From Thalia democratica (Eukaryota): a DNA stretch of 64,000 nt. This document shows positions 1-64,000 of this stretch, piece by piece (positions within the stretch are counted from its first letter, which is position 1; the number at the start of each line of letters is the position of its first letter). The notes under the pieces were generated by a model. The model saw nothing but the letters and a program-made list of their open reading frames with translations, made no database searches and was not told where the DNA came from. The translations under genes were made by a program, and so were the position numbers. Location: NCBI GenBank assembly GCA_965202585.1, contig OZ241830.1, positions 8,432,001 to 8,496,000 on the forward strand, written 5' to 3'.

Positions 1-16
1 TTCAAAAATTGGATAT

Positions 17-3000
17 CTAAGATTCTTGGATATTTTAACATTTACAAAGTATTAGATTTAAGCTATTTAATACGAAGATAACTAATAACTTTGAAACTAA
101 AAATTTCTCAGAGAAAGCAAAACACAGCAGCCGAAAATGCCCAATCAAAAAGTCTCAACCAGTGGAGGTCAGCAACAAAGTGGTCAGCAAAATCCTCAAT
201 CTTCAAGTGCATCAGCGACACCATTTAAAACTCACATGCTTAACTCATATATGTATTTAGTGAATAACACATCAGCACTAAATTCCGTTCCTAATAGTTT
301 TCATTCACATTTGCAACATATTGTTTCAAGTATGGGCATTGGAATGACGGGAGGTGATTTACATCATTTTGAAAATGAAGGAAAGTTTGCAAACTTTGAT
401 AAAAAGAACAAAAAGTCAGCCGGACAAACATTTGATGGAGTCAAAGTTGCACTTAATTATGGAAATTATAATGACGACTGTGCAGTTTGTTTATGTCCTT
501 TAAAAGAAAACGTACCGGTAAAAGGTACAGGTGTTTGCGAGCATATCTTTCATGAAAAATGTCTGATAGACGTTTTAAAGCAAAGCCACAAGTGTCCTGT
601 ATGTCGTGCTGTTATTATAGAGAAGCTTGGTCCATGCCCAGATGGCTACATGAAAGTAAAAACTTGTAAAACCATGCATTGTGCAGGCTATGAAGACTGT
701 GGAATTATTCAGATTCAATACGACCTTCTTGGTGGAGTACAAGGACCCCAGCATGGAAACCCGGGATCTAGGTATAATAGTGATCGTAGAAGAGCATTCC
801 TGCCTGACAACAAAGTAGGTAGAAGGGTTCTTGAGCTGTTCAAAAAAGCATGGAAGATGAAACTGACGTTCACGGTTGGAACTAGTTTGAGCACTGGAGA
901 GAGGGACGTGATAACTTGGAATGATATCCATCACAAGACTTCTCATTATGGTGGACCATATGGTTACCCGGATGCGACTTATTTGGAGCGAGTCACTGCT
1001 GATATGCACGCTCTTGGTGTTAGGTTGGATGAGTAATCCAGCTGAATGATGTTTAATTAGGCCAGTACGCACAACAAAGTTATTTTACTGTCCTGTACTC
1101 GTAGCAAATAAATTTAAAATTGCGTATTTTGGTTGTAAAAATTATTTAAGCTCTGGTTACTGTTTAATTTTTACAGTGATAGATTTATTAAAAACAAGTG
1201 GTACATAGAATATTTTTAATATACGTGATCATTTTGTACCATTTTGCTGTTTTTTTGTACAGCAAGGGTTTTCTTTCATTTATTTAAAAAGAGTATTATA
1301 AAGTTTATCTTTATAATGAATATGAAATATTAGTTTATCTTTATAATAAGAATCTTATAAGAGTCAAAAAAAAATTATGAACCCTTTTATCAAAACAACT
1401 CAAACAACTAATATTAACTACGCTCAAGGCTTTTCTATCATTAACGCCTGAAAATTTAGTCTAAGTTTAAAATTACAACACTATGCGAGCTTAAGGTCCT
1501 CTAACATTTGACAAGCATTCGTTATTTTTATTATTATTATTTTAAAAACTACTGTTAACAGCATTAAGATAACTTTTAGATCTTCATCATAAACTTCAAA
1601 ATATCTAGTGTAAGTTTTGCTTTATTTGTAAAATGGCCCAATGACCTGCTTACTTCTTACGCCACCCGTTGAGACTTTTTTATCTTATTGCCCCCAAATT
1701 TTCTGAATTCGTCCCCAAGAAGACCACGTGGTCCCCTTTAGGAATCCCTGTTCTACAGTTACTGTTTATAAGAAATCAAGAAAAAGACTAACCGTCTAAA
1801 TTACTTTTGATATTTTAATTATACTCTTTCGAGACTAAGTTTTATATACTTGTACTATAAGCTTTACGTGGGTGTTTTGGAATAACAAAAACTTCTAGCT
1901 TATATAATATATAGTATATACTTGCATCACATATCGAATAACTTAGTAATGGCAAACTTGTTTTTTTTATAGGGCAAGAAAAAACTAAAGACTCTGAAAG
2001 ATTTTTAGAAACATATCTTGGTAGGCGGAGAAAACTCTTGAAATAAATCTTTAACACTACATGGGAAAAACTTTTAACAAGCATCACTGTGTTCTAAAGG
2101 CACTTTGTAAACATTAATAACTAAAATGACCATAAGTGTTTGATTTGCATAAAATGTACACAACCCTAAAAGTACAAACCATAAATGTTAGTTGGCGGGC
2201 CGTACGTTGCCTACCATAAAATAAACTCATATATTTCCATTTTATTACTTCTACCTATTGATCTACCGGCTCTGGCCTGATATTGTTTTAAAATAGATCT
2301 GGATTTCAACTACGATACGGCCGGGTTCAGATCAACTAATTTGATTAAAAAAGTAGTAATTTTTTATTAAATTTTGTGTTTTTATTACATAGATCTATTA
2401 CCCTAATTAAAAAAAAAAGTGGTTTGAAAAGATACAAATAAAATATCAAGCTTTATAAAACCTTTAGTATTAGTACTTTTATAAATACTAGTTGATGTAT
2501 ATTGTATGTTTACAAATATTTTAAAAGTTTTTTTGGTAGCTAAAAATGTACAAAAGTGTTCAATATAAGCACACAATTTTAAATTTTCTTCTGGTAATCG
2601 TTGGAAAATATTTATTTTTGTTTGAAAAATAAAATCATACTCACCGATTCATAGTAAATTTACTTTTCATTACTCATTGGTGTTTAACACTGTTGTATTG
2701 CTATAAATAATCAAAGAAAAAAAAACTTAAGTTAAGCAAAGGCCATGTTGTAAGATTTTGAAGTAAGATTTATGGCCTCTATATTGCCGGAATTTGATTC
2801 AGTGTTACAGTTGTTGGAATAAAAGGTCTTTTTTTAGTTATCTGAGTGCTTGTGGTTTTAGAAAATTTTATCCATGATAATGTGCCAAAACTCCACAGAA
2901 TACCGCTTGCCTCTAACGGTAAATTCAGATAAGAAGTTCAGTTTCTAATCGAAAAGAAGAAAAACACATAACAATTAAATTGTTTAAAATTATGACAAAA

Positions 3001-3045
3001 GAATAATTGGTTCATTACGTTGCGTTTATTGATATTTTATTCTTG
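17..3045 (+). repeat. Left arm of a ~3-kb inverted segmental duplication (partner ~41650-44650)
   Basis: 17-136 matches the reverse complement of 44528-44649. 3001-3035 (gaataattgg...ttgatat) matches the reverse complement of ~41660-41695. Colinear coding and non-coding similarity in between, with many substitutions and indels. Confidence 0.92.
112..1036 (+). CDS. DTX: Deltex-family E3 ubiquitin ligase, RING-H2 + DTC terminal exon (copy 1); any upstream exons lie outside the window
   Basis: RING-H2 C-x2-C...C-x-H-x2-H-x2-C...C-x2-C (CAVC...CEHIFHEKC...CPVC) followed by Deltex C-terminal motifs AFLPDN, FTVGTS, ITWNDIHHKT, GYPDATYL. Acceptor tctcAG at 110-111; the frame is open from 113 through the ATG at 137 to TAA at 1036. 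Confidence 0.9.
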
Positions 3046-3333
3046 ATATTTTTTATTTTTGAAAAAAATTAAATATTTTTTTAGATATGGCTTAAATAAA
3101 GTTAAAAACAGAGTTGTTTTTAGTAATTGTAGAATATCTTTGAAAATATTAAAACATTGCGAAAAAAAAAAGTGGCTTGTAGATATTCATATGATCTAAT
3201 TATGTTTTTTTATTTGGGATATAGTCTTTTAAATTTAATTCATTAAGTTCAGGTAAAATTAATTAACAAGTGTTTTCGGAATTCAAATCTGATGAGCACT
3301 GTTTGAAAATATCATTACGCTGGTTCCACGACT

Positions 3334-3464
3334 ATTCAAATTTAGACAATTCCAATTCCGACAATTTAATTTCTTAAAAAAATAAAAAAACAACCACAAA
3401 TAAAAAAGTAATGTATGAATGTGAAAATTTAAATTGTCGGAATTAGAGTTGTCCAAATTTGAAT
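3334..3464. mobile_element. Small MITE-like element with 30-bp inverted repeats
   Basis: attcaaatttagacaattccaattccgaca (3334-3363) versus tgtcggaattagagttgtccaaatttgaat (3435-3464): 27/30 complementary. Confidence 0.55.
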
Positions 3465-4590
3465 TGTCATATAACCCATTACACTCGTTAAATTACTGCA
3501 TGAGTTGTCATCTCTACGCAATCATAACACTAATATCGAATACACGAGAACGTTGCTATCAAAACGGTGACACTCTTCAACCTCAAAAGAAGCAGTATTA
3601 CAGTAGCATTGTCCTGACCAACAGATTAATCGCAATAATGGCTGAATCAGCAAAATTTTGAACTATTTCTTTTTTCTGCAGAAAAACCTAGATACAGAGT
3701 CTATAAGAAAGGTATCTAAAGTATCTTTTGTCTTGAAAGTAGTCTTCACAGCGGAGATTTCACATCAAAGGTTTTATACAGCTTTTATAGAATCTACATT
3801 CATTCAACTACAACTAAACATGCTGATATAGTCTTAATAATAAGTATCATTATCGACGACGTACATTTTTACTGCAATTATGACGTGTATCTCAATATAG
3901 AAAAATTTACATATGTGTCAATTGCTCGTAAAACTAAAACTAACAAAAGCGTTTTATTTTTGTTCATATTAGTTATATAATATTAGTTAGTTAAGTTACA
4001 CAAAACTACTGCACTACTTTGTAGCATTTTATCAGTATTGTTAAAGCATTTCCTAATACAAATACACTTTTAGAGAAAATTAAATTTTTTTACTACCTAT
4101 AATACTTTTAGACAGAACCTAAAGCATTTTAAATTAGAAACAGTATGTAATATAAATTTTTTATTTGTTTTGATAAAATAAAATTGAGAGTATAAAAGTT
4201 TGTTAAAACTACCTAGCTTTTTTTTTCGTTTTTAGATAAGTTTGACATTTTAATTTACATTAAGTACCCAAACAATAGTAGTAAAAAAGACAGATTTACA
4301 TTATTTACCTTTTCAGAAAATTATTGAAATTTTAAGAAATTTATTTCTAATCTCAAAAAAACTGTTAGTTTAAATTTTTTATTTTTAATTTTATAAATTA
4401 TATAAAGAAAATGTTACTAATCTAACCTAATAAGAACTTAACCAGGTTAAGCAAAAAAAAAACTTAATCGCACTTCAAAATAAAAACAAAGTTTATGTAT
4501 CGAACTTAAACAAAAATGTGTAGTCATTATTGTAACTTTTAGAAAAGAACTATAAAAGTAGCTAGAAGTATAAAAAAAAGTAATAAGTTG

Positions 4591-7500
4591 CTAGTCTTTT
4601 ATAGTAATAAGTGTTTTAAGGTATTCCATGAAGCTTTTATAATCAATATCATCGGTTAATACTTCAACTCCATCATCTTCTTCCTAAAAATTAATCTTAA
4701 TTATAACATAATAAAAGATAATAAATTCGTTAATATAGAATAAAATAACTATAGGTGTTAGAAGAAAAATTATAACTATCTTAACGTATTTTGGTAGTTA
4801 AAAAGTTTTAAAGTCAAGAAGATAACTTTTTTTTAACAACAAAAGTAAAACAAATTAGAACAACAAGCATTAACATATAAGATCACTCATAATGCAAACA
4901 ATTAAAAATTATTCTATTTAAAATATCTAAAATAGTATTATTAATAATTTAAAATAGAGTCGTTCAGTTAAACTAATTGCACATTGAAATAATTAATATT
5001 AATACTAAAAATAAGGATAAAAATTTAAATTTTCAACGTAATAAAATTATGTTTTTTATTAAATAGATAAACTTATCAAAACTCTAAAAATATCAAAAAC
5101 AATAGAAATATTTTGTAAAACATGTTTAATTACCTGTAGTATTAATACAACAAAAAAAATATTTTAACTTAAAATAAATTATGTAGAACGATTATCTTTA
5201 AACTGTTATTAAAAAAAACTACTAGACTCTAATTTATAAAAAGTCAGTTTACTTTAGTTTGTTTTATGGTATTACTTTCCACCATAAGTTCAAACTTGTT
5301 AACTTTGATTTTTTATAAGCTGATTTTCATTTGAAAACACTTCACGTACCTGATGAATCGCAAACTTGTCTTTATGAGTTTTGTAGGTTTTCGCCGGGTT
5401 GACGTGATGCAAGAGAAAACGAGATTGGCTTCCCCCGTGTTGCGTTTCAACGAACCTACATTGAATGTAATTAGCAAGAAGTTAGATTAAAACATATTTG
5501 CGGTTTCTGACTTAACTTTCGGTTTTATCGGTAACTCGAGGAGAAAAAGAGCTACGCTTATTAAGTGTTTCTAAAGTGAGTTATAAAGTTTACATAATTT
5601 GGTGAAAAATAAGTTTGAAACAAAATAAAATTTATTATATAAAATGAGACAGCTGAGCTTTATGTTGACAAATTTAGGAAAAAAAAAACTTTAATATACA
5701 CAGAAGCTATATAGGAAAACAAACGATTTTGTGACTACTTTTTTAAGTTATATAAATAAAGAAAGTATACAGAAAATTAAAGTTATATATTATTTTTGTT
5801 AACATAAATTAACAACATAATGAAAGTTATTACCTAGATACGGGAAATCTTTCTTCTAGTATTTCATTAGCTTCTCCTAGTGGAGCCTCAAGCAGCTCTT
5901 TTAAATTGCTGTACACGGGTTGTAAATGGTATCCTTTTGATTTCCATTCGGCTATGGTCTATAAGAAAATAAAGATTAAAAATTTTAAGCTCCAGTATAT
6001 TATATTTCTGAAAACATTTTCTGATTCTTAAAACAACATGAGAGTGATTAAGTTTCAAAACAAAAAGCCAAAGTTTCTTTAACGTGTAAAACATTTATCA
6101 AAGAAATAAGAGAAAAGCTTACTTGTCCATGATAGATTAGAACCACGAAGAATGTATCTAACAACAAAATTGTATCTTTCTTCACACTTGTACTATCGCA
6201 TTGTATTTGCTGAAAATTGTTAAATTAAGTAATCGTTTATTTAGTTTTTAAATTATGTATTGATTGTTTTCAGATTTGCACAAAGTAATTTTTAAGTGTA
6301 AGTTCACTTTTATACAGTTTGTACATGCGAATTGGAAAACAAAAATACTGTTTAGTTTGTTGTTAGTTTTCTAAGTGCATCCTGTGAGAGAACATTAAAA
6401 CGTAAGTTAGAAATAATTGGTAAATTTTATCAATCTACTGCAATACTTGTTGTGAGACTAAAATATTTTTCTATGTAAAAGTAGTGAAAAGTAGAACAAA
6501 AAATTGATCACTTACTGCAGCTCCGTCGAAAGAATATGATCTCAAGTAAGGTTTTATAATCAACAGTGAGCTGTAAGTAGGCAATCTGTTGAAGTAGTGC
6601 CTTACATAGGCAGTTTCATCTGGACCTTTTTCAAGGTTTAACAAATTGCTCTTTCTCAGTGAAAATACGAACTGTTTAAAAAACGTTTTTAAGTTAAAAT
6701 ACAAAAGTTCTGCTTTTAAAAGTAAATTATAATAACTTAAAGTACTGTTGTAGTTTATTAAGTAATAATAATGTTTTTATACTAAAGTGTCAAAGTTAAT
6801 GGTCAGAAGCTGTAAACATTTACATTCTCAGTAAATTAACGCATTTAAAGTTGAACTTAGTTCTTAAAATGCGCACTTGAAGTAATTAAGTATATTAATT
6901 ACTTTTAAATATCAAATGTTCTACTTTTTGTTTTACTTAAGCATTCCCATTGAATAATCTTAGTTTACACTAAAGTTAAACTAGTACTTAATAAGAAGAC
7001 AATAGTAAAAATAATTACATAAAAGAAAATAACAAACCTCTGAAAAGTCATGAAAATTCGGTGATAGTCTGACAGAATGTTTGTTTCCTTGTTTGTAGTC
7101 CCCGAATTGTTTCAACTATAAACAAAAATTTTTATTTATTTAGAGCGTAACTTCTACAGCAAATAACTGAATTTATATTTGCTAATATGCTAACTTTATT
7201 ATGTTTTGCATTGATAAATTAGAGTTATGTTTGTAAGTATAAAAAACTTAAACTTACAAGATCTATAAGAGTTTTGTCAACAAACAATCGAGGATTTTTC
7301 ACAGAATCTTCTATTGTGACTCCTTCTTTAGATCTACAGATCGCCAACCTCACAATCGATATCGCGCCGGCCTCCGCATCAAAACTTGCTTTCAAATAAC
7401 GATCAGTTATGTCTTCACGTTCCCAGCTGTTTGCAATTGTTTGTAATTGAAAACTTATTTTCTAAAACTAAACGCTATTCTAATATGTTATGGATGAGTT

Positions 7501-10500
7501 TGAAAAATGTTTATCTCGCTTACTTAATAAAACGCTACATAGTTTTACAAAAAATTAACATTATTAATTAGAAAATTCGGAATCTATAGTGTTATGTTAC
7601 TTTAGAAAATTTTTACTCACTGTCTTTCGGTCGTGGTGACTTTTATTCTGCGTGATCTGTCAGAATGCGTGTACCTCGTTATAAACTGAATGCCGGTTTC
7701 CCAATCCAAACGTTGAACTTTTTCATTCTGTTAAAATTGTTTTGAATAGTCTTTTGTGGTTACATAATTTTGTTGCTGGTTGTTATAAACAAGTCAAAAA
7801 TTTTAAACGTGTTCCAAATGTGTGTAGAAAATTAATATCATAGGTTCCTTCGTTAAGTTATATTTTAATTTTAAAGTAAGATTTTTTGTCCGGTAATTTT
7901 TTTAAAGTGTACGAGGTATGACAAACACTACTTGTACTGAAATATAAAGTTTAAAAACTTAATGATTTCAATACATCTTTTTAATGAATAGTTATTGCGT
8001 ATTACTTACGCAATACAATCAGATAAAATGTTGAATCTGATAACATTACAAAATATTTCGTATTTCAAGTACAGTTTTGCATGCATAACTTTAGTTCAAC
8101 TTTTACTTTTTATGATATTACTTGTTAGTTTTTGTTAGGTGAAAAAATAATATAATTAGTACATAAGTAAATACAAATTTCCACCTTGTTGTCTATAGTA
8201 AAATAAATTGCAAGGGTTGTGCTGGAATCGATCCCGTTTATTTTCCACTTGTTTGTTCCACTGACACCGACCTTTTTATCAGTGCTGACATTAGAACCGA
8301 GCTGATTCACCGAAACGCAAGGTCCTATCGCCCCCTTTATCTTTATCTTTCTTTTGCAAGTTGTCTGTAATATATGATATTTTTACTACAAAAATTCAGC
8401 TAAAACTAACTAGGTACAAAAATAATTATAATAAAGTTTATGTGTAGGAAAAAAAATATAACTTTAAGTTGTTTTGTTATATTAATTATTAAAAAGTTAA
8501 ATTGAAAGATAAAATAAATGTTTTAGTTTTTCATAAGAAGGCTTTTAGATAATTAATGTGTTTTTGTCAATTATTTTCCCTAATTCTTCCAATTCGCTTT
8601 AAAACAAAACAACAGAGTTGAATTACAACTCACGTTGACTTCCACTTCAGCGTTGAAAGCCATTTCCAGTTGGTTGTTTTCATCTCTTGCGAATATTTTC
8701 TGGTATGATTGTTTAAAGTGAGAACTGCCGAAGGTATCACACAGCAACATTAATCCGCTGAAAAATGAATTTAAAGTATAAAAAACAGCTTTTAAATGTA
8801 TGCATATAAATAAAAAAACTGTTTGTTATGTTTTTAGTACGTTTGTGGTATTCATTAATCAACTTACCCTGTTTGTTCGAAATATTGCATTTCATGGAGA
8901 CCACTTTCGTTACAGTAGCAGGAGAAAATATCAACGATATGTCCGTTTTTTGCGGCTTGTTCAGCGAGGTCTTTGTAGTGCTGAAACCAAAAGAGCTTAG
9001 TCAAAATCTATTTTTTATTCAAATCCTAAACATAGAAATTTAAAGTACTAACGAACAAATACAGCTTTTATTTTTAATGAGCCTCTTTCGACAAAATTAT
9101 TTTTAATATTATTAAATTACGTAGAAAACTTATTAATAGTAAACGTTATATAAGTTAGAGCAGGAATGTTTTATTAATTTAAACATTTAAAAGCTCGTTT
9201 CACCTGTACAATCCTCTTATCACTGGGGGTCTCCTCGTCAAGAATGTCTTTCCAAGACCTCATCACCACCTTCATGTCCAGCTCCGCCACTTTGCCCGGG
9301 CCGCGGGTGCACGGCCCGCCGAGGAAGGTCATGACCCTGGCCGGCATGCCGGGGTAGGAGCTCTCGAGCAGGGCGATGGCGTGAGACAACGCGGACCCGA
9401 GGCACTGCTCGGGCCGGTGGGCTCTCGCTACAGGGTAAGAGTCCACTTTGAGGTTGTTGAAAATATCGGTGGCAATTTCGTCGCAACTTTTAACCGGCTG
9501 AATGAATCTGTGTATTTATAAAAATTTTTTTAGTGAAAGAATGTATAAAATGTCTAAATTGTATAGTTTTTTATTTGTTTTTACTATTAATAATACAAAT
9601 AAAACTCAGTTTTTTGCATTAATAAAAATATTTAAAACAAAATTTATAAATTTTTTAAGAATATAAGTACTAACTTGTTTACACCTTTACCATCGAAAAT
9701 GTGTGTACGAAATTCCTGGTTTTCTTTTTTAATTCCAAGTTGTGTCTGTAAAAGTTATCTTTAAGTTAAAATCTTTTTACTTTCTAAAGACGCATAAAAT
9801 GTATTTTTAAACTTATTATTTACGCAAACTAAATAATTTTCGAACTATATATATAAATAATAACTGATTCTGTTTATGTTCAAATATAATTAATTATAAT
9901 TAAATTACAACATCTAGTATTTTCTTGGATTAAAAAATTCAGATATGATCTTCAAAACTACTTGGTTTTTATTATATATTGAGTTAATTTTTATTATTTC
10001 TTAGATGCATAAAACAAAACCTAGACCGTTTTTTTAATATATGTATAAACTACCTCTAGCTGCTTAGCAGAAACGACATCTGTGGAATTTATAACGTAGG
10101 ATCCTTGCCACTTAAACTGCGTTAGACGGTGGATTTCAGTAAAATGTCCAAAAGTAATTATTCCAATCAATGCATTTTCAGGCAACAACGCCAATGTCAT
10201 GGACAGACTGTTTTTTAGTTCCTTCAAAATATTTTACTTTAATTGTTTTTCTATTATTTAAAAAAAACAACTAAAGTTTTTTCAATGTTTACTATTCAAA
10301 TGATTTGAGATAGATTATTTAGTGTATTAATTAAATATTTTTATATTAGACAAAATGTTATTAAAGAATAGGACTTATTAAAAAAAAATGTTCTTGTTTT
10401 TGGAGCTTTTTTTATTTAATTACTTATTTTTACTTTCTTTTCTGGAAACATTTCAGTCGTTTCTTGATATTTACTATTCTTTTATGTTTTGTAAAACTCT

Positions 10501-12841
10501 TTGAATTGAACTTATTCAACAACAATAGCTTAATATTATTTATTCTAAAGCTTTTATTTAGCATTTTATATGCCTTAAATTGAAATAAAACTTGTAAACC
10601 ACAATTTCTAACCACAAGAAGTTTAAAATTTAATAGGCACAATTTTGCTAAGAAACAAACAAACTATATAGAATAGTGTAGTAATACTTACTAATCAAAT
10701 AGTAAATGATTGTAAAATAATTTCTACTAAGGCTTACGTTGCTATTTGTCTTATCTAACTTTCATACTTTTTTGATAATTAAATATTTAGTCTGGTAAAA
10801 CTGATTAAATCTATTTAGATGTATATCACTACTTGGTTATAGCAGTAGACTAAAATTATTCAAAACTATTCAATTTTTACTTCAATAAAACGGTTTAATT
10901 TTACAGAAAATTTAGCTATTTGTTAAGTTTCAAAATAAGGTGATGACAAAAAATTATTTATTACGTTAACTTTGCAAGTTTAATACCTTTTTATTTATTG
11001 TTATTTTACTAAACTAATGTTATTATACTAAACTAATAAATGAGATAAAAAAAGCTATTACATTTATCTAGTTATAATTTGCACTTCAATCCTAAAAACA
11101 AAAGTTTTGATATTGTACACAGTTACGAATTATAACTTGCAGGTAATTTAAAGTTCTATTCTGTTAATGATACAATATTCTTTAAGTTTTAAGACTTAAA
11201 CGTGACAAATTTACTAACAAACTATAAACATTTTAACAGCATGAAACGTATTTTAAATATTTCGTTATACTTCGCACAAAAAAACATAAACAAAACCAAC
11301 TTCCATCTCATCGTGATCAATGCAAGTGTCTATTACGAATAGAAAGCAAGGTGGTGGTGTCGGTTTGTCGGGTAGCTTGTACTCGATAGTGGAGTACTGC
11401 GGGTGCAACTCTGCTGGCTTCATGTTCTCCGAAATACAAGAGTAGCTCTGAGGTAGCTGGTAACAAATGATAATGATTAGTTATAAAAACTTCTTGATTT
11501 ATTTAGATCGTCAAAAGTTTAGTATGAGTAAAATTTGTTGTTTTACTAATATAATGAACAAGATTTTTATTCACTTTTAAGTATATGTCCTTAGTAAAAG
11601 TGTAACACTTAAAGACGACTAAAAGCTTGTTTAGAATTTAGTAGTTATTTATACAACTTATTTTTGTCAGGTGTTTTAATGGAATTAATTCCCAAAAGTA
11701 TCTTACCTTATTTCTATTTGTACAAAAGTTGCATGTCCAGTACTTTCCAACGAAATCAATTTGGCTGCAATATAATTAGTTAAGTCAATAATAATAAAAG
11801 AATTAAACTTGTAACGTAATAAAAGTTAAAACACAACAGTTTGTTTAATTCTTTTATAATTAATTTTTTTTTTTTGCAGTTCTATTCGTTTTTATTTACT
11901 AATGATTATAGACTTAAAGTCAGAAAAAATAAACTTATTAAGAAACAGAACAATTTAAATTTTAAGACTTTGTGCATAAGCCGATACTAAGTTGACTAAT
12001 CATAGCTTGTTAAAAATAAGATTTCATTTTAAAATTTACTATACAATAAATACACAACTACTTTAAACAACAGCCACACAAACTGCATTAATAATATCTT
12101 GAAAACCAACCACTTTGGGTTCATGTACGCGCCGCAGTCTTGCCTATTGCAAACGACAGGCGCGTAGCTCACATGGGATAACTTGTCATCCGTGAACTGC
12201 TTGAGGGGAGTGTAGAGGCACGCGAGCGGAACGATCATCTTCTGTTCTGTTTGAGAGGTGATAGGGAAGCAGTTCCACGTGAACCTGACCCCGTCGTGGA
12301 TTTCACCATCGTTCTTGATCGAGTCAAAGTAAGGTTGAGCATCGTATTCTTGCGTGTCAGCTTCTTGCACCATTTGTTGTTTGTTTTGATGCATCATTTG
12401 TTGCTGGTTTTGTTGCACCATTTGTTGTTTGTTTTGATGAACCATTTGCTGCTGGTTTTGATGAACCATTTGCTGCTGGTTTTGATGAACCATTTGCTGC
12501 TGGTTTTGATTCACCACTTGTTGTTGGTTTTGATGAACCATTTGCTGCTGGTTTTGATTCACCACTTGCTGCTGGTTTTGATGAACCATTTGTTGTTGGT
12601 TTTGATGCATCTTTTGTTGCTGGTTTTGATAAACCATTTGCTGCTGGTTTTGATGCATTATTTGTTGCTGGTTTTGTTGCTGGTTTTGATGCATTATTTG
12701 TTGCTGGTTTTGTTGCTCGTTTTGATGCATCAATTGTTGCTGGTTTTGATAAACCACTTGCTGCTGGTTTTGATGAAGCATTTGTTGCTGGTTTTGTTGC
12801 ACCTTTTGTTGCATCAGCTGTTGTTGGTTCAAATGCATCAT
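4591..12841 (-). CDS. SEC23: Sec23 (COPII inner coat, Sar1 GAP), 17 exons, 941 aa, with Gln-rich N-terminal extension
   Basis: Phase-consistent GT-AG exons: 12841-12111, 11764-11707, 11456-11301, 10221-10054, 9745-9675, 9507-9204, 8980-8868, 8757-8634, 8364-8185, 7727-7621, 7426-7258, 7115-7038, 6671-6516, 6209-6123, 5958-5834, 5455-5350, 4683-4591 (2826 nt). Motifs: DGVRFTWN, zinc finger (C-x4-C...WTCNFC), FLFVIDTC, FLGGPCTRGPG, GAIGPCVS, DTFFVVLIYHG, HGGSQSRFLL, VLTDD. Confidence 0.95.
12365..12835 (-). repeat. Coding minisatellite, mostly 24-bp units (HQNQQQ[M/V]V), in Sec23 exon 1
   Basis: Repeated catttg(c/t)tgctggttttgatgaac-type units on the + strand; translated repeats are visible in ORF 12029..12841. 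Confidence 0.9.
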
Positions 12842-14749
12842 TTTAGTTGTGTATATATTTATAAATATCTATAATAAAAACACTTTTGAGTATTTGCCAA
12901 AGTGTACTTTAGAAAATATTTTAAAAATTAAGTAATTAAGTTCAACAAACAAGTTACAAACTGAACAAAGATTACATACCGGACGTATTAAAAGTAATGC
13001 GAATAAAAAGCATATATATACTTTGAAAATTTAATATTTTATAATATGCTTAAGTTTGAAGTATGCAAAAATAATTTACATTTTTAATAAATTATAAAAC
13101 GATAAACTTTAGGGTAGTAGATTGTAATTTTATATAATATAAAAAATATAAAGTCAAAAACAATTTAAAAAAAGAACCCTTTTATGTTGGAGGTGTTACA
13201 AAATAGTTCAACAAAGATATTAGGAACTTGTACAAACTTAGTATACACGTTTAAATAGTGATACTAAAACTAATTAAGGTATTATTAAATTATACTCTTT
13301 ATTAGGAGTGCTATTCTCTAAAGTCCTAAGTACACTCTTACCAGCGACGTACAATTCCAACCCGCACACAAATCCCATCTACTTTTTTTCTGTCTCTAAT
13401 TTATAAAACTAATTTTTTACTCACACAGTTACCACTAACCTTTACCCTTGTTCGGTAAGCCGTTCTCAATTTTGATTGGGTGGAAATAGTGCGCGGATTG
13501 GAACTGAGCGGTTCCATCTGTGTAAACCAGCCCGAGTGACTACAAACTAAACACGGCATAAGAATTTTCAAGTGGGTAGGACATACTTTGATTGACTAAT
13601 AAAAGATACTATGAATTTTGTTGATCAACAGAAGAATTTGCCAATTTAAAAAGTTAAATTCAACCTTTTTATTTAGGAAACAATTTTTTTAAGGTAATTT
13701 ATTTTTATAGTTGTATAGCACAGGGCCGTGTCTAGACATTTTCCAAAGGGGGTTCACAGTTTTTTTGTTTTTAATTTGCCGTTTAAGTACGCATTTCTTA
13801 GGTATGCACTGGCAATTAAGTATGCAATATTTAGCCAAAAACTCTGTGTTTAGAATGTTTTTTACTGCATAGAAATAAAAAAACATATAAGTAGCAGAGA
13901 CGTGTCTAGACAATTTTAGTGAGTAGCACAATTTTTTTGTTCAAAAACAAAGTATTATATGTGGTAGATTTTAATAAACACTTTAGAAATTTTTATTAAT
14001 GGCTATCATATAATTACAAAATTATTTTTTAATTTCAAAAATAAAAAAATACTAGTTAAACAGAAAGCAAAAAATTGATAAGTAATAATTTTATTTTTGT
14101 TTTATTAAAACAATTAAAGAATATACATTACGTCATTCATTAATGACAATGCAGAAATTAGCATTAAAAAGTGAAGCTAACATGAATAACGAAAATATTT
14201 ATTAACACGGCACTGAACACGAGAACTAATCATTATTAGTGACTAAAGTATCTTAAAATTAGTGAAAAAAAATTAATGAAATATAAATAAATTGATAAAT
14301 AAAAAATTAATTAAACATAAATTCTACTTAAAATAGTTAGCTAAATATCAGATTTAAATCAAAAGTTAGTTCAGATTTTGATAACGAAATATATAGTGAA
14401 AGTGTCCAAAGTTGAAAATGAAACCAATTGAGTTGGATTAACATTCAAAATGAGTTTTTTAAACAATTTTGATTGGCTTATTTTGAATCAAAAGTTTCAT
14501 TTTTCGTATGTGCATCTCTTTGAATTATAACATTTTTATACAGTTTTTACTTTTTCTAACATAACATCTTTTATAATAGGTTAAAATTATTCAAAAGTTT
14601 AGCAAAAAAGCAAAGCTAAATCTACTTAAATATGTAAAATATCCAATTAGATAATATTTTAATTGAATAATCTATACTTTTTTCTTATACATTTTATTTT
14701 ATAGGGTACACAGGAAACAGGAAACCAGTCAAAACACAACCCTGGTATA

Positions 14750-15858
14750 GCATATTACAACTTGCAACTTACTGTGACGACTGTTCTAGACTTAATATAC
14801 ATTAATAAAATTAATTTTACTTTAAGTATTTAATATAATACTAGGTAGTTTGTGTGAACATCTAGATAAATTATAATTGTGCTGGATTGAAAATTTATTT
14901 GTTTGAGTATTGGATGTCTTATAATAATTTCATGCTACGCTAAATTTACTTGACTTTTGCTTTTTTTGCCTTTTTGTTTTTTGCTTGACTAATAAAAGAC
15001 TGTTTAGTAAGTTTCAATTAAGTTCTTAAGAATATAACGTAATTGTTGTTTTTTGTTCTTTTAGTAGTTTTTGACCATTGAAAGATTCTTATATGGTAGT
15101 AAAACTAATTATAGAAAATAAGTAATAAAATAATAAAGCAATTACTTTTTTTGTTAAAATTACAGTTTTTAAAATTAAAAACATAGTTGAAGTGTGTTAA
15201 TTTTTAAAATCCTAGTTTGCAATTTTATAGATCACTAAAAAATCAAGTGGTTTTCTCTTATAAAAACTCAAAAAATTGGCACTTTATATAAATACTACTA
15301 TAGTAACACTTGAATTTTAGTCTAAACTTATAAGTATAACTTGCAATAGGAAAACGATAAATTTTCAACAGGAAATGTTATACAAAAAAACCGTGTTGGA
15401 AACTGAATTAGTACAGCTAGGGTTTTAGATACCACATTTAAAATTGTATACAAGTTCACTGCATTCATATTCGTTTTCTACATTTAAATAAGTAACTTAT
15501 AATTATTAAAATTGTATCTAGGAGTTTAAAGCCAATCTAAAGTAACAATTTAAAAATAGAGCATTGTCTAGTTATTAATTTTAGTTTTACGCAAGTTTGT
15601 TTAAGATCTCCTTTTTGAATTAAGTGATATTATTAGAGGCTTGTTATTCTTTGAGGCAAAAACTTATTATGAATTAATTATAAAACATCAAATACTCAAA
15701 CAAATAAATTTTTAACTCCGGCACAATAATCATTTATCTAATTGTTTACACAAACTACATATTATTATATTAAATACTTAAAGTAAACTTTATTTTGTTA
15801 ATGTATATTAAGTCTAGAACAATCGTCACAGTAAGTAGCAAGTTGTAATATATTATGG
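14750..15858. mobile_element. Fold-back / non-autonomous DNA element with ~180-bp terminal inverted repeats
   Basis: 14750-14925 (atattacaacttgcaacttactgtgacgactgttctagacttaatatac...tttgtttgagtatt) pairs with the reverse complement of 15686-15858. Confidence 0.65.
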
Positions 15859-16195
15859 AGCTATAAAAATAAATTACCTTAAAAAAGTATTTTTGCTAAA
15901 TAAAAAGGCTGAATTTAAGTTTCTAATTAGCAAATACTTTTGTTGATCAACAAAATTCATAATATTTTTCAAATTTAAAGGCTTATATCATTGCTTCCTG
16001 TTTGTGTATAAGTTTAGTTTATTTTTGAACTAGTTACAGCGTAATTGTAAAAATACTTTTAAACTTTTTGTTTACCACTATCTATACTTTATTTTAACAT
16101 TTAAAAACTGCAAGCAAAAAGATTGAAAATATAATAAACTGAAAATAAAATTAATTTGCTAAGACCCGTTAAAAAGCTTACACAAACATCTATTA

Positions 16196-16593
16196 GAATT
16201 GCCACATATATTCTAAAATTTTTCCAGGTTTTCCAAATTTCTTCCATATTTTTAAAAGTAAACATTTTTGGGTCTATTTTTAGTTTTTAGTTAATTTCTA
16301 TAAAAAAATGTGTTAAATACTACAAAAACATTTAAAAGATGCTGTAAAGTTACTTTAAATGTGTTTTTTAATACAAAAATTTTTTGATAATGACAAAAAA
16401 ATCTTATTTATATGATAGATTTTTTGTTTCAAATTGAAATTTTAGTACTGAAAATATTAAAATTATTAAAAATTTCAGGTGTTTTTTTCAAAATTTCTCA
16501 AATTCAAGGTTTTTCCAGGTTATTTTTGCCTAACTTGTCGGATTTTAGGTTTTACAAGGCTTTTCCAGGTTTCCAGAAAAAGTGGCAACCCTG
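16196..16593. mobile_element. hAT-like MITE (CAGGGTTGCC-type TIR), same family as 29005-29414
   Basis: Ends in ggcaaccctg (16584-16593). The internal ttttccagg repeats and body align with 29005-29414. The left TIR is degenerate. Confidence 0.55.
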
Positions 16594-19500
16594 CATCTAT
16601 TATTATAATGTGAACACTAGCCTGATATTTTCTAAAACCATTAAAAGTAGCCTGAAAAAGCCTGTGGTTTTCAAAGTTTTTACACTAGCTTGAGTTAGCC
16701 TGAGTTTGTGACAACCCTGATTATAAAATCACAACAGATATATATATAAAAACCTATTAATATTTGTCTAAAGGTATTTCGTACAATTTTGGCTACTTTA
16801 TGTCTAATTTATAACTTGTCACCAAGATTGTAGTTTTACATCTTTTAAACAAAAAAAAAATAACATATGTAAAGTTTTATATTTGAAAAAGCTATCAGTA
16901 AAAAAGCTATTTTTTATTATTATTTGATCTATTTATTCTTTACTTTTATATCAGAGTAGCACAGGCTATAAAAAACCAGTCTAATTCCAGTATTACTAAA
17001 AATAAAACAATACTAACTTAGGCAGTAGTATTTCTACAAACAATAAACATACTTTATTTTAGTTTATTTAAATATAGAATTTATTTCTTAGTGATTTCTT
17101 AATATAAAACTAAATGCTAATCCAAACTTAAAACTAAACTATGAAAAAATAATTAAACAAAAAAAAACTAACTTAAGCCTAAACAAAAATAAATAATATG
17201 TTTAATAGCTCAAGCTGACCTAAGTTATGAAAAATTATTACCTTAAGTTAGAAGTAACACTACTATACCAAGTTATAAAGTTATATATTATAAAACTGTG
17301 TAATTATACATAGTTTTTATAAAACATAAAACACAGAAAAAACTAAAATTAGCTAAGATACTTATAAAATAAAGTATTAACAGTATCAAATCTAGCCTAA
17401 AAAACAAACAATTTTAGTGTAGAACTAATTATAGTAAAAGTAGAAACATTTTTATTTCTAGTATATTATATAAATATTAAAGACAAAGTTTTTAAATCAT
17501 ATTCTCATTATAAAACAAAAAAGTAGGTGTAAACATTTTTTTAGAGTAGTATAAGGTATAGATGTAGGTACACTTAATTTACTAATTTGGGACTACTTAT
17601 TATAATTAAATCTTACCGTATTTAATTACTATTTTATAAATACTAAATTCTATGTTGGTCTACTATGTGTCAATCAGACAACACAAATTAAGTAATGAAA
17701 GTATTATATAAAGCAACACAGAACACTATTATAACAATACTGTTTCAAAAATGTAAGTTACATTTATAAACAACTTGGAATAACTAAAACTTAAAAACAA
17801 TTTAAGTTTAAATGAAAAACACTTTAAAACCTAAAATAATGTGAACTTTAAAATGTTCAAAGAACTGTAAAACAAGTAAATTTACAAACTGTAAAAAAAA
17901 TGTATTTTTAATTAAAAATCTAAATACATAAATAAAAAACATATTACAATATATAAAATGCAGTTAAAAAAAAAGTTGAATAATAATTTTTGGCAATATC
18001 TCAATATAAGCTGTAGTATTATTTACATCTCAATCTTATAATAATGATAATATTGTCTGAAATACTACATATTTTGTTACACTCAGTATTTAACACTTAA
18101 ACAGTGGAAGAGTAAATGAAAGATGCACTCTATTACAACAGGATATTTTTTTTAATAAATTCTTCTCGTATTATCAAACTGTTTTACTATTTTTAAATTG
18201 CAGGTTAATAGTATTGAATGAAAATAGACTCCATTTTTAGTTAAATAAAATAAACTCACCTGAGCTTAAAAACACTACATAAAAATCTCAGTTAATGCCT
18301 AACCGCCTGAACTTTATATTTAAACTGTAAGTACAGACAACTTTTTAAAATGTATTTAAGAAATGTTAAGGTATTCTACAATTTCAATATATCATAATAT
18401 CACAAAATGGTCTTTAGAAACATAATGATCACAGGGCACATTAAAAAAAGTATCATTGAAGTTTTGGTCAAAATCCATAATGGTACAGGAATTTAGTCAT
18501 CGAATAAGGGTGTTGAATATAAACACTTGAAAGTTTGAGTAACGTTAAACTAAAGTTTTAGTAACCTTTTTCTCAAGTATTTCAAAACTTTAAAAAAGAT
18601 TGACTTAATAAAACAAAATTTTACAAACTTCTTTACTTGTTTACTTTAATTTATGATAAAAGATAGTCTACTTATAACTTTTTATGACACAACATTCATC
18701 GTTTTAAATTTAATATATAGATCTTATTGTTATTTAGGGTTGCAAGAGATACATAAACAACCATTTTTGAATACTGAACAAAGTTTTGGTTTTTAGCTTA
18801 ATTTTAATGCTCAGGTAGTTTTTGACAATCTGCAATTATGTTTGTGAAAATTCTACAAAAATTATAAAAAAACAATTTTTATACACGTTATAAAAATGTA
18901 TCTTTTATCTCCTCTAAGTTATTTGTAAACTAGTTCATATATATAACAAGCTTTAAAGCTATTGGTTTAAAAAAATTGCACATTTTAGGACATTAGTAGT
19001 TTAGATTTTATATTCTTGCTTCAAACTTATGCTTTTTTTGTTTATAAGTTTTAATAAACAATTTAGATCTACTAATACTATCTGAATAATTAAAAAATGT
19101 TTGTTTTTTAAGTGTTTCAGTCTTAAATTTTGACCAATAATTGTTTTGCTTGCGATTTGGAACCATTAGTAAATACTAGTGAGAGTGACATTGCGTAGTT
19201 AGTCTTTTTGTTAGGTTGTGCTGCTAATTGACATTGTCTAGTTCAAAAATTCTTTAGTTTAAAATATTTAGATAAAACCTTAAATTAATATGACAAAGTA
19301 GCGAATTTATCAGAAAAATAAATGTTAGGTACAATATCAAAAGATAAATATATTAAAAAAAAAATATCTTATACATTTGTATGTTATTACTCTTTCTTAA
19401 CAAAACTTTTTATATGTTTAACAAAAAAAAGTCAAACTTTTGCAAATTTTTCATAAAAGCTTTTAAACTTCTATCAGGTAATAATATATAATAGTTAAAA

Positions 19501-21402
19501 ATACTTATAAGAAAAATTTAAACTTTATATAAAGTTTGTATATATTTTCAAAAAATCATAAAAATTTTAAAGTAAAATTTATTCAGACTAAGCTTTCAAT
19601 ACATATAATTAACAAATAAAGCAAAAGTAATATAAAAGTTACTTGTTTGCAAACCAAAAAATTAAAGTTGTAAAATATCCTATAATTTTTTATGTCTTCT
19701 TTTCAGAAAATAATAATTTGACACAACTAATTTATTCTTCAAATAAATAAATTTAATTAGATAAAAAATAGTTTCAATATACAAAATTAAAAAATAAAGC
19801 AAAATATATGAAAAAGTACAATATTGCAAAATAACAAGTCTAAAAATTGGATTATAAACTGTAAACATTAATATTTAGTCATTAAAATAGCATTAAGGAG
19901 AGAAATGTATTTCTAAATGAATAATTTTTTCCAAAAAATAAGTATGTATGATGCGATGAGGGAGAGTGAAAGTTTAAATGTTATGAAAATATCAAAAAGC
20001 AGATGGTGGCTTGTTTTAAAGACATAAAACCAAATTTCTAATAAGAGATGGAGCAAAATACTATATAACAACAATAATAAATGTTCAACGACCTTTCTAT
20101 AAATTTCATACTAAATAACCTTTTATTATAAATAAATACATAATATTTAATAGTTAAAATAAAGGCTGATATAAGTTAAAGTACAAGGTTTATTTTTATA
20201 CCACTATTTTAAACTTTAAAGTATGCTTCTATTTTATTATGTAAGAATTTTTTTCTTTAAATTAATGTATTTGCTTAAAAAACTAAATTAGAGATAATTA
20301 ATTTTACATTTTTTGTTGGGAAAATTTGTATTTCCCACACATAAAGAAAACGTTGAGCTTTCAAACTTTGACCAGCTTATGTCAAAATCTAATTACTTAG
20401 AGCAGTTGAAACAATTTACAGTTTAATTAACAGTCTACAAAGTAAGATTAAGCTTGAAAAACTTATATTACCTAGGTTTAATATCAGCTTTAATTTTAAG
20501 TTTACCCATACATTATTCATAAACAGTATATACATTCTAAAAAAGTAGGTATTTTGATTAGAATTAAAAAAATACTTGAATTAAAACAGCAGGTTCCTTA
20601 TGTAAGGTGTTTAACAGCAAAAAATGACTAAAAAATAATTACTAGCTTTTATCATAAAAGAAGAGATATGTTTAATATTTATTTAAGTTTATTGTTTTGT
20701 TTTCTCTCCATTAAGAGATTCTTACTTTGACTGGCCTTATCTAAATAGTTATGTTGAACATTTTAAACTAGTAAAATGATTTTCTGGCTAGATTTTTTTA
20801 AGACAACTTCAAAACAATTTCACCTTCCCAGCCCCTCACGATCTTAGTTGATAAAAAGTTGCAGATTTAACCTTGTAATTATTTTTTACAAAATAAAAAC
20901 CTCAACTAAGTGAGTGCCAAACTAATTTAAGATAAGTATTTTAAATTTTTAAATGGTTTTTTTGTAGACAATTTGTACTATCAATATAAAAACGCGAACC
21001 CAATTAAAAGTTTCATGTAACTTTTTACTACATACTGTTTATCTAAATAGTAAAAAATATTAAAAAACAAATATTCAAGTGCTATATAGAAACATAATAG
21101 GTAGCCTTTATTTTATCTGAATAATTTGAGGTTTTCTGAAAACAAAAATTGATGCGAAAAAGATGGTTAACTTTTATGAACAATTACTAAAACACTTATT
21201 AATAAAACACTCACAAAACTGTAAAGTTTTTTTATATTTTATAATAATGCCTTTTAAGAACTTTTTATAACTTTTTGTTTTGATAGTTTATTTTTGTTGT
21301 ACATGTGTTGACCATTAAGTTTTTTTATTGCAACATTTAACTAGAAGTGGAAACTTTGGATTCAGTATATTCAGTTTGTTTACAGCCATTAAATTTTCTA
21401 AC

Positions 21403-21600
21403 TAGTGATCTACCGAGTATAAAAATTTCGGACTCGGCCGAATTGGAGTCCGAGATTTATTATTAAGTTAGGATTTCGCCGAGTCTGAATTCGAGTCTCA
21501 ACTTATAAATTTGGATTCGGCCGAATCCAAGTCCGAGTCCGAATACATTAATAATTTTTTATAAACTTCAATTGCTTTTGAATCCTTAATGTCCGAGATT
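21403..21600 (+). mobile_element. Truncated MITE of the TAGTGATCTACCG family with (t/c)ccgagtccgaat internal repeats
   Basis: Starts tagtgatctaccgagt and contains the palindrome gattcggccgaatc. Relatives at 2258-2340, 30568-30728, 42366-42445 and 51775-51868. Confidence 0.6.
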
Positions 21601-21937
21601 TTAAAAGACTTATAATTATCAAGGATAGTTTGCATGATAGCTTAATGCTTTCTATTTACTTTGGAGGTTTGGGTGCAGTACAACTTCAATCTTTGTCTAA
21701 ATTTTCACTTAAAAACTTTTTGTAACTCTCGCTGTGTTGATTTTTCAAATGCTCGTGCATGGAATATTGCATACTGCGTAGAGTTATCTTTCTAACATAT
21801 AGTAATATATAGGTCGTAATAGTTTTGTTCTTAAATTATGCTTTCATTTAAATATAACGTTTTATGGATACATAAAAACTGTATTTTAAACTACTATGAA
21901 AAACATGATTTTACAAAATACAAACCAATATATCTTT

Positions 21938-24919
21938 TGTATAAGTATTTACCTAGTTTAACTATGTTTTGTGTTACAGACTTTATCATTCTTGTAATTA
22001 GTTTGTGAATAAACTCAACCAAGAAGGATATATTTATTTATGATAAAGTCAAGCTGAATTAAATTAACAATGCCTGTGAATAAATGCCCTCTTGAGAGTT
22101 GCACATATGAAACACCAGACGTCAATTCTTCTGTAGTTGCCTCTTTGCTTATCACTCACAACAATGTTCACATTAATGCAAATTCTTTAAAACCAAAGCC
22201 TCTAAAGATGGACCGTCCTCGAATAGGGACAGACTGCAATGAAGAGGGTTGGAATATATTTGTACAGAAAATGAACTATTTTTAAAGATAGCATAGAGAT
22301 GACAGAGATGGAAAAACGTCGTAAACTGTACCAGTGCTGTGAGGAAGATTTAGGCGATGCTATTCTGAAAGGACATTAATATGTAGTAAATTTAAGTGAG
22401 CAAGAGCTTTTAAGGATGATTAAGCAGCTTGCAGTTATTCCTGTTTCAGTTGTTGTACGACGATCAGACTTTCTTCGTGCAAGACAGGATTTGACTGAAA
22501 ATACTAGATCATTTGCCGCCCGTTTAAAGGGAAAAGCCTTTACATGCTCGTACACATGTAAATGCCCCAAGGATGGCTGTAATTAAATGATAGATTTTAC
22601 AGACATAATCCTAAAAGATGTCATGGTATTAGGTTTAGTGGATGAGGATATCCGTAAAGAGGTGCTAGGATGGGAAAGTCTAGATGAAAGAAATGTCAAT
22701 GAGACAATCGGTTTTTTTGAAGGAAAAGAGATGGCACGTGATGCAATGTCAAAACCCGCTGTTACAGCCTCAGTTTTCTCATACAAATCCTCAAAGAAAA
22801 TTACATAAAAACCAAGTGGTAAAATAACTTGTGGAATATGTAATAAATCAACTGATAAATTTGTTTAAAGCAGTAAAATTATGAGGTATATTGAGTGTTC
22901 TGCTTGTAAACAATGCTGGATAAAGTCCTGTAAAAAAGTTTATCAAAGTCACCAAAATTATGCCGATAAATCAAATGCACTTGTAGTTGGTGGATTGTAT
23001 ACACCAAATGTATACAAATCCTCAAAGAAAACCACACAAAAACCAAATGGCAAAATAACTTGTGGAATATGTAATAAATCAACTAATAAATTTGTTTGGA
23101 GCAAAATGAGGTATATTGAGTGTTTTGCTTGCAAACAATGCTGGATAAAGTCCCGTAAAAAATTTTATCAAAGTCACCAAAAAAAAGCTGATAAGTTAAA
23201 TGCTCTTCTGGTTGGTGGATTGTCTAAACAAAACTTTGATATCTTTAGCAGCCGAGGTCGTAGGAAAAATATGTTCGAGCGTAAAAACGTCAAGAAGAGA
23301 AAGGAGATACATGGGCAGAAAAGTGTATTTCTACACACTGGATGGCGACGAAAACCGCAAAAATCCCAATGCAATCCTACCCTACCTCCAAATGATAAGA
23401 AGTCATTACCTTACGTCAGAAAGAGTGTTATGACTTACAATAAACCGAAGATCTCAAAAACGTGGCTTGACATTTGGAATAAAAAGAAAGAATCTCTCAG
23501 TACTCGTTTTGTTAAGTCTCTAGAGAATATAAGTAAAAACAAAAAATCTTTGCCACCTTTTAATTGCGGTGATCATGTCGTGATACTAAATCAAACAGGT
23601 AATTTTCCTAGCAAGTGGGGGAAAAGTGGAGTGGTGGTGGAAGTGAAGGACTGTCAACAATGTGTTGTCAAAGTTGATGGATCAAATCGCTTAACTGTTC
23701 AAAATCGTAAGTTTCTGAGAAGATTTACCCCTCCTGTTTGCAAATGTCTAAGTAGTTTTCCTTATCTGAGAAAAGCAAACATACCACTGTTAAACTTTGT
23801 CTTTTCTGGTAAAGTTGAGGAAAAAAAATGTCAAGAAAAGTTTTGATGTTCTGCGTTTCCAGAAGGAAGATTCTTTTTGAATAAGCATTGTGTAATTTCC
23901 CTCTGTACTAATGGTTTTCTTCAAAATTGATGTTGAACTGGAATGGCTCGGATTTGCTTTGATCTATATTTTCTTGACTTAAGCAAACAGACCACCAAAG
24001 TTTACTTTCAAACAATAATGTGTCCGGGATGAGAGTGTGAAATTACCGGATTATTTGCAGCGTTTTCGTGTGAGACTTTATGATGCTTTTCAAAAGCTTC
24101 GTGACACCGATTTTTCTGATATTCATTTATTGTCAAGTTGGAATGTTCACTGTAAATTAATTTTTATTGTCTAACTAATGAATGAGTTTCAGTCTAATGG
24201 TGACGTCATAAAGTTTGTAGTTGACTTTGCAGCAGACTTGTCTAACAGCCATCTGTTCAAAGTAATCTTGGATGAGGACGCAGGGATTGACTTTCAAAAA
24301 TTCGAACTATTAGTTGGTATCGAGTATTTGGAAAATAAGTGTAGCAGTATTCCCTCAGTGTTTAATGCCATCAGTAATGCACATTCTACTTTGTTTGACG
24401 TCGAAATTATGATAAAGATGATTATCGGCAAATTAAGTGAAGTTTCAAGTTAATTAGATGAGTGGCGTGTGGTTTCGTTCTTCAAAGCTGAAAAGTTCAA
24501 ATCGGTGAAGCAATTAAGTTTTTGAATGCTTGCAACCAGTAAATAAATGAAGAAAAGTAAAGAATTAGTAAATTAGAATTAAGTAAAGTCTCAAATTTTT
24601 GTTACTGTTTGTTTGTTATAGTTGTAGTTTGTTATAGCAAATCATTTAACAGTGAACTAAGTTAATCGTGATTTTTTAAATGTTTTTGTCTTCTTGAGTT
24701 TAAATTCGTTGAATTTTAGACCTGAAAAATGCGTTTAAATTGTAATAAATTGTTTTAAAATAATTTTGTTTCACTAGGTAAATTTTTCGTTTTATCTCCT
24801 TCGTAGATAAAATCTGAGGGGAGATGTATAAGTATTTACCTAGTTCAACTATGTTTTGTATTACAGACTTTATCAATCTTGTAATTAGTTTGTGAATAAA
24901 TTCGACCAAGAAAGATATA
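21938..24919 (+). mobile_element. Internally deleted Ty3/Gypsy (Mag-like) LTR retroelement, left arm of palindrome
   Basis: 95-bp direct repeats at 21938-22032 and 24825-24919 start TGTATAAG and contain AATAAA. Polypurine tract GAGGGGAGA at 24816-24824. Interrupted gag from 22070 (KCPLESCTYET...RSFAARLKGKA...LGLVDEDIRKEVL). Integrase C-terminal tail (LPPFNCGDHVVILNQTG...KW...VKVDGSNRLTVQNRKFLR) at ~23550-23730. No RT or RNase H motifs. Confidence 0.8.
22781..23223 (+). repeat. 231-bp tandem duplication of the Cys-rich (CGIC...CxxCxxCW) gag segment
   Basis: atacaaatcctcaaagaaaa at 22781 and 23012; the two units are colinear up to ggattgt. Confidence 0.85.
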
Positions 24920-24970
24920 TATTTATTTATGATAAAGTCTTATTCAATATATTTGAATCTAATAAAAAAT

Positions 24971-27935
24971 TATATCTTTCTTGGTTGAGTTTATTCACAA
25001 ACTAATTACAAGAATGATAAAGTCTGTAATACAAAACATAGTTGAACTAGGTAAATACTTATACATCTCCCCTCAGATTTTATCTACGAAGGAGATAAAA
25101 CGAAAAATTTACCTAGTGAAACAAAATTATTTTAAAACAATTTATTACAATTTAAACGCATTTTTCAGGTCTAAAATTCAACGAATTTAAACTCAAGAAG
25201 ACAAAAACATTTAAAAAATCACGATTAACTTAGTTCACTGTTAAATGATTTGCTATAACAAACTACAACTATAACAAACAAACAGTAACAAAAATTTGAG
25301 ACTTTACTTAATTCTAATTTACTAATTCTTTACTTTTCTTCATTTATTTACTGGTTGCAAGCATTCAAAAACTTAATTGCTTCACCGATTTGAACTTTTC
25401 AGCTTTGAAGAACGAAACCACACGCCACTCATCTAATTAACTTGAAACTTCACTTAATTTGCCGATAATCATCTTTATCATAATTTCGACGTCAAACAAA
25501 GTAGAATGTGCATTACTGATGGCATTAAACACTGAGGGAATACTGCTACACTTATTTTCCAAATACTCGATACCAACTAATAGTTCGAATTTTTGAAAGT
25601 CAATCCCTGCGTCCTCATCCAAGATTACTTTGAACAGATGGCTGTTAGACAAGTCTGCTGCAAAGTCAACTACAAACTTTATGACGTCACCATTAGACTG
25701 AAACTCATTCATTAGTTAGACAATAAAAATTAATTTACAGTGAACATTCCAACTTGACAATAAATGAATATCAGAAAAATCGGTGTCACGAAGCTTTTGA
25801 AAAGCATCATAAAGTCTCACACGAAAACGCTGCAAATAATCCGGTAATTTCACACTCTCATCCCGGACACATTATTGTTTGAAAGTAAACTTTGGTGGTC
25901 TGTTTGCTTAAGTCAAGAAAATATAGATCAAAGCAAATCCGAGCCATTCCAGTTCAACATCAATTTTGAAGAAAACCATTAGTACAGAGGGAAATTACAC
26001 AATGCTTATTCAAAAAGAATCTTCCTTCTGGAAACGCAGAACATCAAAACTTTTCTTGACATTTTTTTTCCTCAACTTTACCAGAAAAGACAAAGTTTAA
26101 CAGTGGTATGTTTGCTTTTCTCAGATAAGGAAAACTACTTAGACATTTGCAAACAGGAGGGGTAAATCTTCTCAGAAACTTACGATTTTGAACAGTTAAG
26201 CGATTTGATCCATCAACTTTGACAACACATTGTTGACAGTCCTTCACTTCCACCACCACTCCACTTTTCCCCCACTTGCTAGGAAAATTACCTGTTTGAT
26301 TTAGTATCACGACATGATCACCGCAATTAAAAGGTGGCAAAGATTTTTTGTTTTTACTTATATTCTCTAGAGACTTAACAAAACGAGTACTGAGAGATTC
26401 TTTCTTTTTATTCCAAATGTCAAGCCACGTTTTTGAGATCTGCGGGTTATTGTAAGTCATAACACTCTTTCTGACGTAAGGTAATGACTTCTTATCATTT
26501 GGAGGTAGGGTAGGATTGCATTGGGATTTTTGCGGTTTTCGTCGCCATCCAGTGTGTAGAAATACACTTTTCTGCCCATGTATCTCCTTTCTCTTCTTGA
26601 CGTTTTTACGCTCGAACATATTTTTCCTACGACCTCGGCTGCTAAAGATATCAAAGTTTTGTTTAGACAATCCACCAACCAGAAGAGCATTTAATTTATC
26701 AGCTTCTTTTTGGTGACTTTGATAAACTTTTTTACGGGACTTTATCCAGCATTGTATGCAAGCAAAACACTCAATATACCTCATATTGCTCCAAACAAAT
26801 TTATCAGTTGATTTATTACATATACCACGAGTTATTTTGCCATTTGGTTTTTGTGTGGTTTTCTTTAAGGATTTGTATACATTTGGTGTATACAATCTAC
26901 CAACTACAAGTGCATTTGATTTATCGGCATAATTTTGGTGACTTTGATAAACTTTTTTACAGGACTTTATCCAGCATTGTTTACAAGCAGAACACTCAAT
27001 ATACCTCATATTTTTACTGCTACAAACAAATTTATGAGTTGATTTATTACATATTCTACAAGTTATTTTACCACTTGGTTTTTATGTAATTTTCTTTGAG
27101 GATTTGTATGAGAAAACTGAGGCTGTAACAGCGGGTTTTGACTATGCATCACGTGCCATCTCTTTTCCTTCAAAAAAACCGATTGTCTCATTGACATTTC
27201 TTTCATCTAGACTTTCCCATCCTAGCACCTCTTTACGGATATCCTCATCCACTAAACCTAATACCATGACATCTTTTAGGATTATGTCTGTAAAATCTAT
27301 CATTTAATTACAGCCATCCTTGGGGCATTTACATGTGTACGAGCATGTAAAGGCTTTTCCCTTTAAACGGGCGGCAAATGATCTAGTATTTTCAGTCAAA
27401 TCCTGTCTTGCACTAAGAAAGTCTGATCGTCGTACAACAACTGCAAGCTGCTTGATCCTCCTTAAAAGCTCTTGCTCACTTAAATTACTACATATTAATA
27501 TCCCTTCAGAATAGCATCCCCTAGATCTTCTTCACATCACTGTTACAGTTGACGGCGTTTTTCTACATCTGTCATCTCTTTGCTATCTTTAAAAATAGTC
27601 CACTTCTGTACAAATATGTTCCAACTCTCTTCATTGCAGTCTGTCCCTATTCGAGGACGGTCCATCTTTGGAGGCTTTGGTTTTAAAGAATTTGCACCAA
27701 TGTGAACATTGTTGTAAATGATAAGCAAAGAGGCAACTACAGAAGAATCGACGTCTGGTGTTTCATATGAGCAACTCTCAAGAGGGCATTTATTCACAGG
27801 CATTGTTGATTCAATTCAGCTTGACTTTATCATAAATAAATATATCTTTCTTGGTTGAGTTTATTCACAAACTAATTACAAGAATGATAAAGTCTGTAAT
27901 ACAAAACACAGTTAAACTAGGTAAATACTTATACA
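24971..27935 (-). mobile_element. Inverted second copy of the Mag-like element, right arm of palindrome
   Basis: LTRs at 24971-25065 and 27841-27935 (both 95 bp). Mirror-image ORFs (26044..27009, 27543..27803, 25437..25712). Confidence 0.8.
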
Positions 27936-27938
27936 AAA

Positions 27939-28070
27939 GATATATTGGTTTGTATTTTGTAATATCATGTTTTTCATAGTAGTTTAAAATACAGTTTTTA
28001 TGGATACATAAAAACTGTATTTTAAACTACTATGAAAAATATGATATTACAAAATACAAACTAATATATC
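27939..28070. repeat. 132-bp near-perfect hairpin (64-bp arms, loop GATA) at the outer edge of the palindrome
   Basis: gatatattggtttgtattttg...acagtttttatg | gata | cataaaaactgt...caaaatacaaactaatatatc; two mismatches seen. Confidence 0.9.
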
Positions 28071-29004
28071 GTTAAATAACTGTTAACCTTATCTGATTAA
28101 AAAGCTCAAGCTTTTTTTTATACTGACCTAAAGGGTTAAACTTATTTCATGAAATTAAAAACTTAATTACATTTTATTTTAGAATTTGTATTTATTTACA
28201 ATCCTATCAAAGTAAAAATAGAAACAATCAAATATAAGCATAATTATATAAAGCTAAAAATTTGCGAAAATCTGCTTTAATATAACTTACCTTTTCCTTA
28301 TTTTAACGGTTTTATTTATTTAATTTTCTTTGCATAAATGTTTGACATTCTGTAAAAAACTTTAAATATAAATAAAACATTTATAAAATCTACTAAAAAT
28401 TTTTTTTTAATGAAAACATTAACAAAATAAGCTTTATAAATTGTCAGAATGTATAAAAAATATATTTATCATAAACAAACTACCAACAACATTTACATTA
28501 ATCGGGATTGTCACTCTTTAAGTCAAAAAATCTGCCCTGTGTAACCTTAAACTGTCCTGAGTCACCTCGAGATTTTTCAAATCCTTGGAAAAAAATTAAC
28601 ATCTCTTCTACATCAATAAAATCAAGTCTTTAACAAAGTTGGTTATAAAAAAAATATTGAAACTATTTTAACTAAGTCTCATACAATAAATATGATAACT
28701 AGCCTAAAATTTTGAAAGTCATAAAACTACCCGGATGTATTTATTAAAAATTAAAAATACCTTGAGGTTCTCAGAATCTCAAAGAGATTTTCTAAACTTT
28801 TAGTATACCCTAGTTTCCCTGAGTTTTTGGCAACCCGTGATTGGTATAATTAATAAAAGATAACAAACAAATTATTTAAAAATATATGGTTTTTGTAAAT
28901 TTTACTTCTGCACTAAAACAATATAAAATTAATCAAATCATTTATTTAAAGCTGTTCTCTTTAAAAACATATAACAAATTAAGTTCTCCTTTTATTGCTA
29001 AAAA

Positions 29005-29414
29005 CAGGGTTGCTAAATCTTTTTAGAAAATTTTCTCCAGGTTTTTAAAAAATCCTCCAGGCTTTCGGAAGTACACACTTTTGTATCTATTTGTAGTTTA
29101 AAGTTTATTTTGAGGTTAAAAACTGTGTTAAATTGTATGCCAACATTCAAAAGATACTGTTAACCTACTTTAAAACTGTTTTTAAAAAAAAAAATGATGA
29201 TACTAAAAAAAATCTATAACCTATATGATAGATTTCTTTGTGTCAAATCAAAATTGTACTACTTAATATCTAAAATTGGTTAAAATTATAGGTTTTTTAG
29301 TAATTTTTGTTCAAAACTCCAAGTAATTTTTTTTATTTCAAAAATTCAAGATTTTTCCAGGTATTTTAGTCTAAATTGTAAATTTCCAAAGTAATAGGTT
29401 TTTCGGCAACCCTT
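29005..29414. mobile_element. hAT-like MITE with CAGGGTTGC...GCAACCCT ends
   Basis: cagggttgc at 29005; ggcaaccct at 29405-29413. Confidence 0.6.
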
Positions 29415-29517
29415 TAAAGATAACGATATAACTTAAGTTGTTTTTAGATTTTGTTTTCATAGAAATCTTTTATTCCAAAAAGTAGAACATCAAAAAAGTA
29501 AAAAAACGTCAAAAAAT

Positions 29518-29870
29518 TGTGAGTTACGCATTTGGTGGACCAACATCCAAAATCTCAGTTGGGTCTGGCTGACTGTCTGTGGGAAGATTGTCAACCTGAC
29601 CTTTTTGCCCATATTTTTCCTGCAGACGGGGTGACTTCCTAGCACGTTTATGCTTAGGACCCTCTGCGGGCAGTTTGGTACTTGTATTATTTAAACTAGA
29701 CATAATAAAAATAAAATTGTTTTATTTATCAAACTTATTATAATGTATCAGTGAATTTTATCTATCAATACTTAAGACTATTTTAGACTACTTTATATAA
29801 ATTAGGCAATATAGTATGGTGATTTATTATACAAAAGAACCATGCAACAGTTTTATAAAATTTCTTAATC
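29518..29870 (-). mobile_element. Old, diverged LTR remnant of the Gag-CSD family
   Basis: Aligns with 36302-36640. The minus-strand frame from ATG 29703 gives MSSLNNTSTKLPAEGPKHKRARKSPRLQEKYGQKGQVDNLPTDSQPDPTEILDVGPP, colinear with the N-terminus of the 694-aa ORF. Ends ...CTCACA at 29518 with no PBS after it. Confidence 0.8.
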
Positions 29871-30567
29871 AAAAAATATAAGCTGATTTTAAAACTTTTA
29901 TAAATTACTAGGCAAGTGTTTTTTAATGAAACGTCGCAAAATTTATTTTAAGACATATTTCTCATGACTGCAGCAAGCTTTAAACATTCTCTTACTATTC
30001 AGAGTTCAAGAATGAACAATAAAAGTAGTTGCAGCAGTTCATTGCGAATTAAATAACATTTTATTGTTAACAGATTTTTTTTTTATTTTTAGAACATTGT
30101 TTTTAAAATAAATATTAAAATGTTTGAAGTTATAACATATATTTCATAAATTAAAATTAAAAGTTAAATAATTTACAAAATATTAACAAAAAATATATAG
30201 ATAAAAGTATTCAAGCATCTCTTTTAATATAACATATTTAAGTTGTGTTTTTTTTTTGTTTAAATACTGCAGCAGTTCATAACAATAAGCAAACATAAAA
30301 AATAACAAAACATATGATGAAAAAATAAGAGCAGTTATACAAAAAGCTGAGATTAAACGCCTTAACTATTTACTTAATTTCATTTCAGAGTCTAAGAAAA
30401 ATAATATATCATAGCAATTATACTGTGTGCAAAACTCTAAATAAAAATTGATAATGATTTTGTAAGTGAGAAAACCCATTTTTTATCCACTCAAGCGTGA
30501 AATCATCAACTAGTTTTACATTTTATTAAACTTTTGACTATTAATTAAGTAAAATTCGAAAAATTTA

Positions 30568-30728
30568 AAGTGGTCTACCGAGTCCAAAATTTTTGATTCG
30601 GCAAAATCCGAATCTAAGTCTTATTTTGAAATTTTATATTCGGCCGAATCCGAGTCCGAGTCTTATTTTGAAATTAGGATTCGGCCGAGTCTGAATCCGA
30701 GTCCAAGTCTTGGATTCGGTAGATCACA
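30568..30728. mobile_element. Complete ~160-bp MITE of the TAGTGATCTACCG family
   Basis: agtggtctaccga ... tcggtagatcaca inverted ends; internal ccgagt/ccgaat repeats. Confidence 0.65.
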
Positions 30729-31029
30729 AATAAAAACATATTTATAAGTTACGTTTAAAAAGTAATCCTAAAACTTAGAGTTTTACTACCTTTTGTGTAA
30801 CGAAAACAAAATACAATTAATATTTTTGATAGTTTCAACACAAAAGTATCAGATTTAAAATAAACTATTAGTTTATTTTAGATAATAAAGTAAGACTATA
30901 CAGCAGACACTTAAAATATTCTAAAAAAAGTGTGAAAAATATTCCGTGGTATTAACATGGATGAGCATATAAAAAATATGTTTTGATCTGAAAATCATTA
31001 AAATGTAAACATTTGAGAAAAAAAAACTG

Positions 31030-31801
31030 TGTAATGAATACGTGCATTATTCATTATTCAAAGTTGAGCTCAGAGAATATTTTGAGTTTGACACGCTTCA
31101 TTGCACTAGCCAATGAGAATCATCTGACGTGTTTCAAACTAATTCTGATGCAACTAAATATCAGAAAAGGACAGTCAGTGTATTTGTAAGCAGTTGGTGA
31201 GTTGGTGTGCAGCTGGAACTACCTTGTATTGAATTGTGATTGTGTATTGTAAGTATTGTTTTGTGTTAAAAGTGAACATTTTAACTGGTATTTAATTGTT
31301 TTAATATTTAAGCCAGGTTTATAGTTAATAGTTTATTCTTTTACAGTTTCTTCTTTACTAAAAGTTTTATTAAATTTTTAGTTTATTGTTTAAAGTCTTT
31401 TAAAGAGATTTAAATAGATTGTAGTTTCTAAAAAGTTTGTCATAGTAATTTATAGTTTTGTATATGCTTTTATTTCTTGTTTTGTTTTATATAAAGAGTC
31501 ATCACTTAAAACTGTCTGTCTGATTTATATATAATAGTCTAGAGTAGCTTTAAGTGTTTTATATATTTTCCACTGATAATTACAAATTAGCACTTATAAA
31601 TAAGTTATAGTACTATGTCCCACTTAGAGAATATTAATGATAAGTTGCCTGCAGCGGGTCCTGAAAATAAGCCTGTTAGAAGGTCACCCCGCTTGCAGGA
31701 AAAGTCTGAACAAAAAGGTCAGGTTGACTATCTGCCCACAGTAAGTCACCCTGACCAAACTGAGGCTTTAGATGTTGGGTCACCAACATCGGTAGCCCAC
31801 A
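31030..31801 (+). repeat. 5' LTR, variant A (772 bp); contains the ORF start codon at 31615
   Basis: TG...CA ends; direct repeat of 39572-40343; CCAAT (~31111) and a TGACGT motif (~31125) in the upstream part. Confidence 0.92.
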
Positions 31802-31802
31802 A

Positions 31803-31820
31803 TGGCGTCCTCGGGTGGGC
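31803..31820 (+). promoter_or_regulatory. 18-nt primer-binding-site / tRNA copy, complementary to a tRNA-Asn(GUU)-type 3' end
   Basis: TGGCGTCCTCGGGTGGGC lies 1 nt after the LTR. Its reverse complement GCCCACCCGAGGACGCCA matches 16/18 of the human tRNA-Asn 3' end as I recall it (GCCCACCCAGGGACGCCA). Confidence 0.85.
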
Positions 31821-32074
31821 TACCGATGTTGGTATCAGTGTAATAACAGAAGCAAAAGACACAATAATGTAGGTTGGCAGGAAAACCAAAATCTGTTTCA
31901 TAATAACCACAGTAGTAACAAGCCTAATCAAAATTACTGTAGGCTAGAAGGTACAAATAATGGCAGAGTCCACTATAACTACAAGACCCAAGACAATAAC
32001 CATGATGTAAATGATTATCATCCAAACCATAATATTTCTAAAGTACATGGAAAAAATGATAGAACAGTAAAATC

Positions 32075-33023
32075 GTCACCAACATCGGTAGCCCACAATG
32101 GCGTCCTCTTAAGTAGTGAGAACTACCAATCTTTAAACCAACAGTTAAATAAGTCAGAGTTTGAGGAAAATAAGATACAAACCACTTGTAATAAAATTGG
32201 GCCCTACAGAATTGAAAATGAAAGTAAGGTAAGCACCAATAGGCAGCAGCAGGCTTTAGATTATGAAAGTGCACTAGAAGTGGAAGACTTGGAGATAGAG
32301 AAACTCACAAAGCTAGTAGCCCAAGCTAAAATTTTAGAAAAGAAGGCCATCTTAAAAAAGGAATTAAACTCTATTTATAATAGATTAGATGAAGGTCAAA
32401 ACAAATTCCAAAGTAAGATAAGTTATAGTGATAGCAGTCCTGTATATACTTCTTCCAACACTGTAGGGGCTACACATAACATCAGTCTGAAACAAAGGAC
32501 TTTAGAGAACTGCAAACTTTTTCCCCAGATTGAAGCCATAAGGGACCCTGTTATTGAGTTAAGATTTTTTGAGGATAGGTGTAGTACTTATGGCATCACT
32601 GATGATACAGAAAAGTTTGAAATTCTTCAAAGAATCTGGCCGCGTGCTGACATAATAGACTTTGTTGAAGCTTATGATGAGGACCGAACATACTACAATT
32701 TGTTTAAATTTTTAGAAGGCAAAGGCAGTAAGTTGCCTCGAATCTTAGGTGTGAGCCCATCATGGTCGGGACCAGTAAAATTTCAAAACTTGTTTCTGTC
32801 AGCCAAACAATGGGCAAGAGCAGCTGAGGAAGACAGAATTAAATATTTTATGTATGTACATGCCCCAGATAATCTGAAAAAGAAAATTAAAGAATGCTTT
32901 GGGCTTGGTTATAATGAGTTCTTAAGACGGGCTGAATCAATATGCAACATTGAAGAACAGAGAGTTGTAGAGCAAGCCAAACATGTTTCGTATGAACCTC
33001 ACAAACCATACTATGGTAGGAAC
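32075..33023 (+). pseudogene. Truncated Gag-like body (variant A), broken at GGTAGGAAC before the CSD
   Basis: Begins with the last 23 nt of the LTR plus a 10-nt PBS. Nearly identical to 37065-37993. Ends at a fold-back junction. Confidence 0.85.
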
Positions 33024-33039
33024 GATGTTGATAGCCCAT

Positions 33040-36000
33040 TGTGGGCTATCGATGTTGGTGGCCCAACATTTAAAGCCTCAGTTTGGTCAGGGTGACTTAC
33101 TGTGGGCAGATAGTCAACCTGACCTTTTTGTTCAGACTTTTCCTGCAAGCGGGGTGACCTTCTAACAGGCTTATTTTCAGGACCCGCTGCAGGCAACTTA
33201 TCATTAATATTCTCTAAGTGGGACATAGTACTATAACTTATTTATAAGTGCTAATTTGTAATTATCAGTGGAAAATATATATAAAACACTTAAAGCTACT
33301 CTAGACTATTTTATATAAATCAGACAGACAGTTTTAAGTGATGACTCTTTATATAAAACAAAACAAGAAATAATAGCATATACAAAACTATAAATTAGTA
33401 TGACAAACTTTTTAGAAACTACAATCTATTTAAATTTCTTTAAAAGACTTTAAACAATAAACTAAAAATTAAATAAAACTTTTAGTAAAGAAGAAACTGT
33501 AAAAGAATAAATTTTTAACTATAAACCTGGCTTAAATATTAAAACAATTAAATACCAGTTAAAATATTCACTTTTAACACAAAACAATTCTTACAATACA
33601 CAATCACAAAACAAGTTCAATATGTTGTTGCTTCCAGCTGCACACCAACTCACCAACTGCTTACAAATCCACTGACTGTCATTTTCTGATATTTAGTTGC
33701 ATCAGAATTAGTTTGAAACACGTCAGATGATTCTCATTGGCTAGTGCAATGAAGCGTGTCAAACTCAAAATAATGACAATGCAAGGAAATTTGCACTGTC
33801 ATTACACTTCCTCTTCTTCCCTTCTCTTTTGGAAGAGGATCCTCACTCCTTCTTCTTCTCTCCTGCTAGCAGAATTCTAAGATTGTGTTCCCCGAAACCT
33901 AATTGGTAAACAGCAAAAAAAACCAAAATAAAGGAACAGTGTAACGCATAAATAAATTCAAACTAGTCAGTAACTAATTTAAAAATCAAATTGAAATAGA
34001 ATATTAATAGGAGAGAGAAAAATTAAGTATTTGGTTTTCTTATAATAAAAAAAATTATATAATAACATAAGTTTTATCAGAATAACTAACTCAGTAAAAA
34101 AATCTTAGACAACATGGTAAAAAAAAAAAAAAAAATGGTATCAACATAATAGTATTTGCACAATAAATAAAATAAAATATCAATAAATTTACAGTTACAA
34201 TTCCAAATATTATTTTTACTATAAATAGATAAACAACTCTTAATCAAAATATTAAACTCAAAAAAAAATCTTTGGCAATATAGTATCAATTGGTATTAGA
34301 ATCAAAATTTTTTCACAAAAAAAAAAAAAAAAAACACATGTTTAGTCATACAGAATCATCACTCAACTGTCATGCCTAACTTAACCCTAGAATACAAAGA
34401 ATTTTAAGTCAGCCTTTCTAAAACTTTATTTCTTAATTTGTCAATTCTAAGTTTAATATTTTCAACATGTTCTTCAATTTTTAGACCTTCTTTAATCAAC
34501 TCATCTTTTTCTGAAATTAATTTCAGAATCTCACTCTGAGGTTTAACCTGTTCATTTTTATTGCTATTAGGTTGATAGCCTGTAGAGTTAACTTTTAATA
34601 AATCATTTTGAGAATTAGTATGGGTGCTTTCTTTTGAAAATTGTCTATCATCAGTTACTTCAACCTTATGGGTTAATTGGTGGTTGTGTTTTACCTTACA
34701 ACTGTTTTGCTCTTCTCTCTGCTGTTTGTCTCTTACTTTACAACCACTGACAAAATAACATTTTAGTTGAGGCCTCTGTTGCCTGTTAAACCTCTGGTTA
34801 TAGCTTGGCCACCTGTCTTGGGCATATTTGGAACCTTTAACTGGTTTGTTATTAGGACCTGTTACATTCACAGCCTGTGGTAAATTTCTTTTACTCATTA
34901 CAACATTAAATTGAACAGCCTCACCTTGTGCAAGTGACCTTATAAACTTGTTCGGGTTGTTTTTACTAATTTCAGTGTGATGAACAAAAACATCACTGTT
35001 CTTATTATCACAATGAATGAATCCATAGCCCTTTTTAACATTAAACCACACAACTCGGCCTGTTACTCCATATGCTGTAATTTTTCTGGGAGCTTTAGGT
35101 TTAAATTTTTGTGCCTTTCTGGTTGAATGTACTGAATTAATTTTAGTCATTGCAAATTTACAGTGTTTTACTGTTCTGTTATTACCTTCATGTGGTGAAG
35201 TATTTTGGTTTTGATAGCCTTCATTTTGTTTGTTGTCATAGTGGTTTCTGTCATTATTTGTACATTGGTTGTCTCCCAGCCTATAGTACTCTTGATTAGG
35301 GTGGTTACTACTGTGGTTATTATAAAAAAAATTTTGATTTTGCTGCCAACCTACATTATTGTGACTCTTACTTCTGTACCTACCATAGTATGGTTTGTGA
35401 GGTTCATATGAAATATTTTTGACTTGTTCACAAACTTTCTGTTCTTCAATGTTGCATATTGATTCAGCCCGTCTTAAGAACTCATTATAACCAAGCCCAA
35501 AACATTCTTTAATTTTCTTTTTCAGATTATCTGGGGCATGTACATACATAAAATATTTAATTCTGTCTTCCTCAGCTGCTCTTGCCCATTGTTTGGCTGA
35601 CAGAAACAAGTTTTGAAATTTTACTGGTCCCGACCATGATGGGCTCACACCTAAGATTCGAGGCAACTTACTGCCTTTGCCTTCTAAAAATTTAAACAAA
35701 TTGTAGTATGTTCGGTCCTCATCATAAGCTTCAACAAAGTCTATTATGTCAGCACGCGGCCAGATTCTTTGAAGAATTTCAAACTTTTTTGTATCATCAG
35801 TGATGCCATAAGTACTACACCTATCCTCAAAAAATCTTAACTCAATAACAGGGTCCCTTATGGCTTTAATCTGGGGAAAAAGTTTGCAGTTCTCTAAAGT
35901 CCTTTGTTTCAGACTGATGTTATGTGTAGCCCCTACAGTGTTGGAAGAAGTATATACAGGACTGCTGTCACTATAACTTATCTTACTTTGGAATTTGTTT

Positions 36001-37064
36001 TGACCTACATCTAATCTATTATAAATAGAATTTAATTCCTTTTTTAAGATGGCCTTCTTTTCTAAAATTTTAGCTTGGGCTACTAGCTTTGTGAGTTTCT
36101 CTATCTCCAAGTCTTCCACTTCTAGTGCACTTTCATAATCTAAAGCCTGCTGCTGCCTATTGGTGCTTACCTTACTTTCATTTTCAATTCTGTAGGGCCA
36201 ATTTTTATTACAAGTGGTTTGTATCTTATTTTCCTCAAACTCTGACTTATTTAACTGTTGGTTAAAGGATTGGTAGTTCTCACTACTTAAGAGGACGCCA
36301 TTGTGGGCTACCGATGTTGGTGGCCCAACATCTAAAGCCTCAGTTGGGTCAGGGTGACTTACTGTGGGCAGATAGTCAACCTGACCTTTTTGTTCAGACT
36401 TTTCCTGCAAGCGGGGTGACCTTCTAACAGGCTTATTTTCAGGACCCGCTGCAGGCAACTTATCATTAATATTCTCTAAGTGGGACATAGTACTATAACT
36501 TATTTATAAGTGCTAATTTGTAATTATCAGTGGAAAATATATATAAAACACTTAAAGCTACTCTAGACTATTTTATATAAATCAGACAGACAGTTTTAAG
36601 TGATGACTCTTTATATAAAACAAAACAAGAAATAATAGCATATACAAAACTATAAATTAGTATGACAAACTTTTTAGAAACTACAATCTATTTAAATTTC
36701 TTTAAAAGACTTTAAACAATAAACTAAAAATTAAATAAAACTTTTAGTAAAGAAGAAACTGTAAAAGAATAAATTTTTAACTATAAACCTGGCTTAAATA
36801 TTAAAACAATTAAATACCAGTTAAAATATTCACTTTTAACACAAAACAATTCTTACAATACACAATCACAAAACAAGTTCAATATGTTGTTGCTTCCAGC
36901 TGCACACCACTCACCAACTGCTTACAAATCCACTGACTGTCATTTTCTGATATTTAGTTGCATCAGAATTAGTTTGAAACACGTCAGATGATTCTCATTG
37001 GCTAGTGCAATGAAGCGTGTCAAACTCAAAATAATGACAATGCAAGGAAATTTGCACTGTCATT
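33040..37064 (-). mobile_element. Complete inverted element, variant B (~4.0 kb): LTR-PBS-ORF-PPT-LTR
   Basis: LTRs at 36302-37064 (first 3 nt missing) and 33040-33806. PBS TGGCGTCCTC at 36300-36291. Polypurine tract AAAAGAGAAGGGAAGAAGAGGAAG at 33830-33807, directly before TGTAATGAC. Confidence 0.92.
34404..36488 (-). CDS. 694-aa Gag-like protein fused to a Y-box-type cold-shock domain
   Basis: Intronless ORF. CSD with RNP1 KGYGFI, RNP2 DVFVHH, the Y-box-specific KNNP insert and the C-terminal extension VTGPNNKPVKGSKYAQDR (YB-1: VTGPGGVPVQGSKYAADR). Upstream helical region FFEDRCSTYGITDDTKKFEIL...TYYNLFKFL resembles Gypsy Gag capsid N-terminal domains (inferred). N- and C-terminal coiled-coil-like segments. 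Confidence 0.88.
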   Translation of the reverse strand: MSHLENINDKLPAAGPENKPVRRSPRLQEKSEQKGQVDYLPTVSHPDPTEALDVGPPTSVAHNGVLLSSENYQSFNQQLNKSEFEENKIQTTCNKNWPYRIENESKVSTNRQQQALDYESALEVEDLEIEKLTKLVAQAKILEKKAILKKELNSIYNRLDVGQNKFQSKISYSDSSPVYTSSNTVGATHNISLKQRTLENCKLFPQIKAIRDPVIELRFFEDRCSTYGITDDTKKFEILQRIWPRADIIDFVEAYDEDRTYYNLFKFLEGKGSKLPRILGVSPSWSGPVKFQNLFLSAKQWARAAEEDRIKYFMYVHAPDNLKKKIKECFGLGYNEFLRRAESICNIEEQKVCEQVKNISYEPHKPYYGRYRSKSHNNVGWQQNQNFFYNNHSSNHPNQEYYRLGDNQCTNNDRNHYDNKQNEGYQNQNTSPHEGNNRTVKHCKFAMTKINSVHSTRKAQKFKPKAPRKITAYGVTGRVVWFNVKKGYGFIHCDNKNSDVFVHHTEISKNNPNKFIRSLAQGEAVQFNVVMSKRNLPQAVNVTGPNNKPVKGSKYAQDRWPSYNQRFNRQQRPQLKCYFVSGCKVRDKQQREEQNSCKVKHNHQLTHKVEVTDDRQFSKESTHTNSQNDLLKVNSTGYQPNSNKNEQVKPQSEILKLISEKDELIKEGLKIEEHVENIKLRIDKLRNKVLERLT

Positions 37065-38967
37065 CCACAATGGCGTCCTCTTAAGTAGTGAGAACTACCA
37101 ATCTTTAAACCAACAGTTAAATAAGTCAGAGTTTGAGGAAAATAAGATACAAACCACTTGTAATAAAATTGGGCCCTACAGAATTGAAAATGAAAGTAAG
37201 GTAAGCACCAATAGGCAGCAGCAGGCTTTAGATTATGAAAGTGCACTAGAAGTGGAAGACTTGGAGATAGAGAAACTCACAAAGCTAGTAGCCCAAGCTA
37301 AAATTTTAGAAAAGAAGGCCATCTTAAAAAAGGAATTAAACTCTATTTATAATAGATTAGATGAAGGTCAAAACAAATTCCAAAGTAAGATAAGTTATAG
37401 TGATAGCAGTCCTGTATATACTTCTTCCAACACTGTAGGGGCTACACATAACATCAGTCTGAAACAAAGGACTTTAGAGAACTGCAAACTTTTTCCCCAG
37501 ATTGAAGCCATAAGGGACCCTGTTATTGAGTTAAGATTTTTTGAGGATAGGTGTAGTACTTATGGCATCACTGATGATACAGAAAAGTTTGAAATTCTTC
37601 AAAGAATCTGGCCGCGTGCTGACATAATAGACTTTGTTGAAGCTTATGATGAGGACCGAACATACTACAATTTGTTTAAATTTTTAGAAGGCAAAGGCAG
37701 TAAGTTGCCTCGAATCTTAGGTGTGAGCCCATCATGGTCGGGACCAGTAAAATTTCAAAACTTGTTTCTGTCAGCCAAACAATGGGCAAGAGCAGCTGAG
37801 GAAGACAGAATTAAATATTTTATGTATGTACATGCCCCAGATAATCTGAAAAAGAAAATTAAAGAATGCTTTGGGCTTGGTTATAATGAGTTCTTAAGAC
37901 GGGCTGAATCAATATGCAACATTGAAGAACAGAGAGTTGTAGAGCAAGCCAAACATGTTTCGTATGAACCTCACAAACCATACTATGGTAGGAACAGAAG
38001 CAAAAGACACAATAATGTAGGTTGGCAGGAAAACCAAAATCTGTTTCATAATAACCACAGTAGTAACCAGCCTAATCAAGAGTACTATAGGCTGGGAGAC
38101 AACCAATGTACAAATAATGACAGAAACCACTATGACAACAAACAAAATGAAGGCTATCAAAACCAAAATACTTCACCACATGAAGGTAATAACAGAACAG
38201 TAAAACACTGTAAATTTGCAATGACTAAGATTAATTCAGTACATTCAACCAGAAAGGCACAAAAATTTAAACCTAAAGCTCCCAGAAAAATTACAGCATA
38301 TGGAGTAACAGGCCGAGTTGTGTGGTTTAATGTTAAAAAGGGCTATGGATTCATTCATTGTGATAATAAGGACAGTGATGTTTTTGTTCATCACACTGAA
38401 ATTAGTAAAAACAACCCGAACAAGTTTATAAGGTCACTTGCACAAGGTGAGGCTGTTCAATTAAATGTTGTAATGAGTAAAAGAAATTTACCACAGGCTG
38501 TGAATGTAACAGGTCCTAACAACAAACCAGTTAAAGGTTCCAAATATGCCCAAGACAGGTGGCCAAGCTATAACCAGAGGTTTAACAGGCAACAGAGGCC
38601 TCAACTAAAATGTTATTTTGTCAGTGATTGTAAAGTAAGAGACAAACAGCAGAGAGAAGAGCAAAACAGTTGTAAGGTAAAACACAACCACCAATTAACC
38701 CATAAGGTTGAAGTAACTGATGATAGACAATTTTCAAAAGAAAGCACCCATACTAATTCTCAAAATGATTTATTAAAAGTTAACTCTACAGGCTATCAAC
38801 CTAATAGCAATAAAAATGAACAGGTTAAACATCAGAGTGAGATTCTGAAATTAATTTCAGAAAAAGATGAGTTGATTAAAGAAGGTCTAAAAATTGAAGA
38901 ACATGTTGAAAATATTAAACTTAAAATTGACAAATTAAGAAATAAAGTTTTAGAAAGGCTGACTTAA
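37065..38967 (+). CDS. 5'-truncated Gag-CSD copy (lacks the native ATG; open frame to TAA 38967)
   Basis: Starts at CCACA + PBS. The 571-aa ORF in the track uses a GTG. The CSD is intact apart from a few substitutions (N>D, F>L). Confidence 0.8.
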
Positions 38968-39571
38968 AATTCTTTGTATTCTAGGGTTAAGTTAGGCATG
39001 ACAGTTGAGTGATGATTCTGTATGACTAAACATATGTTTTTTTTTTTTTTTTTTTTTTTGTGAAAAAATTTTGATTCTAATACCAATTGATACTATATTG
39101 CCAAATATTTTTTTTTTGAGTTTAATATTTTGATTAAGAGTTGTTTATCTATTTATAGTAAAAATAATATTTGGAATTGTAACCGTAAATTTATTGATAT
39201 TTCATTTTATTTATTGTGCAAATACTATTATGTTGATACCATTTTTTTTTTTTTACCATGTTGTCTAAGATTTTTTTTACTGAGTTAGTTATTCTGATAA
39301 AAATTATGTTATTATATAAATTTTTTTTATTATGTGAAAACCAAATACTTAATTTTTCTCTCTCCTAGTTAATATTCTACTTAAGTTTGATTTTTAAATC
39401 AGTTCATGACTATTTTGAATTTATTTGATCTTTACACTGTTCCTTTTATTTTGTTTTTTTGCTGTTTACCAATTAGATTTAGGTGAACATCACCTTAGAA
39501 TTCTTCTAGCAGGAGGCAAGCAGAGGATAGAGTGATAATCCTCTTCAAAAAAAAAGGACTACAGAAGATAG

Positions 39572-40343
39572 TGTAATGAATACGTGCATTATTCATTATT
39601 CAAAGTTGAGCTCAGAGAATATTTTGAGTTTGACACGCTTCATTGCACTAGCCAATGAGAATCATCTGACGTGTTTCAAACTAATTCTGATGCAACTAAA
39701 TATCAGAAAAGGACAGTCAGTGTATTTGTAAGCAGTTGGTGAGTTGGTGTGCAGCTGGAACTACCTTGTATTGAATTGTGATTGTGTATTGTAAGTATTG
39801 TTTTGTGTTAAAAGTGAACATTTTAACTGGTATTTAATTGTTTTAATATTTAAGCCAGGTTTATAGTTAATAGTTTATTCTTTTACAGTTTCTTCTTTAC
39901 TAAAAGTTTTATTAAATTTTTAGTTTATTGTTTAAAGTCTTTTAAAGAGATTTAAATAGATTGTAGTTTCTAAAAAGTTTGTCATAGTAATTTATAGTTT
40001 TGTATATGCTTTTATTTCTTGTTTTGTTTTATATAAAGAGTCATCACTTAAAACTGTCTGTCTGATTTATATATAATAGTCTAGAGTAGCTTTAAGTGTT
40101 TTATATATTTTCCACTGATAATTACAAATTAGCACTTATAAATAAGTTATAGTACTATGTCCCACTTAGAGAATATTAATGATAAGTTGCCTGCAGCGGG
40201 TCCTGAAAATAAGCCTGTTAGAAGGTCACCCCGCTTGCAGGAAAAGTCTGAACAAAAAGGTCAGGTTGACTATCTGCCCACAGTAAGTCACCCTGACCAA
40301 ACTGAGGCTTTAGATGTTGGGTCACCAACATCGGTAGCCCACA
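39572..40343 (+). repeat. 3' LTR, variant A (772 bp), preceded by an imperfect purine tract (39547-39571)
   Basis: Direct repeat of 31030-31801; followed by the ACTG TSD and unrelated flank. Confidence 0.92.
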
Positions 40344-41649
40344 ACTGCTTATTATTGGTTCGGTTTTTTGAAGCTAAAAAATAAATAAAAGAAATTTTTG
40401 GATATATTTAGTCCTTACTAATAATTTAATTAGATGTAAATTTGATGAAAATTAAAAATGCAGAAAACAGATAACTAAAGGTTATCGATTAAAAAAAAAG
40501 CTCCAAGTCGCAAGCGGATCCATAGTTTCTTAGCTTAAATTTACTAAAAAGACAGTTTAATGTTAAACTTTAAATTAAATTCAAAACTTTTTTAAACATT
40601 TTTATGAAGAATAAAATTAATGAAGCTAAAAAGTCGTAAAACTAAATTATTGATGCAAAGTATATCTTTTTAGCTCTACAAAAATAGTAACTAATAAATA
40701 AGTTTATTTTCAAATAAGTATAAAAAGTAAATCGTGACTAATAAATATTTTGTAACTTTAAGATTTTAGGTTATTAAACTTGTGAAATTTCAATTACATT
40801 TATAAGGTATTTAAACGAGCACTTATTTGTATGTATTCTATGACCATTAGTTGATTGGTCAAACTAAAACCTAATTTTTTAGCTTTTAGCAATAAAAAAA
40901 TAATTGAGTAAAGATTTTTAGCTTATAAAATAAACGGTTTGTAATAAGTTATGAATTTATTCTCGAGATCTGTTCTTAGATGTAAGTTGATAGTTAAACA
41001 CATCTTGTCGTTAAAGTTACATTTAAATTAGTTCCATACTTTAATAAAATATATTACAGACGAAACTTCCTAGAAAACTATTCTATTATATAGTATTATT
41101 GAATACTTACAATTAAACCCTTATATACTGTAATAAACCTTTTAATAATTACTTAAAAACAGTTAAACTTTTAGACCTAGGTTAATTGTATTGAAACGTG
41201 TGCTCAAAATTATTTTCGAAGTATTAAAAATATGTTTTCTAAAAATTTTACGGAAGTTTAATATGTATCTAAAAGAACTTATATCAAAATTTAGTTTTAA
41301 TGTTTTGATCGACCTTATAAACCATTACTTTGACAGTTAAAGTTCGTTTTATCTGTATTTCGAAAATTTTAACAAAACCGCTGTGCAAATGATTTAAAGC
41401 TAACTGGTATGTTTTAGTTGGCTGCACAAAATGAAGAAAAAAATTTAATAAAGTTTGTTCATATACCCATGTGTTTAGGTTTGTAAATTTAATATTTTTT
41501 TTAATATTTAGCATATCTAAAACTAATAATTTTAAAAAGTGACTTTAAACTAAAATTTAAAATTCAAAAGTTAAAGATTTTTTATAAGGTTATTTTTACT
41601 ACTATAAGGTATAATTCAAAATGTCTTTCTTATCTTGTATCTGTTGTGA

Positions 41650-44600
41650 TATTTATGATAATATCAATAAACGCAACGTAATAAACCAATTATTCTTTTG
41701 TCATAACTTAATCAATTTAATTGTTATTTGTTTTTCTTCCTTTCGATTAAAAGCTGAACTGCTTATCTAAATTTACCGACAGAGACAAGCGGTATTTTAA
41801 GGATTTTTGGCACATTATCATAGATAAAATTTCTTAAAACCACAAACACTCAGATAACTTAAAAAAGACACTTTATTTCTGCAACTGTAACACTGAATCA
41901 TATATCGGCAGTATAGAGGCTATGAATTTACTTAAAAACCTTACTACATGGCCCTTGCTTAATTTAAGTTTTATTTTTACCTTGATTGTTTATAGCAATA
42001 CAAAAGTGTTAAACACCAATGAGTAATGAAAAGTAAATTTACTATGAATCGGTGAATATTAACTATTTTTCAAACATATATAAGTATTTGCCAACGATTA
42101 CCAGTCAAAAATTTGAAATTGTGTACATTTTATTGAACATTTTAGTAAATTTTATAGCTACCAAAAAAACTTTCAGAATATTTGTAAACATAAAATATAC
42201 ACTAACTACTATTCATATATGTACTAATACTTATAAAGGCTTTTTAAAGCTTGATGCTTTATTTGTATCTTTTCAAAACACTTTATTTGAATAAAGGTGC
42301 TACATCTATGTAATACAAACACTTATTTAAAAAAAATAATCACTATTTTTTTAATCAATTTATTTGATCTGGGTCCGGCCGTACCGTAATTGAAATCCGG
42401 ATCTATTTTAAAACAATATCAAGCTAGAGCCGGTAGATCAATAGGTATAAGTCATAAAGTGGAAAGATATGAGTTTAGTTTATGGTAGGCAACGTACGGT
42501 ACAAACCAACTGACATTTATGGTGTGCAATTTTAGGGTTGTGTGAATTTTATGCCAATCAAACACTATAGATCATTTTAGTAATAAATGTTTTTAAAGTG
42601 CCTTTAAAACACAGTGATGCTTGTTAAAAATTTCTCCCATGTAGTGTTAATGAGTTATTTTAAGAGTTTAAAGAATATTATAATTAATTTTCTCCGCCGA
42701 CCAAGATGTGTTTCTAACAATCTGTTCGAGTCTTAAAAAGTTTTTTGTTGTCCTGTTTAAAAAAGTTGTCCATTCCAAAGTTATTTGATATGTGATGCAA
42801 GTATATACTATTTTTTATATAAGTTTAAAGTTTTTGTTATTCTAAAACACCCACGCAAAGTTTATATTACAAGTATAAAAAAATAAACGTCATGAAAGAC
42901 TTAATTAAAATATCAACAGTAATTAAGAGTATTATCTTTTTCTTAATTTCTTATAAACAGTAACTGTAGAACAGGAATTCCCAAAGGGGGCCACATGGTC
43001 TTCTTTGGAACAAGTTCAGGAAATTTGGGGGCAATAAGATAAAAAAGTTCCAAAGGGTGGCGTAAGTAGTAAGCGGGTCATTGGGCCATTTAACATATAA
43101 AGTAAAGCTTACACAAGATATTTTGGAGTTTATGATGAAAATATAAAAAAATATCTTAATGCGGTTTACAGTTTTTTTCAAAATAATAATGTTAAATTAA
43201 CGAAGGTTCTTAAAATATTAGAAGGCCATAGGCTTGCATACGGTTGTAATTTTAACTTAGACTACTAAATTTTTAGCCGTTAATGATAATTGGTGTAGTT
43301 AATATAAGTTGTTTCAGAACTAAGGGTTTACAACTTTATTAGACTCTTTTGAGACTCTTATAAGCTTTATAATACTCTTTTTTATAAAAAAAGAAAAGAA
43401 TAACCCTTGTGTACAAAAAGAAACAGTAAAATTGTACAAAATGATTACATAAATTAAATATATTCTGTGTACAACTTGTTATTAATAAATCTATCACTGT
43501 AAAAATAAAAACTGTAACCAGAGCTTAAATAATTTTTACAACCAAAATAAAAAATTTTGAATTTATTTAATACGAGTAGAAGAACGTAAGATAACTTTTT
43601 TTTTGCGCTCTGACCTAATAAAAAATAAATTAGCTGGATTACTCATCCAACTTAACACCAAGAGCGTGCATATCAGCAGTGACTCGCTCCAAATAAGTCG
43701 CATCCGGATACCCATATGGTCCACCGTAAAGAGAAGTCTTGTGATGGATATCATTCCAAGTTATCACGTTCCTCTCTCCACTGCTCAAACTAGTACCAAC
43801 TGTGAAAGTCAACTTCATCTTCCAGGCTTTTTTGAACAGCTCAAGAACCCTTCTACCTTCTTCGTTGTCAGGCAGGTATGCTGTTCTATGATCACCATAA
43901 TACCTAGCTCCCGGGTTTCCATGCTGGGGTCCTTGTACTCCACCAAGAAGGTCGTATTGAATCTGAATAATTCCACAGTCTTCGTAGCCTGCACAATGCA
44001 TGATTTTACAAGTTTTTACTTTCATGTAGCCATCTGGGCATGGACCAAGCTTCTCTACAATAACAGCACGACATACAGGACACTTGTGACTTTGCTTTAA
44101 AACGTCTATCAGACACTTTTCATGAAAGATATGCTCGCAAACACCTGTACCTTTTATCGTTCCGTTTTCTTTTAAAGGACATAAACAAACTGCACAGTTG
44201 TCATTAATATTTTCATCAATAAGTGCAACTTCGACACCATCAAAGTTTTGTCCGGCTGATTTTTTATTCTTTCTATCAAAGTTTGCGAACTTTCCTTCAT
44301 TTCTAAAATCACCTCCCGGCATCCCAAAGCCCATACTTGATACAATATGTTGCAAATGTGAATGAAAACTACTAGGAACGGAATTTAGTATTGATGTGTT
44401 ATTCACTAAATTCATGTATGAGTTGAGCACGTGATTTTTAAATGGTGTCGCTGATGCACTTGAAGGTTGAGGATTTCGCTGACTATTTTGTTGCTGACCT
44501 CCACTGGTTGATACTTTTTGACTGGAATTTTTCGGCTGCTGTGTTTTGCTACCTCTGATAAATTTTTAGTTACAAAGTTATTAGTTATCTTCGTATAAAA

Positions 44601-44650
44601 TAGCTTAAATCTAATACTTTGTAAGTGTTAAAATATTTAAGAATCTTAGC
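41650..44650 (-). repeat. Right arm of the ~3-kb inverted segmental duplication
   Basis: Reverse complement aligns to 17-3045, including the shared MITE remnant (42366-42445 vs 2258-2340). Confidence 0.92.
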
Positions 44651-47295
44651 TGCAGAAGTAAGAAGCTGTAAGCAAAGTTTTTTTTTTTTTAATTGACAGC
44701 TTTTTTGTCTTGATTCTAACTTTCGTTACTTAAAGACTCAACTTTTTACGGTTAACTTGATAGTGCGTTTAAAAACCGTTATTTTAGTACTTTTCTGTTG
44801 TTTTATAAAATAAAATTATATTTTTTTTAATATAAAATGAAAAAAAAAAATTTTTTTTTAAATATAATTTATTAGACGTTTATCAAAAACGATCGAAGCC
44901 TTTTTTAAACAGATGTTAACAAAGCAATAACAATCTTAATAGTATGTTCATGACGAACTATTCTGTCTTGAAAGTACAATTCGAAAACCCAATAATATTT
45001 ACCATTAAATGCAATTAACTATAAACAAAACGTTTTACTACTGGGTGTGCCTTTTTGGGTAAAAGTAAAAAAAGTAAAAGTATTTATTAAAAATAATTTA
45101 GAAAAAGTACGGTTTGAATTATTTTTTTCTCTTACATTTACTTGTATACAAACACAAAAAAATAAACCTTTGAATTAATACTAAAAAAAAAACACAGTTT
45201 ACATAATAAGACTTCAGCTTATTATGATTGTTTAAAAAACTTCAAACCTGTTTTTAGTCATCTTAAACTGTTTTATTAACTCTTTATAGTCTTTTAGCTC
45301 CTCAACTGGTACCCACGAGTTTTCATTTCTAAATATTTCGATAATTTTGTATTAAAATAATTTTTGACTCAAATTAGTGTTAACAAAACAGTTTCTTTCA
45401 GTTAATTAGTATAATAAGTATTGTCAAGAAGAAAAAAAAAACTTGCTTGAATACATTCGTTACATGACGAATCAAGTTTTATTAGTTTAAAAAAAGTCTA
45501 TTTTTTAAGACCTAAGTATAAATAAAATAACAAAAATTTAAAATAAATTGTTCCAGAAGGTCTATTTAATAGAAATCCAAAAGAAAAAATATCCACTTAT
45601 ATTATCAAATAAAGTTAAAAACTTGTTTTAGCTACGTCTCAAAAAATTAGTTAAGGGTATAGGGGCGGGGGGATCCACCTTGATTTTTACAAGTTGATCT
45701 TATTTTATAAAGTTTTATCTGAGCTATCAGTAGTTTTTAACTTCTTGAAAAAATGAAAAAAAAAAAATTAAGGTATAAGCAATCAAAGTCGGAGAACGCA
45801 ATATGTTCCTAATGGAAGGCGCAAACTAAAAACGCGAAAAAAAAACCATTTCACTAAATATCTATCTCTTCCTTCAATTTTTAAGCAATCTACTTCAATT
45901 TTTTTACAGAAAGTGTATTACTAAATTTTAAAAAGATTGAATGCAGGAGTTTTTAAACCTTTAAAAATATAATTTTTACTAAAAAAAACTACCTATATTT
46001 TTGTGTTTTTATCTAAAATCTTTTTTTTTTTTGATATTTTAAAAATTCAAACATTTAAAGTCTTTGAGACTATAAAAGGAATGTTTTCTGAAAGTTTGAG
46101 GTCTCTAGTTCAAAAAATGAAGGAGAAGTTAGGTTTTTAGTTATTTTTTTAAACTTCCGAGAAAATTGACTTCAGAAAATCTGCAGTCTGTACGTTTGTA
46201 TCGGAAAATGTTTATAAAAACTACAATTGCTTAAAAGATTTTTAGTCCTATAATTCTGGCTTGTAATTTGTACTTTAAGCTTTTAAATAAGATCAAATGT
46301 TATTTTTAGTAAAAAAAATGTCGGATCTCGCCTATGCCCTTGAATTTTTGAAAGATGAAAGATTCTACAATTGTTACGAACTTAACTTTTATAGTAACCT
46401 ATGTATACATATATAAATAAAAAGATATAATTAAGTAATTATCAAAAAAAATATATAAAATTATATGTAATAAAAACAATTTTACATTCAGGGTTACCTT
46501 TTTTTTAATAAACTGTTCTAGGTGAAATAATATTGTCCAGAGTCATCTTGAGTTTATTTGAATTTCAAAAATATTATTTTAAACTTTTTAAATTTGATAA
46601 AGTCAAGTTCTACGAAATAGTTATAAAAAACGTATTATTGGAACTATATTAACTAAATACCATTTAAAATTATGCAAAAGATATGTCAACAGATTTAAAA
46701 ACTTAAAACTATTCTGATGCATTTAATGAAACAAAATTATGGTGAGTCAGCCATACTTAAATAAAGTAAAATACCATAGATATCCTTAGCTACCCCAAAT
46801 CATCAAGAAGCTTTAAATAATATCAAAAAATCCTGAGTTTTCCTGAACTTTTTAAGTATCCTGAGTTTTTAGTAATACTACACATTATTAAGAATTATTA
46901 GAAACTTAAATGCCTTAACATGAACTGTTTAATATGAAAAGCGTACAACTAGTATATTCAAAGTACTAGTAAGTTTTTATAAATACAGTAGAAAAAATAA
47001 TAGTGGTTTTCTAACGGTTTTAAAACTACGCACAGAAAAATAAAATAAATAGTTTACAATAATTAGCAAAGTAACATCTTTTTTTTAATATGAATAATAT
47101 TAAATAGAGTTTACAACAACTTAAATTAATTAGTTTTAAAAAAACTAATTAATTAAAGTTTTCTCTATCTACAACAACTAACTCGGAACAACCCTTCCAC
47201 TTTACTAAATACTCAATAGTAGAACCATAAAAACCGCTGCCTGGCGTACTCTTAGTTGCCACTCGCCTGTTTTTGATTGATTCTGCTTCTTTCAT
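43639..47295 (-). CDS. DTX: Chromodomain-linker-RING-H2-DTC (Deltex) protein, 3 coding exons, 369 aa
   Basis: Exons 47295-47183 (MKEAESIKNRRV...IEYLVKWKGCS; donor GTTAGT), 45328-45248 (ENENSWVPVEELKDYKELIKQF; donor GTTTGA) and 44554-43639. Both junctions are phase 2 and reading frames match. An in-frame stop lies just upstream of the ATG. Confidence 0.8.
45655..46339. mobile_element. Non-autonomous DNA transposon, Kolobok/piggyBac-like, in intron 1 of the chromo-Deltex gene
   Basis: TTAA|GGGTATAGG...CCTATGCCC|TTGA ends; internal gaaagtttgaggtctctagttc segment. Confidence 0.45.
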
Positions 47296-49413
47296 TTTAG
47301 TTTATATTACTTCTGTAAATAAATGTTGTTTTATTGTTTAATGACAACTATACACTAAATAAAACAGGGTTAAGCATCATTTTATAATCAATAACCAATT
47401 TTGTTACAAATATTAGTACGTTGGAGGCTCTGTTTAAAAAAAAGTCTCTAGATTGCCAACACTCTATAAAACTTAAACAACTAAAAATTACTAATTTATA
47501 CTTAAAACTATAATGTGTTGTTATTAACTTAACATTGTATAACTCGTTGTGAACAATACAGACAAGTTCTTTATTTCTTAGTATAAACGAATTAAAGTTA
47601 GACACTTAACAAATTTAATTTTATTATAAGAGGCGATAACTAATAAATAGTAAGTTTTATACTTATTAATTAACGGTTGACTAAAAAAATGAAATTAAGA
47701 AATCCCGCTCTAAACCAACGTTATTTTACTTCCTATAATAAAGCTTTTGAAACAAATTTTTTTTTACTTAAAGATAATTTCTACAGTTTATTCTTGGTTA
47801 AATTTTGTGAATAAGGGATAAAGTACATCGGCTAGCTGTATTTCTTTTTTTGTTTTTACCTATCAAGGTCAATTATTTGTTTTAAAACTATTTGTATACT
47901 AAAAATGGACTAACAAACTTTTATTTTCAAAAACTTGGAAGATATTCATACAAGTTTGAAAAAAGTTTCACAAAACCTTTAGTAACCCTGTAAATATTTA
48001 AAATTTAATTACATTAGTTTCGTGGTTGCTTTGTTAAAGTGACATGGTTAATATTTAGTGAATTTTAAAAATTTTAATACCAAAAGATTAGTAATAATGT
48101 TATAATATCATTAGTAAAATTTCTTAGTAAAAGAATTTAAAGATTTTCTTTATTTAAACTAATTTTTTTATTGCCAAAAAAAAAGAAGTTTACTGATAAC
48201 TAATGTTGATATTAAATAATACTTATGTAAAACACGAATAAATAGAATGTGTTAAAAAACCATGCAAACAACAATAATGATATAAAAACTTTACTTTGAA
48301 TGTTCTAGTAAAAGGGTTTACAACCTTCAAGCACAATTAAATTCAAGAGAAAATACTTGAAGAAATGTTAAAAAAATACTAAATAAAAGAACATGTTAAA
48401 AAGATAACTTCTCAATAAACAACAAATAACACAAATGTATAAATGAACTACATATTAGCAACAGTAAAGTGGTCTAGAAATAAATGTCACTGCCCAAATT
48501 CAGTATACATAGTTTGCTAACTTTTCAAAAATTTTTTACTCATTTTTTTGTCAAAAAATTGTAAAAAAATTAAATTAAAAAAATTTGAATTCAATTAAAT
48601 CTTACTTAAATTAAAATCTAGAGTTTAGATATTCTGCAATTTTAAAAGTTCTTAAATCTACAAATCTATCCTGAGTATCCTGGGCCTCGGTAATCCATGT
48701 TACAAGTTACTTTTTTCAAAGAAAATCAAATCATATCTCCCTAATTTTATTATATTCAATAAAAAAAAACATTTTCTTCTCCAAAACTTTAACAAATTTG
48801 CATCAAAAGTTGATTAAATTTATTTATGTCATGATTTAGAAAAGAACCTTATATATTTTTGATAACTTACTAAGAATATAATTCATAACTTCAGATTTAC
48901 CCTTTAAATTTTAACTAATATCAAAAATTCTTTAAAAAGTTTGCCACTCTAATTGTAAATCAAATCAAAATTCCAGGTCTTTATTGTTTTATTCTACTTT
49001 TTATATTTCTCATTTGTTAATTTCAGGTTTTTTTTAGGTTAATTTTCCAGCCTGTTTTGTTATACATCAGTTGGTAAGTAAAGATTCTCATACTTTATTA
49101 ATAAAAGAAGCAAACCCGAGTTCATAAGTTTACCCTGAATTACATCATATTATCCTTAGTTGATAAGTTACTTTATAAGCATAGTTTAAATAAAAAACTA
49201 ATAATAGTTAATGTTAATCAAGACTAAATATCTAAAAGTGTTCGTTTGATAATAAAAAAGATAGACAAATCTACCCAACTTTAATAAAAATTTTCTAACC
49301 TGAGATATATTATATTTTTTGTAAGGACAAACTAGCCTGTATAACCTGAGAAAGGGACAGTCTACTTAGACTTATACATTTTACAGTCATACAATACAAA
49401 TAGTACTAGTTAG

Positions 49414-49644
49414 TTGAAATTTTAAGTTATAAATAAAGTTACAATAAATAAATTATTTTAAGTAACAGTTTGATAAGAATTTTAGAAATAAATGAAAGTA
49501 TAAATTTTTTCCACACTATGTTAGTATTTATGTAACATAGTGTGGAAAAAATATTATACTTTCATTTATTTCTAAAATTCATATCAAACTGTTACTAAAA
49601 ATAATTTATTTATTGTAAACTTTGTTTATAACTTAAAATTTCAA
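49414..49644. repeat. 231-bp near-perfect AT-rich hairpin (~110-bp arms, 9-nt loop)
   Basis: ttgaaattttaagttataa...ccacactatgtta | gtatttatg | taacatagtgtgg...ttataacttaaaatttcaa. Confidence 0.9.
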
Positions 49645-49732
49645 GAAACTAATAAGTTGAACAAAATTTTAAAGTATATATTTCTGTAAAATATTTATAT
49701 ACGTAAGTAACAAACATCTTTTTTTTAATTTG

Positions 49733-50274
49733 CAGGGTTGAAAATTTTTGTGATCAAAAAGCTGTCCTGAGTGAACTTAAACTGTCTTGAGTCATCCAGA
49801 CTTTTTTAAATTCTTAATAAAACTAACTTTAACTTTTAAAAATTAATAAAAATCAAGTTTTTCTACTATACTTGTTATAACTGAAAAAAATTTAACCATA
49901 ATCATTTAATCTCATTCTAAATCTAGAATTTTTTTTGAGATTATTTATACAGAAAAAAATATCCTTAGTCATCCTGAGTTTAAAAATTATTCAATATGTT
50001 CTGAGTGTGCCGAGGTACACAAACAAAATCCACCCGCGTTCAAAATCCACCCGTTCAAAGTCCACCCTGTCTAATTCGAGAACCGCTTACCGATCGAGGG
50101 TAAGGGTTAGGGGTAACAGTAGTAGTGAAAAAACAATAAACAATATATTCTAAATATATGAAATAAGTTAAAAAATACAGAATATGTAAAAAAAAAACTG
50201 GGTGGATTTTAAACGGGTGGATTTTGATTGGGTGGATTTTGATAGCATACCGTCCCGAGTGTGTGGTAACCCTG
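49733..50274. mobile_element. CAGGGTT-type MITE with a nested MITE (50014-50251)
   Basis: Outer ends cagggttg...gtaaccctg; relatives at ~28530-28838 and ~46490-46870. The inner element has GGTA...TACC ends, three AAATCCACCC-type subterminal repeats per end, and a central agggtaagggttaggggtaa. Confidence 0.6.
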
Positions 50275-52377
50275 AATGTGTACCAAGTTTATACTTAAAA
50301 ACCTAGTTTGAACCAAAAACTTTTTTTTTTTAATAAAAATCAATAAAACTGTTATATATAATTTTTTTTTTGATGTTACTTATTTTATAATGTTACATAA
50401 TTTTTAATAATACTGATGATACTACCCAAACATACTTTGCATAAATATGTATTAAGTTTGTACTATATTAAATTTTTAATTTAGAGTTAATTTAAAACAA
50501 TAGTTAAACTTTTGTCAATATAAATCACTATAGTAAATTAAACTAAGTCTTAAAAAATATTTAAAAAATCTAAAGATTTATTCTACTTCCTAAATTTTAT
50601 ACTACTTTTATAAATTATTTAAATATTTATGAAAAATATTCACACTGTCAATAATTAAAAACTACGGGTTGTTTCATGAGTTTTTTCCTAATTTCTAGGC
50701 TTTTTATTTTCAATAAACAAAAAATACCTTACTTTTGAATTACAGGTTTTTTGGCCACCCTATGTAAAAAATTAAAAATGACATTACGTTCAGTATAAGT
50801 TTAAAATATGGTTGCCTCTCTAAATTTTAAAACTGTTTTAAAAGGCAAAAACTATACTTTGTTACCTAAAACTAGCCTGAAATGTACTGATTATTTAATC
50901 TCTTAAAAATAATGCTTATTTTCACAATCATACCTTATAATTTTTTTTATTTAAATAATAACAAAAATCATTTAAATTCAGCAAATTATAATGTTTATCA
51001 CATTTATGCTGTGATAATTTGTCAGAGTGTAAAAAGAGATAGCCACAGGGATAAAAGAAAATTAAGTTGACTTTTATAATGAAGTCTATAATAAAATTTG
51101 TTATATAAAAAATACAAGGAATAAAAAAGCATTGTTACTTGTTAATTTTATTATCGCTTAATATTTATAAAACAGTTCAGAAAATTAAAAATATTTTAAA
51201 CTACTGAGAGTTCTTTGTGAAAAACTTAGTTATCATTATTTAAAAAAATGTTTTAACTAGACTTTAGTGTTTTGAGTTGTCAAAAATGATTTAAAACTAA
51301 AAAAAAAAACATCCAGAGTTATTATGAGTGAACTTAGTATACACAGTTTGTGTCTGCCTTACTTGATAAGTATAAAAAATAATCTGAAGTTTAAGAGGCA
51401 GCAGTTGTTTATTAAAATTTTGAAATTTTCACAGAAGTATTTAATACTGCTATATACTATTTTAATCTAAACCAAGGCAAAAATTTTTTTTAAAAATGTT
51501 TAAAGTAAAAAATATTGTTGAACAATTGCTGCCTCTTAAAATTATTATAAACAAACATTTAATGAGCTGTATTTGTAAAGTTTTTACATTATTATATTTT
51601 ACTAATAAATATTTTTACTTGCATTACTACAACAAATGACTTATTAACTAAAGTTTAACTTTTTTTTGTTCTGCTTGACTAATTTTATATATATTAATAT
51701 TCATAACACAATAATCTAAGTAAATAAAACTGAAAAAAGCTGTTTGCAAAATACTAAGTCTTTTGAAACTAACTGGATCCGGACCCGGCAAAACTTCAGA
51801 TCCCGGCCGGATCCGATTTCGAATCATTTATTATTGATTAGGATCCGGCGGAATCCGGTAGATCACTTTGTTTATAATAATTTATAATATTTTATTAACA
51901 TGATAAAAATTTTCAATTGATATTAATTACAATAAGTAACAAACAATAATAATATATTAATTTGCCTCCAAATTACCAAACTTTTAAATAAAAAATTAGA
52001 ACTGATAGTAGTTGTCGGAATATTAAAGTATATTAAAAAACAAAAAGTTTTTAATGACGGTTAGTAGCACTAAAACTGTTTCTTGAAAACTAGAGCAGTT
52101 TAGAAAACAAATTTTAAATTTTATTCAAGTCAATTAAAACTTTTTTCGAAACTCAAAGCTTAATGATTAAATCTTAGTATAAATAACAGGATCCTTAAAA
52201 ACTGAAGGCTATAAAAGGGTAATGCTATTGCATTAAAAAACAAACAGAGTTTTGTTGGACGAAACCAAACTAAACGATGTTAGTAAACATTTTTAAACTA
52301 AAACTAGTACTATAAATGCTGCTGTCATGTTTTATTTGTTAAATATTTTCATAGTATCTTGTTTAGACATTACTTTA

Positions 52378-53600
52378 GCTTAATTGAGCGCTGTTTTCCT
52401 CTTGTTGCTGAGACTAAGAATTGTTTTAAGTTTGATTTCATTTCTGTTAAAAAAAACTTTTGAGCAACGAATTGAATATAGACTTCTATTGAGCTACAAG
52501 TATTCAACGCAGTAGATAGCTGGTTAGCATATAAACTGACTAAACTTAGCAAACATGCAAATTATCTTCTGTCTAAAGTTCGTTATTCGTTGCTGACCGT
52601 TACGGCTGTAAGCATCCTTTTAGAAGTAACTTTTATTATAAATGCTAGAACTATTTAAGTAGTTATAGATAACAAAGATAATTCTAGTTCAACAAAACTG
52701 TTTAGAAAGCACTGCAGCCAAAATGATTTTTACATAATTATTTGTGGAGATTTTTCTGGAGAAACGAGAAAAGTTTAAGAAATGCGCGCTTAATTCAAGC
52801 AGGCAATATTAAAAGTGCAATAAGTTTACCGAAAACTAAATAAAAAACGGTATGATTGTGAAGCAGTGTACATAAAAGGGGAAGTTTATACGTTCGGCGG
52901 TGTTGATCGAACTATATTCGACACATATAGATAGTCATTGGAAAAATTCTCCCTTGCTATCAACAAATGGAAAAGGTAACATGTATGTGCGGCAAATGTA
53001 TATCTTTTTCTGCCAGCCCTTTATGCACAGAGTCTATATTATTGATTGATACAAAAAAAAGGACATTTTGTAGGAAAGAACTTCACTGCAACTGGCTTTC
53101 GGTTAAACATAAAAAGTCGCAAATGGAAAAGAATTTCGAGAATAAGCGAAACAAGAAGTTATGCAGTTTGATCGATATTTTAAGAACGATTTGTCGTATC
53201 TGCTGGGAATATTTTAGACATTTCTAACACTGCTGAGGCATACGACTACGCAGCTAATACATGGTCAAAAATGCCTTGCATGAACGTAAGTAGGTGGTTT
53301 CACTAATCAGTGGCCTTAAAGAACAAACTGCTTATAGTTGGTTGAGGTTCAGTACACCTAGTTGCAAAGATCCAACAAATTGTTCTTCTGAAAGATCCTC
53401 TGGAACGTTAGAGACCAGAAACGTATATTCTTGTTGAAATAACGTCAATTGAAAGTAAAATCGTTTTTTTTTATTGATAAAGGAGGCATTTTGTTTTTGA
53501 CGCTAAAACATTGAAGTTGACAGAAGTTGCTTATGTAGTAGCAACAGGCGTCCATTCCCACACCTGCGCAAAACTGCCTTGTTTTAAACAAATACAAAGA
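52378..53600 (+). pseudogene. BACK + kelch-repeat protein pseudogene (intronless, multiple stops and frameshifts)
   Basis: BACK-like LIERCFPLVAETKN...ELQVFNAVDSWL...YLLSKVRYSLLT. Kelch-like AVYIKGEVYTFGG...SLEKFS...W; NTAEAYDYAANTWSKMPCM; SVALKNKLLIVG. Several in-frame TAG/TGA/TAA. Confidence 0.8.
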
Positions 53601-54639
53601 AAGGGTATCAACAACTGCCAAACTAGATTTTTACTCAAGTGTAACTACCTTTTTTTTTTTGATTGGTCGTAGGATTTACAATATTTAAATTTACTTTAGC
53701 ATCCGTTTTTTGAGTATTTTTACTTTAAAATAACATTCTGGTTTGGTTTCTTATTGTTGCTGAAAAAAATTCTCTTCTTAAATTTGCTAACCTTTTAAAA
53801 CGAGCTTATTTTAACTTTAGTATATACAATGTTTTATAAGCATTAAATAAATTAAAACTTTTTTTTAATTAAAGTGTGTGGTACTGTTATATTATAGCAG
53901 TTGATTATTATATTACAAAAATAAACAAACTTTAAAATATATTACAACACTCTTTATACTATTTTAGTTGTAAATATATTTTTTGGAATATATATGTACA
54001 ATACGACTTTTAGAATTAATACCAAATTGTTCTATTAATAATTTCTAGTTTCTTGTTATTATTGTTATAGTTAAATACAAACTGATAAGGTCATTTTAAG
54101 TCTTGGACATCGACGTTATTTTTTTTTTCTTTTCGCTTTGCTTGTCCCAATTATGAATTTCTACTTAATTTCAGTAAAAAATAATTTTTGATAAACTATT
54201 TTTTAAATTAAAATACTTGCTTTTATAAAACATTGTTAAAACAAATAACAACAATGATCGCTTTTCGACACATAAAAGCAATTGAACTTTAACCGACACA
54301 TCAGGGGCGTCGCGTGGGCTGTTGCACCGCTGTAAATGCACCATCTAAAAATTTTGTATGAATAAGTTATGTATCTATAACGTTTTAGTTATTTTTTAGA
54401 ACAAAACATTTTATAAAACTTTAATATAGACAACGACCATTTTACTCACTACATTGCCGCAAACTCTTAGCAGACTGCCGCAAATGAACCAAAAAAAGAT
54501 AAATTTCTTCAAAATTACCGCAAAATTTATCTTGCGGTAAGTAAGCTAAGTTGGAAATTGCCTAAAAAAGTACAATCTTAAGTACTATTCCACAAGCGAT
54601 TGCAAACAAAAAATGAAAACAAAGCTATGCAGAGCAGAG

Positions 54640-54745
54640 ATAACTCGGGTAGAGGCAACTCGAGCAAAGGCGATTCGAACAAAAGCAACTCGAACAGGGA
54701 CAACTCGAATAATGGCAATTGGAGTAGGGCAATTAAAGCACCGGC
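54640..54745 (+). repeat. Seven degenerate 15-bp tandem units (gcaactcgaacaaag-like), probably the subterminal repeats of a MITE
   Basis: Periodic aactcg/attcg/aattg cores every 15 nt, ending gcaccg. Confidence 0.6.
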
Positions 54746-56719
54746 AACTTACTTTTTTTTTCTGCTGAAGAAAAATACCACGCAACGCCATTGCGACACA
54801 TCAAAAAAAAATTAACATCTGGTAATAATGCTAAAAGTAGCTTTTAGCCAGGTGATCGTGTGTAATAATTATAACAGTGTATATAAGTAGTTGACTAAAA
54901 CAACGAGTAAATCATTTTGGCTCTGTTCGAAGCAGAAAGCAGTTCGAAGACAGTTGCTGGCGGTTTAAACGTGAGCTGCCATCTTACAAACCTAGCCGAG
55001 TATTCGGCAAAAACTTCTTATTTAAGTATTCATTTGTTTTGTCAATAACATTTACTCTTCACTTTATACTTTTTCTTTATTACTTTGTAGTAGTTATATG
55101 TTATTTAGTAGAAATTTCCAAACTTGTTTAAGTCAATTTAAAATTGATCTCTGCGGAATAAGTCCACGCATTTAGTGGAACAAAATTAATATTTTGTTTC
55201 TTATTTACGAATTTAAGCATCATAACTTTTTTAAGCGCGCGCTCTACACCCGGTATAATGAGGAAGCATAAGTACTCTTGTCCTGGACCAGTAGGTGTTA
55301 CATCAATCCTTTAAGCACAACTAGAAGTCGTCGACTGTAAGAAGCCTTCTTAAGTAGACATTTTTAAATTGCTAAACTGCTTTTGTGGTGTTTCTTATTT
55401 TACTGTACAGCAGAGCAAAAATAAACTTGTTTTTATAAACTTAATTTAAATCAGGGGATCAACTTAAAAACAAGATTGCCCCAAAGCTTATCTTATTTAA
55501 TCTTTATCTTATCTTTACTTATCTGGCGTCGAGACTGCCGAATGACTTCCGTAGACTGCGGAAGTTTCACATAAAACCCAAGTAGCTCAGAAAACAGTAC
55601 AAGCATTTACGACTAACGAAATACTAAATAGACATTTTAACTTAATCTTTAGTAGTAGTACTATGACTTATTTGTTCATTTTTATAAAATAATTTGATAA
55701 ACTTATTTTAGCTTTAGGTTAATTTCTTTTAATTTTTTATAAAATTTAAAATTTCACTGTAATACAGCTTAGTGATTTTAGCCAAGGTAATATCATTGTA
55801 TCTTTAAATAATAAAACATTTTTTTGTTAGACAAAATTTAGTTAAAAATATTAAAATTCACTATATAGAAATCATGATCGAAATGGTGAAATTATAATAG
55901 TACTAAAAGAAATAGTGAAATGACGTGTGCGTTTATGCCATATTAAAATTTAAAAACTATCAGAATAATATATTAAGCTCAATATTGTTCATTACTGAAG
56001 GACTATATAATTAAAAATTTCAAAGCTTTTGGTTTTTCTTATATTGTTTACTGAAAAATCAAGTAAACAAGTTTACAATAAACTTGTATTTTTGTTATTT
56101 GTGTGCTATTTACTAGAGGTCCGTAGTTATCTTCTCAGTATTTTCGTAATAAATATATTTTTTTTGGATAATTTATTATCTAAACCTTACATAACCAAAG
56201 GCATATTAAAACAAAAAAGCAAAAAAAAAAGAATGTTGTACAAAAATTCTTTCCAGGACACCTCTATTGATTTAACAGTAAAACAAAAACTAAGTTTATA
56301 AAAAATTAAAATTAAGCATCAATATATATACTAAAGCAAAAACTTATACAACCTTAAACTCTAACTTAGTTGTACAATAAAAACCTGCTGTATTTACTCT
56401 ACAACAGAAATATATCTAGTTGTTTTTTTTATTTATTAACTTCTGATACACTGATTTATTTTATTTTAACATGACTATAAGAGACAATTTATCATTACAC
56501 AAAAGCAAAATAAAATTGTATAGAACACTTTTTAACTCAGTCTAAACTCTAAAAGATTTTGTTCTTTTAAACTTTGAATGCTAATGTTAAGTGAAAACTA
56601 TGAAAAAAATTCAGATATATAGAATGCATAAAGAATTTTTTTAAAGTAAAAATATTTAATAATTTTAGTTTTATTTCTAATAGTATTTAAGAACACTTTA
56701 CATCATAACGTAACAATTT

Positions 56720-59700
56720 TTATATCGACTTTACTTTAAGAATTTTAGTCGGGTACTTCTCATTCCCCGTAGTTTGCATCATCGCCCTTAAATACGCAAC
56801 AACACACTCAACTGCTTCAGTGGGCATGAAAACGCGTTCCTGGTGCGCGTACATCAGCTTCGATGCGTCATTCTCCTCATCAAACAAACTGAAGTCGCCT
56901 TCATCTTCAAAGTTCACGCAATACCTCTTGTGGTGGTAAAGGTACAAGGCAGGCTTGCTCGTCCATCGCTGCAAGACTTCGGGGTTCAGGAAGTGCTCGT
57001 GCCGCTCGAGATCGTGATTGAGGAAGTAGATCCACCACAGTCCGGAGTTGTTTGCTGTCGGTCCGTGCAGAGCGCTGTACAGATCATCTGAAGATTCCGG
57101 TCTCTTCTTCACTTTCGAGAGGTCGCTTGTGAGAAAAACGGGCTTTTTGTGTTCCAAAGGTTTCGTGTCTTTGTTGTCTGTAAAGTACTCTATGTAAGAT
57201 TTTGTAACTCGTATTGGAAAATCGTGGGTGGAAATAAAAAAAAACACAATTGTTGTACAAATAAAACTATTATTTAATGCTATTTAGTTTTTCAGTGTTT
57301 AAACAGTTTATTTTCGGTAAAATTCAATTAATTTAATACGCAACAAAAATTTATTTCAAACTAGATTTTTTTTTATAAAAATCAACAGATAAAAAGATAT
57401 CAAATTAATATAGCCAATTAAAAATCCCTGAAATACTCGCTATGAAACTTTAAAAGCGTATAATAAACTAACTTTTTTTTATATCATAGTGACTTTTAAG
57501 ATGAGTCAACTCTATTCTTGAATTTATTGGTTTTGTTTTGTCATACTCTAAACAAATTGACTTTCCCCACTCAATAGTTGCCAGAATGATCATGTGACCT
57601 GAATTTTCCTCGATCGCTGTTAACATCAGTTCGAATTCGTCATCTCTATCAAATTTAATTGCTTCATCTACATTCACACTCGCTGTTGGAAAGTCTTGAA
57701 GCTAAAAGAAAAACAATTTTTTACCAAATTTTCTACTTTACAGCTGTGTTTGTTATTGCGAATACACTCACTAGGACATGTGTGATGGAATATTTTGAAG
57801 TCGCTCCTTCTATAGTTACAAATGATTTGTCATCATACCATGGTTGTGTGTAGTTATCGCAGTCAATACAGTATTTCTTTCCTTTGTGTAGATTGATCAA
57901 GCTGCCATAAGATCTACAAAAAAATTGCTACAATTTCTATTTTAAACAATAAGAACTAAAAATTTACTTAATTTAGAATCATTAATAAAACGATTAGACT
58001 TTGTGAAAAGCAAAACAAAATATTTTCAATTTTTTTAATTTATACTATTTTAGAGGTTAACTTTTTTATTAATCGTTCTTAAAGATATCTGTATTTTTTT
58101 TAAAGTATAAAAATAAGTTTAAAAAAATGTATTAAAAATTCTGTATTTTGCACTGCAGTTTCATGTTTTATTTTTGCTTGAAAAGGTCGCAATCTCTTGC
58201 CACCGAAACCGGTCGCGAATAAAATATAAAATTTGCATAAATCTATTTATATAAGCTCTTTTTATCCCAGTAAATTGAGCATTCTTTTCTAGTTAAGGCA
58301 AATAACTATACAGTTATCAAATTATATAAATAAGTTATTCAAAATTGCTCAAAAAAAAAACTAAAGCACAAATTGCTTTAGGGTAGTTTATTCATTTAAA
58401 GCGGGAACGGGTTAAATATGCAGGAAGACATTTTAGCACGAGAGTTAAAAATTAATAAAATAAATTAAAAAGAAAAAATAAGAAATACAAAAACAAAACA
58501 AAATAAATAAAAAGGTTAATTAAAATAAAAAAAAGTTACCGACCGATGATAAAGGTTAGAGACAACAGTTAAGTAAAAAAAAAATAAATAAAACATAATA
58601 AAAATTATATTAAGCTCTAAAAATAAAAATAAACAAGAAAACTAAAACAAATATAAAAATAAAATATAGAAAAACAAAAGATTAAGACGAAAAATTTACC
58701 GACATCAGGTAAAAGTTAGGGGTAATGGTGATAGTAAAAGAAGTTAATAACTCACTTTAGGCAATAAAAAAAAAGTAATAATACAAACATTTTCTACCTA
58801 TGTAAAATTGTTCCTTCGTGCGAAACTTACTCCGTGTAAAAATGTCCCTTCGTGCAATTCAGACTACTACCTATTTGAAGCAGACCATGGCAATTTTTTC
58901 CTATTTATCTAGTTTAATATTTAATTGTGCTCTGCATTCCTATAAACTGATATTGTAGCCAGAAGCGCATGTTAGGTATATGATACAAAATTTTTTGAAT
59001 AAGATACAATAACATTCTAGCATATTAATAGTTTAAATTAGTTTAGCCCATAATTTAAAGTAACTTTATAGTAAACTATATTTAGTATATAAGCTTCACT
59101 TAAACTTAATTTGTATTCAGTGTTTGCAAAAATTAAAGTTTCAGCCATTTACTCACGGAATTAATTTTTTTGTAAGGAGTTAGAATATAACATAACGCTT
59201 ATAGAAATGACTAATTAGTAAAAAAGTTTCTCTTCTCTTTTCGATTATCAATAAAATAAATAAATTAACTTACATTTTATTTTGCCCTTCGCGAAAGACC
59301 AAGTCGGCTTTTTTCAGCGCTTGAATCCATCCTACCGTCCAAACTTCACCTTTACAAGTTGGCGGGAAAGCAACTGTTGCCTTGGCTGAAAACACAGAAG
59401 TAGAGTACCCAAAACAATGTTCAGTTTCTTGAACCATAACAAAATCGTCTTCAGCGCTGTGCCTTGCTGAGATGCACGCGTATATTTTTCCCTTTATGGG
59501 ACTTTTTTGACACTCGTCGATGCTTAGAGGTTTTTCCTTGCTAAGCCAGGGGCTACAAAATGCCCTGGTGAAAATTTCTGGTATGTCGGTAGATTCATGT
59601 ACGCGCGCTTTAGTAACTTCAATGAGCTTTTTAAGCTTTGGGTAAGAGATTTTAGTCGATGGAGTTAACTGTTCAAGGGAGTATTCATCCAAAAATTTTT

Positions 59701-59943
59701 TAAGAAAACTATCTACTTGTGAAGTTTTATATGACGGAAAAGCTTCTTTTACGTCACAAGCGTTAACAAATCGCTTAAAAGAATATCGGGGCACTCTGTA
59801 CTTTACCTTTCGACTAAGCTTCGGGTTTAGATAAATTATTCCGTTCAAAAAATCATTTTCCTTTGAGATTTTTTCATTTTTATTTTGTGATGAATTTTGT
59901 TTAAGCTTGTTCTCATCATCCGGTCTGTTGCACTCAACCAGCA
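56720..59943 (-). CDS. FAM78: FAM78-family domain exons with a C-terminal extension
   Basis: Exons 59943-59274, 57913-57772, 57701-57473 and ~57177-56720 (last acceptor ambiguous, but all candidates are phase 1). Motifs FSAKATVAFPP...EVWTVGWIQA, DCD...PWY, FDRDDEFELMLTA...IILATIEW and ALHGPTANNS match FAM78A/B (FKASARVVMPP...ETWVVGWIQA, DSD...PWY, IKRDQSFTTWLVA...IILQTIKW, ALVKPNANDA). Confidence 0.82.
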
Positions 59944-60015
59944 CTGAATTAAAAAAAAAGTTAATTAAGGCAATAACAAAGCGCAAAAGCGTTTAAAAAC
60001 ACCTAATTTACTTAC

Positions 60016-60976
60016 AATTTAAAATGTACAAAACATAACCATAACCTTGTTTAGGAAGTATGTTTCTGTATTCTAAAAACGGTGAACGATCATAAATTTT
60101 ACTTTTATTGATTTTCTCACTGTGATATCTGGCCCAATCAGTTGCAATCATTAACATCAGCTTGCCTAAAAAATGTTTTGAACATTAAGAAGTGTTTTGT
60201 TTTTAAAAACTGATGCATTACAAGTTGCTTCTTTTTTTATAACAAGTTTTAGCTATAAGTAAATGAATAGCTAAACATTAAAAAACTAAAAGAAAAGCAA
60301 CTCACTTAAATCATGTTGATCTTCATCAAATTTATGTACGGACTTTATTACATCCTTAACACTTGGTCGCAATTGAGGATCGACACAAAGCATTTGCTTC
60401 AAAACTTGCGTGTAGTAATTTTCAGAGCTCGAAGGAAATAATCCCTCATTTGCCCACATACAATATCTTTTATCAGTATTCGCAGCTATTTTCCAAGGAA
60501 AACATAAATTGTTTATATAAAAAATAATTATCCCAGCAGCCCAAGTATCACCTGCTTTGCTTCTAATATTACTACCTACTAACTCAGGTGCCTTGAAATC
60601 AGTATGGTCATGCAATTTCCTCATTAAACATGGTTTATCTGACACGTTGATTAGAACTAAATTGTTGTTTCTGTCAACCATCAAATTATCGAAACAAATA
60701 CTGTATTTGACATTTTCAAAACTGTTGTGTATAATGTTCAACTTGTATAACAATTGTTTGCACCATCTGTCTTTCAGTTTTTGGCTTGAAACTGTCAAAG
60801 AATCCAATAAAGTAACTTGGTTAATGCTCATTGTAAAATTAAAAACAAAGGTTTTGCTTGATACAACAGATGCTTTGATTTTCTGACGGCTTTGCTTGTT
60901 TGGATCTCTAGAATTTGACAACTTAATTAGCTGTATATGATTTAAGCAATTAGAAGTGTTTGGTAATAATAGCAAA
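60016..60976 (-). CDS. Pseudokinase exon (60976-60306) plus linker exon (60165-60016), in frame with the FAM78 exons
   Basis: Kinase C-lobe motifs FKAPE, GDTWAAG, FPW and DPQLRPS are present, but there is no HRD or DFG. Donor A|GTGAGT at 60305, acceptor ttttAG at 60166, donor T|GTAAGT at 60015, acceptor ttcAG at 59944; all phase 1. The 5' end of the gene was not found. Confidence 0.7.
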
Positions 60977-62436
60977 CTGTATACAAGTTAATACAAAATG
61001 AACTAAAGCTGATGTGTAAAAACAACATAAGTATGACTATTGTTCATTTCAATTAAGTTTGAATTTATAAATTAATTTCTAGCTTTGTTACAAATTCTTT
61101 AATAAAACAAAAATTATTTTTAAATTAAATGATGAAAAGATAGATAAAAAGATAGAAAAAGTAGATGAAAAATTCTAACTATATACTTAAAAAAAAGTCA
61201 AAACATACATTCAAAAAAGAGTATAAACAAAAAGTAACTTTTTTGCTCCAAAACTACTTTAAAAATTTTCTTAGAATAATAGAAATGAAATACTTTTTTG
61301 TTTTGGCTACTAACTTAGTCGAAAAATAAGTTCCAATTAAAATATTAAATAATAAAATGTAATATTTATAACTTAAGTTTTCTTAAAAACTTAATCTTTT
61401 TATGTAAATAAGCAACTCTACTCATATGGTAATTTCTTTTCAAAATATAATTATTATGTAGTCGTTTAACTTTTTTTTTGATTAACTTAAAAGGTTTTTA
61501 CTTTGTATCTAAAATATTGTTACATAAAATTTTATAAGTCTTTATATTAGTTTAGGATTAATAAGGTTTTTATAACAACTATAACAAATTATAAACGTTT
61601 ATATTTAACGATGAATTGGAAAACAAACTTAATCTTTTTCTATTGTAGACTTGTTTGTTAAGTATTAATAAAAAACTACCCTAGCTTTTGTAAAAACTTT
61701 ATTAAAGTCATTAAATCTTTGTACTATAGTTGTTCGATTTTTTTAATCCAGTAAATACTCATAAATTGTTATGTTAATACTTGTTCTTAAGTCAGTAAGT
61801 TTTACACAACAAATAAAATTATCATGTAAAAGATTAAATGAAACTTAAGTATTATTAATTAATGATACATGAAACACGGATTAGTTTTTTTTAGCATAAA
61901 TTAATTTTGAGTTTTAAAAAGATTTCACTTAAATGAGTTTGTAAGTATTTTAAATTCAAGTAAACAAATTTTAAAATTTAAAAACACTTTGTTAAATAAT
62001 AAATTAAATACAATTCTCTGGCTTTTTTTTTGTGTTTTATAATTTATAACAAGCTAGTTTTAGTATATTAGTATAGTACTACTAGATGCAACTCAAATGT
62101 AGTAGTAAAAGTGTTTCATTAAAAAATTCTCTACTAAGAATATAATGTTTTTTGATAATGATGTTATACAAACTTTGAGAAGTTGTTTTTATATTTTCAA
62201 AATACGCTTTCTTTCCCAAAATACGGCTAATGAATACTTAATATGCAAAGAAAAAGTCTTTTTTATACTTGATGTAACTTACTTTATAATACGTCATAAA
62301 TAGCATATTTAGTTGAAACTTAAAACATTTTAAAATAATAATCATGAATATTTGTTAAAATGATTTGAAAAATTTTCATATTAGGATACGTTGCAGCATT
62401 TAGTGTAGTATTCGCCAAGTATTCGATGTAATTTTG

Positions 62437-63670
62437 TTTCGGAGAATTCTCATATAAAGAGTCAAATTTGGTCTAAAAAAATGGTATGGACGTCTTCCCT
62501 AAGGTCTGTAGTTTTGCAATTCAGTCTTTGATTTTTTATTTTTGACGTATTTTATTCAAAAATGACGTCACAAAAAAAAAGTCATTTTTCGTCATAAAAA
62601 ATAGTTTCGGAGAATTCTCATATAAAGAGTCAAAGTTGGTCTTAAAAAATGGTATGGGCGTCTTTCTTAAGGTCTTCAATTTTGCAATTCAGTCTTTGAT
62701 TTTTAGTTTTTGACGTATTTTTTTCAAAAATGACGTCACAAAAAAAAAGTCATTTTTCGTCATAAAAAAAAAGTTTCGGAGAATTTTCGTATAAAGAGTC
62801 AAAGTTGGTCTTTAAAAATGGTATGGGCGTCTTCCCTAAGGTCTGTAGTTTTGCAATTCAGTCTTTGATTTTTAATTTTTGACGTATTTTTTTCAAAAAT
62901 GACGTCACAAAAAAAGTCATTTTTCGTCATAAAATAATAGTTTCGGAGAATTCTCGTATAAAGAGTCAAAGTTGGTCTTTAAAAGAGGTATTGGCGTCTT
63001 CCTTGGGGTCTGTAGTTTTGCAATTCAGTCTTTGATTTTTTATTTTTGACGTATTTTTTTTCAAAAATGACGTCACAAAAAAAAGTCATTTTTCGTCATA
63101 AAAAAATAGTTTCGGAGAATTCTCATATAAAGAGTCAAAGTTGGTCTAAAAAAATGGTATGGGCGTCTTTCCTAAGGTCTGTAGTTTTGCAATTCAGTCT
63201 TTGATTTTTACATTTTGACGTATTTTTTTTAAATGACGTCACAAAAAAAAGTCATTTTTCGTCATAAAAAAATAGTTTCGGAGAATTCTCGTATAAAGAG
63301 TCAAAGTTGGTCTTTAAAAGAGGTATTGGTGTCTTCCTTAAGGTCTGTAGTTTTGCAATTCAGTCTTTGATTTTTTTTTTGACGTATTTTATTCACAAAT
63401 GACGTCACAAAAAAAAAGTCATTTTTCGTCATAAAAAATAGTTTCGGAGAATTTTCGTATAAAGAGTCAAAGTTGGTCTTAAAAAATGGTATGGGCGTCT
63501 TTCTTAAGGTCTGCAATTTTGCAATTCAGTCTTTAATTTTTAATTTTTGACGTATTTTTTTCAAAAATGACGTCACAAAAAAAAGTCATTTTTCGTCATA
63601 AAAAAATAGTTTTAGAGAATTCTCGTATAAAGAGTCAAAGCGGGTCTTTAAAAGTGGTATTGGCGTCTTC
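62437..63670. repeat. Tandem array of ~168-bp units (7 full + partial)
   Basis: The unit start ttt(c/t)(g/a)gagaatt recurs at 62437, 62605, 62774, 62941, 63110, 63276, 63442 and 63610. Each full unit carries TGACGTCA; length variation is in homopolymer runs. Confidence 0.95.
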
Positions 63671-64000
63671 GTCTAAGCAAGTTGAAATAAATAAATGTTT
63701 CTGAAACCTATAAAGTTATCAATTTACTACACAATATTGTTGTTCATATAGTATGTATATTCTTTTTGTTGTTAAGTACTTTTTTTCGTAGATAAAAAAA
63801 AATTAAAATACATGTTACAAATAGTTTACTACCATCCGGCTTTATAATAAATTAAAAAACTAAGCTTTTAAAAGCATTTTATTAACTATAAGTTAGTTGG
63901 AAATTGGTTTGTTTTACTTAATTATTAAAATCAATCAAAGTTTAGCATTTAAGAATCAATGAATTTTAAAATAAACAAAATTTAAAGTAGCTATAGTTTA

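Follow-up and report, generated by a model that had tools for sequence, protein, structure and literature searches.

A tRNA-Asn-like extension and inverted LTR end at an LTR junction of Thalia democratica, most likely the frozen by-product of a failed reverse-transcription step

In retroviruses and LTR retrotransposons, plus-strand strong-stop DNA consists of a full LTR followed by a copy of at most 18 nt of the 3′ end of the tRNA primer. Its termination one base before m1A58 of the primer is established for retroviruses, and tails that are over-long or mismatched block plus-strand transfer (PMC11251516). A dead-end reaction in which the 3′ end of strong-stop DNA folds back on a complementary sequence and is extended has been documented for the minus strand, where it involves an evolved hairpin and has been seen mostly in vitro (PMC6088434). 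Polymerase-theta end-joining, through snap-back synthesis, leaves templated insertions at its joints, short stretches of the flanks copied in inverted or direct orientation. Other aberrant retroelement DNA is known from LTR circle junctions with inserts derived from the primer-binding site (PBS) or from tRNA, from Ty1 cDNA with untidy ends and from Ty1 cDNA captured at chromosome breaks; primer-derived bases retained in joints, and cDNA ends that were linked with no target duplication, are found there as at the locus described here. Ty3/gypsy elements (Metaviridae) have TG...CA LTRs, a duplication of 4–5 bp and a polypurine tract, their PBS lies one base past the LTR, and in some of them gag begins within the LTR and has a short PBS inside it; the present family shares all of these features. 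Ty1 offers a comparison for this gag layout.

The window, meaning the whole 64,000-nt stretch of T. democratica DNA that was analysed, is A+T-rich (22–35% G+C), and it carries Deltex-type RING genes together with a protein kinase fragment. Paralogous Deltex-type RING genes are borne on an inverted duplication (17–3036 and 41660–44649, 84–90% identical) that brackets the central 38 kb. A 6.2-kb self-palindrome lies at 21847–28026; its arms are ~97% identical and each carries a 321-codon open reading frame (22881–23846 on the forward strand and 26044–27009 on the reverse, 312 of 321 residues identical), for which Pfam returned no match. An additional 67-nt palindrome is present at 27936–28073, and repeats at 12366–12829 stand inside an open reading frame weakly matching phage gp5 C-terminal repeats. 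Closer to the element, a related LTR fragment on the reverse strand (29516–29707, 76–80% identical) ends in ...ACTCACAA with no PBS following and probably belongs to a sister family, as its solo or 3′ LTR, and a 42-nt unit is repeated in three tandem copies at 30587–30711, just upstream of the element.

The LTRs of the element family are 772 nt long and run TGT...ACA. They form TG...CA direct repeats with a short target-site duplication, the PBS follows right after the 5′ LTR (its tRNA match being to a human sequence only), and purine-rich tracts stand directly before both 3′ LTRs. A single spacer base, A at 31802, separates the 5′ LTR from the PBS, which starts with TGG in all copies. Gag is related to that of elements with the pol order reverse transcriptase, RNase H, integrase, but no reverse transcriptase or integrase of the family's own was found: the internal region of 2.5 kb contains no pol, and Pfam detects only a cold-shock domain in the single open reading frame. 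The element is therefore dependent on an autonomous partner. Judged by these features, the family is a non-autonomous Ty3/gypsy-type element with a Gag–cold-shock fusion, and it differs from autonomous Ty3/gypsy elements in lacking pol and in joining Gag to a Y-box cold-shock domain. This Gag–cold-shock family is previously undescribed.

The C-terminal half of the open reading frame encodes the Y-box-type cold-shock domain (Pfam CSD 3e-20; YB-1 structures 1e-27), and its N-terminal 43–45% is 52–57% identical to the 395–406-aa Gag of autonomous gypsy-type elements. On three contigs carrying such relatives (L009, L010 and L012), Gag adjoins a pol of 1152 aa in which RVT_1, RNase H and rve domains are present; like the present family, these autonomous relatives have a 9–10-nt PBS inside gag. 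Relatives of the element are present in marine metagenome assemblies, those of Tara Oceans among them. The fusion is kept in a 78%-identical metagenome copy, P0001, and also occurs at 37068–38967 (+) in the window and at L001:1290-3386. A captured host RNA chaperone domain may here substitute for nucleocapsid. Near its end the LTR forms a U5 hairpin (−25.2 kcal/mol as an RNA fold of an ordinary copy, z = −2.7), with equivalents in every LTR.

The junction under study lies where the outer element's 5′ LTR meets what should be its PBS (Table 1). Positions 31803–31820 read TGGCGTCCTCGGGTGGGC, both by direct reading and in a script re-check, and the initial 10 nt of this 18-mer are the ordinary PBS of the family. 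The LTR's own end at 31782–31800 and the stretch at 31815–31833 are perfectly complementary over 19 nt around a loop of 14 nt, with no pairing beyond either side, which confirms the pairing reported in the preliminary description. That description also had the junction sequence right but set the inverted arm after the 18-mer, when in fact the arm's initial 6 nt overlap the 18-mer's end (7 counting the next T). Beyond the 18-mer, 13 bases of inverted LTR end follow and halt in the loop of the U5 hairpin. The arrangement is the one expected of self-primed strong-stop DNA, a 3′ end complementary to upstream sequence on the same strand followed by a templated inverted copy. As single-stranded DNA, 31760–31845 folds at −23.3 kcal/mol compared with −9.2 ± 2.2 for shuffled sequences (z = −6.4; 0 of 200 shuffles equally good). 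Perfect inverted repeats of ≥15 nt with a loop of ≤60 nt occur at four sites in the 64-kb window, and only the flagged site is G+C-rich.

Table 1 Features of the flagged junction and of the composite that contains it (window coordinates)
Feature	Position	Strand	Basis or remark
Target-site duplication ACTG, left copy	31026..31029	.	right copy 40344-40347; direct reading
5′ LTR of outer element, variant A	31030..31801	+	772/772 identical to 39572-40343
U5 hairpin near LTR end, 8-bp stem, 4-nt loop	31771..31790	+	RNA fold
Inverted repeat (19 nt), left arm, LTR's own end	31782..31800	+	
18-mer complementary to tRNA-Asn-like 3′ end (tRNA positions 76 to 59)	31803..31820	+	human tRF-3a match
Inverted repeat, right arm, reverse-complement copy of 31782-31800	31815..31833	+	ends in U5-hairpin loop
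11-nt filler	31834..31844	+	final 8 nt same as polypurine-tract/U3 boundary at each 3′ LTR
Y′, 228-nt internal piece of a third lineage, ~930-1160 nt past PBS	31845..32072	+	
2-nt filler	32073-32074		before U5-PBS-X piece
Last 24 nt of LTR (from U5-hairpin loop), ordinary PBS and X (first 925 nt internal)	32075..33023	+	
16-nt filler	33024..33039	+	8-nt direct and 8-nt inverted copy of adjacent LTR end, plus 1 nt
Element B, complete (LTR-PBS-internal-LTR), 4028 nt	33040..37067	-	exact LTR termini at both ends
Element B open reading frame, intact, 694 codons	34404..36488	-	starts in 5′ LTR, reads through PBS
Outer element, right part: last 3 bases before PBS, PBS, internal region, polypurine tract	37068..39571	+	
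3′ LTR of outer element	39572..40343	+	772/772 identical to 5′ LTR

The reverse complement of the 18-mer is identical at 16 of 18 positions to the 18-nt tRF-3a of human tRNA-Asn(GTT), a human and not a host sequence, as printed in PMC6472122 and PMC8001983. All eight bases by which the junction exceeds the ordinary PBS (tRNA positions 59–66) match, and the two mismatches, at acceptor-stem positions 67 and 68, fall within the ordinary 10-nt PBS and look like an exchange of two base pairs. Ordinary copies agree with the human fragment at only 9 of 18 positions. Longer human fragments place the T loop and A58 immediately before this 18-nt stretch (PMC11476591). The junction has the composition of strong-stop DNA: a full LTR, then a copied tRNA 3′ end exceeding in length the 10-nt PBS of the element itself. 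The identification of the primer as tRNA-Asn, proposed from the letters alone, is supported by this comparison. tRNA-Asn is a minority primer; a survey of plants assigned it to 2% of their LTR elements (PMC6317226). Among autonomous relatives (L009, L010, L012, L013 and L014), PBS variants of the form TGGCGAC(C/T)CT lie within gag, and the commonest, TGGCGACCCT, is one base off a perfect complement to the 3′ end of human tRNA-Asn; to judge from these motifs, tRNA-Asn may prime the entire clade through PBSs that are short and imperfect. With ARAGORN, neither the window nor nine related contigs yielded a tRNA. A pattern combining the predicted 5′ acceptor strand with a 15-mer gave five matches in JGI metagenome contigs, no tRNA among them, and no matches in viral contigs. 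Full-text literature searches with the 15-mer and with 12-mers of window sequence returned nothing relevant, and 10-mer matches were luciferase cloning primers.

How far the tRNA was copied is masked by a similarity between primer and LTR. The heptamer AGCCCAC is common, in the same sense, to tRNA-Asn positions 58–64 (T loop and stem) and to the U5 end at 31794–31800, a sharing that may be coincidental or may reflect a functional or historical link, and that could even, on the unlikely reading of the whole composite given below, be an evolved feature. Positions 31815–31821 accordingly fit the tRNA (positions 64–58) and the inverted LTR end alike, and because these 7 bases are shared the endpoint of tRNA copying is hidden: any length between 12 and 19 nt would do for the tRNA-templated stretch. 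The preliminary description had asserted a copy of exactly 18 nt with a halt at position 58. Such a stop has retroviral precedent (PMC11251516) and the junction is consistent with it, but an exact stop cannot be read from DNA that fits any length in this range. A primer that was itself an 18-nt tRNA fragment would yield an identical junction.

The same overlap limits how much of the tRNA match is independent evidence, as the inverted LTR copy explains six of the eight extra bases equally well and only GG is independent. Two further observations are independent of it: the departure from the ordinary sequence starts exactly where the tRNA match of ordinary copies ends, and the register of the inverted copy is exactly the one that completes the tRNA sequence. 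Without the tRNA, an end in ...CTC or ...CTCGG is not complementary to the starting point of the inverted copy; with it, all bases are templated and a 6–7-nt match accounts for the turn-back. A rough estimate puts the chance alternative well below 1 in 10,000, before priors. We regard the tRNA-derived tail, and the pairing of that tail with a U5 end, as well supported.

At least five abnormal joints, the flagged one among them, are present in a 9.3-kb composite (31030–40343) to which three element lineages contribute, a context that the preliminary description had missed. Because the outer LTRs are identical throughout and are flanked by the ACTG duplication (possibly 5 bp, AACTG, if the LTR is counted one base shorter), the composite either entered as one unit or is very young, and the same two features support the earlier claim that the product was integrated. 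The match of the last 8 nt of the 31834–31844 filler is weak evidence, with four such matches found in the A+T-rich window and five expected. Piece Y′ shows 97.4% identity with L001 and L002, against 87% with the copy in the outer element itself and 81% with B, and the piece at 32075–33023 is 100% identical to 37065–37995. X ends (33023) where Y′ begins (31845), at the same internal site with 3 nt in common and in different lineages, which suggests a preferred template or product end there. An internal polypurine primer site was rejected as the cause of this breakpoint, the purine run being on the wrong side. The filler at 33024–33039 resembles the LTR end minus the loop and 3′ arm of the U5 hairpin.

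Element B stands in reverse orientation with no target-site duplication, and a comparison of its two LTRs gives five differences, of which four lie no more than 45 nt from the element ends, a pattern that does not look like simple ageing. An ordinary nested insertion was rejected for B on both grounds, the missing duplication and the clustering of LTR differences at the ends; autointegration (deletion or inversion circles) and inversion by LTR–LTR recombination were rejected since the joints they predict are not those seen. The right part of the outer element (37068–39571) has no 5′ LTR upstream, and its reading frame is open with the LTR-encoded start lost. The gag frame from the outer 5′ LTR is truncated once by the rearrangement, and the two short internal pieces are fragments. 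Three of the abnormal joints map to the U5 hairpin.

A survey of PBS length in other copies, proposed in the preliminary description, bears on whether the 18-mer might simply have been inherited. The window copies at 32099 (+), 36300 (−) and 37071 (+) do carry a 10-nt PBS, TGGCGTCCTC then TTAAG, as first reported. This 10-mer has four exact occurrences in the window, where 0.3 chance matches are expected even with one mismatch allowed; near-matches at 47242, 62992 and 63661 were rejected as PBSs. The last two lie inside a tandem array (62436–63677, period ~168 nt), and the near-matches there are satellite sequence. The three window junctions and those of three marine metagenome contigs (L001, L002 and L003) read TGGCGTCC(T/C)(T/C) then TTAAG, so the tRNA-end match at these six ordinary junctions is only 9–10 nt. 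A sub-lineage with a full 18-nt PBS, one copy of which later gained a 13-nt inverted duplication, would agree with the 18-nt PBS normal in retroviruses, and the copy survey here is small; however, the 18-mer is not the norm of the family, since none of the six junctions has it, that of L003, a copy 99–100% identical to variant A, included. A database search with the short open reading frame that opens at the ATG in the LTR gave 21 proteins opening at that ATG: none reads through the 18-mer, two have the ordinary continuation without the extra eight bases, and in most of the remainder the LTR is read out into the DNA that flanks it. In this family the gag reading frame encloses the PBS, and the 18-mer version truncates that frame, a further point against its being an inherited state, which we consider very unlikely. 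An exact-sequence look-up of the short LTR-initiated open reading frame gave no further contig, and viral contigs scanned with an LTR/PBS 17-mer gave only chance matches in G+C-rich phages.

Repair after integration would explain the junction differently, as a chromosomal break in an ordinary integrated copy, where LTR and PBS meet, that was healed through snap-back synthesis: either polymerase-theta end-joining or a template switch during replication would make the 19-nt inverted copy, and the likeness to tRNA-Asn would be accidental, aided by an LTR end that is already T-arm-like. The fillers at 33024–33039 and 31834–31844, with their short direct and inverted copies of neighbouring sequence, are typical of such repair, further inverted duplications unrelated to the element occur in the window, and the inverted copy alone covers most of the extra bases. 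Against this, the available break ends lack complementarity to the start of the inverted copy, so repair needs an untemplated GG, an exact left breakpoint and an exact register, three coincidences whose joint probability is roughly estimated at below 1 in 10,000, and it leaves the other joints, at exact LTR termini and beside the PBS, unexplained. We hold repair to be distinctly unlikely as the origin of the flagged junction; some joints of the composite may have a DNA-repair origin, given the unrelated large inverted duplications in the window. Chimeric or fold-back reads might also have produced palindromic joints and identical duplicates during assembly, and a single window with 100% identical duplicates of 772 and 931 nt and several inverted arrangements invites that suspicion. 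Such an artefact, however, would account neither for fillers and an extension that matches a tRNA nor for joints placed exactly at LTR termini and the same 4-bp duplication at both outer ends, and the inverted arms of the larger structures are 96–98% and not 100% identical, which leaves an assembly artefact extremely improbable.

The explanation that we consider probable is that an over-copied tRNA-Asn tail on plus-strand strong-stop DNA annealed to GCCCAC in U5 and was extended, and that the resulting concatemer was integrated. The element's PBS would pair with only the last 10 nt of tRNA-Asn; plus-strand strong-stop DNA (LTR, spacer A and PBS copy) would have copied the primer beyond those 10 nt, up to the 18 nt that are the usual limit before m1A58. 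The resulting 3′ tail would not be pairable with the family's minus strand, and ordinary plus-strand transfer would not have been completed. Instead, the tail end GTGGGC would have annealed to GCCCAC at a U5 end, on the same molecule or on a sister plus-sense strand, and would have been extended by 13 nt until the U5 hairpin re-formed and displaced it. More template switches or end-joining would then have linked the strong-stop product to other products of reverse transcription, namely the 228-nt piece of the third lineage, the U5–PBS–internal piece, a complete inverted variant-B cDNA and, last, a minus-strand-type product ending just past the PBS, and integrase would have inserted the concatemer with its intact outer LTR ends. 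The data show the sequences, the match to tRNA-Asn, the layout of the composite and the target duplication; we infer the order of events, the extending polymerase and the exact stop, as well as the rest of the assembly pathway beyond the tail and its annealing to U5. The central inference of the preliminary description holds up. Of the self-priming first proposed for this site, the templated inverted repeat stands; fold-back within one molecule does not follow from it, as pairing with a sister U5 strand fits equally well. The sequence likewise fits extension either by reverse transcriptase or by a host polymerase.

Several joints fall at natural ends of reverse-transcription products, among them both termini of a full-length cDNA (B), and the right part starts 3–6 nt before the PBS, which is the end of a minus strand awaiting plus-strand transfer. 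The hairpin found at three joints can displace a nascent strand. The contribution of three lineages argues against an event confined to one particle. A particle usually carries two RNAs, and with three lineages exceeding that number part of the assembly may reflect host end-joining or several steps. The fillers at 33024–33039 and 31834–31844 look as much like polymerase-theta-type repair as like reverse-transcriptase hopping. It is tempting to regard the whole 9.3-kb composite as a single frozen failed plus-strand transfer with both partners surviving, a reading that we find attractive but rather unlikely. Its partners might be, on the left, strong-stop DNA with a full tRNA-Asn tail and, on the right, the minus-strand-type product that ends just past the PBS, a pairing we regard as doubtful to the same degree; each partner might have been rescued by a jump onto other nucleic acids in the particle, which we put forward just as tentatively.

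Set beside the known systems, the junction resembles plus-strand strong-stop DNA in which the element's own PBS is only 10 nt, so that even an 18-nt copy of the normal kind would have 8 nt at its tail with nothing to pair with; here the product is kept in a chromosome and not on a gel, and its exact stop is not readable. It differs from the known self-priming in concerning the plus strand and in using a tRNA-derived tail complementary to the U5 end in place of an evolved hairpin. Unlike other aberrant retroelement DNA, it belongs to a multi-piece concatemer with functional outer ends and an integrase-type duplication, in the genome of a marine invertebrate. Short inverted and direct flanking copies like those of polymerase-theta end-joining are seen at 33024–33039 and possibly at 31821–31844, whereas the start of the flagged inverted copy has no microhomology unless a tRNA tail is assumed. 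The kinds of error are known ones (an over-copied primer, strong-stop self-priming and end-joined cDNAs) in an unusual form that was preserved in a genome, and the junction is most likely a frozen by-product of a failed reverse-transcription step.

Intermediates of reverse transcription are normally visible only in test tubes or infected cells, and one has apparently been fixed in a chromosome here. It names the primer tRNA of the family, for which the 10-nt PBS is insufficient, and the 18-mer predicts the 3′ end of the host tRNA-Asn. For annotation, it suggests that odd palindromes next to LTRs may be informative and should not be dismissed as noise. It also indicates that plus-strand synthesis ran well beyond the part of the tRNA with which the element can pair, and that dead-end products can enter the genome as rearranged concatemers. 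Only on the rather unlikely reading of the whole composite as a single failed transfer would elements with a 10-nt PBS routinely make an unpairable 8-nt tail, and would the sequence, coming from a marine animal that is no model species, document in vivo where plus-strand synthesis halts on tRNA-Asn.

Follow-up and report, generated by a model that had tools for sequence, protein, structure and literature searches.

Background

Gag-only non-autonomous LTR retrotransposons are represented by TR-GAG and similar elements of plants, and BARE2 of barley is alike in this respect. We know of no TR-GAG Gag that has been described with a foreign RNA-binding domain, and nucleocapsid (NC) zinc knuckles are treated as near-universal in the Gags of LTR retroelements. 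Fusions of Gag to host genes occur in replication-defective transducing retroviruses, with which maize Bs1 can be compared. Among other RNA-binding proteins, LINE-1 ORF1p consists of a coiled coil, an RRM and a CTD, and Lin28 combines a cold-shock domain (CSD) with two CCHC knuckles. The CsRn1 clade of Ty3/gypsy elements carries the Gag signature CX2HX9CX3C (PMC2582038). A recent report describes captured CSDs (pfam00313) in 46 bird endogenous retroviruses (ERVs), for which its authors inferred repeated captures (PMC12287698).

The window analysed here is a 64-kb stretch of the Thalia democratica genome assembly (GCA_965202585.1, contig OZ241830.1, positions 8,432,001 to 8,496,000), and it holds an element whose single ORF joins a Gag to a CSD. 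This element is like TR-GAG in having LTRs, a primer-binding site (PBS), a polypurine tract, one gag ORF and no pol, with a presumed dependence on an LTR-sharing autonomous partner, but its host is a marine zooplankter rather than a plant, and its Gag has no Cys/His knuckle and bears a host-type CSD and a new tail. As would be supposed for the origin of the transducing retroviruses and Bs1, a part of gag and pol would have been exchanged in frame for host-derived coding sequence in a helper-dependent element; here, in contrast, the captured domain would have the biochemical role of the part displaced, and, unlike the product of a one-off transducing event, selection has preserved it while the element family diversified deeply. 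ORF1p illustrates that a general cellular RNA-binding fold can act as a retroelement RNA chaperone, and Lin28 that the work of a CSD is related to that of retroviral-type knuckles, although ORF1p belongs to non-LTR elements without a capsid-type Gag and Lin28 is a host gene that is not mobile. The autonomous relatives of the element resemble the CsRn1 clade in their PR-RT-RH-IN pol and in a well-conserved Gag with a CHCC-type motif at its end, but their motif is CX2HX9CX4-5C instead of CX2HX9CX3C, and the element itself is without any CHCC. With the bird ERVs it shares a host-type CSD, whereas those elements are pol-bearing and RT-classified, with the CSD at variable positions, and the accessible part of that report presents the CSD neither as a replacement for the NC knuckle nor within a gag-only element (PMC12287698). 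The original prediction that no Gag-CSD family had been described consequently needs to be narrowed to gag-only knuckle replacements; in searches of the literature we found no Gag-CSD or Gag-KH retrotransposon besides these bird captures.

Organization of the locus

The element lies inverted inside a larger composite, the parts of which are listed here with a neighbouring LTR fragment.

31030-40343, plus strand: composite of 9.3 kb, with two identical LTRs as its bounds
31030-31801, plus strand: outer 5' LTR, TGTAATGA...CCCACA, at 100% identity with the outer 3' LTR
31802-33039, plus strand: left arm of the composite, a partial and rearranged copy
33040-37067, minus strand: inner gag-only LTR element of 4 kb, inverted within the rearranged composite
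37065-39571, plus strand: right-hand copy, with the final LTR bases followed by PBS, gag-CSD, 3' UTR and polypurine tract
39572-40343, plus strand: outer 3' LTR
29516-29808, minus strand: older fragment of a related LTR, 73-80% identical

The outer LTRs are 772 nt each, and the tetranucleotide ACTG is duplicated at 31026-31029 and 40344-40347, so the 4-bp target-site duplication that had been predicted for the composite is indeed present on both sides of it; the inner element has none of its own. The integration is recent, and the LTR fragment at 29516-29808 marks a separate insertion. The left arm is made up of a PBS stub, short LTR-end stubs in both inverted and direct orientation, a piece of the gag-linker region that is not in its proper order, and the 5' portion of gag, and this gag copy is broken, being truncated and rearranged and in a frame that differs from that of the LTR-encoded start. 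A 931-bp stretch of the left arm is 100% identical to the beginning of the right-hand copy, which is 95.7% identical to the inner element and is open from aa 62 to aa 694 with zero stops, although it has neither a 5' LTR nor a start codon of its own. Neither the junctions nor the perfect 931-bp duplication fit a clean nested insertion, which we rejected as the origin of the composite, and the left arm could not be reduced to the product of one single event. The same window also holds a palindrome whose 2.5-kb arms are 99% identical, and a Deltex-type gene lies near the element, its best named matches being at most 47% identical and scattered across taxa.

The inner element has the following features, given in the order of its own transcription.

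36302-37067, minus strand: inner 5' LTR, which holds the ORF start codon and the first ~62 codons
34404-36488, minus strand: Gag-CSD ORF, 694 aa, intact, the sole ORF of the inner element
36283-36300, minus strand: PBS, 1 nt past the 5' LTR and within the ORF
35394-36113, minus strand: conserved core of Gag (aa 126-365), in which an all-helical capsid-like domain follows a long helix
34812-35093, minus strand: Y-box-type CSD with C-terminal extension (aa 466-559)
34410-34541, minus strand: amphipathic helix at the C-terminus (aa 650-693), under stronger constraint than any other part of the tail
33807-33830, minus strand: polypurine tract, 24 nt, all purine, adjoining the 3' LTR
33040-33806, minus strand: inner 3' LTR, TGTAATGA...CCCACA

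The inner LTRs (766 and 767 nt) are 99.35% identical to each other, and the termini of the TG..CA type expected of them occur in all of the LTRs except the inner 5' LTR, the first bases of which deviate from the common TGT start. The PBS is TGG-initiated, beginning TGGCGTCCTC, and occurs three times in the window against an expectation of 0.04; compared with the PBS of two distant autonomous relatives (L002 and L005), its sequence diverges beyond the first 6 nt. A tRNA scan of the 64-kb window found no tRNA genes, and an Rfam scan was likewise empty. The LTRs, PBS and polypurine tract together agree with the ~4-kb element of the original prediction, as does its one ORF without pol, which begins ~187 nt within the 5' LTR and runs through the PBS. 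No pol remnant was detected anywhere in the window by tblastn with two Ty3/gypsy pol proteins (E <= 0.01), nor was any found in the contigs of the CSD-type and KH-type relatives. The CSD may have come from a host YBX gene by way of an mRNA, as had been proposed; a poly(A) remnant of a captured mRNA was sought in the 3' UTR, where there are just T-rich tracts. An exact sequence look-up of the ORF matched no existing record. The window contains one copy with the full ORF including its start codon; the several intact copies that had been proposed come, apart from this one, from other assemblies.

The Gag core and the pol-bearing relatives

Residues ~126-365 of the ORF are 53-57% identical to the Gags of autonomous Ty3/gypsy elements from Tara Oceans contigs (P0004-P0008), and homology to Gag was found in eight relatives with E values from 1e-93 to 1e-221. 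Two of these Gags (P0005 and P0006) lie directly upstream of 1152-aa pol ORFs in which an Asp protease (a weak match), RVT_1, RNase H, Integrase_H2C2 and rve follow one another in the order PR-RT-RH-IN. Judged by this homology, the first two thirds of the ORF product are genuinely Gag, of the Ty3/gypsy lineage. Pfam gives the CSD only, with no match to a Gag family for the window Gag or for 10 relatives, and a scan with the Gag alignment found no further relatives in JGI metagenome contigs or IMG/VR. In an AF2 model the Gag core is all-helical (pLDDT 81), and the top four PDB matches by Foldseek are to the CTD of rat Arc and the capsids of dArc1 and dArc2, with the CA of MLV and of copia ranking below them; the E values of 0.36-3 are not significant, and the TM scores are 0.34-0.37. 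No meaningful match to a capsid fold was found in BFVD, and none by profile against PDB sequences. The capsid fold proposed for this region is thus suggested by the placing of Arc and dArc at the head of the Foldseek matches, at E values no better than 0.36.

Two further contigs bear on the partner that such an element would need. In L001 the order is the C-terminus of pol, 3' UTR, LTR and gag-CSD, and in L006 it is gag-CSD, LTR, a gag with the autonomous type of end and the start of pol, so that in both the gag-CSD element is joined to pol-bearing sequence through a common LTR and 3' UTR. Such LTR-sharing joins are what would be expected of a non-autonomous element and its helper, but both are short-read contigs in which the LTRs are collapsed, and the joins may reflect paths taken in assembly and not sequences that are truly adjacent. 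The search for an autonomous partner has thus yielded pol-bearing sequence that shares the LTR but not a full-length copy. Taken as an architecture and a family assignment, the inner element is very probably a gag-only non-autonomous LTR retrotransposon of Ty3/gypsy descent.

The cold-shock domain and the knuckle slot

Pfam places a CSD (PF00313) at aa 476-544 (E 3e-20), and the best PDB matches, YB-1 and YBX2, extend over aa 466-559 (E ~5e-26) and cover the Y-box-specific C-terminal extension, in contrast to weaker matches to Lin28 (E 1e-7) and Csp (E 1e-9 to 1e-10), which confirms the Y-box type that had been predicted for this domain. Structural comparison of the CSD gives TM scores of 0.86-0.94, and the RNP1- and RNP2-type aromatic residues are retained in all seven of the element CSDs. 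The homology to YB-1 and YBX2 ends at aa 559, after which the tail is a different disordered sequence with a helix at its end, and the hallmarks of full-length Y-box proteins (an Ala/Pro-rich N-terminus and alternating basic and acidic C-terminal clusters) are not found. The Y-box character is, as far as homology extends, limited to the CSD and its short extension. A disordered, N/Q-rich linker of ~100 residues lies between the capsid-like core and the CSD.

As had been predicted, the ORF has no zinc knuckle: regular-expression scans for CCHC and CHCC are negative, and neither the ORF nor any CSD-bearing relative matches CX2CX4HX4C, whether strictly or loosely. Nine CSD-less relatives have a CHCC knuckle, CX2HX9CX3-6C with a last spacing of mostly 5, and this is missing from all CSD-bearing and KH-bearing Gags. 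The CSD always follows the Gag core on its C-terminal side, filling the slot that the CHCC knuckle has in related Gags, including those that are 53-57% identical in the core, and it is never found alongside a knuckle; the position following a capsid-like Gag that had been claimed for it is borne out by these comparisons. In a distant Gag relative, P0034, two KH domains (a KH didomain) occupy the same slot. A conserved motif ahead of the CSD was considered as a knuckle remnant and rejected, as an hhalign comparison between the CHCC tails and the pre-CSD junctions yielded a probability of 0.1%.

Between its carriers the linker-CSD-tail cassette, which takes in ~20-45 residues of non-Y-box sequence to either side of the CSD, is 60-91% identical and, on that measure, is clearly of single origin. 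The Gag cores that bear it are just 24% identical to one another, each being sister to a CSD-less Gag (the pair of P0092 and P0052 has a bootstrap of 100), and two copies, compared at synonymous sites, diverge by 0.57 over the Gag core, by 0.13 over the CSD and by 0 where the ORF lies within the LTR. A cassette of single origin on divergent Gag cores, together with this unevenness, suggests that the cassette has been repeatedly recombined onto available autonomous LTR-gag front ends. We tentatively propose, as a reading that we hold slightly more doubtful than not, that the nucleic-acid-binding end of Gag is a swappable slot, with the linker-CSD-tail cassette as a persistent parasite and the KH didomain of P0034 as a second, independent filling.

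A proposed origin and the role of the cold-shock domain

The ancestor would have belonged to a Ty3/gypsy lineage whose Gag ordinarily has a CHCC zinc knuckle at its end. What the element would have inherited from this autonomous parent comprises the LTRs, PBS, polypurine tract and final ~195 nt ahead of the 3' LTR, as well as the 5' part of gag encoding the N-terminal region, the long helix and the capsid-like helical domain. About 1.4 kb would have been substituted for the knuckle end of gag and the entire pol, this insert encoding the disordered N/Q-rich linker, the Y-box-type CSD, the disordered tail and the C-terminal helix. The RNA of the element would be copied and integrated by RT and integrase given in trans by the partner, with whose Gag the Gag-CSD protein would co-assemble through the conserved capsid-like core, and the CSD, an OB-fold binder and chaperone of single-stranded RNA, would take over the RNA-binding and annealing job of the parental knuckle. 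We lean modestly towards this mechanism as a whole, including the substitution of the CSD for NC.

Alternatively, the element could be a gag-only parasite whose CSD is carried as accessory cargo instead of standing in for the nucleocapsid, perhaps stabilising the element mRNA or controlling its translation, as Y-box proteins do for cellular mRNAs, or competing with the helper Gag for RNA. Four relatives (P0009, P0021, P0052 and P0086) have neither knuckle nor CSD, so that a dedicated nucleic-acid-binding module is apparently dispensable, which weakens the idea of a replacement, and the ~100 disordered residues of the linker part the CSD from the capsid-like core. The varying genome positions of the captured CSDs in bird ERVs likewise indicate that a retroelement can carry a CSD as cargo without replacement of NC (PMC12287698). 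Against this stand the constancy with which the CSD is found in the knuckle slot C-terminal to the Gag core, never with a knuckle, and the filling of that slot in P0034 by an unrelated RNA-binding module, and we consider an accessory role rather unlikely.

Selection, copies and expression

Purifying selection acts on the Gag core (dN/dS 0.17), the CSD (0.32) and the terminal helix (0.11), whereas the linker and the rest of the tail stand at 0.68-0.80; comparisons between deep lineages put the CSD module at 0.17 and 0.24. The Gag-CSD family comprises several deep lineages, and at least nine distinct intact variants of 696-698 aa from other assemblies fall in one 90% cluster of 37 members, the contigs being short and yielding no independent insertion sites. 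The element is transcribed: an intact ORF lies on a contig of the Tara poly(A) metatranscriptome run ERR1719457 (180-2000 um fraction). Selection and expression would be equally expected of a host gene, and a family of co-opted genes, whether a domesticated Gag like Arc and PNMA or a restriction-like factor, that is not currently mobile might also account for the free-standing CSD-plus-tail ORF (P0089) of contig L009, which has no gag upstream. The window ORF, however, has its start codon inside an LTR and is framed by LTRs of 99.35-100% identity, accompanied by a PBS, a polypurine tract and a 4-bp duplication that is still fresh, and the family occurs as many sequence variants at high read depth in several ocean stations, which together make domestication very improbable.

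That the fusion is an artefact of assembly chimerism or a dead one-off rearrangement, as the rearranged locus with its perfect 931-bp duplication and the palindrome in the window might suggest, is effectively refuted by the independent recovery of the same uninterrupted Gag-linker-CSD-tail ORF in the window and in ENA metagenome, JGI and Logan assemblies, at identities of 73-99%, and by the same Gag-CSD junction in lineages down to 24% Gag identity.

Significance

The Gag-CSD retrotransposons appear to be a family that has dropped the zinc knuckle and has, in its place, an unrelated host-type RNA chaperone fold that selection has maintained through deep diversification, and a sister branch appears to have made the same swap with KH domains. 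They provide a concrete, abundant and expressed case from ocean zooplankton, whose mobile elements stay almost undescribed, and a background against which domesticated Gag genes and the CSD captures recently reported from bird ERVs can be compared. If the proposed mechanism is true, the RNA-binding function of Gag would be modular, non-autonomous elements would be able to innovate in their structural protein and not merely decay, and the recombination of a private cassette onto new helper backbones may be how helper-dependent elements persist.

Anatomy of the gag-only element

The window has a G+C content of ~28%, as AT-rich eukaryotic DNA, and apart from the LTR sequences listed here it contains Deltex-type RING genes and a kinase fragment.

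LTR sequences and associated features in the window
29516-29808: diverged related LTR fragment, a separate, older insertion
31030-40343: composite holding the inverted inner element, bounded by two 772-nt LTRs
31802-33039: left-hand copy, scrambled and partial, with LTR-end stubs in both orientations, a displaced linker piece and 5' gag
33040-37067, minus strand: inner LTR element, 4 kb
33040-33806, minus strand: inner 3' LTR, beginning TGTAATGA and ending CCCACA
Adjoining the inner 3' LTR, minus strand: polypurine tract, a run of 24 purines
34404-36488, minus strand: Gag-CSD (cold-shock domain) ORF, 694 aa, the sole long ORF of the inner element
36302-37067, minus strand: inner 5' LTR, ending CCCACA
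1 base past the 5' LTR, minus strand: primer-binding site (PBS), beginning TGGCGTCCTC
Right of the inner element, plus strand: right-hand copy, comprising the last few LTR bases and the PBS, then gag-CSD, up to the outer 3' LTR

The original prediction of a ~4-kb element with LTRs, a PBS, a polypurine tract and a 4-bp duplication around the composite is borne out: the two inner LTRs are 99.35% identical, the window has three occurrences of the PBS string where 0.04 would be expected, and the composite is flanked by an ACTG duplication. The ORF has its ATG within the 5' LTR, ~187 nt in, and stays open through the PBS, an arrangement also seen in distant autonomous (pol-bearing) relatives, while the ~600 nt from the stop codon to the polypurine tract are T-rich and non-coding.

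The composite itself has been rearranged. Its outer LTRs are 100% identical, as originally reported, whereas the further claim of several intact copies fails for the right-hand copy, which is 95.7% identical to the inner copy and open without stops over residues 62-694 but lacks its own 5' LTR and start codon. No target-site duplication flanks the inner element, and at its very start the 5' LTR is merged into an inverted LTR-end/PBS junction. A 931-bp stretch of the left-hand copy, at coordinates coinciding with the end of the partial gag there, is identical to the beginning of the right-hand copy. On the strength of the junctions, the missing inner duplication and this identity, a clean nested insertion was rejected as the origin of the composite. 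Retrotransposition of an already rearranged unit is a possibility that would account for the outer LTRs being identical and the flanking duplication being fresh, and the perfect 931-bp duplication could be an assembly or amplification artefact. Short inverted copies of the LTR end lie beside PBS stubs at both ends of the inner element and within 31802-33039, and the LTR end holds a hairpin-forming inverted repeat; the inverted LTR-end/PBS-stub pattern might have arisen by aberrant strand transfers in reverse transcription.

Other features of the window

Just upstream of the composite, a 42-nt unit is present in three tandem copies of 64-83% identity (30587-30711). Two dispersed repeats are unrelated to the element: 41660-42000 matches 2696-3036 in inverted orientation (87% identity), and 29027-29298 matches 16215-16486 (75%). 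A near-perfect palindrome occupies 21847-28026, with 2.5-kb arms (22444-24933 and 24957-27446) that are 99% complementary across a 23-nt spacer and with weaker outer extensions; it could be real, as an inverted duplication, or have arisen as an artefact of amplification or assembly. The arms carry one 321-aa ORF each (22881-23846, plus strand; 26044-27009, minus strand), the two being 97% identical and without a Pfam or NCBIfam match. Deltex-type E3 ligase ORFs at 137-1036 (plus strand) and 43639-44430 (minus strand) combine a RING with a Deltex C-terminal domain (E 1e-48 and 1e-50). The same metagenomes contain many of their paralogues at 55-78% identity, and none of their named relatives is close, a pattern suggestive of lineage-specific expansion.

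The Gag-CSD protein

The only Pfam match of the 694-aa protein is to the cold-shock domain (aa 476-544, E 3e-20). Of the solved structures, YB-1 of zebrafish and human and YBX2 of human match best (aa 466-559, E ~5e-26), in alignments that take in the Y-box-specific extension beyond the barrel, and matches to plant CSDs, bacterial Csp and Lin28 are far weaker (1e-13 to 1e-7). The predicted barrel superposes on the YB-1 and YBX2 CSD-RNA complexes with TM 0.86-0.94; the domain is of the Y-box type, as had been proposed from the sequence alone. The proposed absence of a CCHC knuckle was likewise upheld by a pattern scan of the protein, which found no CCHC, CHCC or CCCH pattern.

Domain layout of the window protein in the full-length AlphaFold model
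aa 1-125: disordered
aa 110-162: long helix
aa 188-357: all-helical domain
aa 359-464: disordered
aa 470-543: five-stranded barrel
aa 554-649: disordered
aa 650-693: helix

Gag homology and the knuckle position

A search with residues 60-460 matched just 8 proteins, all from ENA assemblies. Five of the 8 lack a CSD (395-406 aa, 53-57% identical), and two of these five are encoded, in their contigs, immediately 5' of and overlapping a 1152-aa pol in which a weak aspartic protease is followed, in Ty3/gypsy order, by RVT_1, RNase H, Integrase_H2C2 and rve. By this direct homology the front of the window ORF is a Gag; ~100 alignment columns are invariant over residues 127-362. When 1.8 billion representatives were searched exhaustively with a profile, just 78 proteins came up at E <= 1e-3, and the Gag family is therefore small and lineage-restricted. 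Modelled separately, residues 110-375 are all-helical (pLDDT 81), and the best four PDB matches are to the capsids of Drosophila dArc1 and dArc2 and to the rat Arc CTD, MLV and copia capsids ranking lower; because the E values are 0.36-3, the evidence for a capsid fold is suggestive only, and neither BFVD nor a profile search of PDB sequences strengthened it.

Most full-length CSD-less members of the family end in a CX2HX9CX4-5C knuckle followed by a PMA motif, an ending that resembles the Gag CHCC signature CX2HX9CX3C by which the CsRn1 clade of Ty3/gypsy is defined (PMC2582038). The CSD-type and CHCC-type Gags align as homologues to residue ~365-385. Beyond it, the autonomous Gags continue through a short N/Q/Y-rich stretch and the CHCC knuckle to the end of gag, and the CSD-type Gags through a longer N/Q-rich linker and a short conserved motif into the CSD, which is followed by a tail and a terminal helix. 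The CSD thus occupies the same place after the shared Gag core as the knuckle of its relatives, in agreement with the nucleocapsid position first assigned to it, and none of the Gags compared carries both a CSD and a knuckle. The short motif before the CSD was considered as a remnant of the knuckle, for which hhalign offers no support. Four full-length family Gags (P0009, P0021, P0052 and P0086) have neither a knuckle nor a captured domain, P0052 retaining a PMA-type motif and the usual C-terminal end; the family has therefore lost its knuckle on more than one occasion.

The missing pol and a candidate partner

Two pol queries, 55% identical to each other, found no match in the window or in the CSD-type contigs even at E 0.01, in keeping with the original description of a single ORF without pol. 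Two contigs join gag-CSD to pol-bearing sequence. L001 starts with a pol C-terminus 76% identical to the pol of the autonomous relative L002, followed by ~195 nt of 3' UTR, an LTR and a 698-aa gag-CSD ORF, and this 3' UTR stretch and LTR are shared with the inner element. L006 has the order gag-CSD, LTR and second gag, the latter 91% identical in DNA to about codon 365, then continuing with an autonomous-type end and the start of pol, and broken by one premature stop. From these contigs it is clear that the same samples also contain pol-bearing sequence whose LTR, 3' UTR, PBS and gag front are essentially those of the gag-CSD element. As short-read contigs with collapsed LTRs, in which the joins may be graph paths, they suggest a pol-bearing partner of the gag-CSD element.

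Copies, selection and distribution

The 90% cluster around the related protein P0002 has 37 members and includes at least 9 distinct intact ORFs of 696-698 aa, and it is here that the claim of several intact copies finds its support. Between the window ORF and that of L001, dN/dS differs by region as follows.

dN/dS, window ORF versus L001 ORF
Whole ORF: 0.37
Gag core: 0.17
Linker: 0.68
CSD: 0.32
Tail: 0.80
Terminal helix: 0.11

Against deeper lineages the CSD module gives dN/dS of 0.17 and 0.24 (dS ~0.8-1.3), and the RNP1 and RNP2 aromatic positions are conserved in all seven element CSDs. An intact 696-aa ORF is carried by a contig of run ERR1719457 and by its JGI counterpart. This run is a surface metatranscriptome of the 180-2000 um fraction from station 92 (Tara Oceans tables, PMC5785536 supplement), and its contig extends from LTR position 164 to shortly before the polypurine tract. 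Of the metagenomic contigs, those with runs in the Tara tables were sampled at stations 68, 80, 93 and 128, all in the 180-2000 um fraction. By this size fraction the host is of mesozooplankton size and probably an animal.

Deeper lineages and possible exchange of the cassette

A search with the CSD-plus-tail part yielded the further lineages P0088, P0089 (contig L009), and P0092 and P0093 (contig L010); the gag of L010 is in two pieces, and the 2.3 kb downstream lack pol. The element CSD modules are 60-91% identical to one another and 45-53% identical to a vertebrate YBX-like protein, and they have in common flanking residues foreign to Y-box proteins, while the Gag cores that bear them are only 24% identical. 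P0092 has a Gag whose sister is the CSD-less P0052 (56% identity, bootstrap 100), the window Gag groups with CHCC Gags (73-75% identity), and the synonymous divergence that separates the window copy from L001 varies along the ORF. From these comparisons, the simplest reading would be that the cassette of linker, CSD and tail has recombined onto different Gag and LTR backbones; the alternative is that independent captures were made from one host gene with the same flanks. In P0089 (L009:2276-2953), a CSD, tail and terminal helix form a free-standing ORF of 225 aa that is 52% identical to the window cassette and has no gag in the 2.2 kb upstream; it could be the donor gene in the host, a copy that was co-opted, or an element truncated at its 5' end.

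The knuckle position has also been occupied by another domain. P0034 (621 aa; L008:88-1953, a Tara metagenome contig whose run is absent from the Tara tables) has a Gag core of the same family (E 1e-14), sister to the CHCC Gag of the autonomous element L014, and in place of the knuckle a KH didomain (Pfam KH_1 E 1e-17; IGF2BP1 KH E 2e-9) that resembles those of IGF2BP, FUBP and PCBP. It is known from a single contig as a single cluster member, with no pol in the 540 nt downstream.

Relation to known systems

A search of the literature found no Gag-CSD or Gag-KH LTR retrotransposon, so that the original statement that no Gag-CSD family had been described stands, in the papers searched, for LTR retrotransposons and requires qualification for retroviruses: captured CSDs, at varying positions and from several captures, are reported in 46 bird endogenous retroviruses (PMC12287698). 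Those are pol-bearing retroviruses for which the text consulted does not describe replacement of the knuckle, whereas the window element has no pol. Functionally, the inner element matches the TR-GAG elements of plants, which are gag-only non-autonomous LTR elements. In its origin it resembles the helper-dependent transducing retroviruses, which carry fusions of Gag with host sequence.

Follow-up and report, generated by a model that had tools for sequence, protein, structure and literature searches.

Substrate choice in the Deltex ubiquitin ligases is set by N-terminal readers, namely WWE, KH-like or macro domains. The Deltex RING-DTC enzymes are the only eukaryotic ligases known to ubiquitylate ADP-ribose and the 3' ends of nucleic acids (PMC7615817, PMC10810221, PMC11460948, PMC11467253). 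A 64,000-nt stretch of Thalia democratica DNA (OZ241830.1, positions 8,432,001-8,496,000; hereafter the window, on which all coordinates are based) raises the question of whether such a module can also be joined to a chromodomain, as the initial annotation of the sequence had proposed. This combination has not been described before for Deltex ligases, and no paper treating deltex, chromodomain and DTC together was found in the literature searched. We suggest, with a probability of about 65%, that the exons in question form one minus-strand gene encoding a chromo-RING-DTC protein of 369 amino acids.

Gene model

The three coding exons (Table 1) are colinear on the minus strand and join to 113 + 81 + 916 = 1110 nt, that is, 369 codons and a TAA, with an uninterrupted ORF. 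Both introns are in phase 2 with GT/AG borders: the donors read ...CCGA/GTTAGT (47183/47182) and ...AACAG/GTTTGA (45248/45247), and the acceptors ...ATATTTAG/A (45329/45328) and ...TTTATCAG/A (44555/44554). These are the borders of the spliced product first put forward, with phase-matched introns, and its first 59 residues are identical to ours. The exons are richer in GC (exon 1, 42%; exon 2, 32%; exon 3, 37-42%) than the two introns and the flanks, where it is 23%, and an in-frame TAA lies 9 nt 5' of the start ATG (47295). Phase agreement by itself would arise by chance in one case out of three; the match of exons, borders, phases, domains and composition exceeds chance by far.

Table 1. Positions of the features discussed, in window coordinates.
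Feature	Positions	Strand	Description
5' acceptor and 17-nt 5'UTR segment	47296..47315	-	pyrimidine tract, CAG at 47315-47313
Coding exon 1	47183..47295	-	ATG and N-terminal half of chromodomain; residues 1-37 plus 2 nt of codon 38
Intron 1	45329..47182	-	1854 nt, phase 2, GT..AG; GC 23.5%
Very high-copy interspersed repeat inside intron 1	45656..46360	.	from word depth
Coding exon 2	45248..45328	-	81 nt; C-terminal half of chromodomain, NENSW...ELIKQF; phase-2 donor
Intron 2 (putative)	44555..45247	-	693 nt, phase 2; GC 22.7%
Coding exon 3	43639..44554	-	S/N/G/Q-rich linker, RING-H2 and DTC; TAA at 43641-43639
Low-complexity linker	44203..44554	-	residues about 65-182; from sequence composition; fast evolving
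RING-H2 finger	44068..44202	-	C3H2C3, eight of eight zinc ligands
DTC domain with ADP-ribose pocket	43654..44046	-	from Pfam and structure matches
AATAAA polyadenylation signal	43562..43567	-	about 70 nt past the stop
Copy B of inverted segmental duplication	41660..44649	-	spans exon 3 with 95 nt of intron 2 on one side and 2 kb of 3' flank on the other
Copy A of inverted segmental duplication	17..3036	+	paralogous RING-DTC exon; upstream sequence off the window

The repeat inside intron 1 has no match in Rfam; its summed word depth is 1e4-6e5, compared with roughly 100-400 in its flanks (three DNA-like runs).

At the 5' end, the window and four relatives on marine metagenome contigs (L005-L008) all have the motif CAG/AAGTA, without change, ahead of the ATG. 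The segment between this acceptor and the ATG is non-coding, as shown by in-frame stops (window, L008) and by an indel of 1 nt (L007). Judged from the sequence, a conserved acceptor 17 nt 5' of the ATG implies a putative non-coding exon further 5', or else a trans-spliced leader. Given that acceptor, the gene would go beyond the three exons of the original description.

The first two exons encode a chromodomain

When joined, exons 1 and 2 encode a 64-residue peptide that matches the Pfam Chromo domain (PF00385) at 48.8 bits (E 6.5e-13, profile 2-51 of 53), against a gathering cut-off of 25.1 bits. Each exon alone stays below that cut-off, exon 1 covering profile positions 2-27 (E 6e-4) and exon 2 positions 30-51 (E 1.5e-3); the complete domain, which spans residues 3-60 and is split by intron 1, was indeed hidden in two small exons. 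Its best solved-structure matches are the HP1-type proteins CBX1, CBX5 and CBX3 (E 3e-6), with which it shares the core EYL(V/L)KWKG...N(S/T)W...ELI..F. Unlike HP1 and these CBX proteins, it starts at strand 1, carries a loop of about 10 residues inserted ahead of the EYLVKWKG strand, and lacks a hinge and a chromoshadow domain: PF01393 has no Pfam match in any of the exons, and among the GC islands and ORFs downstream of exon 2, the only coding-like sequence is the RING-DTC. The cage also differs. In alignment with HP1, CBX1 and CBX5, W33 is the sole aromatic kept, and Lys (K2) and Cys (C36) stand at the first and third cage positions, such that the three-residue aromatic cage of methyl-lysine readers is absent by comparison with CBX1 and CBX5. 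Both the cage with one aromatic out of three and the loop insertion had been read from the sequence at the outset, and both hold.

This unusual cage is not a peculiarity of one copy. At least eight relatives of exon 1 occur on marine metagenome contigs, at 64-81% identity and with the same start and the same donor; six begin with MKEAESI, and single changes in this start are seen in P0130 and P0131. K2, W33 and C36 are invariant in at least six family members, a Tyr in the inserted loop is invariant too, and dN/dS of exon 1 against its relatives is 0.38-0.55 at dS 0.36-0.45. Because the K2/W33/C36 cage is invariant across the family, the domain is probably not a canonical methyl-lysine reader, and it more likely binds another ligand.

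Some retroelement chromodomains also lack two cage aromatics, and the two exons could on that ground be taken for dead remnants, whether a piece of a pseudogene or a chromodomain from a chromovirus-type retrotransposon integrase. We regard this as highly improbable and largely refuted: the frame, start codon and splice sites are intact; an intron divides the domain, which brings its own ATG behind a conserved 5' acceptor; its closest matches are HP1/CBX proteins of cellular origin; the core residues, K2, W33 and C36 among them, do not vary in at least eight relatives; and the chromo exons have no similarity to the rest of the window, its retroelements included.

The third exon encodes a RING-DTC module

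Exon 3 holds the intact RING-H2 and DTC module first annotated there, with the RING directly N-terminal of the DTC (zf-RING_2 at 118-162 and DTC at 170-300 of the exon 3 product). The DTC domain (PF18102) is matched in Pfam at 171.3 bits (E 1.4e-50) over profile positions 2-133 of 133, and in solved structures its matches are DTX2 (6Y22, 4e-42), DTX1 (4e-39) and DTX3L (2e-37). The RING is matched by zf-RING_2 (6.7e-10) and zf-rbx1 (4.8e-08) in Pfam and by solved RINGs, and its ligand pattern, C-x2-C...C-x-H-x2-H-x2-C...C-x2-C, is readable in the sequence with all zinc ligands present. The residues of the ADP-ribose pocket have been named for DTX2 (PMC7442474), as has its catalytic His, and even the change E608Q is reported to impair ADPr ubiquitylation strongly (PMC7615817). 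In alignment with 6Y22, the protein retains the equivalents of DTX2 R535, W578 and H582, and it has Tyr for H594 and Asp for E608. The pocket columns are conserved among 121 relatives, with R in 109, W in all 121, H in 119 and F, Y or H in 111; the Glu608 position holds E in 71 and D in about 39 (E or D in 110/121).

The module most resembles those of DTX3 and DTX3L, which have the same RING-H2 followed by a full DTC and no WWE domains; WWE likewise has no Pfam match in any exon here. Identity to named fish, shark and coral proteins of this type is 45-49% among the matches listed. The Arg, Trp and His of the pocket are shared with DTX3L, which also has Tyr at the DTX2 H594 position. A difference is the Asp in place of Glu608, which occurs as well in many invertebrate DTX3-like proteins, those of coral and Ciona included. 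The N-termini differ: DTX3L has KH-like repeats and DTX3 a short N-terminus, whereas the exons described here supply a chromodomain and a low-complexity linker, and the KH-like domain PF21718, present on DTX3L among the matches listed, was not found by Pfam in the exon 3 protein. A further difference is that exon 3 is part of a multi-copy gene family, whose members were found solely in marine metagenome contigs from its own lineage.

Exon 3 has no in-frame ATG in its first 46 codons and an in-frame stop just 5' of its acceptor. On the metagenome contig L001, at dS about 0.45, and in the paralog in the window, both the acceptor (TTATCAG/A) and the open frame ahead of the first ATG are kept, and the stretch can be aligned as protein; the last 95-110 nt or so of intron 2 are also alignable with L001 and with the paralog. 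The linker's dN/dS is 0.82 in comparison with L001 and 0.60 with the paralog. Because the 46 ATG-less codons and the acceptor stay conserved, exon 3 requires a coding exon upstream that ends in phase 2.

Evidence for a probable single gene

A matching need is seen in exon 2. The contig L006, one of those with a relative of exon 1, also carries a homolog of exon 2 (1635-1715), bordered by an AG acceptor and by a donor in phase 2 (AA/GTAAGA). Translation past the donor would run for 1 codon in L006 and for 6 codons in the window before a stop. Because the 81-nt length and the phase-2 GT donor are kept in L006 and read-through stops, exon 2 requires a downstream phase-2 exon. Exons 2 and 3, each half incomplete, lie 693 nt apart with no GC island between them, and just three mini-exon candidates (ATG to GT, phase 2) occur in the interval, each with a poor donor. 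As a start-less RING-DTC exon thus follows a chromodomain pair that ends in a phase-matched, conserved donor, one chromo-RING-DTC gene is the most economical model, and the splice from exon 2 to exon 3 (45248>44554) appears likely from these features. Both modules of the fusion originally proposed thus exist in intact and conserved form, and each needs a splice partner; their join is predicted.

Two transcription units would be the main other way to account for the locus. A small chromodomain gene might end within the 693-nt interval, giving a chromodomain-only protein of about 70 aa, or splice past or around exon 3, and the RING-DTC would then take its start from another 5' mini-exon or from a trans-spliced leader. 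The conserved acceptor just 5' of the exon 1 ATG fits spliced-leader use, and AATAAA occurs in the interval at 45083-45088 and 44868-44873, although this motif is expected by chance at 77% A+T. No junction is seen in the sequencing runs that contain the locus, which are DNA-like, with introns covered evenly with exons and no spliced joints. A chromo exon and a RING-DTC exon occur together on none of the related contigs examined: L001 extends 820 nt 5' of the acceptor without exon 2, and L006 extends 1170 nt 3' of exon 2 and contains no exon 3. The N-termini of other family members are unrelated; among the matches listed, the nearest RING-DTC proteins that form one long ORF (P0007, P0008, P0010 and P0011) have other, chromo-less ones, and none of the 120 listed has PF00385, which also speaks against the fusion. 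Against two units, a terminal exon would need neither donor nor phase, yet those of exon 2 are kept in L006 at dS of about 0.5-0.7, and exon 3 has its 46 conserved open codons without ATG. The interval offers only the three weak first-exon candidates and no GC island, and between exon 3 and the LTR element 3' of it, the only GC-rich islands are short and hold no protein-like ORF. We therefore consider two units unlikely; if the splice from exon 2 to exon 3 were false, the locus would hold a member of an ordinary DTX3-like paralog family beside a small divergent HP1-like gene.

The inverted duplication

Exon 3 lies in one arm of an inverted segmental duplication whose two copies are 85% identical over 3068 nt (blastn). 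In copy A, the RING-DTC exon (acceptor 111/112, stop 1036) has 86% amino acid identity and a new in-frame ATG at 137; between the copies, dS is 0.125 and dN/dS 0.53. By depth, the genome seems to have several RING-DTC copies.

One boundary of the duplication lies 95 nt 5' of the exon 3 acceptor, which would suit a young chimera, one in which the 3-kb duplication placed a RING-DTC cassette (exon 3 with 95 nt of intron) behind two HP1-like exons, the fusion being recent and possibly non-functional. The low dS between the copies, their dN/dS and the copy number suggested by depth would agree with such an event. On the other hand, L001, at dS about 0.45, resembles copy B for some 16-20 nt past the breakpoint, where copy A diverges, so that copy A is the rearranged one. 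Since L001 follows copy B, and since the ATG near the exon start was gained by copy A alone, the arrangement with the chromo exons is not a product of the 3-kb duplication. The chromo exons are moreover undecayed and their splice sites are conserved in relatives, and we hold a young chimera to be improbable.

Proposed function and known systems

As a single gene, the locus would encode an N-terminal HP1-type chromodomain, a disordered S/N/G/Q-rich linker of about 120 residues, a RING-H2 and a DTC. The RING would recruit a charged E2, and the DTC pocket (Arg, Trp, His and Tyr) would hold ADP-ribose or an adenosine 3' end beside the thioester, with Asp supplying a carboxylate at the position of the catalytic Glu; that the Glu itself is replaced speaks against this reading. 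The protein may thus be a DTX3/DTX3L-like ligase for ADP-ribosylated targets, with the chromodomain as its targeting module, to whose ligand site the invariant loop Tyr could add. Its most likely function, as predicted from its domains, is that of an E3 ligase of DTX3 type that binds ADP-ribose and is directed by a non-canonical chromodomain. More tentatively, and with a good deal of doubt, we can picture a lineage-specific, multi-copy reader-writer family in which the Lys/Trp/Cys cage and the loop Tyr read a mark other than methyl-lysine, or nucleic acid, and bring to chromatin a RING-DTC that attaches ubiquitin there to ADP-ribose or to the 3' ends of nucleic acids. Such a family would physically link chromatin recognition to ADPr-ubiquitin hybrid marks.

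The same logic, a reader coupled to a RING-DTC, is found in DTX1, DTX2 and DTX4, but their reader is a poly-ADP-ribose-binding pair of WWE domains, whereas here it would be a chromodomain. The expectation that described Deltex proteins have other N-termini is borne out by the 120 RING-DTC matches listed, none of which is a protein with both Chromo (PF00385) and DTC. A histone-reader fold is coupled to a RING E3 in UHRF1 and in PRC1, where a CBX chromodomain and RING1B are in one complex. Here, in contrast to UHRF1 and PRC1, a single polypeptide would unite the two, the chromodomain being deficient in its cage and a DTC being present as well, and there is no homology beyond the single domains. 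If the single gene is real, its chromodomain would be a new solution to targeting and a natural experiment tying chromatin-type recognition to ADPr-ubiquitin signalling. The K/W/C "cage", invariant in at least six family members, makes a useful case of a conserved non-aromatic chromodomain pocket.

Structure of the locus

We suggest that the locus is a single predicted chromo-RING-DTC gene, with a probability of about 0.65–0.7, in which exons 1 and 2 encode a chromodomain and a predicted splice joins exon 2 to exon 3, encoding a linker, a RING-H2 finger and a Deltex C-terminal (DTC) domain. Direct reading of the minus strand (43400-47600) gave the borders tabulated below; spliced in silico, the exons yield 1110 nt, or 369 codons, with phase 2 at both introns. 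The N-terminal peptide of the assembled product is identical to that in the initial annotation, which had claimed a chromodomain-Deltex fusion from the sequence alone. Exons 1, 2 and 3 have GC contents of 42%, 32% and 37-42%, respectively, versus 23% for the two introns and the two flanks. An in-frame TAA lies 9 nt 5' of the exon 1 ATG and an AATAAA about 70 nt 3' of the exon 3 stop, and Rfam and repeat scans of the gene locus found nothing relevant.

Features of the gene and of the surrounding window
Feature	Position	Strand	Start or preceding sequence	End
Exon 1	47295-47183	minus	starts ATG	...CCGA|GTTAGT
Exon 2	45328-45248	minus	preceded by ...ATATTTAG	...AACAG|GTTTGA
Exon 3	44554-43639	minus	preceded by ...AAATTTATCAG	terminates with TAA
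5' acceptor and pyrimidine tract	47296-47315	minus	
Duplication, left copy	17-3036	plus		
Duplication, chromo-adjacent copy	41660-44649	minus		
Second RING-DTC exon	112-1036	plus		
Interspersed repeat in intron 1	45656-46360			
270-aa ORF	12029-12841	minus		
Partial protein-kinase ORF	60289-60975	minus		
GC-rich island	42360-42560			
GC-rich island	42940-43140			
GC-rich island	49960-50320			
GC-rich island	51720-51880			

The three exons and their borders thus stand as first proposed, while the limitation of the gene to three does not. A pyrimidine tract followed by CAG|AAGTA, 17 nt upstream of the ATG, is invariant between the window and all four aligned marine-metagenome contigs that carry relatives of exon 1 (L005-L008). 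The stretch between this acceptor and the ATG is non-coding, since it contains an indel in L007 and stops in both the window and L008. Conservation of the acceptor ahead of a non-coding stretch implies either an additional non-coding exon at the 5' end of the gene or the addition of a spliced leader.

The chromodomain exons

Separately, exons 1 and 2 give weak half-matches to Pfam Chromo (profile positions 2-27 and 30-51, respectively). The joined peptide of 64 residues scores 48.8 bits (E 6.5e-13, profile 2-51/53) against a gathering score of 25.1 bits. Its closest solved chromodomains are HP1-type, namely CBX1, CBX5 and CBX3 (E ~3e-6), a comparison that rests on the joined peptide, as the single exons are too short to inform it. 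Alignment to these structures bears out the earlier description of an unusual reader: the first and third cage positions are Lys2 and Cys36, Trp33 is the sole aromatic left, and about 10 residues are inserted ahead of the EYLVKWKG strand.

A full HMMER scan with the 37 residues of exon 1 against 1.84 billion representatives, followed by a profile search, identified at least eight distinct ORFs, all short and all on marine metagenome contigs from Tara Oceans, 64-81% identical to exon 1; three were added by the profile search, all on contigs of 1.1 kb or less. Six begin with MKEAESI, by which we name the family, and P0130 and P0131 are each one residue off. All end in KW(K/R)(G/D)C(S/P)E followed by a GT(T/A)AGT donor. 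Residues M1-I7, R11, K15, Y23, T26, E28-W33, C36 and E38 are invariant in a six-sequence alignment, so the unusual cage Lys and Cys are stable features of the family rather than signs of decay. Between exon 1 and its relatives dN/dS is 0.38-0.55 at dS 0.36-0.45, with changes clustered in the inserted loop, and we consider it very improbable, at a few percent of the weight, that the chromo exons are dead or retroelement-derived.

Among L005-L008, only L006 is long enough to hold exon 2, and its homolog is likewise 81 nt, flanked by an AG acceptor and the donor AA|GTAAGA, also of phase 2; a stop occurs one codon into the intron beyond. Conservation of this donor and its phase indicates that the chromo exon pair needs a downstream exon starting at the third codon base. 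A KFSNFD-like ORF in L006 is compatible with a phase-2 acceptor only if read as a short terminal exon, and is probably a chance occurrence. A 31-nt L006 match to an element of intron 2 did not extend on alignment and was discounted as chance.

Two other kinds of chromodomain sequence were encountered. P0132, from a 510-nt marine metagenome contig, is a related chromodomain exon whose N-terminal strand is longer and more canonical, the first cage residue being Phe and the third Cys; past Cys-Ser, its protein reads like the same GTTAGT donor position, and it may be an HP1-like paralog ancestral to the MKEAESI family. P0121, P0125 and P0126 (900-1000 aa), which surfaced as exon 1 matches, each have seven tandem chromodomains (Pfam Chromo ~300 bits).

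The RING-DTC exon

Exon 3 encodes a complete RING-H2 finger (Pfam zf-RING_2, 6.7e-10) directly followed by a DTC domain matching the whole profile (1.4e-50). Its solved-structure matches are DTX2, DTX1 and DTX3L (E 4e-42 to 2e-37), and its named relatives are of DTX3/DTX3L type at about 45% identity. Using the alignment to DTX2, we mapped the reported ADP-ribose-binding residues (PMC7442474) and the proposed catalytic pair, His582/Glu608 (PMC7615817). The equivalents of Arg535, Trp578 and His582 are retained, the His594 position is Tyr, as in DTX3L, and the Glu608 position is Asp. Among 121 relatives this last column is Glu in 71 and Asp in 39, with named DTX3-like proteins of coral and Ciona in the Asp group; the position is thus normally acidic, and Asp is a common state in nature.

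Thalia democratica's own proteins are absent from the 5.8-billion protein set searched, in which the best match is 74% identical, and exact look-ups of both RING-DTC ORFs in the window returned no match. The 74% match (P0001) is the RING-DTC product of another marine-metagenome contig, L001 (67% identity across the full tblastn alignment; dS ~0.45). L001 shares the TTATCAG|A acceptor with exon 3, and its frame is open and protein-alignable from the acceptor to its own first ATG, with an in-frame stop just upstream of the acceptor; a 2-nt gap upstream shows that the sequence there is non-coding. The 3' end of intron 2 shows about 66% identity at dS ~0.45, near neutral. The first 46 codons of exon 3 lack an in-frame ATG, and the second copy of the exon (86% aa identity) has an identical acceptor. 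Together, the ATG-less open stretch and the acceptor kept in both L001 and the second copy indicate that exon 3 needs an upstream coding exon ending after two codon bases.

One gene or two

The 5' part of the locus, with two exons, thus bears a start and needs a phase-2 acceptor; the 3' part has no start, and it supplies a conserved acceptor of that phase together with a stop and a poly(A) signal. This complementarity makes one gene the best reading. The parts lie on one strand, in the right order, 693 nt apart.

That they are instead two separate transcription units is unlikely, though it has some evidence on its side. Of six public sequencing runs examined, those that contain the locus cover introns as evenly as exons, without exon-exon joints; X13 and X14, from the same samples, have almost no words and do not cover the gene. 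Nor does any related contig reach from exon 2 to exon 3: contigs of the nearest RING-DTC relatives (L001-L004) have no chromo exon in 220-820 nt upstream (820 nt before the acceptor in L001), L006 has no RING-DTC exon within 1170 nt downstream of exon 2, and a JGI metagenome scan with exon 3 found 80 loci, all distant (48% or less over the domain pair) and none with a chromo exon nearby. Against two units, the 693-nt interval has no GC island, and of ATG-to-GT mini-exons in the right phase it offers just three candidates, each with a poor donor.

The window also contains a segmental duplication in inverted orientation, at least 3 kb long and 85% identical, with a RING-DTC exon in each copy. 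This duplication could in principle have created the juxtaposition, making the gene a young chimera. We regard this as quite improbable. L001 resembles the chromo-adjacent copy for about 16-20 nt past the point where the left copy diverges, and only the left copy, which runs off the window edge, has gained an in-frame ATG (137) near the start of its exon, absent from both the other copy and L001. The left copy accordingly looks like a truncated derivative, and the chromo-adjacent arrangement looks older. The summed depth of DNA-like runs points to more copies in the genome.

Relation to known proteins and proposed function

Exon 3 encodes all the sequence-level features that define the Deltex family, with a Glu-to-Asp change at the Glu608 position, and the product belongs to neither the WWE-bearing nor the KH-bearing subfamily. 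Its N-terminal domain is of the chromodomain family by Pfam but, unlike methyl-lysine readers, lacks the aromatic cage, and the chromoshadow domain of HP1 is missing. Chromo was never found beside DTC among the 120 listed relatives, whereas WWE, macro, KH-like and B-box domains do occur with it, and a library search found no paper combining deltex, chromodomain and DTC. Should the splice be confirmed, a known family would gain a domain architecture new to it. In close family members whose long ORFs run without interruption, the N-terminus is of another kind, either acidic/S/Q-rich or strongly basic; the family is therefore variable in this region, and a chromodomain would be one solution among several. 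RING-DTC has evidently often been combined with other domains by shuffling, which makes a chromo fusion less surprising.

As judged from sequence, the RING-H2 finger and the DTC domain of the predicted protein are intact, and the ADP-ribose pocket of the latter is conserved; the chromodomain fold signature is complete and its non-aromatic pocket is conserved. We propose that it would act as a DTX3/DTX3L-like E3, positioning the E2~Ub thioester over the DTC pocket and so ubiquitylating substrates that carry ADP-ribose and possibly the 3' ends of nucleic acids, in the manner reported for DTX2 and DTX3L (PMC7615817, PMC10810221, PMC11460948, PMC11467253). The chromodomain would supply localisation, tethered through a putatively disordered linker of about 120 residues whose evolution is almost neutral (dN/dS 0.6-0.8). 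With two of the three aromatics of the cage replaced throughout the family, the domain is unlikely to read H3K9me/K27me canonically; its ligand is more plausibly another peptide, a nucleic acid or a partner protein, and Tyr23, invariant in the loop, may contribute to binding.

Other features of the window

The interspersed repeat within intron 1 reaches a summed depth of 1e4-6e5 in three runs versus a few hundred in its flanks, and also occurs, at low depth, in a run whose label names another organism. It matches nothing in Rfam, shows no clear terminal repeats and is unclassified. The 270-aa ORF matches the C-terminal trimerisation repeat of phage T4 gp5 (PF22178) below threshold, at 26.4 bits vs a cut-off of 30.9, and may be repeat-rich or low-complexity sequence. 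A partial protein-kinase domain is encoded elsewhere (Pfam Pkinase, 2.6e-10). The four short GC-rich islands (0.41-0.51), without protein-like ORFs, are probably repeat fragments, as one weakly resembles, in opposite orientation, a GC island that lies 3' of exon 2 in L006.

Follow-up and report, generated by a model that had tools for sequence, protein, structure and literature searches.

Gene structure at the locus

The window analysed here is a 64,000-nucleotide stretch of Thalia democratica DNA (assembly GCA_965202585.1, contig OZ241830.1, positions 8,432,001 to 8,496,000). Its minus strand very probably carries a single six-exon gene (coding sequence 60831-56720, 734 amino acids) that belongs to a large family amplified partly in tandem. 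Judged from its sequence, the encoded protein would combine an N-terminal Chk1/CAMK-like kinase C-lobe that cannot phosphorylate with a linker, a divergent FAM78-type domain, and a tail. The six GT-AG exons join into one uninterrupted 734-codon frame from the ATG at 60831 to the TAA at 56722-56720 (Table 1). The original prediction had proposed a consensus donor 20 nt before an in-frame TAG, a following 150-nt stop-free exon, and phase-compatible junctions throughout, and all of these are found: the donor lies at 60306 in phase 1, the short exon at 60165-60016, and the large exon begins at 59943. Its length estimate of more than 750 residues was too high, the excess corresponding to a non-conserved, ATG-less stretch upstream of the start methionine. 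No signal peptide is visible by eye in the predicted 734-residue protein.

Table 1. Features of the predicted gene, in window positions; a slash within a motif marks an exon border.
Feature	Coordinates	Strand	Description
Exon 1	60306..60831	-	Coding from ATG 60831-60829, aa 1-175; degenerate protein-kinase C-lobe (alpha-E to alpha-I equivalents) without N-lobe; ends in phase-1 donor A/GTGAGT
Intron 1	60166..60305	-	140 nt; GTGAGT...TTTTTTAG; in-frame TAG 60286-60288 closes the naive ORF
Exon 2 (mini-exon)	60016..60165	-	150 nt, phase 1 to 1, aa 176-225; peptide S-K-L-M-L-M-I-A-T-D-W...L-P-K-Q-G
Exon 3	59274..59943	-	aa 226-448; family-specific linker of ~150 aa (FL.GII.LNP...R.P.Y..RF.N; CSPWLSKEKP.S), then start of FAM78-like domain (KATVAFPP.CKGEVWTVGWIQA)
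Exon 4	57772..57913	-	aa 449-496, FAM78-like; CDNYTQPWYDD matches FAM78 SDSDGVNYPWYGN
Exon 5	57473..57701	-	aa 497-572, FAM78-like (IILATIEWGKSICLEYD); 9 residues missing at the FAM78 NDNFYPSVTW motif
Exon 6	56720..57207	-	aa 573-734 and TAA stop 56722-56720; end of FAM78-like domain (GPTANNSGLWW, cf. FAM78 PNANDAQVLMW) and ~100-aa tail with no recognised fold
Candidate polyadenylation signal	56670..56675	-	AATAAA, 45 nt past the stop codon; read from the sequence

The stop-free mini-exon has an acceptor reading ttttttag/ and a donor reading /GTAAGT. A second in-phase donor, CAAG/GTTATG, would end this exon at 60045 and is homologous to the AAG/GTTTGT of the paralogs. Being symmetric (phase 1 to 1), exon 2 could also be skipped. 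Exon 6 has an unusually high GC content of about 50%, and its acceptor, CGAG/TT, is phase-compatible and agrees with the start of paralog homology.

Three public runs contain matching DNA. Their contigs pass uninterrupted through the introns (60033-60314 and 58601-59194 are examples) and have no joint at any predicted junction, indicating that the runs are DNA and uninformative on splicing. Because RNA data were not found, the joining of the exons rests on comparison of gene copies, and from this comparison we infer that the six exons are cis-spliced into one mRNA.

A multicopy family with conserved linkage and splice sites

The genome contains 64 matches to the FAM78-like exon and 69 to the kinase-like exon (at least 60 of each). 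About 50 form same-strand pairs in which the kinase-like exon lies 0.3-2.5 kb upstream of the FAM78-like exon, most within 1.3 kb, and the paired copies are spread over at least eight large contigs with identities down to 26-35%. The downstream exons keep their order in the paralogs, where the position of exon 4 is conserved and the 37 genomic matches to exon 6 lie downstream of the other paralog exons. Four Tara and other marine metagenome contigs show the ORF order Pkinase, FAM78-like exon, and two further ORFs. This is a lineage-specific family with at least 50 copies in one genome, and an ordinary FAM78 gene lies separately on contig C10, rather than the one-off Rosetta-stone fusion first envisaged.

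A search for the same architecture in related species had been proposed. A search of 1.84 billion representatives with an exon 3 profile, whose sensitivity is low at such distances, found no other organism with the kinase-like and FAM78-like combination. It returned 60 matches. The strong ones are all exon-sized marine metagenome fragments and include no full-length annotated protein; among the weak ones, longer proteins of 481-994 aa, Ciona LOC494362 being one, neither carry a Pfam domain nor resemble the kinase-like module. A word-index search with P0070 returned only P0070 itself.

Splice signals are conserved across the family. Of 28 intact copies, 24 have a GT[AG]AGT donor in phase 1 at the homologous end of the kinase-like exon, where the frequency of this hexamer in the same loci would predict 0.77; such conservation is far beyond chance. 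Past the donor, the sequence is unconserved. At 27 of 33 paralog loci, the mini-exon carries the motif [KN]-[LIV]-x-x-M-I-A-T-D-[YWF], and its AG acceptor lies two bases ahead of the K/N codon. When the mini-exon donor and exon 3 acceptor were picked automatically, 21 of 33 loci gave clean joins, a result with many degrees of freedom that is not counted as evidence. Because linkage, splice-site positions, and phases persist in dozens of diverged paralogs, the two parts, kinase-like and FAM78-like, appear to behave as one gene, which supports the fusion originally proposed.

It is unlikely that the locus instead holds two neighbouring genes, possibly in an operon, with a C-lobe protein ending at the TAG in intron 1 and a FAM78-like protein made from a second mRNA, started or SL trans-spliced at the exon 2 acceptor, with the Met of M-I-A-T-D-W as its initiator. 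Tunicates use SL trans-splicing and have operons, and the DNA runs, carrying no splicing information, are compatible with such an arrangement. The Met of x-M-I-A-T-D-Y/W is found in nearly all paralogs, and every kinase ORF meets a stop 0-70 codons past the donor. Two genes would, however, leave unexplained why the phase-1 donor recurs at the same codon position and why it is always in phase with the mini-exon acceptor. Ahead of the Met, the K and L residues are conserved although their codons vary synonymously at third positions, whereas the stretch from donor to stop is variable in length as well as unconserved. Intron 1 homologues measure 52-237 nt in 18 paralogs, several of them only 52-56 nt, and AATAAA is found in just 5 of these 18 defined introns; none is seen on reading intron 1 of the window copy (60166-60305). 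From the single six-exon gene, a shorter mRNA beginning at the exon 2 acceptor may also be made, yielding a FAM78-only protein beside or instead of the fusion; this possibility is raised by the well-conserved Met of the mini-exon together with tunicate SL trans-splicing.

The kinase-like module is probably a C-lobe without an N-lobe

Exon 1 matches the Pfam Pkinase profile (PF00069) with an E-value of 2.5e-10 and 40.7 bits, against a gathering cut-off of 31.7, bearing out its assignment to the kinases. The match is confined to profile positions 88-260 of 263, and a Pfam scan at E<=1 returned only Pkinase and PK_Tyr_Ser-Thr. A profile of 24 paralogs matched 281 kinase sequences in the PDB at E<=1e-3. 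Chk1 scored best (4.6e-10), followed by MELK, SNRK, PLK1, and SIK3 (2e-8 to 3e-7), with alignments to these kinases running from the catalytic-loop region to subdomain XI. Chk1/CAMK-like kinases are thus the tentative source of the C-lobe; the donor family stays tentative because the lead of Chk1 over other kinases is only about 5 bits.

The module retains the structural core of a C-lobe. Residues P82, E83, L84, W97, A98, G100, and R155 are invariant in the 24 paralogs, with A81 and D95 nearly so, and the APE motif, D-x-W-A-A-G of subdomain IX, and the subdomain XI arginine are all kept. A P-W pair is likewise invariant in the family alignment. The catalytic positions have degenerated. The family consensus of the catalytic loop is x-C-N-I-C-L-D-N-L-K-V-D, in which the Asn alone is nearly invariant. 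In place of HRD the family shows x-C/Y-N/S; aligned to HRDLKPEN, it has a nearly invariant Cys at the catalytic-loop Lys position, and the DFG position reads N-V-S or N-V-F. The motifs listed in the original prediction, which described a pseudokinase lacking HRD and DFG and keeping APE, DxWAAG, and the subdomain XI Arg, are confirmed by the family alignment. The term pseudokinase holds for the loss of the catalytic motifs and fails for the extent of the domain, which is not a whole kinase. Because the ATP-binding N-lobe, the HRD Asp and Lys, and the DFG Asp are all absent, the C-lobe module is predicted to be unable to phosphorylate.

The predicted protein has no N-lobe elements (Gly-rich loop, VAIK Lys, or alpha-C Glu), its profile match starting only at position 88. 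By eye, about 28 of 29 intact copies show a Met in frame, 5-40 codons ahead of the conserved block, and this start Met sits just before the alpha-E equivalent. These features indicate that the kinase part is a putative C-lobe-only remnant that begins at the protein's own start codon. A fold model of the exon was poor (pLDDT 47.9), with an order of helices and strands that is only loosely C-lobe-like, so the C-lobe fold is assigned through sequence homology.

A complete kinase or pseudokinase fused to FAM78, with its N-lobe on distant upstream exons (more than 1.4 kb away in paralogs and more than 3 kb in the window), is quite improbable. Such exons could lie beyond the paralog upstream comparison, which spans 1.4 kb at the nucleotide level and covers copies outside the most diverged clusters (C1 at 73.9-74.1 Mb, C4 at 37.0 Mb, C5, and C8), and the frame of the window copy is open for 48 codons upstream of the ATG. 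That open stretch has no ATG and is not conserved, however; a stop interrupts it in a 95%-identical copy, and in other subfamilies the Met follows a stop by 2-40 codons. Several subfamilies share the N-terminal motif M-S-S-K-Y-K, and the paralogs have no conserved AG acceptor before the kinase block. The 1.4 kb upstream of distant paralogs holds no conserved coding sequence. In the window, the gene is preceded by 1.5 kb of DNA at 17-21% GC and then by a 168-bp satellite; no plausible exon lies between 60976 and the satellite at 62436, and no conserved coding sequence was found in 3 kb upstream.

Both exon types are under purifying selection: dN/dS ranges from 0.09 to 0.58 in 17 of 18 exon comparisons (nine paralog pairs, both exons) and is about 0.3-0.5 in most pairs, with one outlier at 0.81. 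A kinase-like exon that is merely a dead pseudogene piece or a captured exon upstream of a FAM78-like gene, matching its frame by chance, is suggested by the truncated domain, the missing catalytic motifs, and broken copies near the window (C6:8386307-8387899, with several stops, and a kinase-only fragment at C6:8423026-8423704), but can be dismissed as very improbable in view of that selection, the frames kept open in at least 28 copies despite divergence to about 45% identity, some 20 invariant columns that include C-lobe core residues, and the conserved start Met and splice donor.

A divergent FAM78 domain

An HMM built from 60 vertebrate FAM78A/B sequences matches the spliced model with 73.9 bits and an E-value of 5.6e-19 (nominal Z=1e6). 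HMM positions 52-234 of 281 align to residues 395-565 across two predicted exon junctions, both belonging to exon 4. An hhalign comparison of the last 57 residues of exon 3 with FAM78 gives a probability of 98% (E 2.2e-13). A chain of homology also leads from the window model through P0082, a Ciona protein (E 6.6e-18), to vertebrate FAM78A/B (E about 1e-97), the end of the chain having a TM of 0.93 to human and mouse FAM78A/B. These comparisons confirm, at the sequence level, the FAM78 homology that had been recognised earlier.

The domain, at about residues 385-635 of 734, appears to represent a divergent FAM78 subfamily. Like vertebrate FAM78A/FAM78B and their tunicate orthologue (LOC494362 in Ciona, the canonical gene in this genome), it is a predicted beta-sandwich, homologous over about 170-250 residues and sharing the motifs ATV.FPP...E.WTVGWIQA, PWY, and I.W. 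Retained features include W-T-V-G-W-I-Q, P-W-Y, the R of R.Q, W192, and R209. Identity to FAM78 is only about 27-35%, however, and several invariant residues are replaced; C75, SSWE, and the entire, nearly invariant NDNFYPSVTW stretch have been lost or deleted. FAM78 itself is a single-domain protein of about 260-290 residues with an M-G-C start and one or two copies, whereas the family domain lacks that start and is internal, preceded by about 385 residues (kinase C-lobe and linker) and followed by the tail.

The canonical FAM78 gene of this genome (C10:34551897-34556474) appears to have three domain-internal introns at roughly the same places. Breaks between the matches to its exons fall near residues 90, about 140, and about 228 of P0082, and the model junctions 448/449, 496/497, and 572/573 map through BLAST to about 88, about 138, and about 223-232, an agreement that is approximate only.

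The FAM78 fold model is confident (pLDDT 89.6), and structure searches with it found only generic beta-sandwiches (Foldseek E>=1e-3); the best VIA-align Z, 7.5 to Asf1, lies within the stated noise. These fold searches gave no functional clue and no informative solved relative, and FAM78 appeared in the literature searched only in gene lists and in association or expression studies. The linker part of exon 3 has no Pfam match, a PDB search with the exon 3 family alignment (32 sequences), linker included, found nothing, and exon 3 has no usable match in the ESM Atlas. Exon 6 has no match in Pfam, the PDB, or the ESM Atlas.

Relation to KIND domains and possible function

KIND domains are kinase C-lobes that stand alone and serve in protein binding, and that of Spir binds a formin peptide (PMC3415841). 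The module described here likewise represents a kinase C-lobe that has neither an N-lobe nor catalytic residues. A passage of PMC6615252 places a KIND domain at the N-terminus of PTPN13, a position similar to that of the C-lobe module. Several differences separate the two. Spir KIND is without the G helix (PMC3415841), whereas the family keeps a motif of the G-helix region, F-P-W-K.A..SD..F..W, resembling L-P-W-D...S...Y..W of Chk1. The partner domains of KIND proteins and of this family also differ. Pfam includes a KIND model, and the module does not belong to KIND by sequence, as shown by the scan at E<=1. With Chk1/CAMK-like kinases as the nearest relatives, the loss of the N-lobe looks independent of KIND.

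The protein would have three parts. At the N-terminus is a protein-kinase C-lobe of Chk1/CAMK-like type, next comes a linker particular to the family (about 200 residues, made up of the mini-exon and the first two thirds of exon 3), and last a divergent FAM78-type beta-sandwich followed by a tail of about 100 residues. The family may have arisen from a duplicate of the FAM78 gene, with which it has three intron positions roughly in common, through the addition of exons upstream, a kinase C-lobe among them.

By likeness to KIND-domain proteins, we infer that the family members may act as non-catalytic adaptors. A bolder proposal, which we hold tentatively, is that the family could represent a second, independent stand-alone kinase C-lobe interaction module, derived from Chk1/CAMK-like kinases and welded to the orphan FAM78 domain in over 50 diverging genes for cytosolic adaptors or receptors in pelagic tunicates. 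This would be the second case after KIND of a kinase C-lobe surviving and being reused without its N-lobe, with a bearing on the origins of pseudokinase scaffolds. It would also provide a first functional context for FAM78, possibly a lineage-specific recognition or signalling system.

A tie between FAM78 in general and kinase-scaffold signalling, as originally suggested, is rather weakly indicated by these sequences because the family is lineage-specific, the ordinary FAM78 gene is separate, and the architecture was not found in other organisms. That earlier suggestion made no mention of the C-lobe-only extent, the Chk1/CAMK-like relatives, the large family and separate FAM78 gene, or the paralog-type exon 2 donor. 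FAM78 is conserved across chordates and the fusion is under selection in dozens of copies, leading to the hypothesis that FAM78 is a binding domain placed here beside a docking module; the family offers a set of proteins that could be used in pull-downs of partners. For annotation, some 50 loci at which ORF-based callers separate a 'Pkinase' ORF from unnamed ones, as they do on the marine metagenome contigs, should each be merged into a single six-exon gene.

Gene model and splicing

The gene comprises six GT-AG exons on the minus strand of the window that form a single frame of 734 codons, with AATAAA 45 nt beyond the TAA stop. An in-frame TAG closes the kinase-like open reading frame 20 nt beyond the exon 1 donor. 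The original prediction had joined this exon to FAM78 exons through a 150-nt exon, and all of its junctions are present in the window sequence; its product of more than 750 amino acids is reduced to 734, because the 48 codons that stay open ahead of the ATG are not conserved.

Coordinates of the gene, neighboring features and related loci (slashes in motifs mark splice junctions; C6 and C10 are contigs of the same genome assembly)
Feature	Position	Strand	Remarks
Exon 1, kinase-like	ATG 60831 to 60306	minus	donor A/GTGAGT at 60306/60305, phase 1
Exon 2, mini-exon	60165-60016	minus	150 nt, open
Exon 3, large	59943-59274	minus	pyrimidine-rich CAG before start; donor AAT/GTAAGT
Exon 4	57913-57772	minus	
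Exon 5	57701-57473	minus	
Exon 6, last	57207-56720	minus	stop TAA 56722-56720
Satellite	62436-63670		168-bp tandem repeat, 7.4 copies, 90% identity; 1.6 kb upstream of start codon
Pseudogenized full copy	C6:8386307-8387899	minus	44 kb before window start
Kinase-exon-only fragment with stop	C6:8423026-8423704	plus	8.3 kb before window start
Intact paralog	C6:8537545-8545598	plus	41 kb after window end
Canonical FAM78 orthologue	C10:34551897-34556474	minus	six exon matches to Ciona savignyi FAM78 (60-78% identity); not part of the fusion family

Comparison of 34 merged paralog loci indicates that the exons are very probably cis-spliced into one mRNA, and separate genes or an operon are unlikely. 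A phase-1 GT[AG]AGT occurs at the homologous kinase-exon end in 24 of 28 intact copies, against 0.77 expected from the loci's own hexamer frequency, and three more have GTTAGT. The sequence after this donor is unconserved and reaches a stop 0-70 codons on; separate genes or an operon would explain neither the donor nor this lack of conservation. An acceptor AG always follows the donor, two bases ahead of a K or N codon, and opens the peptide [KN]-[LIV]-x-x-M-I-A-T-D-[YWF]-I-K..., ending ...P-x-Q-G (27 of 33 loci). Upstream of the motif methionine, the K and L codons differ among loci at the third position (AAG/AAA; CTG/CTA/CTT/CTC/TTG) but still encode the same residues, so these codons are coding rather than 5' UTR. 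The acceptor placement with its conserved peptide and this synonymous variation are likewise unaccounted for by independent transcription units.

Intron 1 measures 52-237 nt where both ends are definable and contains AATAAA in 5 of 18 cases. Across nine paralog pairs, dN/dS lies at 0.09-0.58 for all but one of the 18 exon comparisons, the exception reaching 0.81. A search for sequencing runs with matching DNA found three, none of them RNA; their assemblies have contigs that run through introns.

In paralogs, the mini-exon ends directly after Q-G, at AAG/GTTTGT. The window copy has the homologous donor, CAAG/GTTATG (exon end 60045), and, 29 nt beyond it, a stronger GTAAGT; either one keeps the frame. 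Because exon 2 begins and ends in phase 1, the frame would also survive its skipping. Exon 6 has a GC content of ~50%, compared with 27-44% in the other exons and ~20% in flanking DNA, and its ~100 C-terminal residues are conserved among paralogs. Neither this 100-amino-acid GC-rich tail nor the 200-amino-acid linker (exon 2 and the first two thirds of exon 3) matched known families in Pfam, PDB and ESM Atlas searches.

At 58076-58469, within intron 3, three DNA runs show a leap in read-word depth to 40,000-340,000, up from a few hundred; loose ends are numerous at 58154-58171 and 58249-58310, and opposite-strand joints occur at 58155/58242. The pattern suggests that a short repeat of very high copy number, possibly MITE-like, was inserted here; only weak inverted repeats were detected.

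The kinase-like module

Exon 1 is recognized as Pkinase by Pfam (40.7 bits; cut-off 31.7), as had been anticipated, at profile positions 88 to 260 of 263 only, a span that by profile coverage is the C-lobe; no other exon has a Pfam match. The C-lobe core is well kept in an alignment of 24 paralogs, including A-P-E, in which P, E and the next L are invariant, D-x-W-A-x-G, P-W and M-L-C-V-D-P..R. The catalytic loop reads x-C-N-I-C-L-D-N-L-K-V-D and retains the asparagine alone: the HRD aspartate is not conserved, cysteine occupies the lysine position, and N-V-S or N-V-F replaces DFG. The proposed pseudokinase thus stands as to its lost HRD and DFG and retained APE and D-x-W-A-x-G motifs, with the amendment that the module is a C-lobe only. 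We infer that the gene product cannot be a kinase. The family profile matches 281 kinase sequences in the PDB, best Chk1 (4.6e-10), then MELK, SNRK, PLK1 and SIK3, and the family stretch F-P-W-K.A..S-D..F..W mirrors L-P-W-D.P.D...Y..W of Chk1.

The N-lobe is most likely missing altogether, because the start methionine is conserved, the 48 upstream codons are not, and the 1.4-kb upstream flanks compared share no further exon. A methionine lies 5-40 codons ahead of the conserved block in about 28 of 29 intact copies, and M-S-S-K-Y-K is common to several subfamilies. A 95%-identical copy carries a stop within the stretch matching the 48 codons, and tblastx of 1.4-kb upstream flanks of distant paralogs found nothing past ~100 nt of the same exon. 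In the window, 1.5 kb of DNA at 17-21% GC precedes the gene, followed by the satellite, the source of repeated short ORFs on both strands.

Relationship to FAM78

Out of 1.84 billion representatives, the exon 3 profile retrieves no more than 60 proteins, almost all of them metagenome fragments the size of an exon; its weak tail includes Ciona intestinalis LOC494362. The Ciona savignyi FAM78 protein P0082 matches vertebrate FAM78A/B (E about 1e-97), and its predicted model (pLDDT 89.6) aligns structurally with FAM78A/B of human and mouse at a TM of 0.93. The predicted homology of the downstream exons is upheld by a vertebrate FAM78 HMM (60 sequences), which matches amino acids 395-565 of the spliced model (73.9 bits; E 5.6e-19 at a nominal database size of 1e6), and by hhalign of the exon 3 family with FAM78 (98% probability). 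The HMM alignment is continuous across the exon 3/4 and 4/5 junctions and therefore supports them too. Compared with FAM78, the family domain is divergent (identity about 27-35%), is short of nine residues at NDNFYPSVTW and has no M-G-C start. Since the genome also holds an ordinary FAM78 gene, whose exon breaks approximately match the junctions seen here in their place within the domain, the fusion family is best seen as a FAM78 offshoot that gained upstream exons.

The LOC494362 isoforms P0071 and P0086 (968-1010 annotated residues) have their FAM78 domain near residues 650-900, with an internal M-G-C-F-H-S resembling the usual FAM78 N-terminus ahead of it; UniRef also has 262-294-residue versions. 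These long isoforms could either reflect the merging of gene models or be genuine products with an extended N-terminus.

Predicted function

By analogy, the protein is tentatively taken to be a non-catalytic adaptor of the cytosol that carries two binding modules. The KIND domains of Spir, PTPN13, FRMPD2 and very-KIND exemplify a kinase C-lobe acting alone in protein binding (PMC3415841); the PTPN13 domain is described at the N-terminus (PMC6615252). The window module looks like a case independent of KIND, because it is no KIND member by sequence (Pfam scan) and keeps a Chk1-like G-helix region. The FAM78 fold is predicted to be an elaborated beta-sandwich, for which fold searches with the predicted model found no informative solved relative. 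The domain types are already known; their combination, the Chk1/CAMK-like C-lobe-only derivation and the family size were not found in the annotated proteins or literature searched, protein searches being short-reaching at such divergence.

The family in the genome

In the 801-Mb assembly, exon 3 has 64 matches and exon 1 has 69. About 50 are paired on the same strand, the kinase-like exon lying 0.3-2.5 kb upstream (mostly <1.3 kb), on C1, C4, C5, C6, C7, C8, C9 and small contigs. Many lie in tandem clusters, and identities range from 95% down to 26-35%; the family may be diversifying through tandem duplication. Exons 4, 5 and 6 follow in order in paralogs, as far as the retrieved DNA extends, and a few copies are broken, among them two of the three C6 loci that form a local cluster around the window. 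Four contigs from marine metagenomes (Tara among them) show the same ORF order, with the first ORF annotated as Pkinase. These ENA contigs (L061-L064, including Tara PRJEB4352) carry near-identical copies of the C8 paralog in four independent ocean metagenome assemblies; the animal's DNA is therefore common in those samples.
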